Shown here piece after piece: positions 1 to 64,000 of a DNA stretch of 64,000 nt. A program made the translations under genes and the position numbers. The stretch lies in the NCBI RefSeq assembly GCF_964213995.1, contig NW_027590186.1, positions 744,001-808,000 of the forward strand, in the 5' to 3' direction. The DNA comes from Mustelus asterias. Lineage: Eukaryota. Below the pieces are notes generated by a model, which saw only the letters and a program-made list of their open reading frames with translations, ran no database searches and had not been told where the DNA came from. Within the stretch, counting starts at the first letter, position 1, and every line of letters starts with the position of its first letter.

Positions 1-204
1 CACAGTGCTGTTAGGGAGAGAATTCCAGGATTTTCGTCCCGCGACAGTTAAGAAACAGTGATATATTTAGAAGTTGGAATGGTGACCGATTTGGAGGGGA
101 ACAAGTAACGATACTGTGCCTTTAAGAAATTAATTTCTATCATGTTTCTTGTAAGAGGTATGTTTAAAATTCAACTCTGTTTTACGGGGGCCGATTTGTC
201 TGCA

Positions 205-1278
205 CAAAGAACAAATAACAAACGACAGTACAGCACAGCAATCGGCCCTTCGGCCCTCTGAGCCTGTGCCGATCATGTTGTCTTATCTAGACCAACCGCT
301 TATATCGTTCTGTTCCCCGTTTCTTCATATGCCTATCAAGATATGTCTCAAATGTTATTAAAGTGACTGCCTCAATCACCTCACATGGCAATGCATTCCA
401 GACCCCCACCGCCCTCTGTGTAAGAAACTTCCTCCACGCATCTGCACTGAACCTTTCCCCCCTTATCTTGCACTTGCTGCCCCCTTGTAATTGTCATTTC
501 TGCCCTGGGAAAAAGCTTCCAACTGTTCACTCTATCTATAGCTTCCATAACTTTATAAACTTCTATCAGATCGCCCCTCAGCCTGCGTCTTTCCAGGGAG
601 AACAATCCCAGTTTATTCAATCTCTCCTCATAGCTAATACCCTCCATACCAGGCAACATCCTGGTAAACCTTTTCTGCACTCCCTCCAAAGCCTCCAAAT
701 CCTTCTGGTAGTGTGGTGACCAGAATTGGACACACTATTCAAAATGTGGCCGAACCAAAGTTTCATCCAACTGTAACATAATTTGCCAACTTTTATACTC
801 GATGCCCCGTCCGATGAAGGCAAGCATGCCATATGCTTTCTTTACCACCTTTTCCACCTGTACTCCCACTTCTAAGGATCTGTGGACCTTACTCTCAAAT
901 CTGTCTGTGTGTCTATGCTCCTGATGGTTCTGCCATTTATTTCATGGCTCCCACCTCAATTGGATCAACCAAAATGCATCACCTCGCATTTGTTCAGGTT
1001 AAATTCCATCTGCCAGATCGCCACCCATTTTTCCAGGTTGTCTATATCCTGTGGTGTTCCCTGACAATCTTCATCACTATCCACAACTCTGCCAATCTTA
1101 GTATCATCCGCAAATTTGCTAATCAGAGCAGCTACGTTTACTTCCAAGCCATTTAGATATATATTACGAACAGCAGAGGTCCCAGCACTGATCACTGCAG
1201 AACACCACTAGCTACAGACCTCCATTCGGAAAGAAACACCCTTCCACCGCTATCCTCGCTCTTCTATGGCCAACCCAG
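205..1278 (-). mobile_element. CR1 LINE 3' fragment
   Basis: KFADDTKIG and LFSLERRRLRGDLIEVYK motifs in broken frames, plus a 3' tail. Confidence 0.85.
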
Positions 1279-1285
1279 AGAATAC

Positions 1286-1982
1286 TGTTAATGCAGGCAA
1301 ATGATTCATTTTAGCTAAGTATGTGTTTATTTTAATCTGAGTTAATGCATTTTTGTTTATTTTGGTTTTTCCCCTGTGGTTTCAGAGTAGGGCTTTGATT
1401 GGGTTGATTGGCAGAGGCAGGGTCATGTGAATGGGCTTGCAAGGAAAAGACAATGCTTTATTTTATTTTTAAACAGTCAGTTTCTGCTTGGTCCTGAAAG
1501 AAGAAAGAGGTCTTTCCCTCTCTGTCTATCTCTCTCTCTCTCTGAAGGCTGCTGTGTGGGGCTGGCAGAAGACAGGAGTCTCTCTGTCTGCCTCTCTCTC
1601 CAGAGGTGTTTTAGGACTTTTAACAAGTCCAAGCGCATAAGCAGGGGATTGTTACTGATTTTGAAGAGGAGTCCAAGTCGATCAGAGGAATATTGCTTGA
1701 ATTTGAACTGATAGGGATGAATTAGCGGCTATGAATTGCATGTTGTTAAGCTAAGCATTTCAATTGGGAAAAGTGAAACTAATTCGTTCGTTATGGTCAA
1801 ACTGTACTGTTAAATGAAGTTAGTTTTGATAAGCGCTTCCTTGTGTGTCAATGGAATCAGACCTGGAGCGAAACACCTTATCCTCACACTAATGTCAAAA
1901 TTGAAACACGGTTGAGGTCTAGTCATAACCTAACATATGGGATTCGTAACATACTTGTTTTGTTTTCTCTGACACCTTAACA
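1286..1982. mobile_element. Possible solo LTR (about 700 bp)
   Basis: TGTTAA...TTAACA inverted termini. No target-site duplication seen. Confidence 0.4.
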
Positions 1983-2310
1983 ACTTCCAGGCGATGGTGA
2001 TTCCAATGTGGCTGCTGGCCCTGGCCTTCAAGAAGGTAGAGCTCGTGGGATTTAAAATACTGTCGAGGGAGGTTTGAGAAGTGGCGACAATGCATGTTTT
2101 TCTGTACACATGGCAGGTTTCAGCTGTCTTCTGTCTCAGTAATGATCAACTTCCGCACCTCATTTCTCCTGGTTAATTTTGTGTAAGGTTATCATCTCGA
2201 AATCGTTGGGGATTCCAGCCCAATCCCACTGCTCCAATGACAAAACTGAGGAACTTATACAATCTCACACATCCACTTTTGGATATGATACAAAATAGTT
2301 TGTCTTCTCT

Positions 2311-3680
2311 GTTAGTCTAACCTCAGTGGTTGGTAAGTTGATGGAGAGGATCCTGAGAGACAGGATTTATGATCATCTAGAGAAGTTTAGTATGATCAAA
2401 AGTAGTCAGCACGGCTTTGTCAAGGGCAGGTCGTGCCTTACGAGCCTGGTTGAGTTCTTTGAAAATGTGACCAAACACATTGACGAAGGAAGAGCGGTGG
2501 ATGTGGTCTATATGGACTTCAGCAAGGCGTTCGATAAGGTCCCCCATGCAAGACTTCTTGAGAAAGCGAGAGGGCATGGGATCCAAGGGGCTGTTGCCTT
2601 GTGGATCCAGAACTGGCTTGCCTGCAGAAGGCAGAGAGTGGCTGTGGAGGGGTCTTTCTCTGCATGGAGGTCAGTGACCAGTGGAGTGCCCCAGGGATCT
2701 GTTCTGGGACCCTTGCTGTTTGTCATTTTCATAAATGACCTGGATGAGGAAGTGGAGGGATGGGTTGGTAAGTTTGCTGACGACACCAAGGTAGGTGGTG
2801 TTGTGGATAGTTTGGAGGGATGTCAGAAGTTGCAGCGAGACATAGATAGAATGCAAGACTGGGCGGAGAAGTGGCAGATGGACTTCAACCCGGATAAGTG
2901 TGTAGTGATCCATTTTGGCAGATCCAATGGGATGAAGCAGCAGTATAATATGAAGGGTACCATTCTTAGCAGTGTAGAGGATCAGAAGGACCTTGGGGTC
3001 CGGGTCCATAGGACTCTTAAATCGGCCTCGCAGGTGGAGGATGCGGTCAAGAAGGCGTACGGCGTACTGGCCTTCATTAATCGAGGGATTGAGTTTAGGA
3101 GTCGGGAGATAATGCTGCAGCTTTATAGGACCCTGGTTAGACCCCACTTGGAGTACTGCGCGCAGTTCTGGTCACCTCATTACAGGAAAGATGTTGAAGC
3201 CATTGAAAGGGTGCAGAGGAGATTTACAAGGATGTTGCCTGGATTGGGGGGCATGCCTTATGAGGATAGGTTGAGGGAGCTTGGTCTCTTCTCCCTGGAG
3301 AGACGAAGGATGAGAGGTGACCTGATAGAGGTTTACAAGATGTTGAGAGGTCTGGATAGGGTAGACTCTCAGAGGCTATTTCCAAGGGCTGAAATGGTTG
3401 CTACAAGAGGATACAGGTTTAAGGTGCTGGGGGGTAGGTACAGAGGAGATGTCAGGGGTAAGTTTTTCACTCAGAGGGTGGTGGGTGAGTGGAATCGGCT
3501 GACGTCGGTGGTGGTGGAGGCAAACGCGTTGGGGTCTTTTACGAGACTTCTGGATGAGTACATGGGATTTAATGGGATTGAGGGCTATAGATAGGCCTCG
3601 AGGTAGGGATATGATCAGCGCAACTTGTGGGCCGAAGGGCCTGTTTGTGCTGTGGCTTTCTATGTTCTATGTTCTATGTT
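2311..3680 (+). mobile_element. Young 5'-truncated CR1 LINE (open 422-aa RT C-terminal frame)
   Basis: DFSKAFDKV, GVPQGSVLGP, FADDTK motifs and a (TTCTATG)n tail. Confidence 0.92.
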
Positions 3681-4712
3681 AGGCGTTTAATGTCCCATGG
3701 CCGAATTGAAAGGGGAGCTGGTGAGTTAGTCATTAGGCCATGGAATTTTACAGCCCTTCATCCATTTTTGTCTGTCTTCGCCATCAAACAGCTACGTGTT
3801 CCAGCACTTGGTCCATTGCCTTGTATATAAAAGATTTGAAGAGTTCATCTAGATGCTTCTAAAATGCTGCTTTCATACCTGAAAAATTCTGAGTGTTGCC
3901 ATTGACCAGAAACATTGCAGTTTCAACCACATTACTCTGTATCTTGAGTCACGTCTATGCCAGGCCAGGTAAGGACGGCACATTTCCTTCCGCAAAGCCG
4001 CATTAATGAACAAGATGGGGTTTTAGAGCCATCGACAATGGTCGTCATTAGATTTTATTTTATTGTTTTCAAATTTCACCAACTGCCTTGATCAGATTTG
4101 ACATTTCTTCCCCGAATCAGTAACCTGGGTCTTTAAATTATTGATCCAGTGACAATACAGTGGGCCACCATCTCCCCATAGTCCAGCATCGACTTCCGTC
4201 AACCACTAATAATTCAACATATACTGTTCGAGCAGGATAGGAGCGACCATGGAGAAGAAGTCCGATGTCGTGATAATCCTATAAACCTTCTGTTTTACCT
4301 AGTTGGGAGATTTTATCAGTCAAAGTCTTTCCCGACTTGTTCCCACCTTCCCACAATTGGCACAAAGCATTTACAATGTAGACATTGCCAACACTGAACT
4401 GTCTCTCCTTTGAAAATCACTATGGAACCAGTTCCCCCGCCCTAATTAATGGGCAGCTCCTGAAACATTGCAACTTGCCAGGTAACACTGACGCTACTCC
4501 GGGGCCACTCTAAACTGGAGCAAATCATCTTAAACCTGAGCCATTTAAACATTTTTCTTCCCGCCAATACAACTGCCTCTCCTTGGATATTTTATATCAA
4601 TGATATCCAGGGTAATCCGAAAGGCAAGTCTGGATGGGTGCTGGATGCATTCTGAGTGATAACTTCCGTTGAGGATGGAATAGACGGTTTCAGCGGGAAC
4701 ATAAATGTATTT

Positions 4713-7700
4713 AGAACATAGAACATAGAAAAACTACAGCACAAATAGGCCCTTCGGCCCACAAGTTGCGCCGGTCATGTCCCTACCTACCTTGGCCTAT
4801 ATATAGGCTTACCTACAACCCTCAATCCTATTAAGTCCCATGTACTCATCCAGAAGTCTCTTAAAAGACCCTATCGAGCTTGCCTCCACCACCATTGACG
4901 GCAGCCGATTCCACTCACCCACCATCCTCTGAGTGAAAAACTTACCCCTGACATCTCCTCTGTACCTGCTCCCCAGCAGCTTAAACCTGTGTCCTCTCGT
5001 AGCAGCCATTTCAGCCCTGGGAAAAAGCCTCTGAGAATCCACCCGATCTATACCTCTCAACATCTTGTACACCTTTATCAGGTCACCTCTCATCCTTCGT
5101 CTCTCCAACGAGAAAATACCGAGCTCTCTCCACCTATCCTCATAAGGCATGCCACCCAATCCAGGCAACATCCTTGTAAATCTTCTGCGCACCCTTTCAA
5201 TAATTTCTACATCTGACGAGGGTCTTATAAAACTGCATCATTATCTCCCGTCTCCTAAACTCAATCCCTCAAGTGATGTAGGCCAGCACACCATACGCCT
5301 TCTTAACCACCTCCTCTACCTGTGAGGCCGATTTAAGAGCCCTATGGACCCGGACTCCAAGGTCCTTCTGAGCCTCTACACTGCTAAGAGTCTTACCCTT
5401 GATATTATACTCCTTCATTCCATTTGACCTGCCAAAGTGTACCAATACACATTTATCCGGGTTGAAGTCCATCTGCCACTTCTCCGCCCAGTCTTGCATC
5501 CTATCTATGTCACACTGCAGCTTCTGACGTCCCTCCAAACTATCCACAACACCACCAACCTTCGTGTCGTCGGCAAACTTACCAACCCATCCCTCCACTT
5601 CCTCATCCAGGTCATTTATGAAAATGACAAACAGCAAGGGTCCCAGAACAGATCTCTGGGGCACTCCACTGGTGACCGACCTCCATTCAGAAAAAGACCT
5701 ATCTACAACCACTCTCTGCCTTCTGCAGGCAAGCCAGTTCTGGATCCACAAGGCAACAGCCCCTTGGATCCCATGCCCTCTCACTTTCTCAAGAAGTCTT
5801 GCATGGGGGACCTTATCGAACGCCTTGCTGAAGTCCATGTAAACTACATCTACCGCTTTTCCTTCGTCAACGTGTTTAGTCACATTTTCAAAGAACTCCA
5901 CCAGGCTCGTAAGGCACGATTTGCCTTTGCCAAAGCCGTGCTGACTACTTCTGAGCATACTAAACTTCTCTAAATGTTCATAAATCCTGTCCCTCAGGAT
6001 CTTCTCCATCAACTTACCAAACACTGAGGTTAGACTCGCCGGTCGGTAATTTCGTGGTCTATCCCTATTCCCTTTCTTGAATATAGGAACCACATCTACA
6101 ATCCTCCAATCCTCCGGAACCTCTCGCGTCTCCATCGACGACGCAAAGATCATCGACAGAGGCTCTGCAATCTCTTCCCTCGCCTCCCACGGTAACCTGG
6201 GGTACATCCCATCCGGTCCCGGCGACTTATCTAACTTGATTTTATTCAAAATTTCCAACACATCTTCTTTCTTAATGTCGACAAACTCAATCTTCTCAGT
6301 CCGCCGCAATCCTGTAGTACAACCACCCAGGTCTTTTTCCACCGTGAATACCGAGGTAAAGCATTCATTAAGCACCTCTGCTATTTCTTCCGGTTCCATA
6401 CAGACTTTCTCACCTTCAGCTTTTATAGGTTCTATTCCTTCACATCTCATCCTTTAACTCTTCACATATTTATAGAACGCCTTAAGGTTCTCCTTAATCT
6501 TACCTGCCAAGGCCTTCTCGTGACCCCTTCTGGCTCTCCTAATTTCCTTCTTCAGTCCCTTCCTACAAGCCGTATACTCATCTAGATCCCCATCATCGCC
6601 AACTCTCTGAACCTATTGTACGCTTTCCTTTTCCTTTTGACTAGGTTCAGCATAGCTTTCGTGCACCACGGTTCCCGTAACCTACCAAAATCTCCCTGTC
6701 TCATCGGAACGTTGTGATGTCGAACTCCAGACAAACATTCCTTGAAAATCTGCCACCTTACTTCGGTACTTTCCCTCGAGAGTACCTCCTTCAAATTTAT
6801 GTCGCTTATCTCCTGCCTGATGGCTTCATATTTCCCCTTACTCCAAATAAACACTTTCCTAGCTTGCCTGATCCTATCTCTTTCCAATGTTAGCATAAAG
6901 GAGATAGAGTTATGATCACTATCCCCAAGATGCTCCCCCACTGAGAGATCCGACACCTGTCCAGGCTCATTAGCCAGTACCAGATCGAGTACAGCCTCTC
7001 CTCTTGTAGGCTTATCCACATGCTGTGTCAGGAAACCCTCCTGTACACAACTCACAAACTCCTCCCCATCCAAGCCCCTTACCCTAGGGATATTCCAATC
7101 AATGTTTGGGAAATTAAACTCTCCCAACACGACAACCGTTATTCCTACATCTCTCCAGGATCTGTTTCCCTATCTGCTCCTCAGCAGCCCTGTCACTATT
7201 GGGCGGCCTATAGAAAACATCCAGCAAAGTTATCGACCCCTTCCCGCTCCGAACTTCCACCCACAGAGACTCCGTAGACAACCCCTCCACGGCGTCCACC
7301 TTCTCTACAGCTGTGACAATATCCCTGATCAGCAGTGCCACTCCCCCCGCTCTTCTGCCTCCCTCTCTGCCCTTTCTGAAACATCTGAAACCCGGCACCT
7401 GAAGTGTCCAGTCCTGTCCCTGTCCCCAAGTCTCCGTAATGGCCACCACATCACACTTCCAAGCATCGATCCACACTCTAAGCTCATCCACTTTATTTAC
7501 TACACTGCTGGCATTAAAATAGACATATCTCAAACCATTGGTCTGAGCTCTCCCGTTCTCTATCACCCGTCTATTCTCCCTCTTCCGCTGTCTACAATCC
7601 CTCTCTATTTGTGGGATACCCTCCTCGCTCCCAGTCACCTCATCTCGATTCCCTCCCCCAACCTTTCTAGTTTAATGTCTCTCCAGTAGCCTTAGCCAAC

Positions 7701-8580
7701 CTTCCTGCCAGGATATTGGTCCCCCTGGGATTCAAGTGCCACCCGTCTTTTTTATACAGGTCACACCTGCCCCTAAAGAGGTCCCAATGATCCAGGAACC
7801 CGAATCCCTGCCCCCTGCTCTAATCCCTCAGCCACGCATTCATCCTCCACCTCACTCCATTCCTGCTCTCACTTTCCCGTGGCACAGGCAGTAATCCTCA
7901 GATTACTACCTTTGCGTTCTTCCTTCTCAATTGTCTACCTAACTCACTATATTCTCTTTTCATGACCCCTTCCCTCTTCCTACCTATGTCAGCGGTACCA
8001 ATATGTACCACGACCTCTGGCTCCTCTCCCTCCCTCCTCAGGATTTCTGGGACGTGACCAGAGACATCGCGGATCCCGGCACCCGGGAGGCAGACCATCA
8101 TCCGAGACTCCAGTCAGCCTCCGCAAAAACGCCTGTCCGACCCTCTTACTGTTGAGTCCCCGATTAATACTGCCTTCCTTCTCCTTTCTTTAGCCCTCTG
8201 AGTTACAGGGCCGGACCCTGCTCCAGAGACACAGCCACTGCTGCTTCCCCCAGGTGGGCTGTCCCCCACAGCAGTATTCAGACAGGAGTACGTATTGTGA
8301 AGGGGCACATCCACCGGGGTGCTCTCTATCACCTGAGCTTTCCTCCTCCTGGCCGTTACCCACTTGCCTGCCTCCCATGGCCCTGGTGTGACCACCTGAT
8401 GATAGCTCCTGTCTATCACCTCCTCATTTTCCCTAACCAGACGAAGATCCTCGAGCTGCACTTCCAGTTCTCTAACACGGTCCCTTCGGAACCACAGCTC
8501 AACACACCCATCACAGATATGGACGTCCGGGAGACCAGGAGCCTCCAGGACCTCCCACATCCTACCTTGGGAACAACAGA
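4713..8580 (-). mobile_element. Near full-length CR1 LINE (ORF1 esterase-like, ORF2 APE + RT), frameshifted
   Basis: VLIGDSTVRG and VVVHIGT (SGNH-like ORF1), VAITETW, YRPPN, SDHN (APE), RT ORF 5269-6450, and a 3' tail. Confidence 0.92.
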
Positions 8581-9202
8581 CGTATTCCACAAATCTACAG
8601 GATTTGTGGAGTAAGTGGGGCAGTGAGACCATTTGGATTGTTCTCAATCGAATCAGTGGTTTCAATGGAATGTGATGGATATAACTCTACAATCGTATCT
8701 GATTAAAACATACTCAAAAATCATCCTGGGTATCAGTCACCGATTGGCATTTATGCTGGGGACAGTATTGTTAACGTCATAAAAGTATACTGAGTAAAAG
8801 CATCTGAAAACTCCCCGGTTCTTTGTTCAGTGAATGACCAGGAATCTGGTTTGTGTCTAAATCAACACAGGCTCCTGGAGAATATTTTCAATGGTATCTC
8901 TTGGATATGTTTGCTGCTTTCAGATCCTGTAAGAAACTCGACAGTTTCAGAAGTTTTGCAAAGTCTCCATCTCGGTGTTCCCCCTCCCTGGTGAAATTGG
9001 TGGAACTGGATTCAACGCCCCCCCCCCCCTCTCCATAATCAGTGCTTCTTCACTTTTCCAGATGTTCAGTCGGGGGTGGTGTTCCACGTAAGAACATAGA
9101 TAAATGGAATAACTACTGAGCAAAGGGGACTCGAATCCCACAAAGATTGTTACTGAACTTTGAATGAAGTAAAAATGTGGAATCAAAAATCTAATGACTA
9201 CC

Positions 9203-12030
9203 ATTGCAAAGCAGATTATGGATAGGTGTGGAGGTCACAGGTTAGTTGTCATGGGTGACTTTAACTTTCCAAATATTGATTGGAACCTTTATAGGTCGAA
9301 TAGTTCGGATGGGGCAGTTTTTGTACAGAGTGTGCAGGAGGGGTTCCTGACACAATATGTGGATAGGCCGACAAGAGGTGTGGCCACGTTGGACTTGGTA
9401 CTGGGTAATGAACCGGGCCAAGTATTAGATTTGTTTGTGGGAGAGCACTTTGAAGATAGTGACCACAATTCGGTGTATTTCCTTATTGCAATGGAGAGGG
9501 ATAGGACCATACGGCAGGGCAAGGTTTATAATTGGGGGAGGGGTAATTATGATGCGATTAGGCAAGAATTAGGGAGCATATGATGGGTACAGAAACTGTC
9601 AGGGAAAGGCACAAATGAAAATTGGAGCTTGTTCAAGGAACAAATATTGCGTGTCCTTGATAGGTATGTCCCTGTCAGGCATGGAGGAAATGGCCGAGTG
9701 AGGGAACCATGGTTCACAAAAGAGGTTGAATGTCTTGTCAAGAGGAAAAAGGAAGCGGATGTAAGATGAGAAAACAAGGTTCAGTTGGGTCGCTTGAGGG
9801 TTACAAGGTAGCAAGGAATTAGCTAAAAAAGGGCTTAGGAGAGCTAGGAGGGGGCATGAGAAGTCCTTGGCGGGTCGGATCAAGGAAAACCCCAAGGCTT
9901 TTTACTCTTATGTAAGAAATAAAAGAATGACCAAGGTGAGGTTAGGGCCGGTCAAGGATAGTAGTGGGAACTTGTGCATGGAGTCAGAAGAAATAGGAGA
10001 GGTGATGAATGAATACTTTTTTCAGTGTTCACCACGGAGAGGGGCCATGTTTTTGAAGATGAGGGTGGGATACAGACTGATAGGCTGGAGGAGGTAGATG
10101 TTCTGAGGGAAGATGTATTCGCAATTTTGAAAAACCTGAGGGTCGATAAGTCCCCTGGGCCAGATGGGATATATCGTAGGATTCTTTGGGAGGAAGGGAT
10201 GAGATTGCAGAGTCTTTGGCTTTGATCTTTGGGTTCTCACTGTCCACGGGGATAGTGCCAGAGGACTGGAGAGTGGCGAATGTTGTTCCTCTGTTCAAGA
10301 AAGGGAATAGAAATGACCCTGGTAATTATAGACCGGTTAGTCTTACTTCGGTGTTTGGTAAGTTAATGGAAAAGGTCCTGAGGGATAGGATTTACGACCA
10401 TTTGGAAGGATGCCGCTTAATCCGGGATAGTCAGCACGGATCCGTGAAGGGTAAGTCTTGCCTCACAAATTTGATTGAATTCTTTGAGGAGTTCACTAAG
10501 TAAGTAGATGAAGGTAGAACAGTTGGTGTCGTATACATGGATTATCGTAAGGCGTTTGATAAGGCTCCCTAAGGTCGGCTCATGAAGAAAGTAAGGGAGG
10601 TGTGGATAGAGGGAAATTTGGCCAATTGGATAAGTAACTGGTTATCTCATAGAAAGAAGTTTAACAACAGCAGGTCAAAGTCCAACAGGCTTATTTGGTA
10701 GCAAAAGCCACAGGCTTTCGGAGCCTTAAGCTCCTTCTTCAGGTGAGTGGGAATTCTAATCACAAAAGGGCATATAAAGACACAAACTCAATTTACAGAA
10801 TAATGGTTGGAATGCGAATACTTACAGCTAATCATGTCTTAAAGGTACAAACAATGTGAGTGGAGAGAGCATTAAGACAGGTTAAAGAAATGTGTATTGT
10901 CTCCAGACAGGACAGCCAGTGAGACACTGCGAGTCCAGGCAAGCTGTGGGGATTACAGATAGTGTGATATGAACCCAATATCCCGGTTGAGGCTGTCCTC
11001 ATGTGTGCGGAACTTGGCTATCAGTTTCTGCTCAGCGACTCTGCGCCGTCGTGTGTCGTGAAGGCCGTTCAGTGCTGTGTCCTCTGCTATTTGTAATTTT
11101 TATCAATGACTTGGAGGAGGGGGCTGAAAGGTGGGTCAGTAAGTTTGCTGATGACACCAAGATTGGTGGAGTAGTGGATGAGGTGGAGGGCTGATGTAGG
11201 CTGCAAAGCAGAGCTGGGCCGAAAAATGGCAGATGGAGTTTAACCCTAATCAGTGCGAGGTGATTCATTTTGGTAGGACAAATTTGAATGCGGAGTACAG
11301 AGTCAACGGCAGGGTTCTGAGGAACGTGGAGGAACAGAGAGATCTTGGGTTCATATCCACAGATCTCTGAAGGTTGCCACTCAAGTGGATAGAGCCGTGA
11401 AGAAGGCCTATAGTGTGTTAGCGTTTATTAACAGGGGGTTTGAGTTTAAGAGCCATGGGCTTATGCTGCAACTGTACAGGACCTTGGTGAGACCTCATTT
11501 GGAATATTGTATGCAGTTCTGGTCACCTCACTATAAGAAGGATGTGGAAGCATTGGAGAGAGTGCACAGGAAATTTACCAGGATGCTGCCTGGTTTGGAG
11601 GGTAGGTATTATGAGGAAAGGTTGAGGGAGCTAGGGCTTTTTCTCATTAGAGCGGAGGAGGATGAGAGGCGACTTAATAGAGGTTGATCAGATGATGAGG
11701 GGGATAGATAGAGTGGACGGTCAAAGACTATTTCCTTGGGTGGATGTAGCTGTTACTGGGGGGCATAACTGTAAGGTTCACGGTGGGAGATATAGGAGGG
11801 ATATCAGAGGTAGGTTCTTTACTCAGAGAGTGGTTGGGGTGTGGAATGGACTGCCTGCTGTGAAAGTGGAGTCGGAAACTTTAGGAACTTTCAAGCGGTG
11901 ATTTGATATGCACATGGAGCACACCAGAATGATAGCGAGTGGGAGAGCTTGTTCTTGGTTTCGGACAAAGCTCGGCACCACATCGAGGGCCAAAGGGCCT
12001 CTACTGTGCTGTACTGCTCTATGTTCTATG
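9203..12030 (+). mobile_element. Degenerate CR1 LINE ORF2, interrupted by a Penelope-like fragment (about 10655-11068)
   Basis: MGDFNFPNIDW, NYRPVSLTS and FADDTK in broken frames. The insert shares its terminus with 45840-46005 and 62400-62620. Confidence 0.85.
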
Positions 12031-12266
12031 AAACAATTGTCGATTGTTGTAAAGACTGATCTGATTCACGGATACCCTTTAAGGAAAGAAATCTACCTTC
12101 CTTACTTGACCTGGCCTACCTGTGACGACATATCCACACAACAATGCGGTTGACTCTCAAACACCATTTGATATGGCCGAACAAACCATTTAATTCAAGG
12201 AAAATTAAGGGTGGACATCCAAAGAATGAAAATGAAAGCAGGGAAATGGCTGCAATTCCTCTTGTG

Positions 12267-12305
12267 GGTTTGTGTACAGGGCTGGGTGTGATCTATATCA
12301 CTGTG
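12267..12305 (-). promoter_or_regulatory. 23-RSS of the IgH-like V: CACAGTG-23-ACACAAACC
   Basis: Plus strand ggtttgtgt 12267-75, 23 nt, cactgtg 12299-305. Confidence 0.9.
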
Positions 12306-12780
12306 CCCTTGTGCACAGTGATACGTAGAGCTGTCTCCCATTGTTAAAGTCCTAATAGAGAGCACGAATACACTGTTGGAAAGGTATTTGGTTGCAGTGA
12401 TTCGTTCACCAAACTCCGGATTGTAATTCTTGCTATTTTCATTGTAGTACCAAAGGAGCCAGCCCGGTCCCTTCCCGAGACTGTGTCGGTACCAAGCATG
12501 GTGTATCTCCAAAGATCAAATCCACTGGTTTTACAGGTTAGGGTCAGGGTTTGCCCTACTATCCCCGTTTCTGCCTCTGGCTGGGTCAACACCACATCCG
12601 ACTGGACGCCTGCTAACCGAAAGAAACAATAATTATGGTGAGGTGAATCCAGTTTGTGTCACGCCACAGGGAATGATTAATGTTAAACAGAGACTATGGG
12701 AACTTTCTGAGAATATCCAACTACTCACAGGATAAGAAGCCAATAAACAGACCGAGAGATATTGCTAGCGCCATGCTCAT
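12306..12780 (-). pseudogene. IgH-like (TAILV/VHdelta-like) V segment with one frameshift. Leader 12729-12780, V exon 12306-12609
   Basis: [55 protein letters not shown], then a 1-nt frameshift near 12497, then WYRHSLGKGPGWLLWYYNENSKNYNPEFGERITATKYLSNSVFVLSIRTLTMGDSSTYHCAQG. FR1 is typical of shark VH (LTQPEAETG...[10 protein letters not shown]). Confidence 0.88.
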
Positions 12781-12990
12781 GGAGCTTGTGTTAACTTAGA
12801 CACCCTCCTCCCGGGACTCCCTCCAGTCATTCACTGAACAGAGCACTGGCTGATCTTTAACTTCTGATCGTTAGTCACAACGGATTGTATACAAGGGCAG
12901 GGGAGGGTTTTGACAAGCCACCAATTAGAATAGAAGACACTGTCAACACGTGACAATATATCCATATCAATACAGAATGGGCGCCAACGA

Positions 12991-12998
12991 ATTTGCAT
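12991..12998 (-). promoter_or_regulatory. Octamer ATGCAAAT in IgH-promoter orientation, about 210 bp upstream of the leader ATG
   Basis: Plus strand atttgcat at 12991-12998. Confidence 0.45.
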
Positions 12999-14493
12999 TG
13001 TTAAATAAAGCTGCAAAGATTCATTGTTACTCAGGGCGAATTGAATCATATTCCTCATGTTTCCGTTAACAGTACCGTCTGGAACATTATTTTCATTAGG
13101 GGACTGATTCCATGTTGCTTTAGCAGAATGATTTAATAAGGTAGGCTCTTAGCATGACCGTCACATGCTGTCCAAACTGCCCATTCAATTCACTGACATA
13201 ACAACACCGATAATCTCCCCTGTACATTCCACAGATCGCTTCATATTCCAATTCAAGCAATATATCCAATGCTCAAGGAAATTTGTTGTTGAATCTTCAT
13301 CCAGACAATGCATTCCAGATCCCAGCTGTGTCAAGAATAATCCATTATTCTGTAGTTACGTGTGTAGTCTGGAGAATCTTTCCCAGTTTGGATGGGAGTG
13401 ATTTGGAGGTGAACCTCCAGGTCGTGGTGGTCCCAGGTATCTGCTGCTCTTATCCCCTAGACGGCAGTGTTTGTAGGTTTGGAAAGTGCTGCCTAAAGAG
13501 CCTTAGCGAGTTCCTGCATGTCTAAATGTTTGCCACTGTGCCACGTCTGCCAATGTGTGTATTTGTGGAATTGGTTGCCATCAACTGAATTGCTTTGTCC
13601 TAAATAGTGTCGAGCTTCTTGAGTGTTGTTGGAGCTTCATTCATTCAGTCAACGGGCCGCAGTAGCACAGTGGCATCTGGTCCGTCGTCTTGGAGGTTAG
13701 AGAACATCCGGTGCAGATCCAGGTAGCTTTTATAGGCGATTAAGCCTAATATCTTGGATCATGATAATATGTTCCATGCTGTGGCTGTACACTTTCCAAT
13801 AGTACTTGTTAAAGCACCACATGGTCGACTTTTTAGCATTGAATCACAGAAAATAGGAGCGGGAATAGATCATTCGGCCCTTAGAGCCTGCTCCATCATT
13901 CATTATGATCACGGCTGATCTTCTATTGCAATACTCCTTTCTCCCTACAACCCTTCACACTTTAGAGTCTAGAAATCTATCTATTTCATTTTTAAATATA
14001 TTCAGATACTTGGCCTCCGCAACTTCCTGAGGTGGAGAGTTACACAGCTTCTGAGTGAAGACATTTCTCATAAATGACCTATCACATATTTTGAAACGCT
14101 GACACTCTGTTCTAGACGCTCCACTCCCCCCCCCCCCCCCTCCGTCCACCGCCCCCCCCCCCCTCCCCAAACCCCGGAGCTAGAGGAAGCAACATTCCTG
14201 AATCCAGTCTGACCAGCCCTGTCAGGATTTGAAAAGTTTGAGTGATATTACAAAAATTTCATTCCACTTAGCAAACTTAAACCACATGAGATTTATGAGG
14301 AAGTGACTGTCCGGGTGTGATATTATCCGTACATTAGATGGATGGCCTTATTCTGTGTGGTAGAGTAACACTATGGTTCCATGGATTGTTGTCAGCAATG
14401 AATCTATTGGAGTTTGATGAAGGGGACAAACTGTGTGCAGTTCCTCTAGTTTGGGTTTCTTTTACAAATCTGGGGCTGACCCGCCTCACTGTG

Positions 14494-15249
14494 TTAACTG
14501 TGTACTCTAATAAGTAGCTGTTTCCTCCATCGTCAGAAACCTGACATCCAAAGCAAATATATTGTGTGCAAGCTCTTTGGAAACAGTGAATCGTCCTCGA
14601 GTCTCCCCACAGTATCAATGGAAGTCTTCATCATAGTAGGAAACTAGCCAGTCTGGCCTCTTTCAGGGACCATGACAGTACCAGTACAGCCAATAGCCAC
14701 TGAAGTCGAAGCCGCTGGTATTGCAGGTCAGGGACAGGGACTACACTGGGAACCACTTCTCTGCCTCTGGCTGCGTCAGAACTACTTCCGACTGGACACC
14801 TGTTAAAGTCAAAAAGACATCCATTATTGTGATGGGCGGATCGGTGGCACAGTGGTTTTTATTCCAGGCCTGAGTACTATCTGTGTGGAGTTTAGACGTT
14901 CTCCCCGTGCCTGCGTGGGTTTCCTTTGAATGCTCCAATTTCCTTCCACAGTCCAAAGATATGCACGCTAGGTGGATTTATCATGCTAACGTGTTCCTAA
15001 ATATCGGTAGATGTCTCGATTAGGTGATTAGCAGGGGTTACGGGGACATGGCAGAGTGGGCCTGAGTGCAAACTCAATGGTGAAATAGCCTCCTTCTCAC
15101 TGTAGGGATTCTATGATGATTCCTTCCCCTGTAACACACCATTGAAAGGTGAGGTTCTGCAAACACACACAGCAGGAATTTGGGGAAATGTCAAGCAGCT
15201 CACTGCAGAAGGAACCCTCCAATAGTCCGAGTAACATTGTTAACCTCAT
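14494..15249 (-). pseudogene. IgH-like (TAILV/VHdelta-like) V pseudogene. Leader 15204-15249, V exon 14494-14799
   Basis: Leader MRLTMLLGLLEGSFC(S). V reads VQSEVVLTQPEAEKWFPV*SLSLTCNTSGFDFSGYWLYWYCHGP*KRPDWLVSYYDEDFH*YCGETRGRFTVSKELAHNIFALDVRFLTMEETATY*STQL, with four in-frame stops and the second Cys lost. Heptamer CACAGTG 14487-93 with a degenerate nonamer. SINE in the leader intron. Confidence 0.88.
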
Positions 15250-16479
15250 GGTCAAGAACAGGAGGAACAAGCTGCATTTCAAACTGCTTGCTGTCGCTGC
15301 AAGTTGCTTTCAGTTATTGGTGTGTTGGGACACCAAGGTCCCTTTGCACAACAATAGCAGTTTCTGCAAGAACATACCCAGAATTTGCAACCGATAACAC
15401 ATTCATTAGAGCCAATAATAATTGTGTCTTTTTCTTAAAGCAGCAAGGGCCAAATATTGAATAATTCCAATGTCACAAATGTTCATTTTTGCAGCAAATT
15501 GTGATTACTGTCTCATTCATCTCGAGATTCGCCCCTTTCCTTAGCAATAGTGTCACTCAGTTAGAACAATAATATTCTAAGGGACAAAGTGCAACCGAAT
15601 GCACTAGCCCTGGTGAAATCAGAAAGGCTCTGGTCCTGGTGTGAGAGACCCCAAACACATTGGCTGCAGCTGGACTGTGAGCACAAGTGGAAATGGACAA
15701 TGGTCCAATTTCCCAGCACTTGGTCCGTAGCCTTGCATGCTATAGCGTTTCAAATGCTCATCTGAATGCTTCCTAAATGTGTTGAGGGGTTACCGCCTGT
15801 ACCACCCTTTCAAGCAGTCAGTTCCAGATTCCCACCACCCACTGGGTGAAAGTGTTTTGATCCCAAATCCACTCTAAATCTGCTGACCATTACCTTAAAT
15901 TTATGTCGCCTTGTTATTGACCTCTCCACGAAGGGGAAATGTCCCTTCCTATTCACAATATCTATATCCCTCCTAATTTTGTACACCTCAATCAGTTCCA
16001 CCCCCCTCCTCATTTTCTCTGCTGTAAGGAAAGTACCTCCAGACTAACCAGCCTCTCTTCATCGCTGAAACGCTCCAGCCCAGGCAGCATCCTTGTCAGC
16101 CTCCTCTGCACCCTCTCTGGTGTAATCACATCCTTCAAAGTCTCTCTTCATGTATAAAAGTCAGCGTGTACCCATCTCTTGTTCAGAACTGATCACACTG
16201 TGCCTTCCTGCTTATTTATTCATAAAGTTTATTTGTTAGTGTCACAAGTAGGCTTACATTAACACTGCAATGAAGTTACTATGAAAATCCCCTAGTTGCC
16301 ACATTGCGGCGCCTGTCCCGGGCACACTGAGGGAGAAGTTAGCATGGTCAAAGCACCCAACCAGTATGTCTTCTGGACAGTGGATGTAAACTGGAGCATC
16401 ACGAGGAAACCCATGCAGACACGATAGGAACGTGCAAACTCTGCACAGACTGTGACCCCAAGCCGTCCATCACCTGTAA

Positions 16480-16830
16480 ATCAGTCTCTGGTAACCATAC
16501 ATCCACTTTGCGTGCTAGTCCAGCAGTTGATGTGGCTGCTAATCTATCTAACTCTCTGGTGTCCATATATCTTTGTGTGTTAGTCAATCTGTCGATGAAA
16601 CTATCCACTAAACTGTCCAGTGACCATATATTTGTCTTCTTTAATTCATCAGTTCGCGTGTCTATAACTCTATCTACCTAACTGTCCAGTGACCATATAT
16701 CTGCTTTGTATGTGAATGCATCAATTCCTGTGTTTACCACTCTATTTATCTAGCTGTCTAGTGGCCATATATCTGTTTTGTGTGTTACTGAATCAGCTGA
16801 TGTGTCTAAGAATCTAATTCACATCTGTCT
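16480..16830. repeat. Degenerate tandem repeat of about 70 bp, 4-5 copies
   Basis: Recurrent TGTCCAGTGACCATATAT core near 16614, 16683 and 16755. Confidence 0.65.
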
Positions 16831-16973
16831 GCCTGTCCATCCCTGTGTTGGTGCTGCAATTCTACAACACCGACATTGGACAATGGGGCTACAAATCATG
16901 CCCAGCGTTCCCATTGCCTGGGAGAGGAACCTACAGTTTACGTAGAGGCTACTGCCTGGAATGTGCGAGTGTG

Positions 16974-18048
16974 TGTGTTTAAGATGCAGAAGTATTTCCT
17001 GGAGTCCTCAGCTGTCACCGGTGCAACTGTCAGACTGATGATTCTGTAAGTTTTGCTCAGGGAGGAGGAAAAGCGACGCCTGGAAAATGTGGCGCTGTCA
17101 CTGAAACCATCGGTGCAGCGGACGACAATATACTCGGGACTTCCCCCCATGGCTGGGTGGAGAGGTTCCCGGTACCAGACCAAGCAAGCTCTCTCCACCT
17201 CTGTGTATGAGCAGGTGATTGTCGTGGTGGCTCCCTGTTGGACCCTCACCTCTGCCTCCGGCTGGTGGATGACTGCGGATGCAGCCAGGCTACCTGAAGG
17301 ATAGAGAAAATTAGAATTAAGTGGAGGTTCCAGGCACTCTATCGATTTGAAACTGGGGAGCTGCGGGGGAGGGGGAGGATGGGGTGTGCCCAATGGAGGT
17401 TGGCCCCAGTTCCCACTGCCTTTTCTCACTACTGAAGCTTTTAAATAACTATTTGTAAAATTCCAATCATTAAATAAACTCAGTCACCAGTAATATTGCT
17501 GTGTACTTATCTCGAAAGATCAACATTAAATATAAGAATATAAAATAATTTATTGAAAGGAAATCAATGAGAATAACTAAATTAAGTTGATTTATCAGTG
17601 TCACAAGTGGGCTTACATTAACACTGCAATGAAGTTACTGTCGCCACGCTCCAGCGCCTGTTCTATTACACTGAGGGAGAGAATAGCACGGCCAATGCAC
17701 CTAATCAGCACATGTTTCGGACTGCAGGAGGAAAACATAGCACCCAGAGGAAACTCACGCAGACATGGGGGGAACGTGCAGACTCTGCACAGTGACCCAA
17801 GCCGGTAATCGAATCCGGGTCCCTGGCGCTGTGAGGCAGCAGTGCTAAACATTGTGCCAAAATGCCGCCCCTAATAATTAATTAAATCCAACCACTGCGA
17901 ATATTGCTCTACTTTTTCTCTAAAAGCAACATTAAATGTGGAAGAATAAAAGGCTTTCTTGAGAGGTAATCAATGCGAATGTGAAGTGTAACTCACCTGA
18001 TATGATTGCTGCTAGAATGAAAGCTTTTAACCCTCGTGGGTGATCCAT
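16974..18048 (-). CDS. TCR alpha/delta-like V gene with open frame but atypical features. Leader 17997-18048, V exon 16974-17293
   Basis: Leader MDHPRGLKAFILAAIIS(G) has a phase-1 GTGAGT donor. V exon SLAASAVIHQPEAEVRVQQGATTTITCSYTEVERACLVWYREPLHPAMGGSPEYIVVRCTDGFSDSATFSRRRFSSSLSKTYRIISLTVAPVTAEDSRKYFCILNT keeps C, WYR and EDSxxYFC. Degenerate RSS CACACTC-23-ACGTAAACT at 16935-16973. Confidence 0.8.
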
Positions 18049-18403
18049 CTGCAAGTTGTATTTGCAATGGGTAGAATAGTACAATATATCTTGACTCGCT
18101 TCTTTATAGTGAGGAACAGGCCTGAAGAGGAAGTGCAGTTATTAGGCTTCCACCGAAATAGGAACTATGAAGCCAGCTTGTTTGTACACGATGTATTACC
18201 AAAACATCTGTAACAAGAGTGGAGTCAATGGAGAATGCGACAATTAGGAGCAGCGTCTTAGACTGCGTTGTCACTGTGTCCACTGTAATGAAAGTGAGAC
18301 CGAACACATTGATACAGGTATTGGAATTGAGAGATAAGAGTGTGATAGAGGACAGTGAAACAGAGACACCAAGAGGTGGGGGGTGGACATTTTGTTGGCT
18401 TTC

Positions 18404-18417
18404 CTGCCACCTGATGG
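18404..18417 (-). promoter_or_regulatory. CTCF-like motif CCATCAGGTGGCAG upstream of the atypical V gene
   Basis: One mismatch to the core consensus, about 360 bp 5' of the leader ATG. Confidence 0.4.
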
Positions 18418-18794
18418 AAGAAATAAGAATTTCTCCATCAGCGATCTCCTGCTTTGCTTTGGAACACAGTAGTTACTTCTGAAATCTTTTCAGAAGGGCG
18501 TTGCAGAAACACGGCTGTGATCATTAAATAGCGGCACGGTGTAAAAGATTAATTGCAGCGAAAAGGCAAGACTCGCAAGAAGGCAGTCATACCCAAACAC
18601 AAGCACACAGACACAGATACACACAGAGTCTCTCACTTCCAGCAATCTCCCTCTGTTGGACCCTCTCTTTATTTCAAACAGACACACACTTCCAGCAATC
18701 TCCCTCTGTTGGACTCTCTTCTTATTTCACCTACATACTCACACACACACTCGGACGCACGCACGCACACACACACTATCTTGCATTTCAAGGT

Positions 18795-21700
18795 ATGGTA
18801 CCTTAACAAATGCTCTCTGAAAGTATAGATATACCATATCTACAGGATCCCCAGTGTCCACTTTGCTTGTTACATCTTCGAAGAACTCTAGCAAATTAGT
18901 CAAAACGATTTGCCCTTCGTAAAAGCATGCTGACCCTAATGGAATGCATTTTGGCATTCTAATTGTCCCGTTACTACAATCTTAAAAATGGATTCTAATA
19001 ACTTTAGAACGACAGGTGTCAAACTAGCTGGCGTCTGGTTTTATCCCTTATGTCTCCTTCCCGCTTTGAATATGGGCATTATATTATCTTTTTTCCAACC
19101 CACTGGAACCGTTCCCACATCCAGGAAATTTTGGACGATTATAACCAATGTGCCTACTATCACTTTCTTTAAGACCATAAGCTGTAGGCGATTCGGCCCT
19201 GGGGACTTGACTGTCTTCAATCCCAACTGTTTGCTTAACACTTTTTCACTATTGATCATGATTTTTCTCAGTTCCTTCCTTTCTATTACCTCTGCATTTC
19301 CTGTTGCTATTGCGATGGTGCTCGATTTGCCCAGCGTGATAACTGAGGCAAGCTATTGATTGAGAGTTTCCACCATTTCTATTTCCCCCACGATTAATTC
19401 CCTAGTCGAATCCTCCAAGGGTCCAACAATCACATTCGCTCCACTCTTCACTTTTAGATATTTAAGATGCTTTTGCAGTACTTCTTTAAATGTTGTGCGT
19501 GTTTTCTTTCATAATTTACCTTGGATCTTTTTGTTACTTTTCAGTAACCCATTGTTGATCATTACAAGTTTCCCAATCCTCCAGTCTGCCACAGGCCTTT
19601 GCAATATGATATGCATTGGCTTTTCTTTTCATGCTATCTTTAGTTTCCTTGCTGAGCCATGGATATTTCTCCCCCTCTTACTGTCTGTATTCCTCATGGG
19701 AATGTATTTTAGTTGGGAGGAATTAATTGTCCCCTTCAGCATTTGCCACTGATCATCAACTGTCCTGCCTTTTAGTCTTCTTTCCCAGTCCACTCGGGCC
19801 AATTTTGTCCTCATGTCTTCGTAGTTCCCTGTGTTTAGCTGCAGAAGTCTAGTGTGGGACTCGAGTTTCTCGTCCTCAAACTGAATTTGGAATTCTATCT
19901 AACTATGATCACTCTTGGCTAGAGGATCCTTAACTATTAGATCATTATTTAATCCCTGCTGATTACACAATGCCAAATCCAGAATAGTCTGCTCCCTATA
20001 GTAAAAAAATACTGCTGATGCTGGGATCTGAAAGAAACACAGAAAATGCTGCAAAACTCTCAGCAGATCTTACAGCATCTGTGGAGGGAGAATCGAACCA
20101 ATATTTCGAGTCAGGGTGACCCTTCCTCAGAGCAGAAGACAAGGAAAGTTGGACAAGATGTATACTGTGAGTCTGGGTTTTTTCTGGGGGTGGGGAACTA
20201 TAATTGAAACAAATAGCATAGACAGAACGACAAAGGGAATGTAAATGGTGATGATCAAGGCTGAGAATGTTGCTAAGAGCGTCCATTAAGAGATTGGAAT
20301 GTGTAAATGGCAGAACTGAAAGTGCACAGTCTATGAATGTGGCAGTTGTCCGTAGTGGAATGGGGAGAGGGATGGGTAGATGAAGTAAAATGAAAAGCGA
20401 TATTTTAGATGTTGATAAATAGAAGTAAAAGTAGAAAATGATAAAAAATGGACGAATGCGATGAAAAGAAGATGGCGTGGAGGTGGAGTAGAGAGTTCAT
20501 GCTCTGAAATTGTTGAACTCAATCCTCAGTCCAGAAGGCTGTAATTTGTCTAATCTGAAGATGAAGTGCTGTTCCTTCATTTTACGTTGGGCTTCACTGG
20601 AACATTGGAAGAGGGCAAGGATAGACGTGTGGATAGGAGAGCAGGGTGGTGTGTCGAAGCTGCAGGAAGATCTGGGTCCTGCTTGCGGACAGACCAGAAT
20701 TATTCTGCAAATCACTCTGCATTGTTCTCTACAATGTAGATTAGGCAGCATCGCGAGCAGCGAATGCCATAGACGAGATTAAAGAAGGTGCACGTGAAGC
20801 GCTCCTACACCGGGAAAGAGATTTTGGGGCCTAAGATGCTGAGGAGGGAGCAGAAGAAGGGGCAGGTATAGCATTTTCTATGGTAGCATGGAAAAGCGCC
20901 ACTGGCGGTGGGTGAGTTGCTAGGTGTGATGAAGAAGTGGAAAAGGGTGCCCCAGAGGGAATGATCCCTGTGAAATACTGGCAGGGGGGGGGGGGGGGGT
21001 TGAGGGGAAATTGGGTTGAAAGGTAACATTATGCAGGTGTTGGCAGAAATGGCGGAGGATGATTCTTTTAATGCGGAGGCGTGTGAGCTGGAAAGTGAGT
21101 ATAAAGCGGATCCTATCCTGGTTTTGGGAGGGAGGAGAGAGTGTGAGAGCAGTAGCCTGGGAGATGTGTGGGACACGGTTGAGAGCCTTGTCCACCACAT
21201 TGAGTGGAAAATCAAGATTGGTCTGCTCTTTCGTTGGTTCCACAACATATTTCTGCAAGAAGCAATCTCTAATACATTCAATGAACTTTCCCTCGAGGCT
21301 ACCCTTGCCAATTTGATAAATCCACTCTGCATGCATATTAAAATCATCCATGATTATTGACGTACCTTTCTTACAAGCCCCCAATATTTCCTCATTTATA
21401 CTATGCTTCACTGCCAAACGGCTGTTTGGGGACCTAAATATTACTGCAGCATCTCATTTCGTTTCTGTCTATCCGTCTGAAATATTAAGTACCCTTGGAT
21501 ATTCAATTCCCAAATCTTGTTTTGCTTGCAACCATGTCTCAGTAATCGCCATGAATTCATACACATTTCTCTAAATTTGTACAATTAACTCATTAATTGT
21601 ATTCCCAAAGTTTCGTGCAGTGAGGTACAAAGCCTTTAAGTTTGTTCTGTTATCAAATTTCCCTATTCTTGCACGATTTCCTGGTGTCCTATGATGTCCA

Positions 21701-23385
21701 CACGTTCTGTCCCTTCCTTTTATTTTCTGGTAACAATCAGTTTCATCGTTAACCTTCACTCCAACCTTCTCCTTTAACTTCGATATTTTTTAGTATTACA
21801 TGGAACTGAACACTGATTCCTCCTGACCCCACTATTTAGTTTAAAGCCCTATTTACAGCCCTAGTTATTCGCCAGCATGATTCAGATTGAGTCCGCACCG
21901 ATGCAACAGCTCCTTCCTGCACAAATACTGGTGCTAATATTCCATGAATTCGAACACATTTCTCCCACATGAAACTATGAGCCACACTGTTGGTTGGTTT
22001 TTCGAGGTGGTCAGATACCGTCAGAAATCTCAGACAATACAGGACCGACGAAGCCAGTGTCTCAGTTTAAAGACGTAACCTTTATTTTGACCAGCGGCCA
22101 CCAAGAGAAATAATTAAAGGGTCAGGGCAGCTCTGATACAGAGCATCTCGCCCTCTCCAATGAAATCTGACGTATGCAATTCAAATCAGGCCAATTATAG
22201 TTTTCCTTATTAATTACTCCCGCCTTTCATGAGCTTTAAATCAATCATCTTCAATATACTTAAACCAGCAATAATTTATGTTAGATACCTTTGCCAATCA
22301 CATCTTACCTTCTGGCAAAATGGCAGTTCCTTCGTCCTTAGAATTCAGATGCAAACTCCTGCCTTGGCTAACCCAGATTTCTGTATCCCATAGTAACCAG
22401 ACACCAGCCCCAAAGTTCAAAGGGCACGTTCCAATGAGTTCCTCTACAGGTCACTGCCAAACCAGATTAACACTTGACTCCACGTTTGGGCATGCATCCA
22501 TTTTATCTGGACAGTGAATATACCCTATTCATAAAATTTGTTTAAGTGTTCTGAATGTTCTTTCCATTCGAAGCTCTACTGATGAAACTTGCATATTCTC
22601 AAGGTTTTAATATTTTTTTAGAATATGACTTTGCCCTAATGCCCTATAACATAATGCTTCGCAGCATACTGCCTTTGGCTAAAGTGAACAATGATTCTTA
22701 AAAATATATTAATACATTCAAATCTTTAAATCATAATCACTTGTTTAAATCTCTTACTGCATTTCATATGTGTGCAAACTGCTTTCGTGTTACTTTATAA
22801 ATCTGTTTTAAAGTCATTTAACTTAATGCTGGTAGTTCTGTCAGTGTCCTAATTTCTAAATGTCTAAAAATCTTTACGAACATATTAGAATTTTTCCCGG
22901 TACACACACGTTTACCTCTTTAATCTCATTAATCGTGTCCCAGTTAGCTCATGGCTCAGATTTTAATCCAGAGATTATTACCTTTTTGGTTGTGATTTTG
23001 AGTTTAGAACTTGGCTATTCATCTTCCCTTAGCAGAATGTGTATCCTTGCTCTGCCTATGTCATTCGTACATACGTCAAAAATGACAACTGGATTTTCCC
23101 CCTCCCATTCCGAATTTCTCTGCAGTCCAGAGGAGGTGAACCGAAACCTGGCACCAGGGGGCAACACAATCTACAGGACTATCGCTCCTGGTCACAGAGA
23201 ACATTGTCTATGCCCATAACTATACGATCGCCGATAACGACTAGATTTCTCCTTCCTGCCCCACTTGAATGGCTCCCTGGCCCACGGTATTGTGGCCACT
23301 TCGCTCATCTGTCCTACAGTCCTCACCCTCGTCAACAGCAGGAGCAAGAATCTTGAACCTGTTGGACAAGGAGTAGGACAAAGTT
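18795..23385 (-). mobile_element. Old CR1 LINE with nested Penelope-like fragment (about 19997-21200) and solo LTR
   Basis: LTNLLEFFEDVT, KSPGPN, DDFNMH and LSNRF motifs. The nested piece encodes EQHFIFRL..LQPSGL.IEFNNF, resembling a Penelope GIY-YIG C-terminus. Confidence 0.7.
21988..22904 (-). mobile_element. Solo-LTR-like insertion (917 bp) nested in a CR1
   Basis: TGT...ACA termini, flanking direct repeat CACAC (21983-87 and 22905-09), and minus-strand AATAAA about 95 nt from the end. CR1-like sequence resumes on both sides. Confidence 0.7.
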
Positions 23386-23394
23386 TTCAGCACA

Positions 23395-23604
23395 TCTCTC
23401 TCCGTGTTCTGTATCACTGTGTCTGTAATCCTCACCATGTTTAGGTTTTTGTGCAGCTCCCTTCGTGTTCTGTATCACTGCGTCTGTAATCCTCACCATG
23501 TTTAGGTTTTTGTGCAGCTCTCTCTGTGTTCTGTATCACTGTGTCTGTAATCCTCACCATGTTCAGGTTTTTGTACAGCTCTCTCCGTGTTCTGTATCAC
23601 TGTG
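23395..23604 (-). repeat. 61-bp tandem repeat (about 3.5 units), each unit carrying a 23-RSS
   Basis: Heptamer/nonamer pairs, all with 23-nt spacers: 23598-604/23566-74 (CACAGTG/ACAAAAACC), 23537-43/23505-13 (perfect), 23476-82/23444-52 (CGCAGTG/perfect). Fourth heptamer 23415-21 has no good nonamer. Confidence 0.93.
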
Positions 23605-23910
23605 CTATGTGCCGACTCAGTCCACAGTAATAGACAGCCGAGTCGCTTAGTTGCAGTTTGGAGATCTTTAACCGGCTGATTTTCTGGACAGAATCGATAG
23701 AAGCAGAAATTCTCTCCCCGGCAGCGTTTTCTTTATTGCCCCCTCCTGAAGTGTGTTTCTGCAGCAAGTATTTCAGAGTCTGCCCTGGGGGCTGACTGTA
23801 CCAGTGTACTGTGTACTGACAGATTCCTGAATATTCACAGCTTAATGTAACCGTGTCATCGGCAGCAGAGATTTGGAGAGGCGGATTCTTGGATACAAGG
23901 GAAGAGAAAT
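23605..23910 (-). CDS. TCR delta variable exon of NAR-TCR 'supporting Vdelta' type, open frame
   Basis: A phase-1 acceptor (polyT...ctgcag) precedes DFSSLVSKNPPLQISAADDTVTLSCEYSGICQYTVHWYSQPPGQTLKYLLQKHTSGGGNKENAAGERISASIDSVQKISRLKISKLQLSDSAVYYCGLSRHI. Has C...WY.Q...LQLSDSAVYYC and an extra CDR1 Cys (YSGICQY). Lies 4.2 kb downstream of the NAR J in compatible splice phase, with a perfect 23-RSS. Confidence 0.9.
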
Positions 23911-24107
23911 CTGCAGGATTAGAAAAAAAAGAGTTTTGTTTAGGTTTTGCCATTTTTTAGTCGGAGATTGTGTCAGTCGCAGGAGTAGCTCAGTTTTATG
24001 CGGAGTTATTATTATTTTAATTCTAATGGAACGATATTGACTTACTCTATAAACCAGTGTACAATGAGGTGACATTTTATTTTGCACAAGTTCTAATGAT
24101 CTGTAAC

Positions 24108-24570
24108 GATGTTATTAAACTGGAGGGAGTGCAGAAGAGATTTACAAGGATGTTGCCAGGACTCAAGGGACTGAGTTATCGGGAGAGTTTGGACTTTTTC
24201 CTTTGGTGCGTAGGAGATAGAGGGGTGATCTTATAGAAGTGTATAAGATCATGACAGGCACGGATAGGGCTAATGAACTCAGTCTTATTTCCAGGGTTTG
24301 GGAGTCGAGAGCAAGAGGGAATAGGGAAAGAAGTAACCTGCAGAGCAACTTTTTTTTTACACAGAGGGTGATACGTATGTGGAATGAGCTGTCGGAGAAA
24401 GTGGTTGAGGCAGGGACATTGTCAACATTTAAAAGGCATTTGGACAGATACATGGATAGGAAAGGTTTAGAGGGATATCGGCCAAATGCAGGCGAATGGC
24501 AGAGCTTCGACGGACATTTTGATCGGCATGGATCAGTTTGGATCTGCCGTTAATTCTGTGAATCTATGAA
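24108..24570 (+). mobile_element. CR1 3' fragment just upstream of the Vdelta exon
   Basis: FFTQRVIRMWNEL motif and a 3' tail. Confidence 0.8.
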
Positions 24571-24633
24571 TACACTGTCAGCTTAGTAGGAGCTGGTTTA
24601 ACAATGAATTATGAATGAGCACTGATCACATAC

Positions 24634-24670
24634 CTGAACAGGAAAACAACAGGTTTTGGGGAAATTTCAT
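24634..24670 (-). other. Putative short leader exon for the supporting Vdelta (MKFPQNLLFSCS + G)
   Basis: GCCATG start, 37 nt, phase-1 donor CAG|GTATGT, in frame with the Vdelta exon. TATAAAT lies just upstream and two CRE-like TGACGCA motifs sit near 24830 and 24875. The hydrophobic core is short. Confidence 0.5.
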
Positions 24671-26015
24671 GGCTCGTGGAAGAATTGGATTTCATTTATA
24701 AAGTGGCAGCATCAACCCGAGGGGCCGAATGTCGCCCTTCCACGCTAATTTATTCTATGATATATGTTAGGTTTTAGTTTCTATTTTCCTTTTTGAGAGC
24801 GATATCGAAGGGAACATTTTATTATCAGTGACGCAATCCTTTTCTGGCGATGATTGCCAAAGAACAACCCAGCTGCGTCACATCACAGCACACAGCAAGA
24901 TCCAACAGAGTGATTGTGATTCATCAGCTCCGATGGGGCCGAACCATGTTGACCATCGGTGGCCAAATGTCATTTATTTATTTTAGTTTAGTTTAACACC
25001 TCCCGGGAGTCAATGTTTGCTTTTTAATCTATTTGTTTATTTTCTATCTATTGGTATCATTTTTCTCCACTTCTCTTTACATTGAGATATCCAGTCACTT
25101 TCATTTCATTTACTTTGTGCTGTTTGGTTTTCCTGAGTCGTGGGAACGCGTCCTAAAGTCTCGTAGTTGTCAGTTGCGTTCATCCTGTTCACTTTCCGCA
25201 GTGGTTTTACTGTTACTCACTGGGAACTGCCTCTTTTGGATCTCTCACAATTTCATTTTTTTCTGCTCATTAACTGATTCTCTCCCGGGTTCTCTGGGCA
25301 GAGTTTTCTCTAAATTGTACATTGTACAGAAACTCCTGTTCCACATTTCAAAGCTGCTCCATCACTCAGTTATGTTGCAGCTTATTTCCTGTCTCAACAA
25401 CAAATTCCTGTGTTGTCCACATTTGCCCTGACCATTTTAGTGTACAAATATGTAACAAACGCTGCTTTGAATGCGTTCAACACTAACTATCCACGGCTCT
25501 CTGTGGTCTGGAATTCGCAGATTCACCACAATGGCTTTGACTGAAGAAATGTCTCCTCTCCGCAGTCCAAATTGCTGAACCGTCATTCTGAAAATGTGAC
25601 CCCAAATTATAGACTTCCCAGATTGGAAAAACTACCACCCAGAATCTGCCTTTCAAGTCCTTTGAGAATATAATAAATTCTACTGAGATCACTCCTCACT
25701 CCTCTAATATCAGTCGACGGAAAATAGGCAATGGGTCTTCAATCACTTCTCAAAGGACAATCATTTTATCCCAAGACTCTGTTTAGTGAATATTAGTTAA
25801 ATTCCCTCCGAAGTATGTACATCCTTCCAAACTAAAGGAGATCAAATCTCACATAGTATTCCAGTTCAGTTCGAATCTCCGCAAATCTCGTTTTCAATCC
25901 TTGAGTTTTATTGTATTTTCAGTATTCTCCAGAAATAATAATCCAATCTTTCTCTCCATGTCGATTAATTCTCTATCGATTGTTCTAAATGGATATTCCC
26001 TTCACAATTGTTCCC

Positions 26016-26350
26016 GGCACGGTAGCACAGTGGTTAGCACTGCTGCTTCACATCTCCAGGGTCCCGGGTTCGATGCTCGGGTCACTGTCTGTGTGGAGTT
26101 TGCACATTCTCCTCATGTCTGCGTGGGTTTCCTCCGGGTGCTCCGGTTTCCTCCCACAGTCCAAAGATGTGCGGGTTAGGTTGATTGGCCAGGTTAAAAA
26201 TTGCCCCATAGATGCATAGGTTAGAGGGATTAGTGGGTAAAAATATGTGGGGGTAGGGCCTGGGTGGGATTGTGGTCGGTGCAGACTCGATGGGCCGAAT
26301 GGCCTCCTTCTGCACTGTAGGGGTTCTATGATTCTTTCTATGATTCTTTC
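26016..26350 (+). mobile_element. HE1-type tRNA-derived shark SINE. Other copies near 14835-15115+, 16225-16460-, 17590-17870-, 51203-51495+, 51610-51900+, 54063-54375+, 60168-60503-
   Basis: GGCACGGTAGCACAGTGGTTAGCACTGCTGC head with A/B boxes (GGTTCGA), a shared core, and a CR1-like (ATTCTATG) tail. Confidence 0.85.
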
Positions 26351-28114
26351 TATTGTTCCTGTTCTCCTTGATACAATTACCACATCATCCTCCACTCTTA
26401 CTGCACTGTGTGATTTCAGTTAACACTGATCAGGGCTACAAATACATTACAGCAATCACCCACAAACAACCATCACAAATCCGGAATGTCCTGTCCCATT
26501 GGCAGGACAGACTCAGTAGAGCTGGCGGCATGATATTGTCGGGAGCGACTTGCCCTGGGAATCCACAATACCGCCTCTGGACCGCATGAAGCCTCATGAC
26601 ATCAGGTCAGACATGGGCAAGGAAGCGGTCTGCTGATTACCATGTGCCTCTGCTGACATATCTACACTCCTCCATGTTGAACAACATCTGGATGAAGCAC
26701 TGAGGATGTCAAACGTGCATAACGTATCCTGGTTAGGGGGCTTCAATATAAATCACCACGACTGGCTCGGTAGCACATAGCTGGACATAACTGCCAGACT
26801 GGGACTGCGGTAGGTAGCGAGGAAACTACCAATAGGGAATAAAGTATATTTGACCTCAGCCTCAGCAACCTTACTGCCGCAGATGCATCACCACAGAAGT
26901 ATCAGTAGGAGTGACCACATGCAGTCCATGTGGACACAATTTATTGTCTTCACATTGAGCTTCACTCCATCGTGTAGTTTTTCCCAGTCGCCGTGCTAAA
27001 TCGTGCTAAGTCCCCTGCATTGACATTAGCAAACGAGGGATTAACACTGGTTCAATGAAGACTGCAGGAGGCAATGCCGGCAGCAACACCAGACATCCCT
27101 ATAACTGATTTGTCAATCCGGTGAAGATAAAGCTGAAGCCTTGGCAAGAATCCTCATCCAGAGATATCGAGTGGATGATCCATCTCAATCTCCTCCGGAG
27201 GTCCCCAGCATCACTGATGTCAATTTTCATCCAATTTGATTCACTCCACGTGACTTCAGGACCGGCTGAAGGCACAGGATACTGCAAAGGCTATGGGCTC
27301 TGGAAGTATCCCAGCAATTTACTGAAGACCTGTGCTCCAGAATTAACCACTAACGGTGGAAAATGAGAAAAAGTTATTGTTTATAAGGAGGATATTTAAA
27401 GAAATATCAGGCACAATGTCACTAATTTCAGCCACTGATTTCTTTATTACAAAATTCCTTTGGACCTACAACAAGATCCCTTATACCTGAAGCCCGTTGT
27501 TTAATTTTCTGTTTGTCTCCCGGGTCAGGTATTGAGTGAGTCACTGCGGTTAAATGGACTGGCCGCAGTGACATCGATCTCATTCACCCGGTACCTTATT
27601 GACATTGCACGGCTAGGACTGCAATCTACTGCCCAGGAGAGAGCTCTGAGACCCCGCTGCCGGGTTGTAAGCGAGAGACAAACCTCTCCCAGTCACATAT
27701 CACATCCAGAGTGGATTCCGGGGTGTTGTCAATTTGAGTTTGTTAAAAAAAAACTCCCAGGAGTGTCAGAGTTCTTGATGTTGATGTGCCTCTTAAAACA
27801 ATCGCCCAGATTCTGTCAACTCTCACAGAACACTGAACCGCACCCAGCGCCTCACCACCACCCCCACCCACAAGCCTCAGCCCACTATCCCTGCCCCGCT
27901 GACCGCCGACTCCATCAGGCCACACAGACACTTTCCCCGGGACTGACCTGGACCCGACTCCAGAATCACATCCTGCTCCCAACTCGAAATCTGTAACGGA
28001 TGATTTTGCATAGGAAGATTCGATTGGATTGAAACGAGACAGATCACAATGATAAAGTGATGGGGAACATTAAACGAGACAGTCTGTAACACGGCGGGGT
28101 TTGGAGTCACTTAC

Positions 28115-28212
28115 CGGCTGTGACAGTCACCACCGTCCCGGATCCATCCACATTATCATATTCCCATGCAGTACACAGTGGCACCTCTCTCAGTCTCCCC
28201 GGTACAAGAACC
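28115..28212 (-). other. NAR-TCR J segment (coding 28115-28173) with 23-RSS (28174-28212)
   Basis: Encodes TAWEYDNVDGSGTVVTVTA, an IgNAR-like xGxGTVVTV motif rather than FGxG/WGxG. Phase-1 GTAAGT donor. Plus strand cacagtg 28174-80, 23 nt, acaagaacc 28204-12. Confidence 0.92.
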
Positions 28213-28523
28213 ACCGACATCTCAATCTGCCGAGAAACCATCACCAATCAATCGGAAGTGTCCAATTATTCGGGGGATTTAAAATTAATAAACAATATTC
28301 AACGTTTCACCGTCTCTGTCGGTTCAAATTGTACTTTGTGAGGCCCAAGGTCTCAGTAAATGGCTGCAGGGAGGAAATATTAACTTCATATATAGCAAAA
28401 AAAATCAAAGAAAGATGTGAGTGGTGGAGATTACAATAGAAGTAATCCAGATTACAGCGATAATATCGTCAAACCAATGATTCACTGTCTGGGCCCTGAG
28501 AATTTATATTGTAATTGTGCACA

Positions 28524-28592
28524 GGTATTTGCTCAGCTTCCTTCCACTGTGACTTTCCAATCAACACAGTGGTACAATTCAGCATCAAAACC
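28524..28592 (-). other. NAR-TCR D segment (core 28552-28564, TTGATTGGAAAGT) flanked by 12/12 RSS
   Basis: Plus strand ggtatttgc(28524-32), 12 nt, cactgtg(28545-51), 13-nt core, cacagtg(28565-71), 12 nt, atcaaaacc(28584-92). Both heptamers are perfect. Lies between the V and the J. Confidence 0.9.
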
Positions 28593-28955
28593 TTGTGTAC
28601 TGGGTGGGATGTTGGAACATGAATTAAACCGCGCGGAATGTGGCTGCCAGCTCCGGCTGTGAGCCCAGGATCCCATCTGGTGTGTGGGTTTGTAACTGGA
28701 ATCAGTCATTTCCATTCTCCATTCACGGACAACACTCCCAGAAATGACACCGCCATCCACTCACACTCCATATTTATGAAACTGAAATTGTTAACGGGAG
28801 TGATCAGGTCTCATTAAAAACGAGAGTGCGGCACCGAGAGTCTGAGGTGCAACTGTGGGGATTGGCGGGGGGCGGGTGGGAGGGGGTGGGGGTGGCGGTA
28901 TTCAGGGCCGATGAACTCCGGTTTTTCATTTGATTCCGTGAGAATCTGCAGGGAG

Positions 28956-28993
28956 AGTTTTTGTATCGCTGGAAGCCGAGGCCCATCACGGTG
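28956..28993 (-). promoter_or_regulatory. RSS of NAR-TCR V: CACCGTG, 22-bp spacer, ACAAAAACT
   Basis: Plus strand agtttttgt 28956-28964, 22 nt, cacggtg 28987-28993, abutting the V end. Confidence 0.9.
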
Positions 28994-29462
28994 TGCCGTA
29001 CCGGTACTGAGCTTTACAGTAATAGGTGGCGGTGTCTTCAACTGTCACATCCCGAATTTCCAGCGAAAATGTCTTTTTTGCTTTGTTCACAGACACAACA
29101 AATCTCCCTCCGCTGGAGATCCGCTCCCACTCCGTCCCGGTCTGGGTTTGTTTGAAGAAATGTCCATTTTCTAAGTAATAGTAATAACCATGTAAAACGC
29201 AGGTGATGGTGAGAGACTGACATTCCTTCCTGGTCACCGCTTCCGGGCTCTGTGTCACTGACTGACTGAAAGACCCTGGAAATTAAACACAGAGAGTTTA
29301 TTGGACCATCAGAGCTGAACCACACAACGAGGCTAAAACCCCAGTGTTTGTAATTGGGATGGACTGGGGCAGCTTTATATTCAATCCACACAATGTGGGT
29401 TAGTGCGATTAGTACTCACGGGGTAAACAGACACACAGGCTGAAAACAAGAAGGATTCCCAT
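28994..29462 (-). CDS. NAR-TCR (IgNAR-like) variable segment, apparently functional. Leader exon 29420-29462, V exon 28994-29275
   Basis: Leader MGILLVFSLCVCLP ends at a phase-1 GTGAGT donor and splices in frame (ttccag acceptor) to RSFSQSVTQSPEAVTRKECQSLTITCVLHGYYYYLENGHFFKQTQTGTEWERISSGGRFVVSVNKAKKTFSLEIRDVTVEDTATYYCKAQYRYG. Canonical Cys pair and DTATYYC are present. FR2/CDR2 is shortened with the VNAR-like ERISSGGRF motif, and FR1 has an extra Cys (KECQ). Followed by an RSS. Confidence 0.92.
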
Positions 29463-29759
29463 CGCTCTGCTGCCCGGAGCTGATGGTTTAAATGACGGGG
29501 AGCTGGAGACTGCAGAGCTGGACTGCTCTGGGACACTGGATCTCAGCTGAACTGAAATATTTCAGACCCGAATGTCGTCAATTTAGGCCACGCCCATTGT
29601 TTAAAATAAATCTCGAGAATCTAAAGGTGACAGAAAGCTGTGAACATTCAGTTGAGGCTCCACAGTTATCGCTGCCTCGGAGCTCCCGACCCCAGAATCT
29701 CGTTCCGCGACCCCTCTGGGTGTTGTTTGTGAATCTCCCTCTTTGTCAAAAGCAAGTAA

Positions 29760-31290
29760 GATTCTTATTCTTTTCTTTTTTTCAGTGTCCAAGTGCAGAG
29801 ATGGCAGTAACGACAATGATATGCTCCTCCTGCCAGATGTGGGAGATTAGGGAAATTTCTCGTGTCCCTGAGTCTATGTCTGCTGGAAGTGTGACCAGCT
29901 GCAGCTCCTCACAGACCGCATGATTCGGTTGGAGCAGCAGCTGGAAACACTCTCACGGGATCCAGAGTGAGGTAGCTAAATGGATACAAAATTGGCTTGA
30001 TGACAGAAGACAGAGGGTGGTTGTAGAAGGTTGTTTTTCAAACAAGAGGCCTGTGACCAGTGGTGTGCCTCAGGGCTGGGTCCATTGTTATTTGTCACGT
30101 ATATTAATGATTTGGATGAGAATTTAGGTGGCATGGTTGATAAGTTTGCAGATGACACCAGGATTGGAGGCATAGTGGACAGTGAAGATGGTTATCAAGG
30201 ATTGCAACGGGATCATAGTCAATTGGGCCAGTGGACTGATGAATGGAAGGTGGAGTTTTATTCAGATGAATGCAAGGTGATCCATTTTGGTCGATCGAAC
30301 CAGGACAGGACTTAATCATTCAATGGGAGGGTGTTGCGGAGAGTTACAGAACAAAGACATCTGAGGGTACATGTTCATAGCTCCTTGAAAGTGGAGTCAC
30401 AGGTGGACAGAGTGGTGAAGAAGGCATTCAGCATGCTTGGTTTCATTGGTCAGAACATTGAATACAGGAGTTGGGACGTCTTGTTCAAGTTGCACAAGAC
30501 ATTGGTAAGGCCACATTTGGAATACAGTGCACAGTTCTTGTCAACTTATTATAGAAAGGATATTATTAAACGAGAAAGAGTGCAGAAAAGATTGACTAGG
30601 ATGCTACTAGGACTTGATGGTTTGAGTTATAAGTAGAAACTGGATATACAGGGACATTTTTCCTTGGATGGTATCAGACTTAAGGGTGAACTTATAGAGA
30701 TCTATAAAATAATGAGGGGCATAGTCAGTTTGATGGTCAACATCTTTTCCAGAAGGTCGGGGAGTCTACAACTAGAGTGCGTAAGTTTAAGGTGAGAGGG
30801 GAGAGCTACAAGAGGGTACAGAAGGGCAATTCTTCCACACAGAGGGTGGTGAATGCCTGGGACAAGCTGCCAGAGGTAGTAGTAGAGGCGGATACAATTT
30901 TGTCTTCGAAAAAGATTTTGGACAGTTACATGTGTAAAATGAGTATGGAGGGATATGGGCCAAACATAGGCATTTGGGAATAGCTTAGTGGTTATTAAAA
31001 GGGCGACATGGACAAGTTGGGTCAAAGGGTCTGTTTCCATGCTGCAAACCTCTATGACTCTATGACGGTGGAGTATACAGGGGGAAGTAAGTGTGATGGA
31101 GAGTGTGATAGTTATCTTTTAAAAAACATTTAGATAGTTACATGTGTACGATGGGTATAGAGGGATATGGGCCAAATGCGGGCAATTGGGATTAGCTGAA
31201 GGGCTTTTAAAAAAAGGGACGGCATGCCAATTTGGGCCGAAGGGCCCGTTTCCATGCTGTAAACCTTTATGACCAGATGACTCTATAGAG
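29760..31290 (+). mobile_element. CR1 fragments
   Basis: ORF1 zinc-finger start (CSSCQMWE), KFADDT, LVRPHLEY and 3' tails. Confidence 0.8.
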
Positions 31291-33538
31291 ACTAGCTTCA
31301 AGAAGGTGTCAAACCACAAGTCCTGACAGATAGATGGGTGACTGCCAGGTCAGGCAGGTATGTAATGCAGGAGTCTCCTGTGGCGATTCCCCTCTCAAAC
31401 AGGTATACCATTTTGGATACTGTTGCGGGGGGTGGGGGGGGGGGGTTGAAAGAGCCGCTCAGGGGAAAATACCAGCAGCAACCAGGCCTGTGGCACCACG
31501 ACTGGTTCTGCTGGAGAGCAAGGTCGAGCTAAATCCAAGACGGAGGCGGGACCAACCGCCATATTATCATTCTAATTTCTATGGAACATTCCTTCCTCTC
31601 TCATTCCCCAAAGCTGTAAATCTCCATCCCACACACTCTCCCTCCATTCTCACTCTGCTGTATCTAATATTCACCCTCCCAATTCTCCTGAAGGTGCTGA
31701 TTGAGGCTGATTGACAGATCCATGCTCACTGCTTCCTGTCCTGGACACAGAGAGACCTGCAAATCTCCATGCAGGCGGCCAGACAGATATATGTCTACAT
31801 TACTGGAGGAAAAATGTGTGGAATATACAGACCGAATTCACTTCATTCCCTTCAGATGGTGCAAGTCCCCAATTTCCCCCAGAATGAGAAAAGAAATGGA
31901 AAGGGGGAAACATTGATTTCCTCCCAGATGTTGCCCTCTTTTTAGGCCAAATCAAATAAACAAACTCAGATTAAGTCAGGACAAAGTAAAAGGGGCAGCT
32001 CCCCAAAAGGAGGGGGAACAGCCCGAACAGAAATCAAAGTACAAAGGAAACTTAAAAAGATCAAATTAAAATGTGATTATTAGGGTCGATAACGCACCCC
32101 AACCCCTGCGGTGCCCAACGGGCGTGGAAGGCATCAACCGCGCCCATGGACACCGCATGCTCCCTCTCCATGGAGACCTGGATGCGAACGTAGCCGCGGT
32201 AGAGGGGAAGACAGTCAGGATGGACGGCCCCCTCGATCGCCCGCTGCCTGGACCGGTAAATGGCGCGTTTCGCCAGGCTTAGGAGCAGGTTCACAAGGAG
32301 GTCACCATCCCGACCCTCCCCTCTCCGCACCGGGTGTCCGTGGATCAGGAGCATGGGACTGAAGTGCAGACTAAACATCAACAAAAGGTTCTTTAGGAAA
32401 ACATAAAGGGAGTGCAGCCTAAGACACACAACATAGACATGGTCCACGGACTCCACAAGGCCACAGAAAGGGCAGTCTTCGGAGCCCGTGAATCAGTGAA
32501 TCCTACGGGGGTGCGGCACTGCTGCATGCATCACCCTCCACCCCAGGTCCCCGACGTAATTGGGGGAGATCCCTCCGTAGAGGGACCTCCAGCGGGGATC
32601 TCCACCGCCCGGCGGCAACAAGGCCCGCCAAGGTGTATCCGGGTGACAGGCGAGGAGGTGGCAGCGGCAGCCCGCACAGGAAACGCCTCCGCGTGGTAGA
32701 AAAAGGCACGGAGGACATTCCCGCGAGGTGGCTCATGCTGTGGGGCACCTCACCCAGGAAGGGGGTTTGAGGTTTTGTCCAATGTGGAATTCCGTCTGAA
32801 CAGGGGAACGCTCGGGCAGGATCCCACCGCACACCTGCACCGCCTCGAGTTTGCGTGCAGTTTCGGGGCCGAGCACGACCGTCCTAAGGGCTAGGATGGC
32901 TTTGGCCGCGTGCCGGACAGTCGTCCCCGCGCGCTCAGCCAGCACGCGGGGACTCATCCAGCCCGCTCCTCCGCCATCGAGCACGTCCCCGATTCTGGTC
33001 ACCCCGGCGTCCACAGCCCTCCTCTCCGCCAGCCACCTGAAGTTATACGGCTGGAGGAGCGGATTCCTGAGCAGCGGCTCTCGCACGAGAGCTGCTACTC
33101 CTGACAGGGGAGAGCTGCGTCACGAGGCGACCGTGTTCCAGACAGTGAGGAGGTCCTGGTAAAAGACGAGCAACTCCTGCAGGGCGGTCGAAACATGCCC
33201 CAGATTGATATGCAGGAGCTGCACGTCATAATTGAGGCCGTGCCACTGGCGGAAGAAATACGTCGCCATGGCACACCACTGTGGAGGGGGCTCAACGTAA
33301 AGGTACCTCTGCAGGGCCTGGAGGCGGAAGGTCGCTATCTGAGTGTGGAGGCACACCAGACCTTGTTTGTCCTCCTCAAGCGGGAGATGCAGAACCGCAG
33401 CAGGGACCCAGTGCAGTCGATTGCCCCAGAAGAACCGCAGGAGGGTTCTCTGGATATCGGCGACAAAGCCAGGGGAGGGGTCAAAGGGACCAGCCCGTAC
33501 CACAGCATGGAGGCGACCAGCTGGTTTATGACGTGAAC

Positions 33539-35935
33539 TCATGCCCCATAGGACAGCACACGGAGCAGTCCTGTCCAGCGACTCAGGCGGGCAGAGACTT
33601 TGGCCTCCAGCTCCCGCCAGTTCGCCGGCCAGGATTCCTCGGCTGGGCAGAGATGGGCCCCCAAGTAGAGGAGGTTGGTCCTGCTCCAGGTGAAAGGCCT
33701 GAGCTCCTCCGGAAGGGGGTCCGTCTCCCAAGGACCGACAAGGAGTCCGGAGCACTTGGCCCAGTTGATCCTGGCGGAGGACGCGGCAGAGTACACCGCC
33801 TGGCATTCTCGCATCCTCCGCAGGTCAGCCGGGTCCGTGAACATGAGGAGCACGTCGTCGGCGTAAGCTGACAGGACCACCCCTACGTCCGGTCCGCGCA
33901 GGACCAAACCTGACAACCTCCTCCGCAAGAGGCGCAGGAATGGCTCCACGCATACGGAATACAGTTGGCCGGACAAGGGGCAGCCCTGCCGTACTCCTCT
34001 CCCGAAGCGAAGGGGCGCCGTCAGGGACCCGTTAACCTTAATCAGACACTCTGCGGCAGAGTACAGTAATCGGATCCGGGCGACAAAATGCGTCCCGAAC
34101 CCGAATGCCCGCAGAGTCCCGAGTAAATACTCGTGCTCCACCCTGTCGAACGCCTTCTCCTGATCTAATGACAAGAAGGCGCCCGACAGACCAGCCCTCT
34201 GGGTGTGATGGATTAGGTCCCGGACCAGGTGGAGATTGTCATGTATGCAACGGCCCGGGACCGTGTAGGACTGGTCAGGGTGGATCAAGTGGTCCAGCAC
34301 GGATCCAAGGCGTGAAGCCATAGCCCTGGCAAAGATTTTATAATCCGTGCTGAGGAGGGAGACCGGGCGCCAGTTCTTGAGCAGATGGAGATCCCCCTTC
34401 TTGGGCAGCAGGGCAATGACAGCCCTGCGCCACGAAAGGGGCATCTCCCCGGTAGCGACGCTCTCCCCCAGGACCCCCGCGTAGTCGCTCCCCAGGACGT
34501 CCCAGAACGCCCTGAAGAACTCTACTGTCAGCCCGTCCAGCCCAGGGGCCTTGCCCCGGCTGAGGCCATTTAGGGCGCCGGTCAGCTCGGCCATGGTGGT
34601 AGGGGCCTCGAGCCTGCCGACGCCCTCCGGGCCGACCTGCGGCAGGTCCTCCCACAGAAGTCTGCGGGCATCCTCGCTGGATGGATCCGGAGAGAAGAGC
34701 GAGGTGTAATACTCCCGGGCAATGGCCCGGATGCCCTCCGGATCCGAGACGGGGGAACCGTCGTCGGCCAGCAGCGTAAGGAGCTGCTGACGGTTAGCCC
34801 GCCCTCTTTCCAGCGAGTAGAAGGGGGAGCCGCGGTCCAGGTCCACCTGGAACTGGAGCCGCGACCTCACGTACGCGCCGCGAGACCTGGCAAGCTGCAG
34901 GTCCCGCAGCGCGTCCTTCTTCTCCCTGTACTCCGAACGCAGGGCCGGGTCCGCGTCAGGCCGACTGAGACGTGCCTCCAGGTCGAGCACCTCCTTCTCC
35001 AACTCCTCGAGCCTGGATTTCCGCCTCTTTGTCGACCCCCTCGCGTACCCCTGACAGAAGGTACGGACGTGAGTCTTGCCCACATCCCACCAGAGCCTCA
35101 AGGAGGGGAAGCCTCCCCGCTTCCTTCTCCAGCCGCCCCAGAATCGACGGAACGAGTCCAGGAAGCGCTCGTCCTCCAGCAGCGTGTTGTTAAAGTGCCA
35201 GTACGCGGACCCCCGCCGGATGCGAGACGGCGCAAAGTCCGCCCACACCAGGCTGTGGTCCGTGCTCGACACCGGCCGCATGGAGACCGAGGACACGCCG
35301 GACACGTGCGCCTTCGAAATGTAAAGGCGGTCGAGCCTGGACGCTCCGACTCCAGGCCTCACGAAAGTGAAGGCGCTGGAGCCAGGATGGAGATGTCTCC
35401 AGACGTCCACCAAGTCGTGGGACCCGATCAGGTCCCGCAACTTCACCACCGCCGGAGTGCGCAGCCAGGGGCCGGTGCGGTCCCGTGCCTCGAGTATGCA
35501 GTTGAAATCTCCCCCGAGGATAATGCATTCGCCCCCCGCGATGGTGTCGATGTGAGCGGACACTTTCTCGTAGAAAGTCGTTTGCTGCGGTCCAGCGGTC
35601 GGGGCGTAGACATTCAGCAAGTGAATGACCACGCCCCCCTCACGGACCGTCAAGTGCAGCAACCGGCCTGGCACCGGCTCCTTGACCCCCAAGATCTCCG
35701 GCTTATAACGCGGGGCCAACAAGATAGCCACCCCGCAAGAAGCGAGCGTGAGGTGGCTCATGTAGACCCCCCCTCGCCACTCCAGGAGCCATTGGGCTTC
35801 GTCTCCCGGAACGGTGTGGGTTTCCTGCAGGAAACACACCGCATACTTCCCGTCACGGAGGACCGAGAAGTTCTGGAACCTGCGGTGTGGCCCACTGCTG
35901 CCGTTGATGTTGAGGCTGGCTATGGTCACCTTCAT
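33539..35935 (-). CDS. Tx1 ORF2 (APE endonuclease + reverse transcriptase), truncated by frameshift
   Basis: 798-aa ORF with the motifs above. The remainder continues in other frames to about 32061. Confidence 0.88.
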   Translation of the reverse strand: MKVTIASLNINGSSGPHRRFQNFSVLRDGKYAVCFLQETHTVPGDEAQWLLEWRGGVYMSHLTLASCGVAILLAPRYKPEILGVKEPVPGRLLHLTVREGGVVIHLLNVYAPTAGPQQTTFYEKVSAHIDTIAGGECIILGGDFNCILEARDRTGPWLRTPAVVKLRDLIGSHDLVDVWRHLHPGSSAFTFVRPGVGASRLDRLYISKAHVSGVSSVSMRPVSSTDHSLVWADFAPSRIRRGSAYWHFNNTLLEDERFLDSFRRFWGGWRRKRGGFPSLRLWWDVGKTHVRTFCQGYARGSTKRRKSRLEELEKEVLDLEARLSRPDADPALRSEYREKKDALRDLQLARSRGAYVRSRLQFQVDLDRGSPFYSLERGRANRQQLLTLLADDGSPVSDPEGIRAIAREYYTSLFSPDPSSEDARRLLWEDLPQVGPEGVGRLEAPTTMAELTGALNGLSRGKAPGLDGLTVEFFRAFWDVLGSDYAGVLGESVATGEMPLSWRRAVIALLPKKGDLHLLKNWRPVSLLSTDYKIFARAMASRLGSVLDHLIHPDQSYTVPGRCIHDNLHLVRDLIHHTQRAGLSGAFLSLDQEKAFDRVEHEYLLGTLRAFGFGTHFVARIRLLYSAAECLIKVNGSLTAPLRFGRGVRQGCPLSGQLYSVCVEPFLRLLRRRLSGLVLRGPDVGVVLSAYADDVLLMFTDPADLRRMRECQAVYSAASSARINWAKCSGLLVGPWETDPLPEELRPFTWSRTNLLYLGAHLCPAEESWPANWRELEAKVSARLSRWTGLLRVLSYGA

Positions 35936-37036
35936 GTCAGCAGCTTTGTGCCACCGTCACCACTTAACTAGGTGTGTGGGGGGGCGCTGGCGCAATTCTC
36001 ACCAGTCCACCCCCCACCTTTTCGAGCCTGTGGAGGAACCGCAGTACCCAGCGCCGCTCTATTTTCTCCAGGCCCGCGGAGGCATGCGAGCATGCCTTCA
36101 CGGACCGGACGAGCTGCGCCAGGTCCGGCCAGTGGCCGAGGGCTAGCCGGATTATGTCGGAGCGACCGGAATGGTTACGGATAAAGACCCTGAGGTCCTT
36201 GGAGGGGATGAGGGACGACTCGGTGGGGGGCACGAGGGAGTCCCCCGCCTCGCTCTGGGCAGACTCTGAAAGTGTCCCCGTGCCCTCCACCGAGCCGCTG
36301 ACCTCCTCAGGGCGGTCGCCCCTCGACTCCGAGTCCCCCGCCGCAGGACGTACGGCGGGCGGCACGGAGCCACCAACTAGCCCTAGCCCCTCCCCGATCC
36401 CACCCCCAGGATCGGTGGAGGAGGGGTTCCCCCCGGGCTCACCTTTCCCGGATTGCGGGCCCCCGTGCGACGGCGGCCCAGCCGCCCCCTCCGCCCCAGA
36501 CGCTTGGACACCCCCCAGGTCCGGTGTATCCTTCGGACTGAGGTTGGGGATGTCCAGCGTCCAAGGTCGGGACGGAGAGGACGAGTGGATCGTCTCTTCG
36601 CCGCCGCCGCCGCACGAGGACATGAACATTGGAGTGTCGCCCCAGTCCCCCGACAGACTGAAGAAGAACTCCGGGTTGTAACCGGCCGGGTGGAACGGAA
36701 CCGTGGGGGTCCCGCTGCCACCCGGCCCCGGAGACTCCTCGCCGGGGGACTGAGGCAACACATGCTTGGATTTACAGGGTGCCTTGCCCCCTTTTTTCTG
36801 GGGACAAGGCACAAAGACAGGTGGGGGCACGGCAGGAGATGACTCACAAGGGGGGAGGGGCACGCAGACCTCAAACTCTACGGTGCCCGAGGGGCCCCGC
36901 CTCTTTTTGTTAACCTGCCCTCGGGCAGGCGAGGCCCCTCGCCCTCCGCCCCTCTTCGCCTTGCCGCGCCCCCCCTGCTCTCCCGTCACTTCCCCCCGAG
37001 GTGGCGGCGTCGCCAGATTTGCCGGCTCGGGGTCGC

Positions 37037-38065
37037 TTACCCCCCCATGCTCGGGCCCATGATCCCGGGCGCCGGACCCAGCACTAGGCCCCGGAGAGCC
37101 CACGGGCCCGGCAGATGGTGGTGGTGGTGGGGGAGGGGGGCGCAGGTGGAGACTGAGGCGGTCCCCGAGCCGGCTGCCGGGGTGGTTGGGGTGTTTTCCC
37201 TGGGGGCCGGGGTTCCGGTACCCCCCTTCTTTTTTGTAGGTCCCTTATGGGCCTTTTGGCCGCGCGGGGGCTCCGCTCCCCCCCCGCCGGCAGCTGAGGT
37301 GGCAGCTGCTGCCGGCGTGGCCTCCCCTCGCGGGGGGGCAGATGGTACTGGTTTGGGGGGAGAGGGGGCTGCGGTGCCAGCTGCGGCCGCCTTGGGTTGG
37401 TGGTCGGCGGCCTTGGAGACGGGGCAGTTTTTTCTCACGTGCCCCGCCTCCTTACAGGCATGGCACCGCACACCGTCCGCGGACCAAAAGACCCGGTACG
37501 TGGTCCCCTCGTGGGGGACATTGAACCCTCCCTCCAGTTCCTCCTCCCGGGCCAGGCGGACAAAAACCTGGCGCCGGAAGGAGTATATGTGGCGGAGGGA
37601 GGGGTCCCGAAGGCCGAGCGGGATCGGCTGCACCCCGGACCTGACCTCCCCCAGTAGATGGAGGTGGGGGAGGAGGAGCTCACTCGGTAGGAAGGGCGGG
37701 ACGTTTGATATTACTATCTTGTGGGCGGTGGCCTCCAAAGGGTCCACCGCCAGGAACGTCCCGCCCACCGTGAGCCCCTTTTCCAGGGCGAGGCGAACCG
37801 CCCGCTCGGCCTTCAGGAAGAATACGGCCCGGCCGTACATCTTAGAGGCCGCGACAATGGCTGAGGGGCCGACAACCCCAGCCATTGCCTTAACGCAGGC
37901 CTCGATAGACATGTCGGGGTGGGCGTAGCACTTCACCCCGAGCTGCCGCGTGATTAAAGAGAATGGCGGCAGGGCCTTGGGAGCGGCGGGGGCTCTGGCA
38001 GCCGCCACGCCCGCATAGGTGGGCCGAGAAGGCCCTGCCACCGGCGACGCTGGTGATGACGCCAT
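37037..38065 (-). CDS. Tx1 ORF1 N-terminal part (gag-like, zinc knuckle)
   Basis: 342-aa ORF with CX2CX4HX4C. The Pro/Gly-rich continuation is the ORF at 35964-37103. Confidence 0.82.
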   Translation of the reverse strand: MASSPASPVAGPSRPTYAGVAAARAPAAPKALPPFSLITRQLGVKCYAHPDMSIEACVKAMAGVVGPSAIVAASKMYGRAVFFLKAERAVRLALEKGLTVGGTFLAVDPLEATAHKIVISNVPPFLPSELLLPHLHLLGEVRSGVQPIPLGLRDPSLRHIYSFRRQVFVRLAREEELEGGFNVPHEGTTYRVFWSADGVRCHACKEAGHVRKNCPVSKAADHQPKAAAAGTAAPSPPKPVPSAPPRGEATPAAAATSAAGGGGAEPPRGQKAHKGPTKKKGGTGTPAPRENTPTTPAAGSGTASVSTCAPLPHHHHHLPGPWALRGLVLGPAPGIMGPSMGG

Positions 38066-38459
38066 TGTATCAGGGGAAGTGCTACACCCACCCCGAGACT
38101 GCCCAGATGCACGGCAGGGCGTATATGTGGAGGGAAAAATAAGGGAGGGTGGGGTAGGTGGGTAGGGGTGTAGGTGTTCTCTCCCCGGAGTGAGAGAGGG
38201 AGAGAGGAGGTCGGAGCAGTGGGAGGGAGATGAGGCACAAGGCTGGTGCCCCAGTCAGGAGGGAAAAAGGGGAGGGTGCACCAATCTTGGGGATAGCAGC
38301 AGTGGGTAGGGGAATTAGGAAAAAGGTCTTCACCCCCCCCACTGCAGATGGAGAAGAGACAGTCCAAACGCCTTCGCCCCCCCCCCCCCCCTTCTCCTCC
38401 AGTTACTCTGTCCTCTCTTCCTCCCTCCCCCCGGGGAGAGCACACCCTCCAGAGGCCGG

Positions 38460-39640
38460 ATGGCAGGCAAGCAGGCAGTCCAGACGGCAGGCAGCCCAGA
38501 CGGCAGGCAGGCAGGCAGTCCAGACGGCAGGCAGGCAGGTAGGTAAGCAGGCCAGACGGCAGGCAGGCAGGTAAGCAGGCCAGACGGCAGGCAGGCAGGT
38601 AAGCAGGCCAGACGGCAGGCAGGCAGGTAAGCAGGCCAGACGGCAGGCAGGCAGGTAAGCAGGCCAGACGGCAGGCAGGCAGGTAAGCAGGCCAGACGGC
38701 AGGCAGGCAGGTAAGCAGGCCAGACGGCAGGCAGGCAGGTAAGCAGGCCAGACGGCAGGCAGGCAGGTAAGCAGGCCAAACGGCAGGCAGGCAGGTAAGC
38801 AGGCCAGACGGCAGGCAGGCAGGTAAGCAGGCCAGACGGCAGGCAGGCAGGTAAGCAGGCCAGACGGCAGGCAGGCAGGTAAGCAGGCCAGACGGCAGGC
38901 AGGCAGGTAAGCAGGCCAGACGGCAGGCAGGCAGGTAAGCAGGCCAGACGGCAGGCAGGCAGGTAAGCAGGCCAGACGGCAGGCAAGCAGGCCAGACGGC
39001 AGGCAGGCAGGTAAGCAGGCCAGACGGCAGGCAGGCAGGTAAGCAGGCCAGACGGCAGGCAGGCAGGTCAGCAGGCCAGACGGCAGGCAGGCAGGTAAGC
39101 AGGCCAGACGGCAGGCAGGCAGGTAAGCAGGCCAGACGGCAGGCAGGCAGGTAAGCAGGCCAGACGGCAGGCAGGCAGGTAAGCAGGCCAGACGGCAGGC
39201 AGGCAGGTAAGCAGGCCAGACGGCAGGCAAGCAGGCCAGACGGCAGGCAGGCAGGTAAGCAGGCCAGACGGCAGGCAGGCAGGTAAGCAGGCCAGACGGC
39301 AGGCAGGCAGGTCAGCAGGCCAGACGGCAGGCAGGCAGGTCAGCAGGCCAGACGGCAGGCAGGCAGGTAAGCAGGCCAGACGGCAGGCAGGCAGGTAAGC
39401 AGGCCAGACGGCAGGCAGGCAGGTAAGCAGGCCAGACGGCAGGCAGGCAGGTAAGCAGGCCAGACGGCAGGCAGGCAGGTAAGCAGGCCAGACGGCAGGC
39501 AGGCAGGTAAGCAGGCCAGACGGCAGGCAGGCAGGTAAGCAGGCCAGACGGCAGGCAGGCAGGTAAGCAGGCCAGACGGCAGGCAGGCAGGTAAGCAGGC
39601 TAGACGGCAGGCAGGCAGGCAACAGGCAGGCCGGGCAAGG
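38460..39640. repeat. 28-bp minisatellite (AAGCAGGCCAGACGGCAGGCAGGCAGGT)n, roughly 40 copies, in the Tx1 5' UTR
   Basis: Near-perfect tandem array. It yields 28-aa periodic spurious ORFs (3 x 28 nt). Confidence 0.95.
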
Positions 39641-39936
39641 CAGGCAGCAGCTCACCTCCCTCCTTCCTCCCCGCAGGGAGCGAAAAACAAACAAACCCAA
39701 CAAAACAAAAACAAAAACCGGGCGTCTCCGTGAGCAAAAACGAGAGAAAAAAAAAAATAAAGGTACTCACAAAAAAAGAAAAGAAAACAAACCCACAGTT
39801 TCCGCCCGGCTCCGACCCGGGGCCCCCCGCTACTCGGGCGAACACGAATCCACCTCACCCCGGAAACAAAACTGGGTGTTGTCCGAGAGGAGGCACGTCT
39901 CAGGCCGTCTGAAGCTCAATCTTCATTCAGAGAGAC

Positions 39937-41559
39937 CTCTTTTTAGGTCAAACCAAGTAAACAAACTCAAATTAAATCAGGACAAAGTAAAAGGGGAGCT
40001 CCCCAAAAAGGAGGGGGAACAGCCCGAACAGAAATCAAAATGCAAAGGAAACTTAAAAACATCAAATTAAAATGTGGTTATCAGGGTCAATAATGCACCC
40101 CAACCCCTGCGGTGCCCAGCGGGCGCGGAAAGCGTCAACCTCGCCCGTGGACACCGCATGCTCCCTCTCCAGGGACACCTGGCCGCGAACGTAGCCGCGG
40201 TAGAGGGGAAGACAGTCAGGATGGACGGCCCCCTCGATCGCCCGCTGCCTGGACCGGTAAATGGCGCGTTTCGCCAGGCCCAGGAGCAGGTTCACGAGGA
40301 GGTCGCCATCCCGACCCTCCCCTCTCCGCACCGGGTGTCCGTAGATCAGGAGCGTGGGACTGAAGTGCAAACAAAATATCAATAAAAGGTTCTTCAGGAA
40401 AACATAAAGGGAGTGCAGCCTAAGACACTCAACATAGACATGGTCCACGGACTCCACAAGGCCACAGAAAGGGCAGTCTTCGGAGCCCGTGAACCAGTGA
40501 ATCCTACGGTTGTGCGGAACTGCTGCATGCATCACCCTCCACCCCAGGTCCCCGACGTAATTGGGGGAGATCCCTCCGTAGAGGGACCTCCAGCGGGGAC
40601 CTCCGCCGCCCGGCGGCAACAAGGCCCGCCAAGGTGTATCCGGGCGACAGGCGAGGAGGCGGTAGTGGAGGGTGTGCAGCAGCAGCCCGCACAGGAAACG
40701 CCTCCGCGCGGTAGAAAAAGGCACGGAGGGCATTTCCGCGAGGCGGCTCAGGCTGTGGGGCACCTCACCCAGGGGAGGGGGCTGAGGCTTTGGGCCAATG
40801 TGGAATTCCGCCCGAACAGGGGAACGCTCGGGCGGGATCCCACCGCACGCCTGCGCCGTCTCAAGTTTGCGTGCAGTTTCGGGGCCGAGCACGACCGTCC
40901 TAAGGTCTAGGATGGCTTTGGCCGCGCGCCGGACGGACGTCCCCGCGCGCTCAGCCAGCACGCGGGGACTCATCCAGCCCGCTCCTCCGCCATCGAGCAC
41001 GTCCCCGATTCTGGTCACCCCGGCGTCCACAGCCCCCCTCTCCGCCAGCCACCTGAAGTTATACGGCTGGAGGAGCGGATTCCTGAGCAGCGGCTCTCGC
41101 ACGAGAGCCGCTACTCCTGACGGGGGAGAGCTGCGTCGCGAGGCGACCTTGTTCCAGACAGTGAGGAGGTCCTGGTAAAAGACGGGCAACTCCTGCAGGG
41201 CGGTCGAAGCACGCCCCAGTTCGATATGCAGGAGCCGCACGTCATAATTGAGACCATGCCACTGGCGGAAGAAATACGTCGCCATGGCACACCACTGTGG
41301 AGGGGGCTCAACGTAAAGGTACCTCTACAGGGCCTGGAGACGGAAGGTCGCTATCTGAGTGCGGAGGCACACCAGACCTTGTCCGCCCTCCTCAAGCGGG
41401 AGATACAGGACCGCAGCAGGGACCCAGTGCAGTCGATTGTCCCAGAAGAACCGCATGAGGATTCTCTGGATATCGGTGACAAAGCCAGGGGGAGGGGTCA
41501 AAGGGACCAGCCGGTACCACAGCATGGAGGCGACCAGCGGGTTTATGATGAGAACTCAC
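39937..41559 (-). mobile_element. 5'-truncated second copy of the same Tx1 family (ORF2 C-terminus + 3' UTR)
   Basis: Highly similar to 31936-33540. Open 407-aa frame includes CPFC...H...C. Same 3' terminus (CCTAAAAAGAG). Confidence 0.92.
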
Positions 41560-41802
41560 CTCTTAACCTTCTTCTCTCGAACGAAAACAGCCTCAAGTCC
41601 CTCAGCCTTTGCTCATAAGACCTTCCCACCATACCATGTTCCAGTTGGATTGTATCATCCCCAGCAGTTACACACGACACACACACAGTCCAGAAGAGAC
41701 ACACGTGTGGAAGATGATGCTGTCGGAGGCAGAGGTGCCTCGAGCTGTCCATGCAGCAACGCAGCTCCAGTGCGCTGAAGGCTGTCCTCCTCGGCAGTAA
41801 TC

Positions 41803-43518
41803 ACCTGCCACCGGCCTGCGCCTTCACAAGACTCTGGACACAATGGGTAAAGAGAGATAGAGAGTGAGAGATGGATTCATATATATACATGATGAGAGAG
41901 AGAGAGAGATTGCCCCAATACAAACATCGCTCCCCAACCTCTCTATCCCCCTCCCCAGCAACTATCTGAAGCTCAATTAATGTCACAACATTACTGCCAT
42001 CTTTTACCCAAAACTTAGCTTCAGACCCTGTCCCTCTATATTTAACCAGCCCGTCTCTGACATCTCCTCCAGTCACACAACCCTGTGAGATGTCTGCACC
42101 GCTCTAATTGTGGCATCATGAGCGTTCCACATGCAACATGACTTGCATCGATAAACTCTCATCTCCAACATTTCAATTGAAATTTCAAAGCTCAATGGCT
42201 TTGAAGCCGAATGGTCCAGATTGCCATGGCCTTCAATGTGAACAAGTTGTTTGTGATGTCACTACAGAGGTTGTCTAGGAAACAATGACTGAACACAGGG
42301 GGTGAATGTGAGAAGCTGAAGTTTCCACTTGAAGACATTCCCAGTGTCTCTGAGCAGCTGAACTGGGGAAGCCTTTGGGCAGAGACTGTGCTGCTGCTAT
42401 TGCCCTTCCTGGCCACCAGGTGTCGCTGTAACGCTCCCGGGGGCTGCTCCTCCCAGTGTCACCTCTTGCCCACTCCGGCCCATGCTCGTTGGCGGGACAG
42501 CAGGGGGGTCTGTCGAGGGGGCGGGGCGACCTGTGCGCATGTGCGGGACGGGAATGCTCCCAGAGGTCAGCGCGCGGGACGCCGCCGCATTGATGCCGTC
42601 TCCCCTGGCAACGCAAGATGGTCGCCGCCGCCGTCTCCCTTGGCAACGGAATATGGCCGCTGGCCGTCTCCCTTGGCAACGCAAAATGGCCGCCGGCGGT
42701 GGGTGTCATTGCGGCGCACGCGCAGTGAGGTCTGTCTGCAGCCATTGTCCAGGTTGCCCCCAGTGGATGGGGTTGGGATTGTGCAGCAGATGGAGCAACA
42801 ATCCCAGTTTCAATAGGGGGACAGAAGCTGCAATGCTGCCCCCTGTTGGTCACTTCTCCCAGTCTCAGCATTGCAGAGTGTTTAAACAAGAGTGCATTGT
42901 CACAGCAGCACCTTCACCTTCAGTTTCAGTTTATTTATTAGTGTCAGAAGTAGGCTTACATTAACACTGCAATGAAGTTACTGTGAGAATCCCCTAGTCG
43001 CCCACACTCCGGCGCCTGTTCGGGTTACACTGAGGGAGAATTTAGCACGGCCAATGCACCCTAACCAGCACATCTTTCAGACTGTGGGAGGAAACCGGAG
43101 CACCCGGAGGAAACCCACGCAGACACGGGGAGGGGACAGCCCGGGGGAAAGCTCCATTCCAACTGTCCCTGGAGTGTCAGATTAACCTGGGTCACTCACG
43201 CACCCCCCGGCTAAGACTCACCTCCCTCAGACAGTGAGACCCTCCTGTATCACTCACCTTACTGTAGTCAGATACCCTCAGACTCAGCACTGGGCCCTGG
43301 GCGTGTTCTTTAAATGCTGCGACCTATCGTGGAGGAAAGAATTGGGAGGATTTTGATTTGATTTGATTTATTATTGTCGCATGTATTGGGATACAGTGAA
43401 AAGTATTGTTTCTTGTATGCTGTACAGACAAAACATACCGTTCATAGAGTACATTGGGGAGAAGTAAAAGAGAGGGTGCAGAATGTAGTGTTGCAGTCAT
43501 AGGTAGGGTGTAGAGAGA
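41803..43518. repeat. Local duplication A, copy 1 (paralog 46749-48345); contains a CpG-rich promoter-like block and a SINE
   Basis: Near-identical sequence from cctgccaccggcctgcgcc to gggtgtagagaga in both places, with indels inside the CpG block. Confidence 0.9.
42835..42849 (-). promoter_or_regulatory. CTCF-like motif CCAACAGGGGGCAGC (second copy at 47662-47676)
   Basis: One mismatch to the CCASYAGRKGGCRS core consensus. Confidence 0.55.
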
Positions 43519-44034
43519 CATTCCCAAAGCAGCCACAGAAAAGTGACTGGTTATTTTAAACATTGAACCTGAACTATTTGAGCTGATGATTCACTCACAT
43601 TGTACAGAAATGTTGATCCTGTTTTGATGAGACTGATCAGATTAACATTGTAACATGAAGACAGCCTCCGTACTGAGATTAACCACATTTACAACAATTC
43701 CGCAATATCAGATCCATTGCTGTGTGTATTGTGTGAATTCAGCTGTGAAATATCTGGACATTTGGAGCTTCCACTGTTTCTGTCATTTCATCATTTATTA
43801 AAGTACGTTGTTCTATCCCTTTTAAATCTAAGTTGTGTCAGTTTACATTTCCCTGCAGCACTGAAACCTCTCCACCAGTTTTGTCCATGTACAAAATATG
43901 AATAACTCTTTGCAATGTGATGTTTCCAGCTGCGCTGCTTACAATGCTGTCTAATGTTTTGTGTCATCGGCAAACCAGGATGTGTAGCATTCAGTCACAT
44001 TAAATGGTCAATAAATATGTCAATACTGTGTATA

Positions 44035-44072
<38 letters not shown>

Positions 44073-44150
44073 CATGCATGTGTGTCAATGTATTTGAATC
44101 TCAAATATGTGCAGTTGGAGGCCATTTGACCCATCGAGCCTGCTCCCCCA

Positions 44151-44313
44151 NNNNNNNNNNNNNNNNNNNNNNNNNNNNNNNNNNNNNNNNNNNNNNNNNN
44201 NNNNNNNNNNNNNNNNNNNNNNNNNNNNNNNNNNNNNNNNNNNNNNNNNNNNNNNNNNNNNNNNNNNNNNNNNNNNNNNNNNNNNNNNNNNNNNNNNNNN
44301 NNNNNNNNNNNNN
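44151..44313. other. N run (assembly gap or mask). Others at 54442-54620 and 61661-61795
   Basis: Runs of n next to CA-rich low-complexity sequence. Confidence 0.98.
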
Positions 44314-44736
44314 ACACACACTCACAGACACACATGCACAAAGACCCAGAGAGAGACACACACACAGACACAGACACTCACTCACAGACACACGCAGAGA
44401 AACACAATCACACACACAGAAACACACATTGAAATAGACACTTACACACACTTAGAAACTGTCTCTCTCTCTCACAGACACACACACAGAAATACAAAAA
44501 CATAAGCGCACCGACACTCTTATTCCTATTTCTGTTTTACTCCTCAATCCCCCAACTAAAAAGTACTGGGATCTGAACTTGAAATGCTGGAACTGATCAT
44601 GGAGGAACGAGTGGGGCCTAATAGACACTGAGAAGTTAACTTGTGTATGAATCATAGAATGGGGACAGCACAGGAGGCCATTCAGCCCGTCAAGCCTGGA
44701 TCGACACACTGCAAGAGCAGTTTCACTATTCCCAAT

Positions 44737-45734
44737 CAAAGAACAAAGAACAATACAGCACAGGAACAGGCCCTTCGGCCCTCCAAGCCCGCGCCGCTCC
44801 CCGGTCCAGGATTGAATCCTGAATCCAGGATCCCCGCCCAATTTTCCAGCCTATCTACATCCTAATATCCTATCCACCGAGCTGTCCCTCACAGCTACGA
44901 TTCTTTGTTCATCACAACCTATTAACTCACCCCCACCCCCCCATTCCAGACCATGTGATCTCCAGGGAGAGGCGAAAACCCAGAGTGAAAACCCCAGGGC
45001 CAATATGGGGAAAAAAAATCTGGGAAATTCCTCTCCGACCCCCTGAGGCGATCGAAACGAGTCCAGGAGATCACACTGGCCCTGATCAGAAACTGCTTCC
45101 CAACCCTAGTCATTTCCACTTCTGCTTTACGAACACCATCTGAATTCCCTGCCCCCGAGACAGGTTCCCAACTATCCGCAGTCTCGCTCTGTACTGGCAC
45201 CAGCAAGATGATCATAGAATGAAGCCTTGAAACGAGAAACAAAGAACAATTAGCCCGCGCCTCTCCCTGGTCCAAACTAGACCACTCTTTTGTATCCCTC
45301 CATTCCCACTCCGTTCATATAGCTGTCTAGATAAGTCTTAAACGTTCCCAGTGTGTCCGCCTCCACCACCTTGTCCGGCAACACATTCCAGGCCCCCACC
45401 ACCCTCTGTGTAAAATATGTCCTTCTGATATCAGTGTTAAACCTTCCCCCCTTCACCTTGAACCTATGACCCCTTGTGAACGTCACCACCGACCCGGGGA
45501 AAAGCTTCCCACCGTTCACCCTATCTATGCCTTTCATAATTTTATACACCTCTATTAAGTCTCCCCTCATCCTCCGTCTTTCCAAGGAGAACAACCCCAG
45601 TTTCCCCAATCTCTCCTCATAACCAAGCCCCTCCATACCAGGCAACATCCTGGTAAACCTCCTCTGTACTCTCTCCAAAGCCTCCACGTCCTTCTGGGAG
45701 TGTGGCGACCAGAACTGGACGCAGTATTCCAAAT
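44737..45734 (-). mobile_element. CR1 3' fragment inserted after duplication B
   Basis: LEYCVQFWSP...RGDLIEVYKIM frame. Absent from the paralog near 62295. Confidence 0.88.
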
Positions 45735-45949
45735 CCTCCACCCTCTCCCCGTAACCCTGTCAATATTTTCCCTTCAGCTTCCCATTCAATTTCCTCTTGA
45801 TGGAATCTTCTCCCACCTCTGACTCAGACAGAACATGATGTGGAGATGCCGGCGTTGGACTGGGGTAAACACAGTAAGAAGTTTAACAACACCAGCTTAA
45901 AGTCCAACAGCTTTATTTGGGAGCAAAAGCCACACAAGCTTTCGGAGCT

Positions 45950-46456
45950 TCAATCCCCTTCTTCAGGTGAGTGGGAATTCTGTTCACAAACAGGGCATAT
46001 AAAGACAGGGCAAACAGGGCATATAAAGAGGTTTGAAGACTGAGTGAATCTCTTCCCACACACACAGCAAGTGAACGGCCTCTCTCCAGTGTGGATTCGC
46101 CGATGTTTCAGCAGATGGGATGAGGTAATGAATCCCTTCCCACACTGGGAGCAGGTGAATGGCCTCTCCTCAGTGTGAGTTCTCTGGTGTATATGTAAGC
46201 TGTTTGACTGAGTGAATCCCTTCCCACACTGGGAGCAGGTGAATGGTCTCTCCCTGCTGTGACTGCCCCGATGAATCTCCAGCTGGGGTGGGTAATCAAA
46301 TCCCTTCCCACAGTCCCCACATTTCCACAGCTTCTCCCTGTTGTGACTGCAATTATGTTCCGAAAGCCTGGATGATTGGTTGAAGTCCTGTCCACACACA
46401 GAACACGTGTACAGGTTCTCTCCCCTAAAAATGGTGCTTTTTCCTTCCATGTTCAA
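45950..46456 (-). pseudogene. C2H2 zinc-finger gene coding exon, truncated (four fingers plus a partial fifth)
   Basis: CxxC...HxxxH repeats with HTGERPF/HTEERPF linkers. The fifth finger is cut near 46028 by Penelope-like sequence. Candidate splice acceptor near 46560 and candidate 5' exon donors near 48020-48085. Confidence 0.8.
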
Positions 46457-46748
46457 AACACAATGATATTCAGGTTACAATAAATTGGCTAACTCCAGCA
46501 GGTTTCGATATCATATTTGGTTTCAGTTTCCCAACTGCAAATCCTCCTCTTCTAAAACCCTGGGAAATTGAGTTCGAACAGAAAAAAGGAAGTGAGAGAG
46601 AACCCACAAAAACACAAAGGCAGATTGTGAAATTGAGCTGAATGAATCTGATCATTTGTGGGGCCGGCGCGAGGAAAAAGTGATCATGAAAACTACTGGA
46701 TTGTCACAATAATCTGACAGGTTCGGTAATGTCCTTCAGGAAACAGAA

Positions 46749-48345
46749 CCTGCCACCGGCCTGCGCCTTCACAAGACTCTGGACACAATGGGTAAAGAGA
46801 GATAGAGAGTGAGAGATGGATTCATATATATACATGATGAGAGAGAGAGAGAGATTGCCCCAATACAAACATCACTCCCCAACCTCTCTATCCCCCTCCC
46901 CAGCAACTATCTGAAGCTAAATTAATGTCACAACATTACTGCCATCTTTTACCCAAAACGTAGCTTCAGACCCTGTCCCTCTATATTTAACCACCCCGTC
47001 TCTGACATCTCCTCCAGTCACACAACCCTGTGAGATGTCTGCACTGCTCTAATTGTGGCATCATGAGCGTTCCACATGCAACATGACTTGCATCGATAAA
47101 CTCTCATCTCAAACATTTCAATTGAAATTTCAAAGCTCAATGTCTTTGAAGCCGAATGGTCCAGATTGCCATGGCCTTCAATGTGAACAAGTTGTTTGTG
47201 ATGTGACTACAGAGGTTGTCTAGGAAACAATGACTGAACACAGGGGGTGAATGTGAGAAGCTGAAGTTTCCACTTGAAGACATTCCCAGTGTCTCTGAGC
47301 AGCTGAACTGGGGAAGCCTTTGGGCAGAGACTGTGCTGCTGCTATTGCCCTTCCCGGCCACCAGGCGTCGCTGTGACGCTGCCGGGGGCTGCCTGTGCGC
47401 ATGTGCGGGACGGGAATGCTCCCAGAGGTCAGCGCGCGGGACGCCGCCGCATTGATGCCGTCTCCCCTGGCAACGCAATATGGCCGCTGGCCGCCTCCCT
47501 TGGCAACGCAAAATGGCCGCCGGCGGTGGGTGTCATTGTTGCGCATGCGCAGTGAGGTCTGTCTGCAGCCATTGTCCAGATTGCCCCCAGTGGATGGGGT
47601 TGGGATTGTGCAGCAGATGGAGCAACAATCCCAGTTTCAATAGGGGGACAGAAGCTGCAATGCTGCCCCCTGTTGGTCACTTCTCCCAGTCTCAGCATTG
47701 CAGAGTGTTTAAACAAGAGTGCATTGTCACAGCAGCACCTTGACCTTCAGTTTCAGTTTATTTATTAGTCTCAGAAGTAGGGTTACATTAACACTACAAT
47801 GAAGTTACTGTGAGAATCCCCTAGTCGCCCACACTCCGGCGCCTGTTCAGGTTACACTGAGGGAGAATTTAGCATGGCCAATGCACCCTAACCAGCACAT
47901 CTTTCAGACTGTGGGAGGAAACCGGAGCACCCGGAGGAAACCCACGCAGACACGGGGAGGGGACAGCCCGGGGGAAAGCTCCATTCCAACTGTCCCTGGA
48001 GTGTCAGATTAACCTGGGTCACTCACGCACCCCCCGGCTAAGACTCACCTCCCTCAGACAGTGAGACCCTCCTGTATCACTCACCTTACTGTAGTCACAT
48101 ACCCTCAGACTCAGCACTGGGCCCTGGGCGTGTTCTTTAAATGCTGCGACCTATCGTGGAGGAAAGAATTGGGAGGATTTTGATTTGATTTGATTTATTA
48201 CTGTCGCATGTATTGGGATACAGTGAAAAGTATTGTTTCTTGTATGCTGTACAGACAAAACATACCGTTCATAGAGTACATCGGGGAGAAGTAAAAGAGA
48301 GGGTGCAGAATGTAGTGTTACAGTCATAGGTAGGGTGTAGAGAGA
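46749..48345. repeat. Local duplication A, copy 2 (5' region of the zinc-finger gene)
   Basis: See copy 1. Contains GCGCATGCGC (NRF1-type) and AAAATGGCCGCC (YY1-type) motifs. Confidence 0.9.
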
Positions 48346-48815
48346 GATAAATCTAATATGTAGCAGGTCCATTCAAAAGTCTGAGGGCAGCAGGAAAGTT
48401 CTTGAGTCGGTTGGTACGTGATCTCAGACTTTGTATCTTTTTCCTGACGGAAGAAGGTGGAAGAGAGAATGTGTGCATGAGGTCCTTAATTATGCTGGCT
48501 GCTTTTCTAAGGCCGCGGGAAGTGTAGACAGAGTCAATGAATGGGAGGCTAGTCTGCGTGATGGACGGGGCTACATTCACGACCTTTTGTAATTTCTTGC
48601 AGTCTTGGACAGAGCAGAAACCATACCAAGCCGTGATACAGAAAGGATGCTTCCTATGGTGCATCTGTAGAAGTTGGTGAGAGTCGTAGCTGACATGCCA
48701 AATTTCCTCAGCCTCCTGAGAAAGTAGACGTGTTGGTGGGCTTTCTCAATTATAGTGTCGGCATGGGGGGACCAGGACAAGTTGTTGGTGATCTGGACAC
48801 CTAGAAACTTGAAGT
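48176..48815 (-). mobile_element. Rex1/Babar-like LINE 3' fragment
   Basis: FKFLGVQITNNLSW, YFLRRLRKFGMS, FYRCTI motifs and an (AATCA)n tail. Confidence 0.7.
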
Positions 48816-50279
48816 TGAGACCCAAATGACAAGTTGTCATAGTGTCATCGATGTTTACAGCATGGAAACAGGCCCTTTGGCCCAACTTGTCATGCTGCCC
48901 TTTTTCTTTTAACCCCTAAGCTGGTCCCAATTCCCCACATTTGGCCCATATCCCTCTACATCTATCTTACCCATGTAACTGTCTAAATGCTTTTTAAAAG
49001 ATAAATCTGTGTCCGTCTCTACTACTACCTCTGACAGCTTGTTCCAGACGCTCATCACTCTCTGTGTGAAAAGATTGCCCCTCTGGAAACTTTTGTATGT
49101 CCCCCCTCTCACCTTAAACCCATGCCCTCGAGTTTGAGACTCCCCTACCTTTGGGAAAAGATATTGACTATCTATTGTGTGTCAACCATAGAATAGCCAC
49201 AGAATGAAGGAGGCCATTCAGCCCATTCAGCTGCTGTCGACTCTCTGCTAGAGCAATCGAGCCAGCCCCACTGCTCCACCTTGTCCCTGGAGCCCTGCAA
49301 ATCTTTTCCCATCAGCTTCCCATCCCACTTCCTCCGGAAAGACAGCGAGGAGCAGAGAGGAAAGAGGGACTTGGGGAATGGAAGGTTTCATCTGATGTTC
49401 TTGTTGGCAGATGCTCTGTGGCGGATAAAGCTGGCAGCCTCCTCCAGAAAGCAGCACAGAGTGAATGGAAGGGTCAGAATGAGACACGAGAGAGAGAGAG
49501 AGGGGTGAAAGCTTTCTGTTTGTCAGCAAAAAGCACAATGGTGGCCCTGTGTCCTTCAGGGAGCGGCCCAGGCCTCGCTCAAAGCCTGCCCTGTCCTCAC
49601 ACTCACTGGGAGACGGCCATTTCTAACATGTTGTCCATGTTTCTGAGCTGACACTGAGACAAACACAACAACAGCAACCACTGTCCGGACAAGTCCTCAC
49701 GGAGAATGAAATGTCCAAAGCCACTTCAAAGGAAGATTGCGCGGCAGGATTTGTCCCCGAGCTGCAGAGGGAGAGATTTGGATGTATGACCAGAAGCTGG
49801 GTCAGTGAGGTTGTGTTTTAGCAATGGAGGTCTAGAGAACAGAAAAGGCCCTTCGGCCCATTGCATCTGTGCCGGTCAAAGACAAATCACCCAACTTGGC
49901 TCACGGCCTGGTAAGCCTTGGCATTGCAAATGCATAGCTAAGCACTTCTTAAACGTTCTGAGGGTCTCTGCCTCCACCACCCTTTCAGGCAGAGAGTTCC
50001 AGACTCCCACCACCCTCTGGGTGAAAAAGGTTTTCCTCACATCCCCTGTAAACCTCCTGCCCCTTACCCTAAATCTATACCCCCTGGTCATTGATCCCAC
50101 CACCAAGGGGAAAGCTTTCTCCCCGTCTACTCTATCGATGTCCCTCATAATCTTATCCATCTCCATCATGTTCCCCCTCAGCCTCCTCTGCTCCACGGAA
50201 AACAACCCCAGGGTGGAATCTTATCACCGTTCAGGCCGGCAGGATTTTCCCATCCCACTGCAGTGAAAGGAGATTTGGC

Positions 50280-51100
50280 TGGAAAATTGGGCGGAGAGGT
50301 GGCAGATGGAATTTAATCCGGATAAATGCGAAGTGATGCATTTTGGAAGAAATAATGTAGGGAGGAGTTATGCAATAAATGGCAGAGTCATCAGGAGTAT
50401 AGAAACACAGAGGGACCTAGGTGTGCAAGTCCACAAATCCTTGAAGGTGGCAACACAGGTGGAGAAGGTGGTGAAGAAGGCATATGGTATGCTTGCCTTT
50501 ATAGGATGGGGTATAGAGTATAAAAGCTGGAGTCTGATGATGCAGCTGTATAGAACGCTGGTTAGGCCGCATTTGGAGTACTGCGTCCAGTTCTGGTCGC
50601 CGCACTACCAGAAGGACGTGGAAGCATTGGAGAGAGTGCAGAGAAGGTTTACCAGGATGTTGCCTGGTATGGAGGGTCTTAGCTATGAGGAGAGATTGGG
50701 TAGACTGGGGTTGTTCTCCTTGGAAAGACGGAGAATGAGGGGAGATCTAATAGAGGTATACAAGATTATGAAGGGTATAGATAGGGTGAACAGTGGGAAG
50801 CTTTTTCCCAGGTCGGAGGTGACGATCACGAGGGGTCACGGGCTCAAGCTGAGAGGGGCGAAGTATAACTCAGACATCAGAGGGACGTTTTTTACACAGA
50901 GGGTGGTGGGGGCCTGGAATGCGCTGCCAAGTAGGGTGGTGGAGGCAGGCACGCTGACATCGTTTAAGACTTACCTGGATAGTCACATGAGCAGCCTGGG
51001 AATGGAGGGATACAAACGATGGGTCTAGTTGGACCAAGGAGCGGCACAGGCTTGGAGGGCCGAAGGGCCTGTTTCCTGTGCTGTACTGTTCTTTGTTCTT
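50280..51100 (+). mobile_element. Young CR1 3' fragment (open 240-aa frame)
   Basis: MEFNPDKCEVMHFG...RGDLIEVYKIM and a TTCTTTG tail. Confidence 0.9.
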
Positions 51101-54100
51101 TGGCTGCTCACCAGATTCTCCGACCTCGCTGAGCGGGAGTGTGGCATCAACAGGTGGCAAGATCACACCCTCAGTCTATAAAATCTCTCTTCAGTTCGAG
51201 TGGCGGCACGGTAGCACAGTGGTTAGCACTGCTGCCTCACAGCGCCAGGGACCCGGGTTCAATTCCGGCCTCGGGTTACTGTCTGTGTGGAGTTTGCACA
51301 TTCTCCCCATGTCTGCGTGGGTTTCCTCCGGGTGCATTGTCCATGCAAAATTGCCCTGAGGGTCCCACGATGTATAGGTTAGGGGGATTAGCGGGAAAAC
51401 ACGTGGGTTTACGGGGTAAGCCTGGGTAAGAGTCCGTGCAGATTTGATGGGTCGAATGGCCTCATTCTGGACTGTAGGGATTCTATGATTCTATGCACTA
51501 AAACTCTCCAGGCCAGGCAACATCCTGGTGAATCTCCTCTGCACCTTTTCCAGTGCTATCACATCCCTCCTGTCCTGTGCAATCCACAACTGCACAATTT
51601 ATCGATGAGGGGCGGCACAGTGGTTCACACTGCTGCCTCACAGCGCCAGGGACCCGGGTTTGATTCCTGGCTTGGGTCACTGTCAGTGTGGAGTTTGTAC
51701 ATTCTCCCCGTGTCTGCGTGGGTTTCCACCGGGTGCTGCGGTTTCCTCCCACAGTTCGAAAGACGCGCTGGTTAGGTGTATCAGCCATGCTAAATTCTCC
51801 CCAAGTTGCCCAAACAGGTGCAAGAGCATGGCGACTATGGATTTTCCACAGTAACTTCATTGCAGTGTTAATGCAACCCTACTTGTGACACTAATAAAAA
51901 AACTTTTAAACCTGATACTCAATTCCCCCATGTTGGCCTTGTTCTGTGATCATTAATGCGGATGTTTAGATTATTCAATAGTTCTTTAAGGACAGCAGAC
52001 ACAGGGGAAAAAAAACATGTGACTCTTTACACAACAGATATATTTCAAGGGGATATTGCAGCCAGTTGTATCTGAGTGGCAGTAATCTTCCCTCAGAATC
52101 AGACAGATTGTGAGTTCAGCTCAGAGCCTCAAATACTAGGCCCTTAGCATCGATCAGAGACTCCGAACAGAGAAATACAGAAAGAGAGTTTGGCAAAGTC
52201 AGATTTAATTTTCCATTCAATATTTATTTAAAAATTCAGAGAATATTTGACAGGAAAATTGATTTTAAAGTTAACAAAAGTGAATCTGACCTTTGAGCTT
52301 CACAATGAGATCTGAACCCCTACGCTCTGAGCTGCCCAATATCTGTACAGCTGTACCAGACACCAGAAAGAGAAAACCAGAGCTCAACATCACGGGAAAT
52401 GAACAATTGTGAATCAGGAACGAGAAAAGTTATTAATTTATACCTGAGATTTAAACTACAGGAAAACTATTAACTACAATTACATTACAACAAAAGTTAC
52501 CTTCTACATTTCACACTGAAAACTGAACTACCGCCCACAATTGTCTCAGTGACAGATTCAGAATGATAAACTGAGAGAATTTCACTGTTGGAGTCACCGA
52601 CAGCAGATATTGTATTTGTGTCAATCAGAAAGCTTAATAATCAGCTGAGGGAAATCTACACCGTCCAAAATTCAACCCATCACTTGATCTGTAAAAGAAA
52701 GATACAATAAAGAAGCAGATGTTTAGGATGCGGGACATTAATGTTAGAGTTTTTAATCAATGAATCATTTAGAGATTTTTCAAATCCCTTCTGTCAGTTT
52801 GACAATCCACTCTGACACCAGTCACATTTCACACTCTCTGCTCAGTCCTGTGTTGGGGGGGTGTTTAGTGTGGGATCAGTGTTTGCTTTTCTCAAACCGC
52901 AGTGATATTCCCAACAAGGACAAGAGGTTTCAGTGTTTAAAAATGTAAAGATTTCAGAACAAAACCAGACAGAGAGTGATGAGGCCTCACACCTTCAATG
53001 TAGTGATTCCCCCAATCTTTCCTTTTGTATATTGTTTCCTTCCTCTGTCTGAAGTATTGGAGACGTCGACATCACTGAAACAATACAATCTCTCGGGACA
53101 ATCACTGTAAACAGCTTCTGGAAACAAATTAACACTTTAATCACCCAAAAAGCTGAATGTCCATTCAAACACCTCCCTCCCCATATCCTTGTAAATGCAA
53201 AGATAACTCCCATTTCCCCAAAGCAGGAAGATGTGAAATGGAAACATCTTCAGCTTTTTACACACTGCACTTTTCCACGGACCAAAATGTTTCAAAACAT
53301 TTGCTGAAGTTTTGTTTTAAACTCTTTATCAATGTCCTTCCAGGTTTACTGTGAAGGTTTGTGTTCCACACTGAGCCCCTCTCAGTCTCCACATGGAGCT
53401 TGTGTGTGTGCTGATGCTCCTGTCGTTTTGGATGGATACTGTGTGAAGCTGCATTCTCTCCCAGTGAGTTTCTGATCTACTTCACTCTCTCTGCGGCTGG
53501 AGCAATGTCCAGCAGGCAGCAGAGGATGGCAGTGTATCACTGTCAGCACAATAGACAAACAGCCTTTCGCAAGAGAGGCTTTGACCCTTTTTCAAACCAA
53601 ATCCCCAATTTGATGTTTCCAGCTGTGCTGTTTACAATGCTGCTGAATATTGTGTGTCTTTGGTAAACTGGGATGTGTAGCATTCAGTCACATTAAGTGG
53701 TCAATAAATACGTCAACACTGTGTGTATCTTTCTGTGTGTGTGTGTCAGCGTGCATGTGTGTCAATGTATTTAAATCTCAAAGGAAAATAGGAGCAGGTG
53801 TAGGCCATTTGGCCCATCGATCCTGCGCCAGCATTCAAACAGATCATGGTGCACGTACGCACACAAAACACGCACACACCAACACACACAAAACACGCAC
53901 ACATACAAAACACGCACACACAAACACACATAAAACACGCACACACAAACACACATAAAACACACACACACACACAAAGCACGCACACACACAACAAACA
54001 CACATAAAACACACACAAATCACACACACAAACACAATAAACACACACACAAACCAAACACACAGTTAGCACTGCTGCCTCACAGTGCCAGGGACTCGGG

Positions 54101-54978
54101 TTCGGTTCTCACCTTGGGTCACTGTCTGTGCGGAGTTTGCACGTTCTCCCCGTGTCTGCGTGGGTTTCCTCCGGGTGCTCCGGTTTCCTCCCACAGTCTG
54201 AAAGACGTTCTGGTTCGGGTGCATTGGCCGTGCTAAATTGTCCCTTCGCGTCAGGGAGACTAGCTTGGGTAAATGCATGGGGTAATGGGGATAGGGCCTG
54301 AGTGGGATTGTGGTCGGTGAAGACTCAATGGGCCAAATGGCCTCCTTCTGCACTGTAGGAGTCTAGGATTCTATGAAAACACACAGAAACAGATGTTCTC
54401 ACCCAGTAACACTCACACGCACACAGTAATAAACACACACGNNNNNNNNNNNNNNNNNNNNNNNNNNNNNNNNNNNNNNNNNNNNNNNNNNNNNNNNNNN
54501 NNNNNNNNNNNNNNNNNNNNNNNNNNNNNNNNNNNNNNNNNNNNNNNNNNNNNNNNNNNNNNNNNNNNNNNNNNNNNNNNNNNNNNNNNNNNNNNNNNNN
54601 NNNNNNNNNNNNNNNNNNNNACACAATCGATTTGCCTCTTGAACATGCTGAATGATTGGGCTTCCACATCCCCCTGGAATAGAAAATTCCAAAGCTTCAC
54701 CACCCTCTGAGTGAAGAAATTCCTCCTCATCTCAGTCTTCAATGGTCTGCCCCTGATTCTGAGATTGTGTCCCCTGGTTCTAGTCTCACCAGCCAGGGGA
54801 AACATCCAATCTACATCCACCCTGTCACACCCTGTAAGAATTTTAAGTCTGTTTCAATGGGATCGCCTCTCATTCTTCAAGGGTTCAAGGCCGACTTCCG
54901 GACATGATGGCCATGGAAGGTGTGCTCATAACGGGGCCAAACAGCTGGATTATCAAACAGTAAATCCTGCCGGGATCA

Positions 54979-55308
54979 TGTATCAGTAATCTCTGCCTGA
55001 AACCTCTCTCAGTTATTACAATATGGGCCTTGTATCAGTAAACTCTGCCCGAAACCTCTCTCAGTTATTACAATCTGGGCCTGGTATCAGTAAACTCTGC
55101 CCAAAACCACTCTCAGTTATTACAATCTGGGCCTTGTATCAGTAATCCCTGCCCGAAACCTCTCTCAGTTATTACAATCTGGGCCTGGTATCAGTAAACT
55201 CTGCCCTAAACCACTCTCAGTTATTGCAATCTGGGCCTTGTATCAGTAATCTCTGCCCTAAACCTCTCTCAGTTATTACAATCTGGGCCTTGTATCAGTA
55301 AACTCTGT
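54979..55308. repeat. 52-bp tandem repeat, about 6 copies
   Basis: Unit GTATCAGTAAACTCTGCCCGAAACCTCTCTCAGTTATTACAATCTGGGCCTT with minor variants. Confidence 0.9.
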
Positions 55309-55319
55309 CCTAGTACACC

Positions 55320-58300
55320 AGAGACTGAAAGCAAGCATGCAGCTACAGCAAACAGTTAGGAAGGCAAATGATATGTTGGCCTTCATTGCAAGAGAATTTG
55401 AGGAAAGGAGCAAGGATGTCTTACTGCAGCTGTACAGGCCCTCGTTGAGACCACACCTGGAATATTGTGTACAGTTATTGTCTCTGAAACTATGAAATGC
55501 TGCACTTACCATAGAGGGAGAGCAGCGGAGGCACACCAGACTGATTCCTGGGATGGCAGGATTGTCGTATGAGGAGAGATTGAGTCGACTGGGCCTGTAT
55601 TCACTGGAGTTCCGAAGAATGAGAGGGGATCGAATTGAAATGTATAAATTCTGACCGGGCTGGACTGACTGAATACAGGGATGTTGTTTCCTCCAGCTGA
55701 GGGGCTGAGGGGGTGGGGAGAGGGGCGGGGGGGGCGGGGGGAGAGGCTGGAACAAGGGATCACAGATGGTGAAACTTTGCAATATGTTTAATCTGTAGAA
55801 ACCTATCCATCTCAGTCTGTGAACGATGACTGAGCCTCCACAGCCCTCTGGGATAGGGAATTCCAAAGATTTACCATCCTGGAAGCACATGGAATTCAGG
55901 AAACCTTGGCGAGATGGATCCGAAACTGGTTTAGTAATTGGACACAAAGGGTGGTGTTGGAAGGCTGTTTGAGTGGCTGGAGGCCGGTGTCCAGTGGTGC
56001 ACCACAAGGCTCCGTGCTGGGGGGCTTATTGTTGTTATACATAAATGAGACAGATGATAATGTGGGGGCAATGATAAGCAAGGTTCCAGATGACACCAAG
56101 ATTGGTAGGATGGTTAATAGTGAAGAAGGTTGTAGGTTACAGGAAGATATCGCTGGGTTGGTCAGATAGGCAGAGCAGTGGCAGATGGTATTTGACCCTG
56201 ATAGGTGCGAGGTGATGCACTTTGGAAGCAGTAACAAGGCAAGGGAGTATTTAATGAGTTGCAGGACACTGGGAAGCTCAGAGGAACATATGGATCTTGG
56301 GCAATTATTCACAGATCCCTGAAGGCAGCAGAGCAGGTGAATCAAGTGGGAAAGAAGGCAGATGAGACACTTGCTTTTATCAGTCATGGCGCAGAGTAGA
56401 AGAGCAAAGAGTTAATGTTGGAGTTGTACAGAGTGTTGGTTAGGCCACAGCTGGAGTACCGTGTGCAGATCTGGTCACCACACCAGAGGAAGGATATGAT
56501 AGCACTAGAGGGGGTACAGAGGAGGCTCAGCAGCAAGTTGCCTGGGATGGAGTATTTGAGCTATACGGAGAGACTGGAAAGGTTTGGATTGTTTTCTTTA
56601 GAGCAGAGAAGGCTGATTGAGGTGTATAAGATTATGAGGGGTATGGACAGGGTGAATAGGAAACAGCTGTTCCCCTTGGTTGAGGGGACATAGTTTTAGG
56701 GCAAAGGGCAGGAGATTCAGAGGAGAGTTGAGAAAAACATTCACTCAGAGGGTGATGGGAATCAGGAATGTACTGCCTGGGAAGGCAGTGGAGGTCGGAA
56801 ACCTTACAACCTTTCAAAAGCATTTGGATGAGCACTTGAAACATCACAACATTCAAAGATATGGTACAAGAGATGGAAAATTGGATTAGCACAACTTTAG
56901 TGGTAGTTACTGTTGGTGCAGACTCAATGGGTCGAAGGGCCTTTTCTTCACTGTACCACTCTATGACTCTGAGGGAAGAAATTCCTCCTCACAGGAAGCA
57001 GAGAGTCGGAATAAATGGGTGCTTTTCTGGTTGGCGGATGGTAACTAGTGGTGTGCCGCAGGGATCGGTACTGGGGCCTAAACTATTTACCATTTATATA
57101 GACGATCTGGAGGAGGGGACTGAGTGTAGGGTAACAAAGTTTGCAGACGACACAAAGATAAGTGGAAAAGTGAATCGTGCGGTGATCAGGAAGGCAAATG
57201 GGATGTTGGCCTATATCGCAAGGGGGATAGAATATAAAAGCAGAGACGTCTTGCTGCATCTGTACAGGGCATTGGTGAAGCCGCAGCTGGAATACTGTGT
57301 GCAGTATTGGTCCCCTTATTTGCGGAAGGATATATTGGCCTTGGAGGGAGTGCAGAGAAGGTTCACCAGGTTGATACCAGAGATGAGTGGTGTTGATTAT
57401 CAGGAGAGACTGAGCAGATTGGGTTTGTACTCGTTGGAATTTAGAAGGCTGAGGGGGGATCTTATAGAGACCTATAAGATAATGAAGGGGCTGGATAGGG
57501 TAGAGGTGGAGAGATTATTTCCACTTAGAAAGGAAGCTAGAACTAGAGGGCACAGCCTCAAAATAAAGGGGGGTCAGTTGAGGACAGAGTTGAGGAGGAA
57601 CTTCTTCTCTCAGAGGGTGGTGAATCTCTGGAATTCTCTGCCCACTGAAGTGGTGGAGGCTACCTCGTTGAATATGTTTAAATCACGGAGAGATGGATTC
57701 CTGATCGGTAAGGGAATTAGGGGTTATAGGGATCAGGCGGGTAAGTGGAACTGATCCACTTCAGATCAGCCATGATCTTATTGAATGGCGGGGCAGGCTC
57801 GAGGGGCTAGTTGGCCTACTCCTGCTCCTATTTCTTATGTTCTTATCTCAGTCCTAAATGTCCTGCCCCCTTACTCTGCGACTATGCCATGGTTCTAGAC
57901 ACCACCCCCCCGCCCCCAGCCGGGGGAAACATCCTTCCTGTATCTACTCAGCTAATGTTTGGGGGTTGGGGAGAGTTATAGAACAAAGAGATCTCGGGGT
58001 ACAGGTTCATAGCTTCTTGACAGTGGAGTCACAGGTGGACAGAGTGGTGAAGAAGGCATTCAGCATGCTTGGTTTCATTGGTCAGAACATTGAATACAGG
58101 AGTTGGGACGTCTTGTTGAAGTTGTACAAGACATTGGTAAGGCCACACTTGGAATACTGTGTACAGTTCTGGTCACCCTATTTTAGAATGGATATTATTA
58201 AACTAGAAAGAGTGCAAAAAAGATTTACTAGGATGCTACCGGGACATGATGGTTTGGGTTTTAAGGAGAGGTTGTACAGACTGGGACTTTTTTCCCTGTA

Positions 58301-59790
58301 GTGTAGAAGACTGAGGGGTGATTTTATAGAGGTCTATAAAATAATGAGGGGCATAGATCAGCTAGATAGTCAATATCTTCTCCCAAAGGTAGAGGAGTCT
58401 AAAACTAGAGGGCATAGGTTTAAGGTGAGAGGGGAGAGATACAAAAGGGTCCAGAGGGCAATTCTTTTCACACAGAGGGTGGTGAGTGTCTGGAATGAGC
58501 TGCCAGGGGCAGTAGTAGGGGCGGGTACAATTTTATGTTTTAAAAAGCATTTAGACAGTTACATGGGTAAGATTGGTAGAGAGGGATATGGGCGAAACAC
58601 AGGCAATTGTGATTAGCTTAATGGTAAAAACTGGGCGGCATGGACAAGTTGGGCCAAAGCGCGTTTCCATGCTGTAAACCTCTATGACTCGACCCTGCTG
58701 AGCCCTGTAAGAATTGTCCAAGTTTGAATGAGGTCACCTCTCATGCTTCTCAAGTGCATAAAGTAAAAGTCCATTTTCTTTCCTCAGAGGACAATCCCTC
58801 CATCCCAGGAATTAATGCAGTGAAATGTCATTGAAGTCCCTCTCGGACAAGAATATCTTTCCTTAGGTAAGAGGATAAAACTGTCCACAACACTCCGTGT
58901 GTGGTTTCACCACTAATTCAGCCTCTCCCACATCCCCTTGAAGAGTCTACATCCTCCTCACAACTCACACTTCCACCTGCTTTCATGTCATCTGCAAACT
59001 CGGAAATATTACATTTGATCCCAAACGTCCAAATCAATGATATGGATTGTGAATAGCTGGGCTCCCGAGTACTGATCCTTGTGATAAGCCGCTGGTCACA
59101 GCCTGCCACCCTGAAAATGACCCATTTGTACCTAAGCTCTGTTTTCTGTCCGTTAACCATTTCTCAATTCATGCCAGTATTATCAGGGTAAATACGTTGC
59201 ATCACGGGGTAGGGCCTGGGTGGGAATGTTGTCAGCGCAGGCTCGATGGGCTGTATGGCCTCCTTCTGCACTGTAGGGATTCCATGATTCTAATATGTAC
59301 ATACGTCAGTGAAGGTGGCAGGGCACTTTGAGAGAGCAGTAAATGAAGTATATGGTATCCCAGCTTTTATTCATGGAGGGATTGAGGACAAGAGTAAGGA
59401 GTTCATATTGAACTTTTATAAGACAATTGTTAGGCCTCATCTGGAGACTGTGCCCAGTTCTGGGCACCGTACTTGAGGAGGGATGTGAAGACATTGGAGA
59501 GAGTGCAGAGGAGATTCACAAGAATGATTCCAGGGAATAAGATCCGTAGCTACGAGGGTAGATTGGAGAGGTTGGGACTGTTTTCCTTGGAGGAAAGAAG
59601 GCTGAGGTGAGACTTGAGAGAGAGATTCAAGATCCTAAGGGGTATCCACAGGTTAAAGATTGAGAAACTCTTCCCTCTCAAGAGATGGTCATGAACTAGA
59701 GGGCACAGATTCTAAATGATGGGGAAATGGATCAGAAGTGAAGTGAGGAAAAGCACTTCATCAAGAGGGTGTTTGGAATCTGGAACAATC
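55320..59790 (+). mobile_element. Cluster of several CR1 3' fragments, mostly plus strand
   Basis: Repeated RT C-terminal motifs in ORFs 55906-56169, 56415-56693, 56861-57754 and 57858-58616. Confidence 0.85.
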
Positions 59791-61009
59791 TTCCCGAAAG
59801 CCTGTTCCAATATTCAATAAGATCCTGGCTGATCTGTGATCGAACTCTCTGTCTCTTAACCCCTTGGACTAAGGAAAATCTATCAACCCCAGATTTAAAA
59901 TAATAACAAGTGACTGAGCATCAATAGCCATTTGCAGAAGATTGTTTCAAACTAACTCCACACCACATCTGGCAAGGTTTCCATTTCTACAATTCTAAAA
60001 TTCTAAACTGAGGCTAACATTCAAATATTCCCAAATCCTGGAGTTCCCAGCCAGCAGAAAAACTTGTTCTTTATCAGCCTCTCCCTTTCCCTCATTATTT
60101 TCAATGTTTGATTAAATCAGCCCCCAACTTAAATTCCAGCGGTTAAGAATAATGTTTAATCTGCACTCATAGAATCATAGAAACCCTACAGTGCAGAAGG
60201 AGGCCATTCGGCCCATCGAGTCTGCACCGACCACAATCCCACCCAGACCCTACCCCCACATATTTACCCGCTAATCCCTCTAACCTACACATCCCAGGAC
60301 TCTCAGGGGCAATTTTTAACCTGGCCAATCAACCTAACCCGCACATGTTTGGACTGTGGGAGGAAACCGGAGCACCCGGAGGAAACCCACGCAGACACGA
60401 GGAGAATGTGCAAACTCCACACAGACAGTGACCCGAGCCGGGAATCGAACCCGGGACCCTGGAGCTGTGAAGCAGCAGTGGTAACCACTGTGCTACCGTG
60501 CCGCACTGTTCATCAAATGTTCCCAACACAAATACTGGAATGGGCTAAATACAGAGTAAAATTCCCTCTGCTCTGTCCAAGGAATGTTTCATCACAGATT
60601 TTTATTTTGAAGTTTAGGAAAAACAGGAATCAAATTGCTCAGCATCCCAGTGTGGTCCCCTGTTTATTTCAATCAGCCCTTCACATTCAAACATGAAGTT
60701 GAAGCTTCGAATACTGTCTGTGGCAGCGTTTGTGGATTCAGTTGTTCTCCTGCTTTTTCACTTGTCTGAAGGATTTGAATTATAGACATTGTTTAATCAT
60801 TCCTTTCTCTCAGCACATGGAACTTGTGAATCTTCAAGGCAGACAATCTCATGTCATTAACAACAAACGGCATCTTTATTCATCCGTCCATTTCCTATCT
60901 CTGAATGGATCACACACATTTCCAGAATGCAGGAAGCTCTCAATGGAAACTGCTTCCAATTATTCCCCAATACAATTGTTCGCACTTTACTGTGAACTAC
61001 ATTCCACTG

Positions 61010-62565
61010 ACATTCCCAAAGCAGCCACAGAAAAGTGACTGGTTATTTTAAACACTGAACCTGAACTATTTGAGCTGATGATTCACTCACATTGTACAGA
61101 AATGTTGACCCTGTTTTGATGAGAGTGATCAGATTAACATTGTAACATGAAGACAGCCTCCGTACTGAGATTAACCACATTTACAACAATTCCGCAATAT
61201 CAGAGTCATTGCTGTGTGTATTGTGCGAATTCAGCTGTGAAATATCTGGACATTTGGAGCTTCCACTGTTTCTGTCATTTCATCATTTATTAAAGTACGT
61301 TGTTCTATCCCTTTTAAATCTAAGTTGTGTCAGTTTACATTTCCCTGCACTGAAACCTCTCCACCAGTTTTGTCCATGTACAAAATATGAATAACTCTTT
61401 GCAATGTGATGTTTCCAGCTGCGCTGCTTACAATGCTGTCTAATGTTTTGTGTCATCGGCAAACCAGGATGTGTAGCATTCAGTCACATTAAATGGTCAA
61501 TAAATATGTCAATACTGTGTATATATTTCTCTGCGTGTGTGTCTGTGTCTGTGTCTGTGTGTGTGTGTGTGTGTGAGCATGCATGTGTGTCAATGTATTT
61601 GAATCTCAAATATGTGCAGTTGGAGGCCATTTGACCCATCGAGCCTGCTCCCCCACTCAANNNNNNNNNNNNNNNNNNNNNNNNNNNNNNNNNNNNNNNN
61701 NNNNNNNNNNNNNNNNNNNNNNNNNNNNNNNNNNNNNNNNNNNNNNNNNNNNNNNNNNNNNNNNNNNNNNNNNNNNNNNNNNNNNNNNNNNNNNNGAGAC
61801 ACACAGACACTCACAGACACACACGCAGAGAGACACAAACACACACTCACAGACACACACACGCAGAGAGACACAAACACACACTCACAGACACACATGC
61901 ACAAAGACACAGAGACACACACACAGACACACACTCACTCACAGACACACGCAGAGAAACACAATCACACACACAGAAACACACATTGAAATAGACACTT
62001 GCACACATGTAGAAACTGTCTCTCTCTCTCACACACACACACACACAGAAATACAAAAACATAAGCGCACCGACACTCTCATTCCTATTTCTGTTTTACT
62101 CCTCAATCCCCCAACTAAAAAGTACTGGGATCTGAACTTGAAATGCTGGAACTGATCATGGAGGAATGAGTGGGGCCTAATAGACACTGAGAAGTTAACT
62201 TGTGTGTGAATCATAGAATGGTGACAGCACAGGAGGCCATTCAGCCGGTCAAGCCTGGATCGACACACTGCAAGAGCAGTTTCACTATTCCCAATCCTCC
62301 ACCCTCTCCCCGTAACCCTGTCAATATTTTCCCTTCAGCTTCCCATTCAATTTCCTCTTGATGGAATCTTCTCCCACCTCTGACTCAGGCAGAACATGAT
62401 GTGGAGATGCCGGCGTTGGACTGGGGTAAACACAGTAAGAAGTTTAACAACACCAGGTTAAAGTCCAACAGCTTTATTTGGTAGCAAAAGCCACACAAGC
62501 TTTCGGAGCTCCAAGCCCCTTCTTCAGGTGAGTGGGAATTCTGTTCACAACAGGGCATATAAAGA
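61010..62565. repeat. Local duplication B, copy 2
   Basis: See copy 1. Empty site ttcccaatc|ctccaccc near 62295. Confidence 0.9.
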
Positions 62566-64000
62566 CACAGACTCAATTTACATGAATAATGGTTGGAATG
62601 TGAATACTTACAGCGAATCAAGGCAGAACATTCCAGATACCAGCAGTCACTACGTTAAAAACATTTCCTCATCACAGATTCATACAGTGCAGAAGAGACC
62701 CTTCGGCCCATCGAGTCTGCACCGACACGTGAGGACCACCTAACATACCGACCTCACCCCATTTACCAGCACTTGGCCCATAGCCCTGAATGTGATGATG
62801 AGCCAAGTGCTTATCCAGCTACTTTCTAAAGGATGTGAGGCAACTTGCCTCTGCCAACCTCCCAGGCAGCGCATTCCAGACTGTCACCACCCTGTGGGTA
62901 AAACAGATTTTCCTCACATCCCCCCCAAACCTCCTGCCCCTCACCTTGAACCTATGTCCCCTCGTGACTGACCCTTCAACTAAGGGGAACAGCTGCTCCC
63001 GATCCACACTCTTCATGTCTCTCATAATCTTGTCCACCTCAATCAGGTCGCCCCCCCAGTCTTCTCTGCTCCAATGAATACAACACAAGCCGACTCAACT
63101 TCTAATTTTTAATTTTGTTTATTAGTGTCACAAGTAGGCTTGCATTAACACTGTGAAGTTACTGTGATAATTCCCCAGATGCCACACTCTGGTGTTCGGT
63201 TACACTGAGAGAAAATTTACCACGGCCAATGCACCCTAACCAGCACATCATTCACACTGTGGGAGGAAACCGCAGCACCCAGAGGAAAGCCACGCAGACT
63301 TCCGGGATCGGCGCAGACATGATGGGCCGAATGGCCTCCTGCTGTTCTGTGATTCGAGAACACCCTTTGTGTGAAGAAGTGTTCCTTAATTTCACTTTGA
63401 AAGGGTTTCAGAATATTTTTAATATTTCAGACAATGATCCCAGTCCCAGACTCCACAACCAGCAAGAAACCTTTCTCTTTCTCTATCCTATCAGTTTCCA
63501 TTATTCTCCTGACAACGTTGATCAAATTATCCCTGACACTCCAAACTTCCCGGGAATACAACCCTCGTTTGTGTCTCCATAGCTGCGTCTCTGTCACATT
63601 TAAAATACTAATGTTACCTCAGCGAGGAGACAACTCTGTCAGAAATATCTCAGTGCTGCGCTCACATCAAATGGCCACTGGGAAGAAAGGCCAAATGGCT
63701 GACTGATATTTGTGGATATTTTTCACAGATTCCCAGGGAGGGAGAGGGAGAGATGGAGAGAGGGACAGAAGACACAGACATAGAGAGTGAGAAAAAGAAA
63801 TAAACAGAATTACCTTGGGCCCATTTAGTTTCTATTTTCTCTGCTCTCCTCAACTTCTTGTCTGAACTCCACTTGCCTCCTTCTGCCCTGTAACAATTCT
63901 GTGATCCTGTGATGGGATAAACAGACCGAGGGAGGAAATATGAAGGTCCGCAGCATCTTTGAGAGTGGATTAATTGCGGGAATGAGGGATGTGAGCTCCA

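Follow-up and report, generated by a model that had tools for sequence, protein, structure and literature searches.

What kind of antigen receptor is specified by a cassette in which an IgNAR-like V gene with its own D and J segments precedes a TCR V-delta exon, and which D, J and constant segments serve it? We examined this question in a 64,000-nucleotide stretch of the Mustelus asterias genome (the window; contig NW_027590186.1, positions 744,001 to 808,000). The cassette lies wholly on the minus strand of the window and consists of a leader, an IgNAR-like V, one D and a J, followed 4.2 kb downstream by V-delta. The features of the cassette and its neighbours are as follows.

29420..29462, minus: leader exon of the NAR-type V; 14 codons plus 1 nt, ATG at 29462, phase-1 donor GTGAGT, mean hydropathy 2.5
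28994..29275, minus: IgNAR-like V exon, open; extra FR1 Cys, FR2 Trp replaced by Phe, V-set E 3e-9, top PDB match a VNAR (E 6e-21)
28956..28993, minus: V RSS with 22-nt spacer; one mismatch in the heptamer, one in the nonamer
28565..28592, plus: 5' 12-RSS of the NAR D
28552..28564, minus: NAR D segment, 13 nt, two of three frames open
28524..28551, minus: 3' 12-RSS of the NAR D
28174..28212, plus: 23-RSS of the NAR J
28115..28173, minus: NAR J segment with phase-1 donor
23605..23910, minus: supporting V-delta exon, leaderless and open; phase-1 acceptor at 23910, extra CDR1 Cys, V-set E 1e-13
23396..23604, minus: tandem 61-bp array of 23-RSS units, 3.4 copies
16942..17293, minus: open V-set exon, no RSS or leader found; member of a repeated block
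14454..14799, minus: VH-like pseudogene with stop codons and an RSS; member of a repeated block
12267..12780, minus: VH-like gene with leader and 23-RSS, frameshifted; its paralogue at G000:C71 12.24 Mb is open

The first-pass annotation had read the cassette as leader-V(22)/(12)D(12)/(23)J with all signals 12/23 compatible, and we located these segments and signals on the minus strand. Four RSS with at most two mismatches were found in 28075-29462, while all 1000 of 1000 mononucleotide shuffles contained none, and none was found at that threshold in window positions 30000-64000. Separate NAR V, D and J segments with 12/23-compatible signals, as expected of NAR-TCR, are present. The proposed splice of J to V-delta was reproduced as well: donor and acceptor (at 23910) are both phase 1 and give the junction ...VVTVTA-D-FSSLVSK.... 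Downstream of V-delta, the first unit of the tandem array (23604-23566) is its consensus 23-RSS; the second copy is also consensus, the third has an altered second heptamer base and the fourth lacks the nonamer. When we searched the intron for a leader of V-delta itself, the best of 10 ATG..GT candidates had a hydropathy of 0.29, compared with 2.0-2.5 in true leaders.

In the excerpted text of PMC1845163, the hallmarks of NAR-TCR are a leader, an IgNAR-like V with a cysteine in the a-b loop and without the WYRK tryptophan, and a leaderless V-delta with a CDR1 cysteine. Our results agree with the annotation's assignment on each point, its two extra cysteines included; VNAR structures are the top PDB matches, and a constant region of TCR-delta type lies downstream. 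The a-b loop cysteine corresponds to Cys33 of P0002, a gene model generated automatically in which V and J are joined artificially, and is a cysteine in 37 of 38 aligned two-domain shark gene models. The WYRK tryptophan position is Phe in the window and in 37/38 of these models, the V-delta CDR1 cysteine occurs in 36/38, and both extra cysteines are retained in 35/38. An AlphaFold model of P0002 (pLDDT 77, pTM 0.61) matched scFv-type tandem V domains at a TM of ~0.35 and yielded no Cys-Cys distance. In the basking-shark gene model P0005, NAR V is followed by V-delta, additional V and VH-like domains, J and C, an order identical to that of the block described below. Together, every testable published sequence hallmark supports the identification of the cassette as NAR-TCR, and the proposal that it is functional draws its support from its intact sequence.

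The downstream partners of V-delta were found on the same strand 28-53 kb away, past the low end of the window. They comprise a D-delta at G000:C154:740026-740041 (contig coordinates) with a 12-RSS before it and a 23-RSS after it, five J-delta segments at 739.75-725.6 kb and a three-exon C-delta at 718.2-714.5 kb of the same contig. The whole block, from cassette to C-delta, occupies one strand and ~59 kb. Human TCR-delta chains are the best PDB matches of the constant region (E 4e-10 to 4e-9). The second NAR-TCR rearrangement, to a delta D-J with a TCR-delta constant region, is thus present here as genomic potential only. Intact parts of the block are the leader, V, D, J, V-delta, D-delta, C and three or more of the J-delta. 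J3 carries a stop codon in frame at the 5' end and lacks a clear RSS, and the V-RSS is off consensus at two places.

Genome-wide, we found 19 copies of C-delta on 17 contigs. The C-delta exon search gave 19 matches among 73 scored candidates, all 19 of them open, and all 19 candidates of the transmembrane exon search matched, at the places of the C-delta exons. Using a catshark C-delta query we recovered the identical 19 + 19 exons, plus two C-alpha transmembrane exons, among 60 candidates. Splice sites were intact wherever examined. Scaffold C71 alone carries three copies, at 7.14, 11.04 and 12.27 Mb. In 15 of the 19 cases a same-strand NAR-TCR cassette precedes C-delta by 13-55 kb, and for 6 of these 15 blocks we traced the layout in detail. 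A pattern audit for J donor plus V-delta missed most loci and was kept out of the counts. Identity among the 5.3-kb C regions is 88-99.9%, and clustering at 99.8% gives 16 groups, at 99.5% 15 groups and at 99% 9 groups; these values are from BLAST, and an insertion in four copies distorts the MAFFT identity table. Near-twins at 99.8-99.9% are C106, C115 and C123, and C850 with the 12.27-Mb copy of C71. Because four copies are this close to another and most copies lie on unplaced contigs, 19 may overcount the distinct loci. The C-alpha exon, our control against haplotype doubling, gave two matches (100% and 85%); C-alpha was counted by direct searches, the PF09291 profile having found no match even in controls. 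Ahead of the two J-alpha arrays, on C546 and in C71:18.23-18.43 Mb, our searches found no C-delta. The single D-J-C-delta unit ahead of J-alpha/C-alpha of the described shark translocon was therefore not recovered, with the caveat of a 200-N gap that precedes the J-alpha array of C546 and could conceal a C-delta in the usual place.

Several blocks contain RAG-type joins; junctions lie on C850, C401, C138, C119/C436/C96, C173, C90, C110 and C122. One of these is common to three diverged copies and is likely germline; another fuses an IgM V-D to D-delta. On C850, a V-delta identical to that of the window is joined to D-delta. The RAG-type junctions in paralogues indicate that these signal types are used. 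C850 is 99.5% identical to the window cassette up to the coding joint and, beyond it, ~99.9% identical to the D-J-C at 12.25 Mb of C71. Its identity to the window drops to 96-98% farther upstream, and far downstream two pieces lack colinearity to C71 at the expected offset. We considered C850 as a RAG join of the window's allele to another block and did not adopt this explanation, which is unproven; an earlier crossover inside the deleted stretch fits equally well. In four sequencing runs over window positions 23300-24600 the intron and repeats were covered as in genomic DNA, and no joints at exon ends were seen among the ends listed there. One contig of run X3 terminates at 23608, where C850 diverges, a weak hint that we did not count as evidence.

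Could the V-D-J be an IgNAR antibody cluster, or its relic, that lies upstream of a TCR V by chance? The closest solved structures of the V are VNARs, as this would predict. IgNAR clusters have a V with the WYRK tryptophan, three D segments and IgNAR constant exons after J. The cassette, however, has a single D, and its V lacks the FR2 tryptophan and has the FR1 cysteine, as in NAR-TCR V. Between the NAR J and C-delta no C-type exon other than C-delta was found, and the pairing of NAR V-D-J with a leaderless V-delta is found again elsewhere in this genome and in other sharks' gene models. Already disfavoured, the IgNAR explanation is very improbable.

The remaining explanations concern the repetition of the block. 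If the cassette were an ordinary scattered member of a single TCR alpha/delta translocon, the many C-delta would be artefacts of assembly, such as haplotypes left unpurged or contigs present twice. The assembly is divided into 5313 contigs, identity between some C regions reaches 99.8-99.9%, white shark NAR-TCR cassettes are scattered over ~9 Mb, and at most one delta-constant entry is given per species, adjoining C-alpha where both are listed (PMC12227049 Table S1). Nevertheless, divergence among the C-delta copies reaches 12%, a minimum of nine groups is separated at 99% identity, three copies share one scaffold, and C-alpha is without doubling; even upstream of the near-identical C regions of C106, C115 and C123 stand NAR V with 96%, 86% and 91% identity, respectively, to that of the window. 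We consider artefactual copies unlikely. Alternatively, the blocks could be real duplicates that were carried along by segmental duplication of the IgM cluster regions and are for the most part silent, with only one or a few expressed and perhaps not the window's. Many paralogues are indeed damaged or non-productively rearranged, the VH-like genes of the window's block are broken, and the duplications are recent, so that open frames need not reflect selection. Against this stand the 19 open C exons, the splice sites wherever examined, the intactness of the window's block in the parts named above, and the D-delta-joined copy of its V-delta on C850. Largely silent blocks therefore also seem improbable to us.

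We favour, with a probability of roughly 80%, the reading that an intact NAR-TCR cassette heads a self-contained TCR-delta block, within which two successive RAG rearrangements likely yield a delta chain of three domains. In a thymocyte, RAG would join the NAR V-D-J by deletion (22/12, 12/23) and V-delta to D-delta to J-delta (23/12, 23/12), deleting the intervening VH-like genes. Splicing would then give leader - NAR VDJ - V-delta DJ - C-delta. The NAR domain would be tied to V-delta by the FR1 and CDR1 cysteines and would bind antigen as an unpaired unit, with a gamma chain as the partner of V-delta. Distant D-J-C blocks may serve cassettes as well. As to origin, the 3' end of an ancestral delta locus may have been copied as a unit and dispersed between IgM clusters, which would have left 19 C-delta copies apart from two J-alpha/C-alpha arrays, and RAG in germ cells probably pre-joined some copies. 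We lean, with less assurance, towards a broader proposal for this shark lineage: that TCR-delta left the TCR-alpha locus and became a multi-cluster family of antibody style, with considerably more than ten expressed blocks (NAR VDJ - V-delta - D - J - C-delta) lying between IgM clusters. Germline RAG activity would have reshaped this family, which would include V-delta-D genes in pre-joined form and a chimera of IgM V-D and TCR-delta D-J-C that is inherited.

The annotation had called the system known. This holds for the receptor, as NAR-TCR has been known since 2006, and probably not for the locus, a repeated self-contained V-D-J-C block that is not described in the literature reviewed; its organisation is likely new. 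The cassette shares with NAR-TCR, as presented in the excerpt of PMC1845163, the leader, IgNAR-like V, a-b loop cysteine, absent WYRK tryptophan, own D and J, leaderless V-delta with CDR1 cysteine and delta D-J-C, and differs in that D-delta, J-delta and C-delta of its own lie within 59 kb and in the 19 C-delta of the genome. Reviews describe the TCR loci of sharks and other cartilaginous fish as translocons and their Ig loci as miniclusters (PMC6795676, PMC12227049). Our literature search, with the key papers outside its reach, found no description of a multi-cluster delta locus in sharks. As in the elasmobranch antigen-receptor complex (PMC12227049), NAR-TCR cassettes, TCR V and VH-like genes are scattered among IgM clusters in both orientations; in Mustelus asterias, by contrast, the D-J-C-delta is multiplied, and C-delta was found ahead of neither J-alpha array.

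According to the portions of PMC7615758 and PMC3457774 consulted, marsupial and monotreme TCR-mu (TRM) likewise forms a two-V delta-like chain from repeated V-D-J-V-(J)-C clusters apart from TCR-alpha, with some supporting V genes germline-joined, whereas its V is VH-related and of independent origin. In Mustelus asterias a V of NAR type comes first, the V-delta that follows it has kept its use of a D and five J, and the blocks lie scattered between IgM clusters. We therefore rejected an identity with TCR-mu; the first V is VNAR-like, not VH-related, and the cluster layout alone is analogous. Shark Ig miniclusters, in the excerpt of PMC2193156, are also repeated self-contained clusters, some pre-joined by RAG-like activity; these are antibody loci, whereas the joins in Mustelus asterias involve TCR-delta segments. 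The excerpt of PMC7615758 names TCR-mu as the only TCR with germline-joined V, to which PMC12698447 adds one germline-joined TCR V in a newt.

Because the cassette heads its own block, one of many in the genome, Mustelus asterias likely builds delta chains from antibody-style clusters, in contrast to the single locus described for sharks. Models for the origin of TCR-mu, IgNAR and the IgH translocon rest on the split between TCR translocons and Ig miniclusters. If true, a multi-cluster TCR-delta would violate the rule of clustered Ig and translocon TCR genes in sharks, and would be the cartilaginous-fish counterpart of the TCR-mu clusters. The many complete delta blocks would then show the step from translocon to cluster inside a TCR locus, in parallel to marsupial TCR-mu. 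Their sequence-tagged copies make it testable whether one block is expressed per T cell, whether RAG joins segments across blocks and to IgM, and whether germline joining extends to TCR genes.

The window carries, on its minus strand, a cassette in which an IgNAR-like V-D-J precedes a leaderless supporting V-delta exon:

29462-29420, minus: leader of the NAR V
29275-28994, minus: NAR V, 22-RSS attached
28564-28552, minus: NAR D, flanked by two 12-RSS
28173-28115, minus: NAR J, 23-RSS attached
23910-23605, minus: supporting V-delta exon, consensus 23-RSS after it

Each element of the L-V(22)/(12)D(12)/(23)J arrangement with a downstream V-delta named in the first-pass annotation was found here. 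The claimed phase match was also borne out, the NAR J donor and the V-delta acceptor both being phase 1 with the junction reading ...VVTVTA-D-FSSLVSK.... With the RSS consensus, we found four signals with at most two mismatches in a 1.39-kb stretch of the cassette, against none in any of 1000 mononucleotide shuffles; the same scan gave none at 30000-64000. The V-delta RSS is unit 1 of 3.4 tandem 61-bp units, and the array of 23-RSS units occupies 23396-23604. Pattern counts gave 2-6 such units behind V-delta in each of the 11 unjoined cassettes that have a C of their own and none in 4 of 4 joined ones. In the window sequence, a join via a downstream copy would leave an in-frame stop codon after V-delta, so only the first unit should yield a productive chain.

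The NAR V has a Pfam V-set match, and its top PDB matches are VNARs. PMC1845163 defines the NAR-TcR V by its leader, an a-b loop Cys and the missing WYRK Trp, and its partner V-delta by a CDR1 Cys and an absent leader. The window cassette shows each of these five hallmarks, the extra cysteine of each domain among them, which supports the NAR-TCR identity; it is real and intact, and belongs to this known family. Longer relatives of the V-delta (52 of 163 candidates) were almost all shark or ray gene models, and two, both labelled Mustelus asterias, were identical to it. We aligned 38 of these 52, selected as two-domain models of ~220-300 residues, and both extra cysteines are kept in 35 of these automatic gene models, which are not transcripts. 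This co-conservation suggests a putative interdomain disulfide.

The window spans G000:C154:744001-808000, and the rest of the block extends downstream on the same strand:

17293-16942 (window), minus: V-set exon, open; has an acceptor, extra cysteines and perhaps a donor
12267-12780 and 14454-14799 (window), minus: two broken VH-like genes, each with an RSS, lying between the V-delta and the D-delta
C154:740026-740041, minus: D-delta, 16 nt, open in 3/3 frames, 12-RSS before and 23-RSS after
C154 739.75, 737.4, 735.8, 726.5 and 725.6 kb, minus: five J segments, the third (J3) containing a stop
C154 718.2-714.5 kb, minus: C1, connecting-peptide and TM exons

The top PDB matches of the constant region are human TCR-delta chains, and a motif scan between the NAR J and C-delta found no other C-type exon. 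Segment anatomy, signals, splice phases and linkage are observed directly in this block. Neither RSS nor leader was found for the V-set exon, whose counterpart in the C71 12.24-Mb paralogue is frameshifted; the VH-like gene at 12267-12780 is open in the C71 paralogue. About 30 kb past C-delta lie three conventional TCR alpha/delta V genes in both orientations (L103-L104, G000:C154:679.8-683.2 kb). Window positions ~32000-42000 (minus) hold a GC-rich non-LTR retroelement with zinc knuckle, endonuclease and reverse transcriptase, within which a 28-bp unit recurs ~42 times (38491-39647).

Of 73 candidates from a genome search with the C-delta exon, 19 matched; all of these are open, and they are spread over 17 contigs. 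The TM exon search returned the same 19 places. An outgroup catshark C-delta query recovered the same 19 + 19 exons, plus two C-alpha TM exons more weakly, making a missed divergent C-delta unlikely. With the NAR V, all 40 loci scored (of 76 candidates) matched at 83-100%. Judged from match positions, a NAR-TCR cassette lies 13-55 kb upstream on the same strand in 15 of the 19 C-delta copies; we followed the layout in detail for six of these 15. Of the other four copies, C138 has an IgM-type V at its head, C71 11.02 Mb a conventional V pseudogene with a D joined to it, and C401 a V-delta pseudogene, likewise D-joined, at the contig start; the C3311 copy sits on a 34-kb contig starting among J segments. 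Exons labelled IgM-like constant by inspection lie shortly upstream in all three blocks checked (C71 7.07 Mb, C123, C96); the window and two 10-kb pieces taken from upstream of the C71 12.22-Mb block showed no such exon. A search over 280-2000 residues found 11 proteins containing the window block's constant region, seven labelled Mustelus asterias and one from each of four other sharks.

The assembly might have inflated this copy number, as most C-delta copies lie on unplaced contigs and a few are near-identical. However, the C-alpha exon, our control, gave two matches only, 100% (C546) and 85% (C71 18.42 Mb), so the region was not simply doubled. Scaffold C71 alone carries three C-delta copies, and the 5.3-kb C regions, 88-99.9% identical, form 16 groups at 99.8%, 15 at 99.5% and 9 at 99%. 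C546 holds V-alpha/delta genes, D relics, at least 145 J-alpha motifs and C-alpha (L071-L083, L101-L102); no C-delta was found on it, and one 200-N gap precedes the J-alpha array. C71 18.23-18.43 Mb, the interval searched, holds 34 J-alpha motifs and C-alpha (array loci L165-L170, 18.37-18.43 Mb); the 140 kb ahead of the first J-alpha contain neither V nor D nor C-delta.

Several copies bear marks of RAG joining. A 12-RSS directly follows V in 14 of the 40 paralogous loci fetched, an apparent old V-D join. This family (L022, L024, L026, L027, L029, L031-L033, L036, L040, L041, L047, L048, L050) often faces an inverted second V-delta or cassette, and has no C-delta match close downstream. One identical V-delta/D-delta junction is common to C119, C436 and C96, whose C regions differ by 1-3%; its sharing by diverged copies means that it predates duplication and is likely germline. 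C850 has a V-delta/D-delta join in which each side lost 3 nt; its V-delta is identical to the window's. The 5' half of this hybrid block (L011/L056, 36.27 kb) is 99.5% identical to the window cassette and the 3' half ~99.9% identical to another block's D-J-C, switching at the V-D coding joint. In C122 an inversion (L017, 392.9-398.8 kb) joined NAR D to the supporting V-delta and left behind a 12/23 signal joint, head to head and exact; C110 and C71 14.38 Mb also carry signal joints. Further joins are V-delta/D-delta in C401, NAR D-J in C173 and C90 and NAR V-D in C110. The assembly of C138 contains an Ig-TCR chimera (L085, 217.7-218.7 kb): over 1789 nt, reaching through V and the first D, it matches an IgM cluster at 99.2% identity, and from there on the sequence is that of D-delta, J and C-delta. 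This is a genomic form of the trans-rearrangement between IgM and TCR-delta that PMC12227049 and PMC3457774 describe. Each join found as a single case, from C850 to C138, may be somatic or assembly in origin rather than germline.

PMC12227049 and PMC6795676 term shark TCR loci translocons. Table S1 of PMC12227049, which covers selected scaffolds only, has NAR-TCR cassettes at scattered positions, one of them labelled germline-joined, and never more than one delta-constant entry for a species. Our literature search, which did not reach the primary NAR-TCR papers, found no report of multi-cluster shark TCR-delta. The setting of the window cassette, within a set of 19 delta constant blocks that lie away from TCR-alpha and show signs of germline RAG activity, is likely new.

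RAG joining obeys the 12/23 rule, by which two deletional rearrangements would occur within a block; splicing would then give a three-domain delta chain. In the published model (PMC3457774, PMC6795676), the NAR domain would bind antigen unpaired and V-delta would pair with gamma. The similar order in the basking-shark gene model P0005 and in the catshark entries of Table S1 of PMC12227049 suggests that the blocks may have arisen by block duplication of the 3' end of the delta locus.
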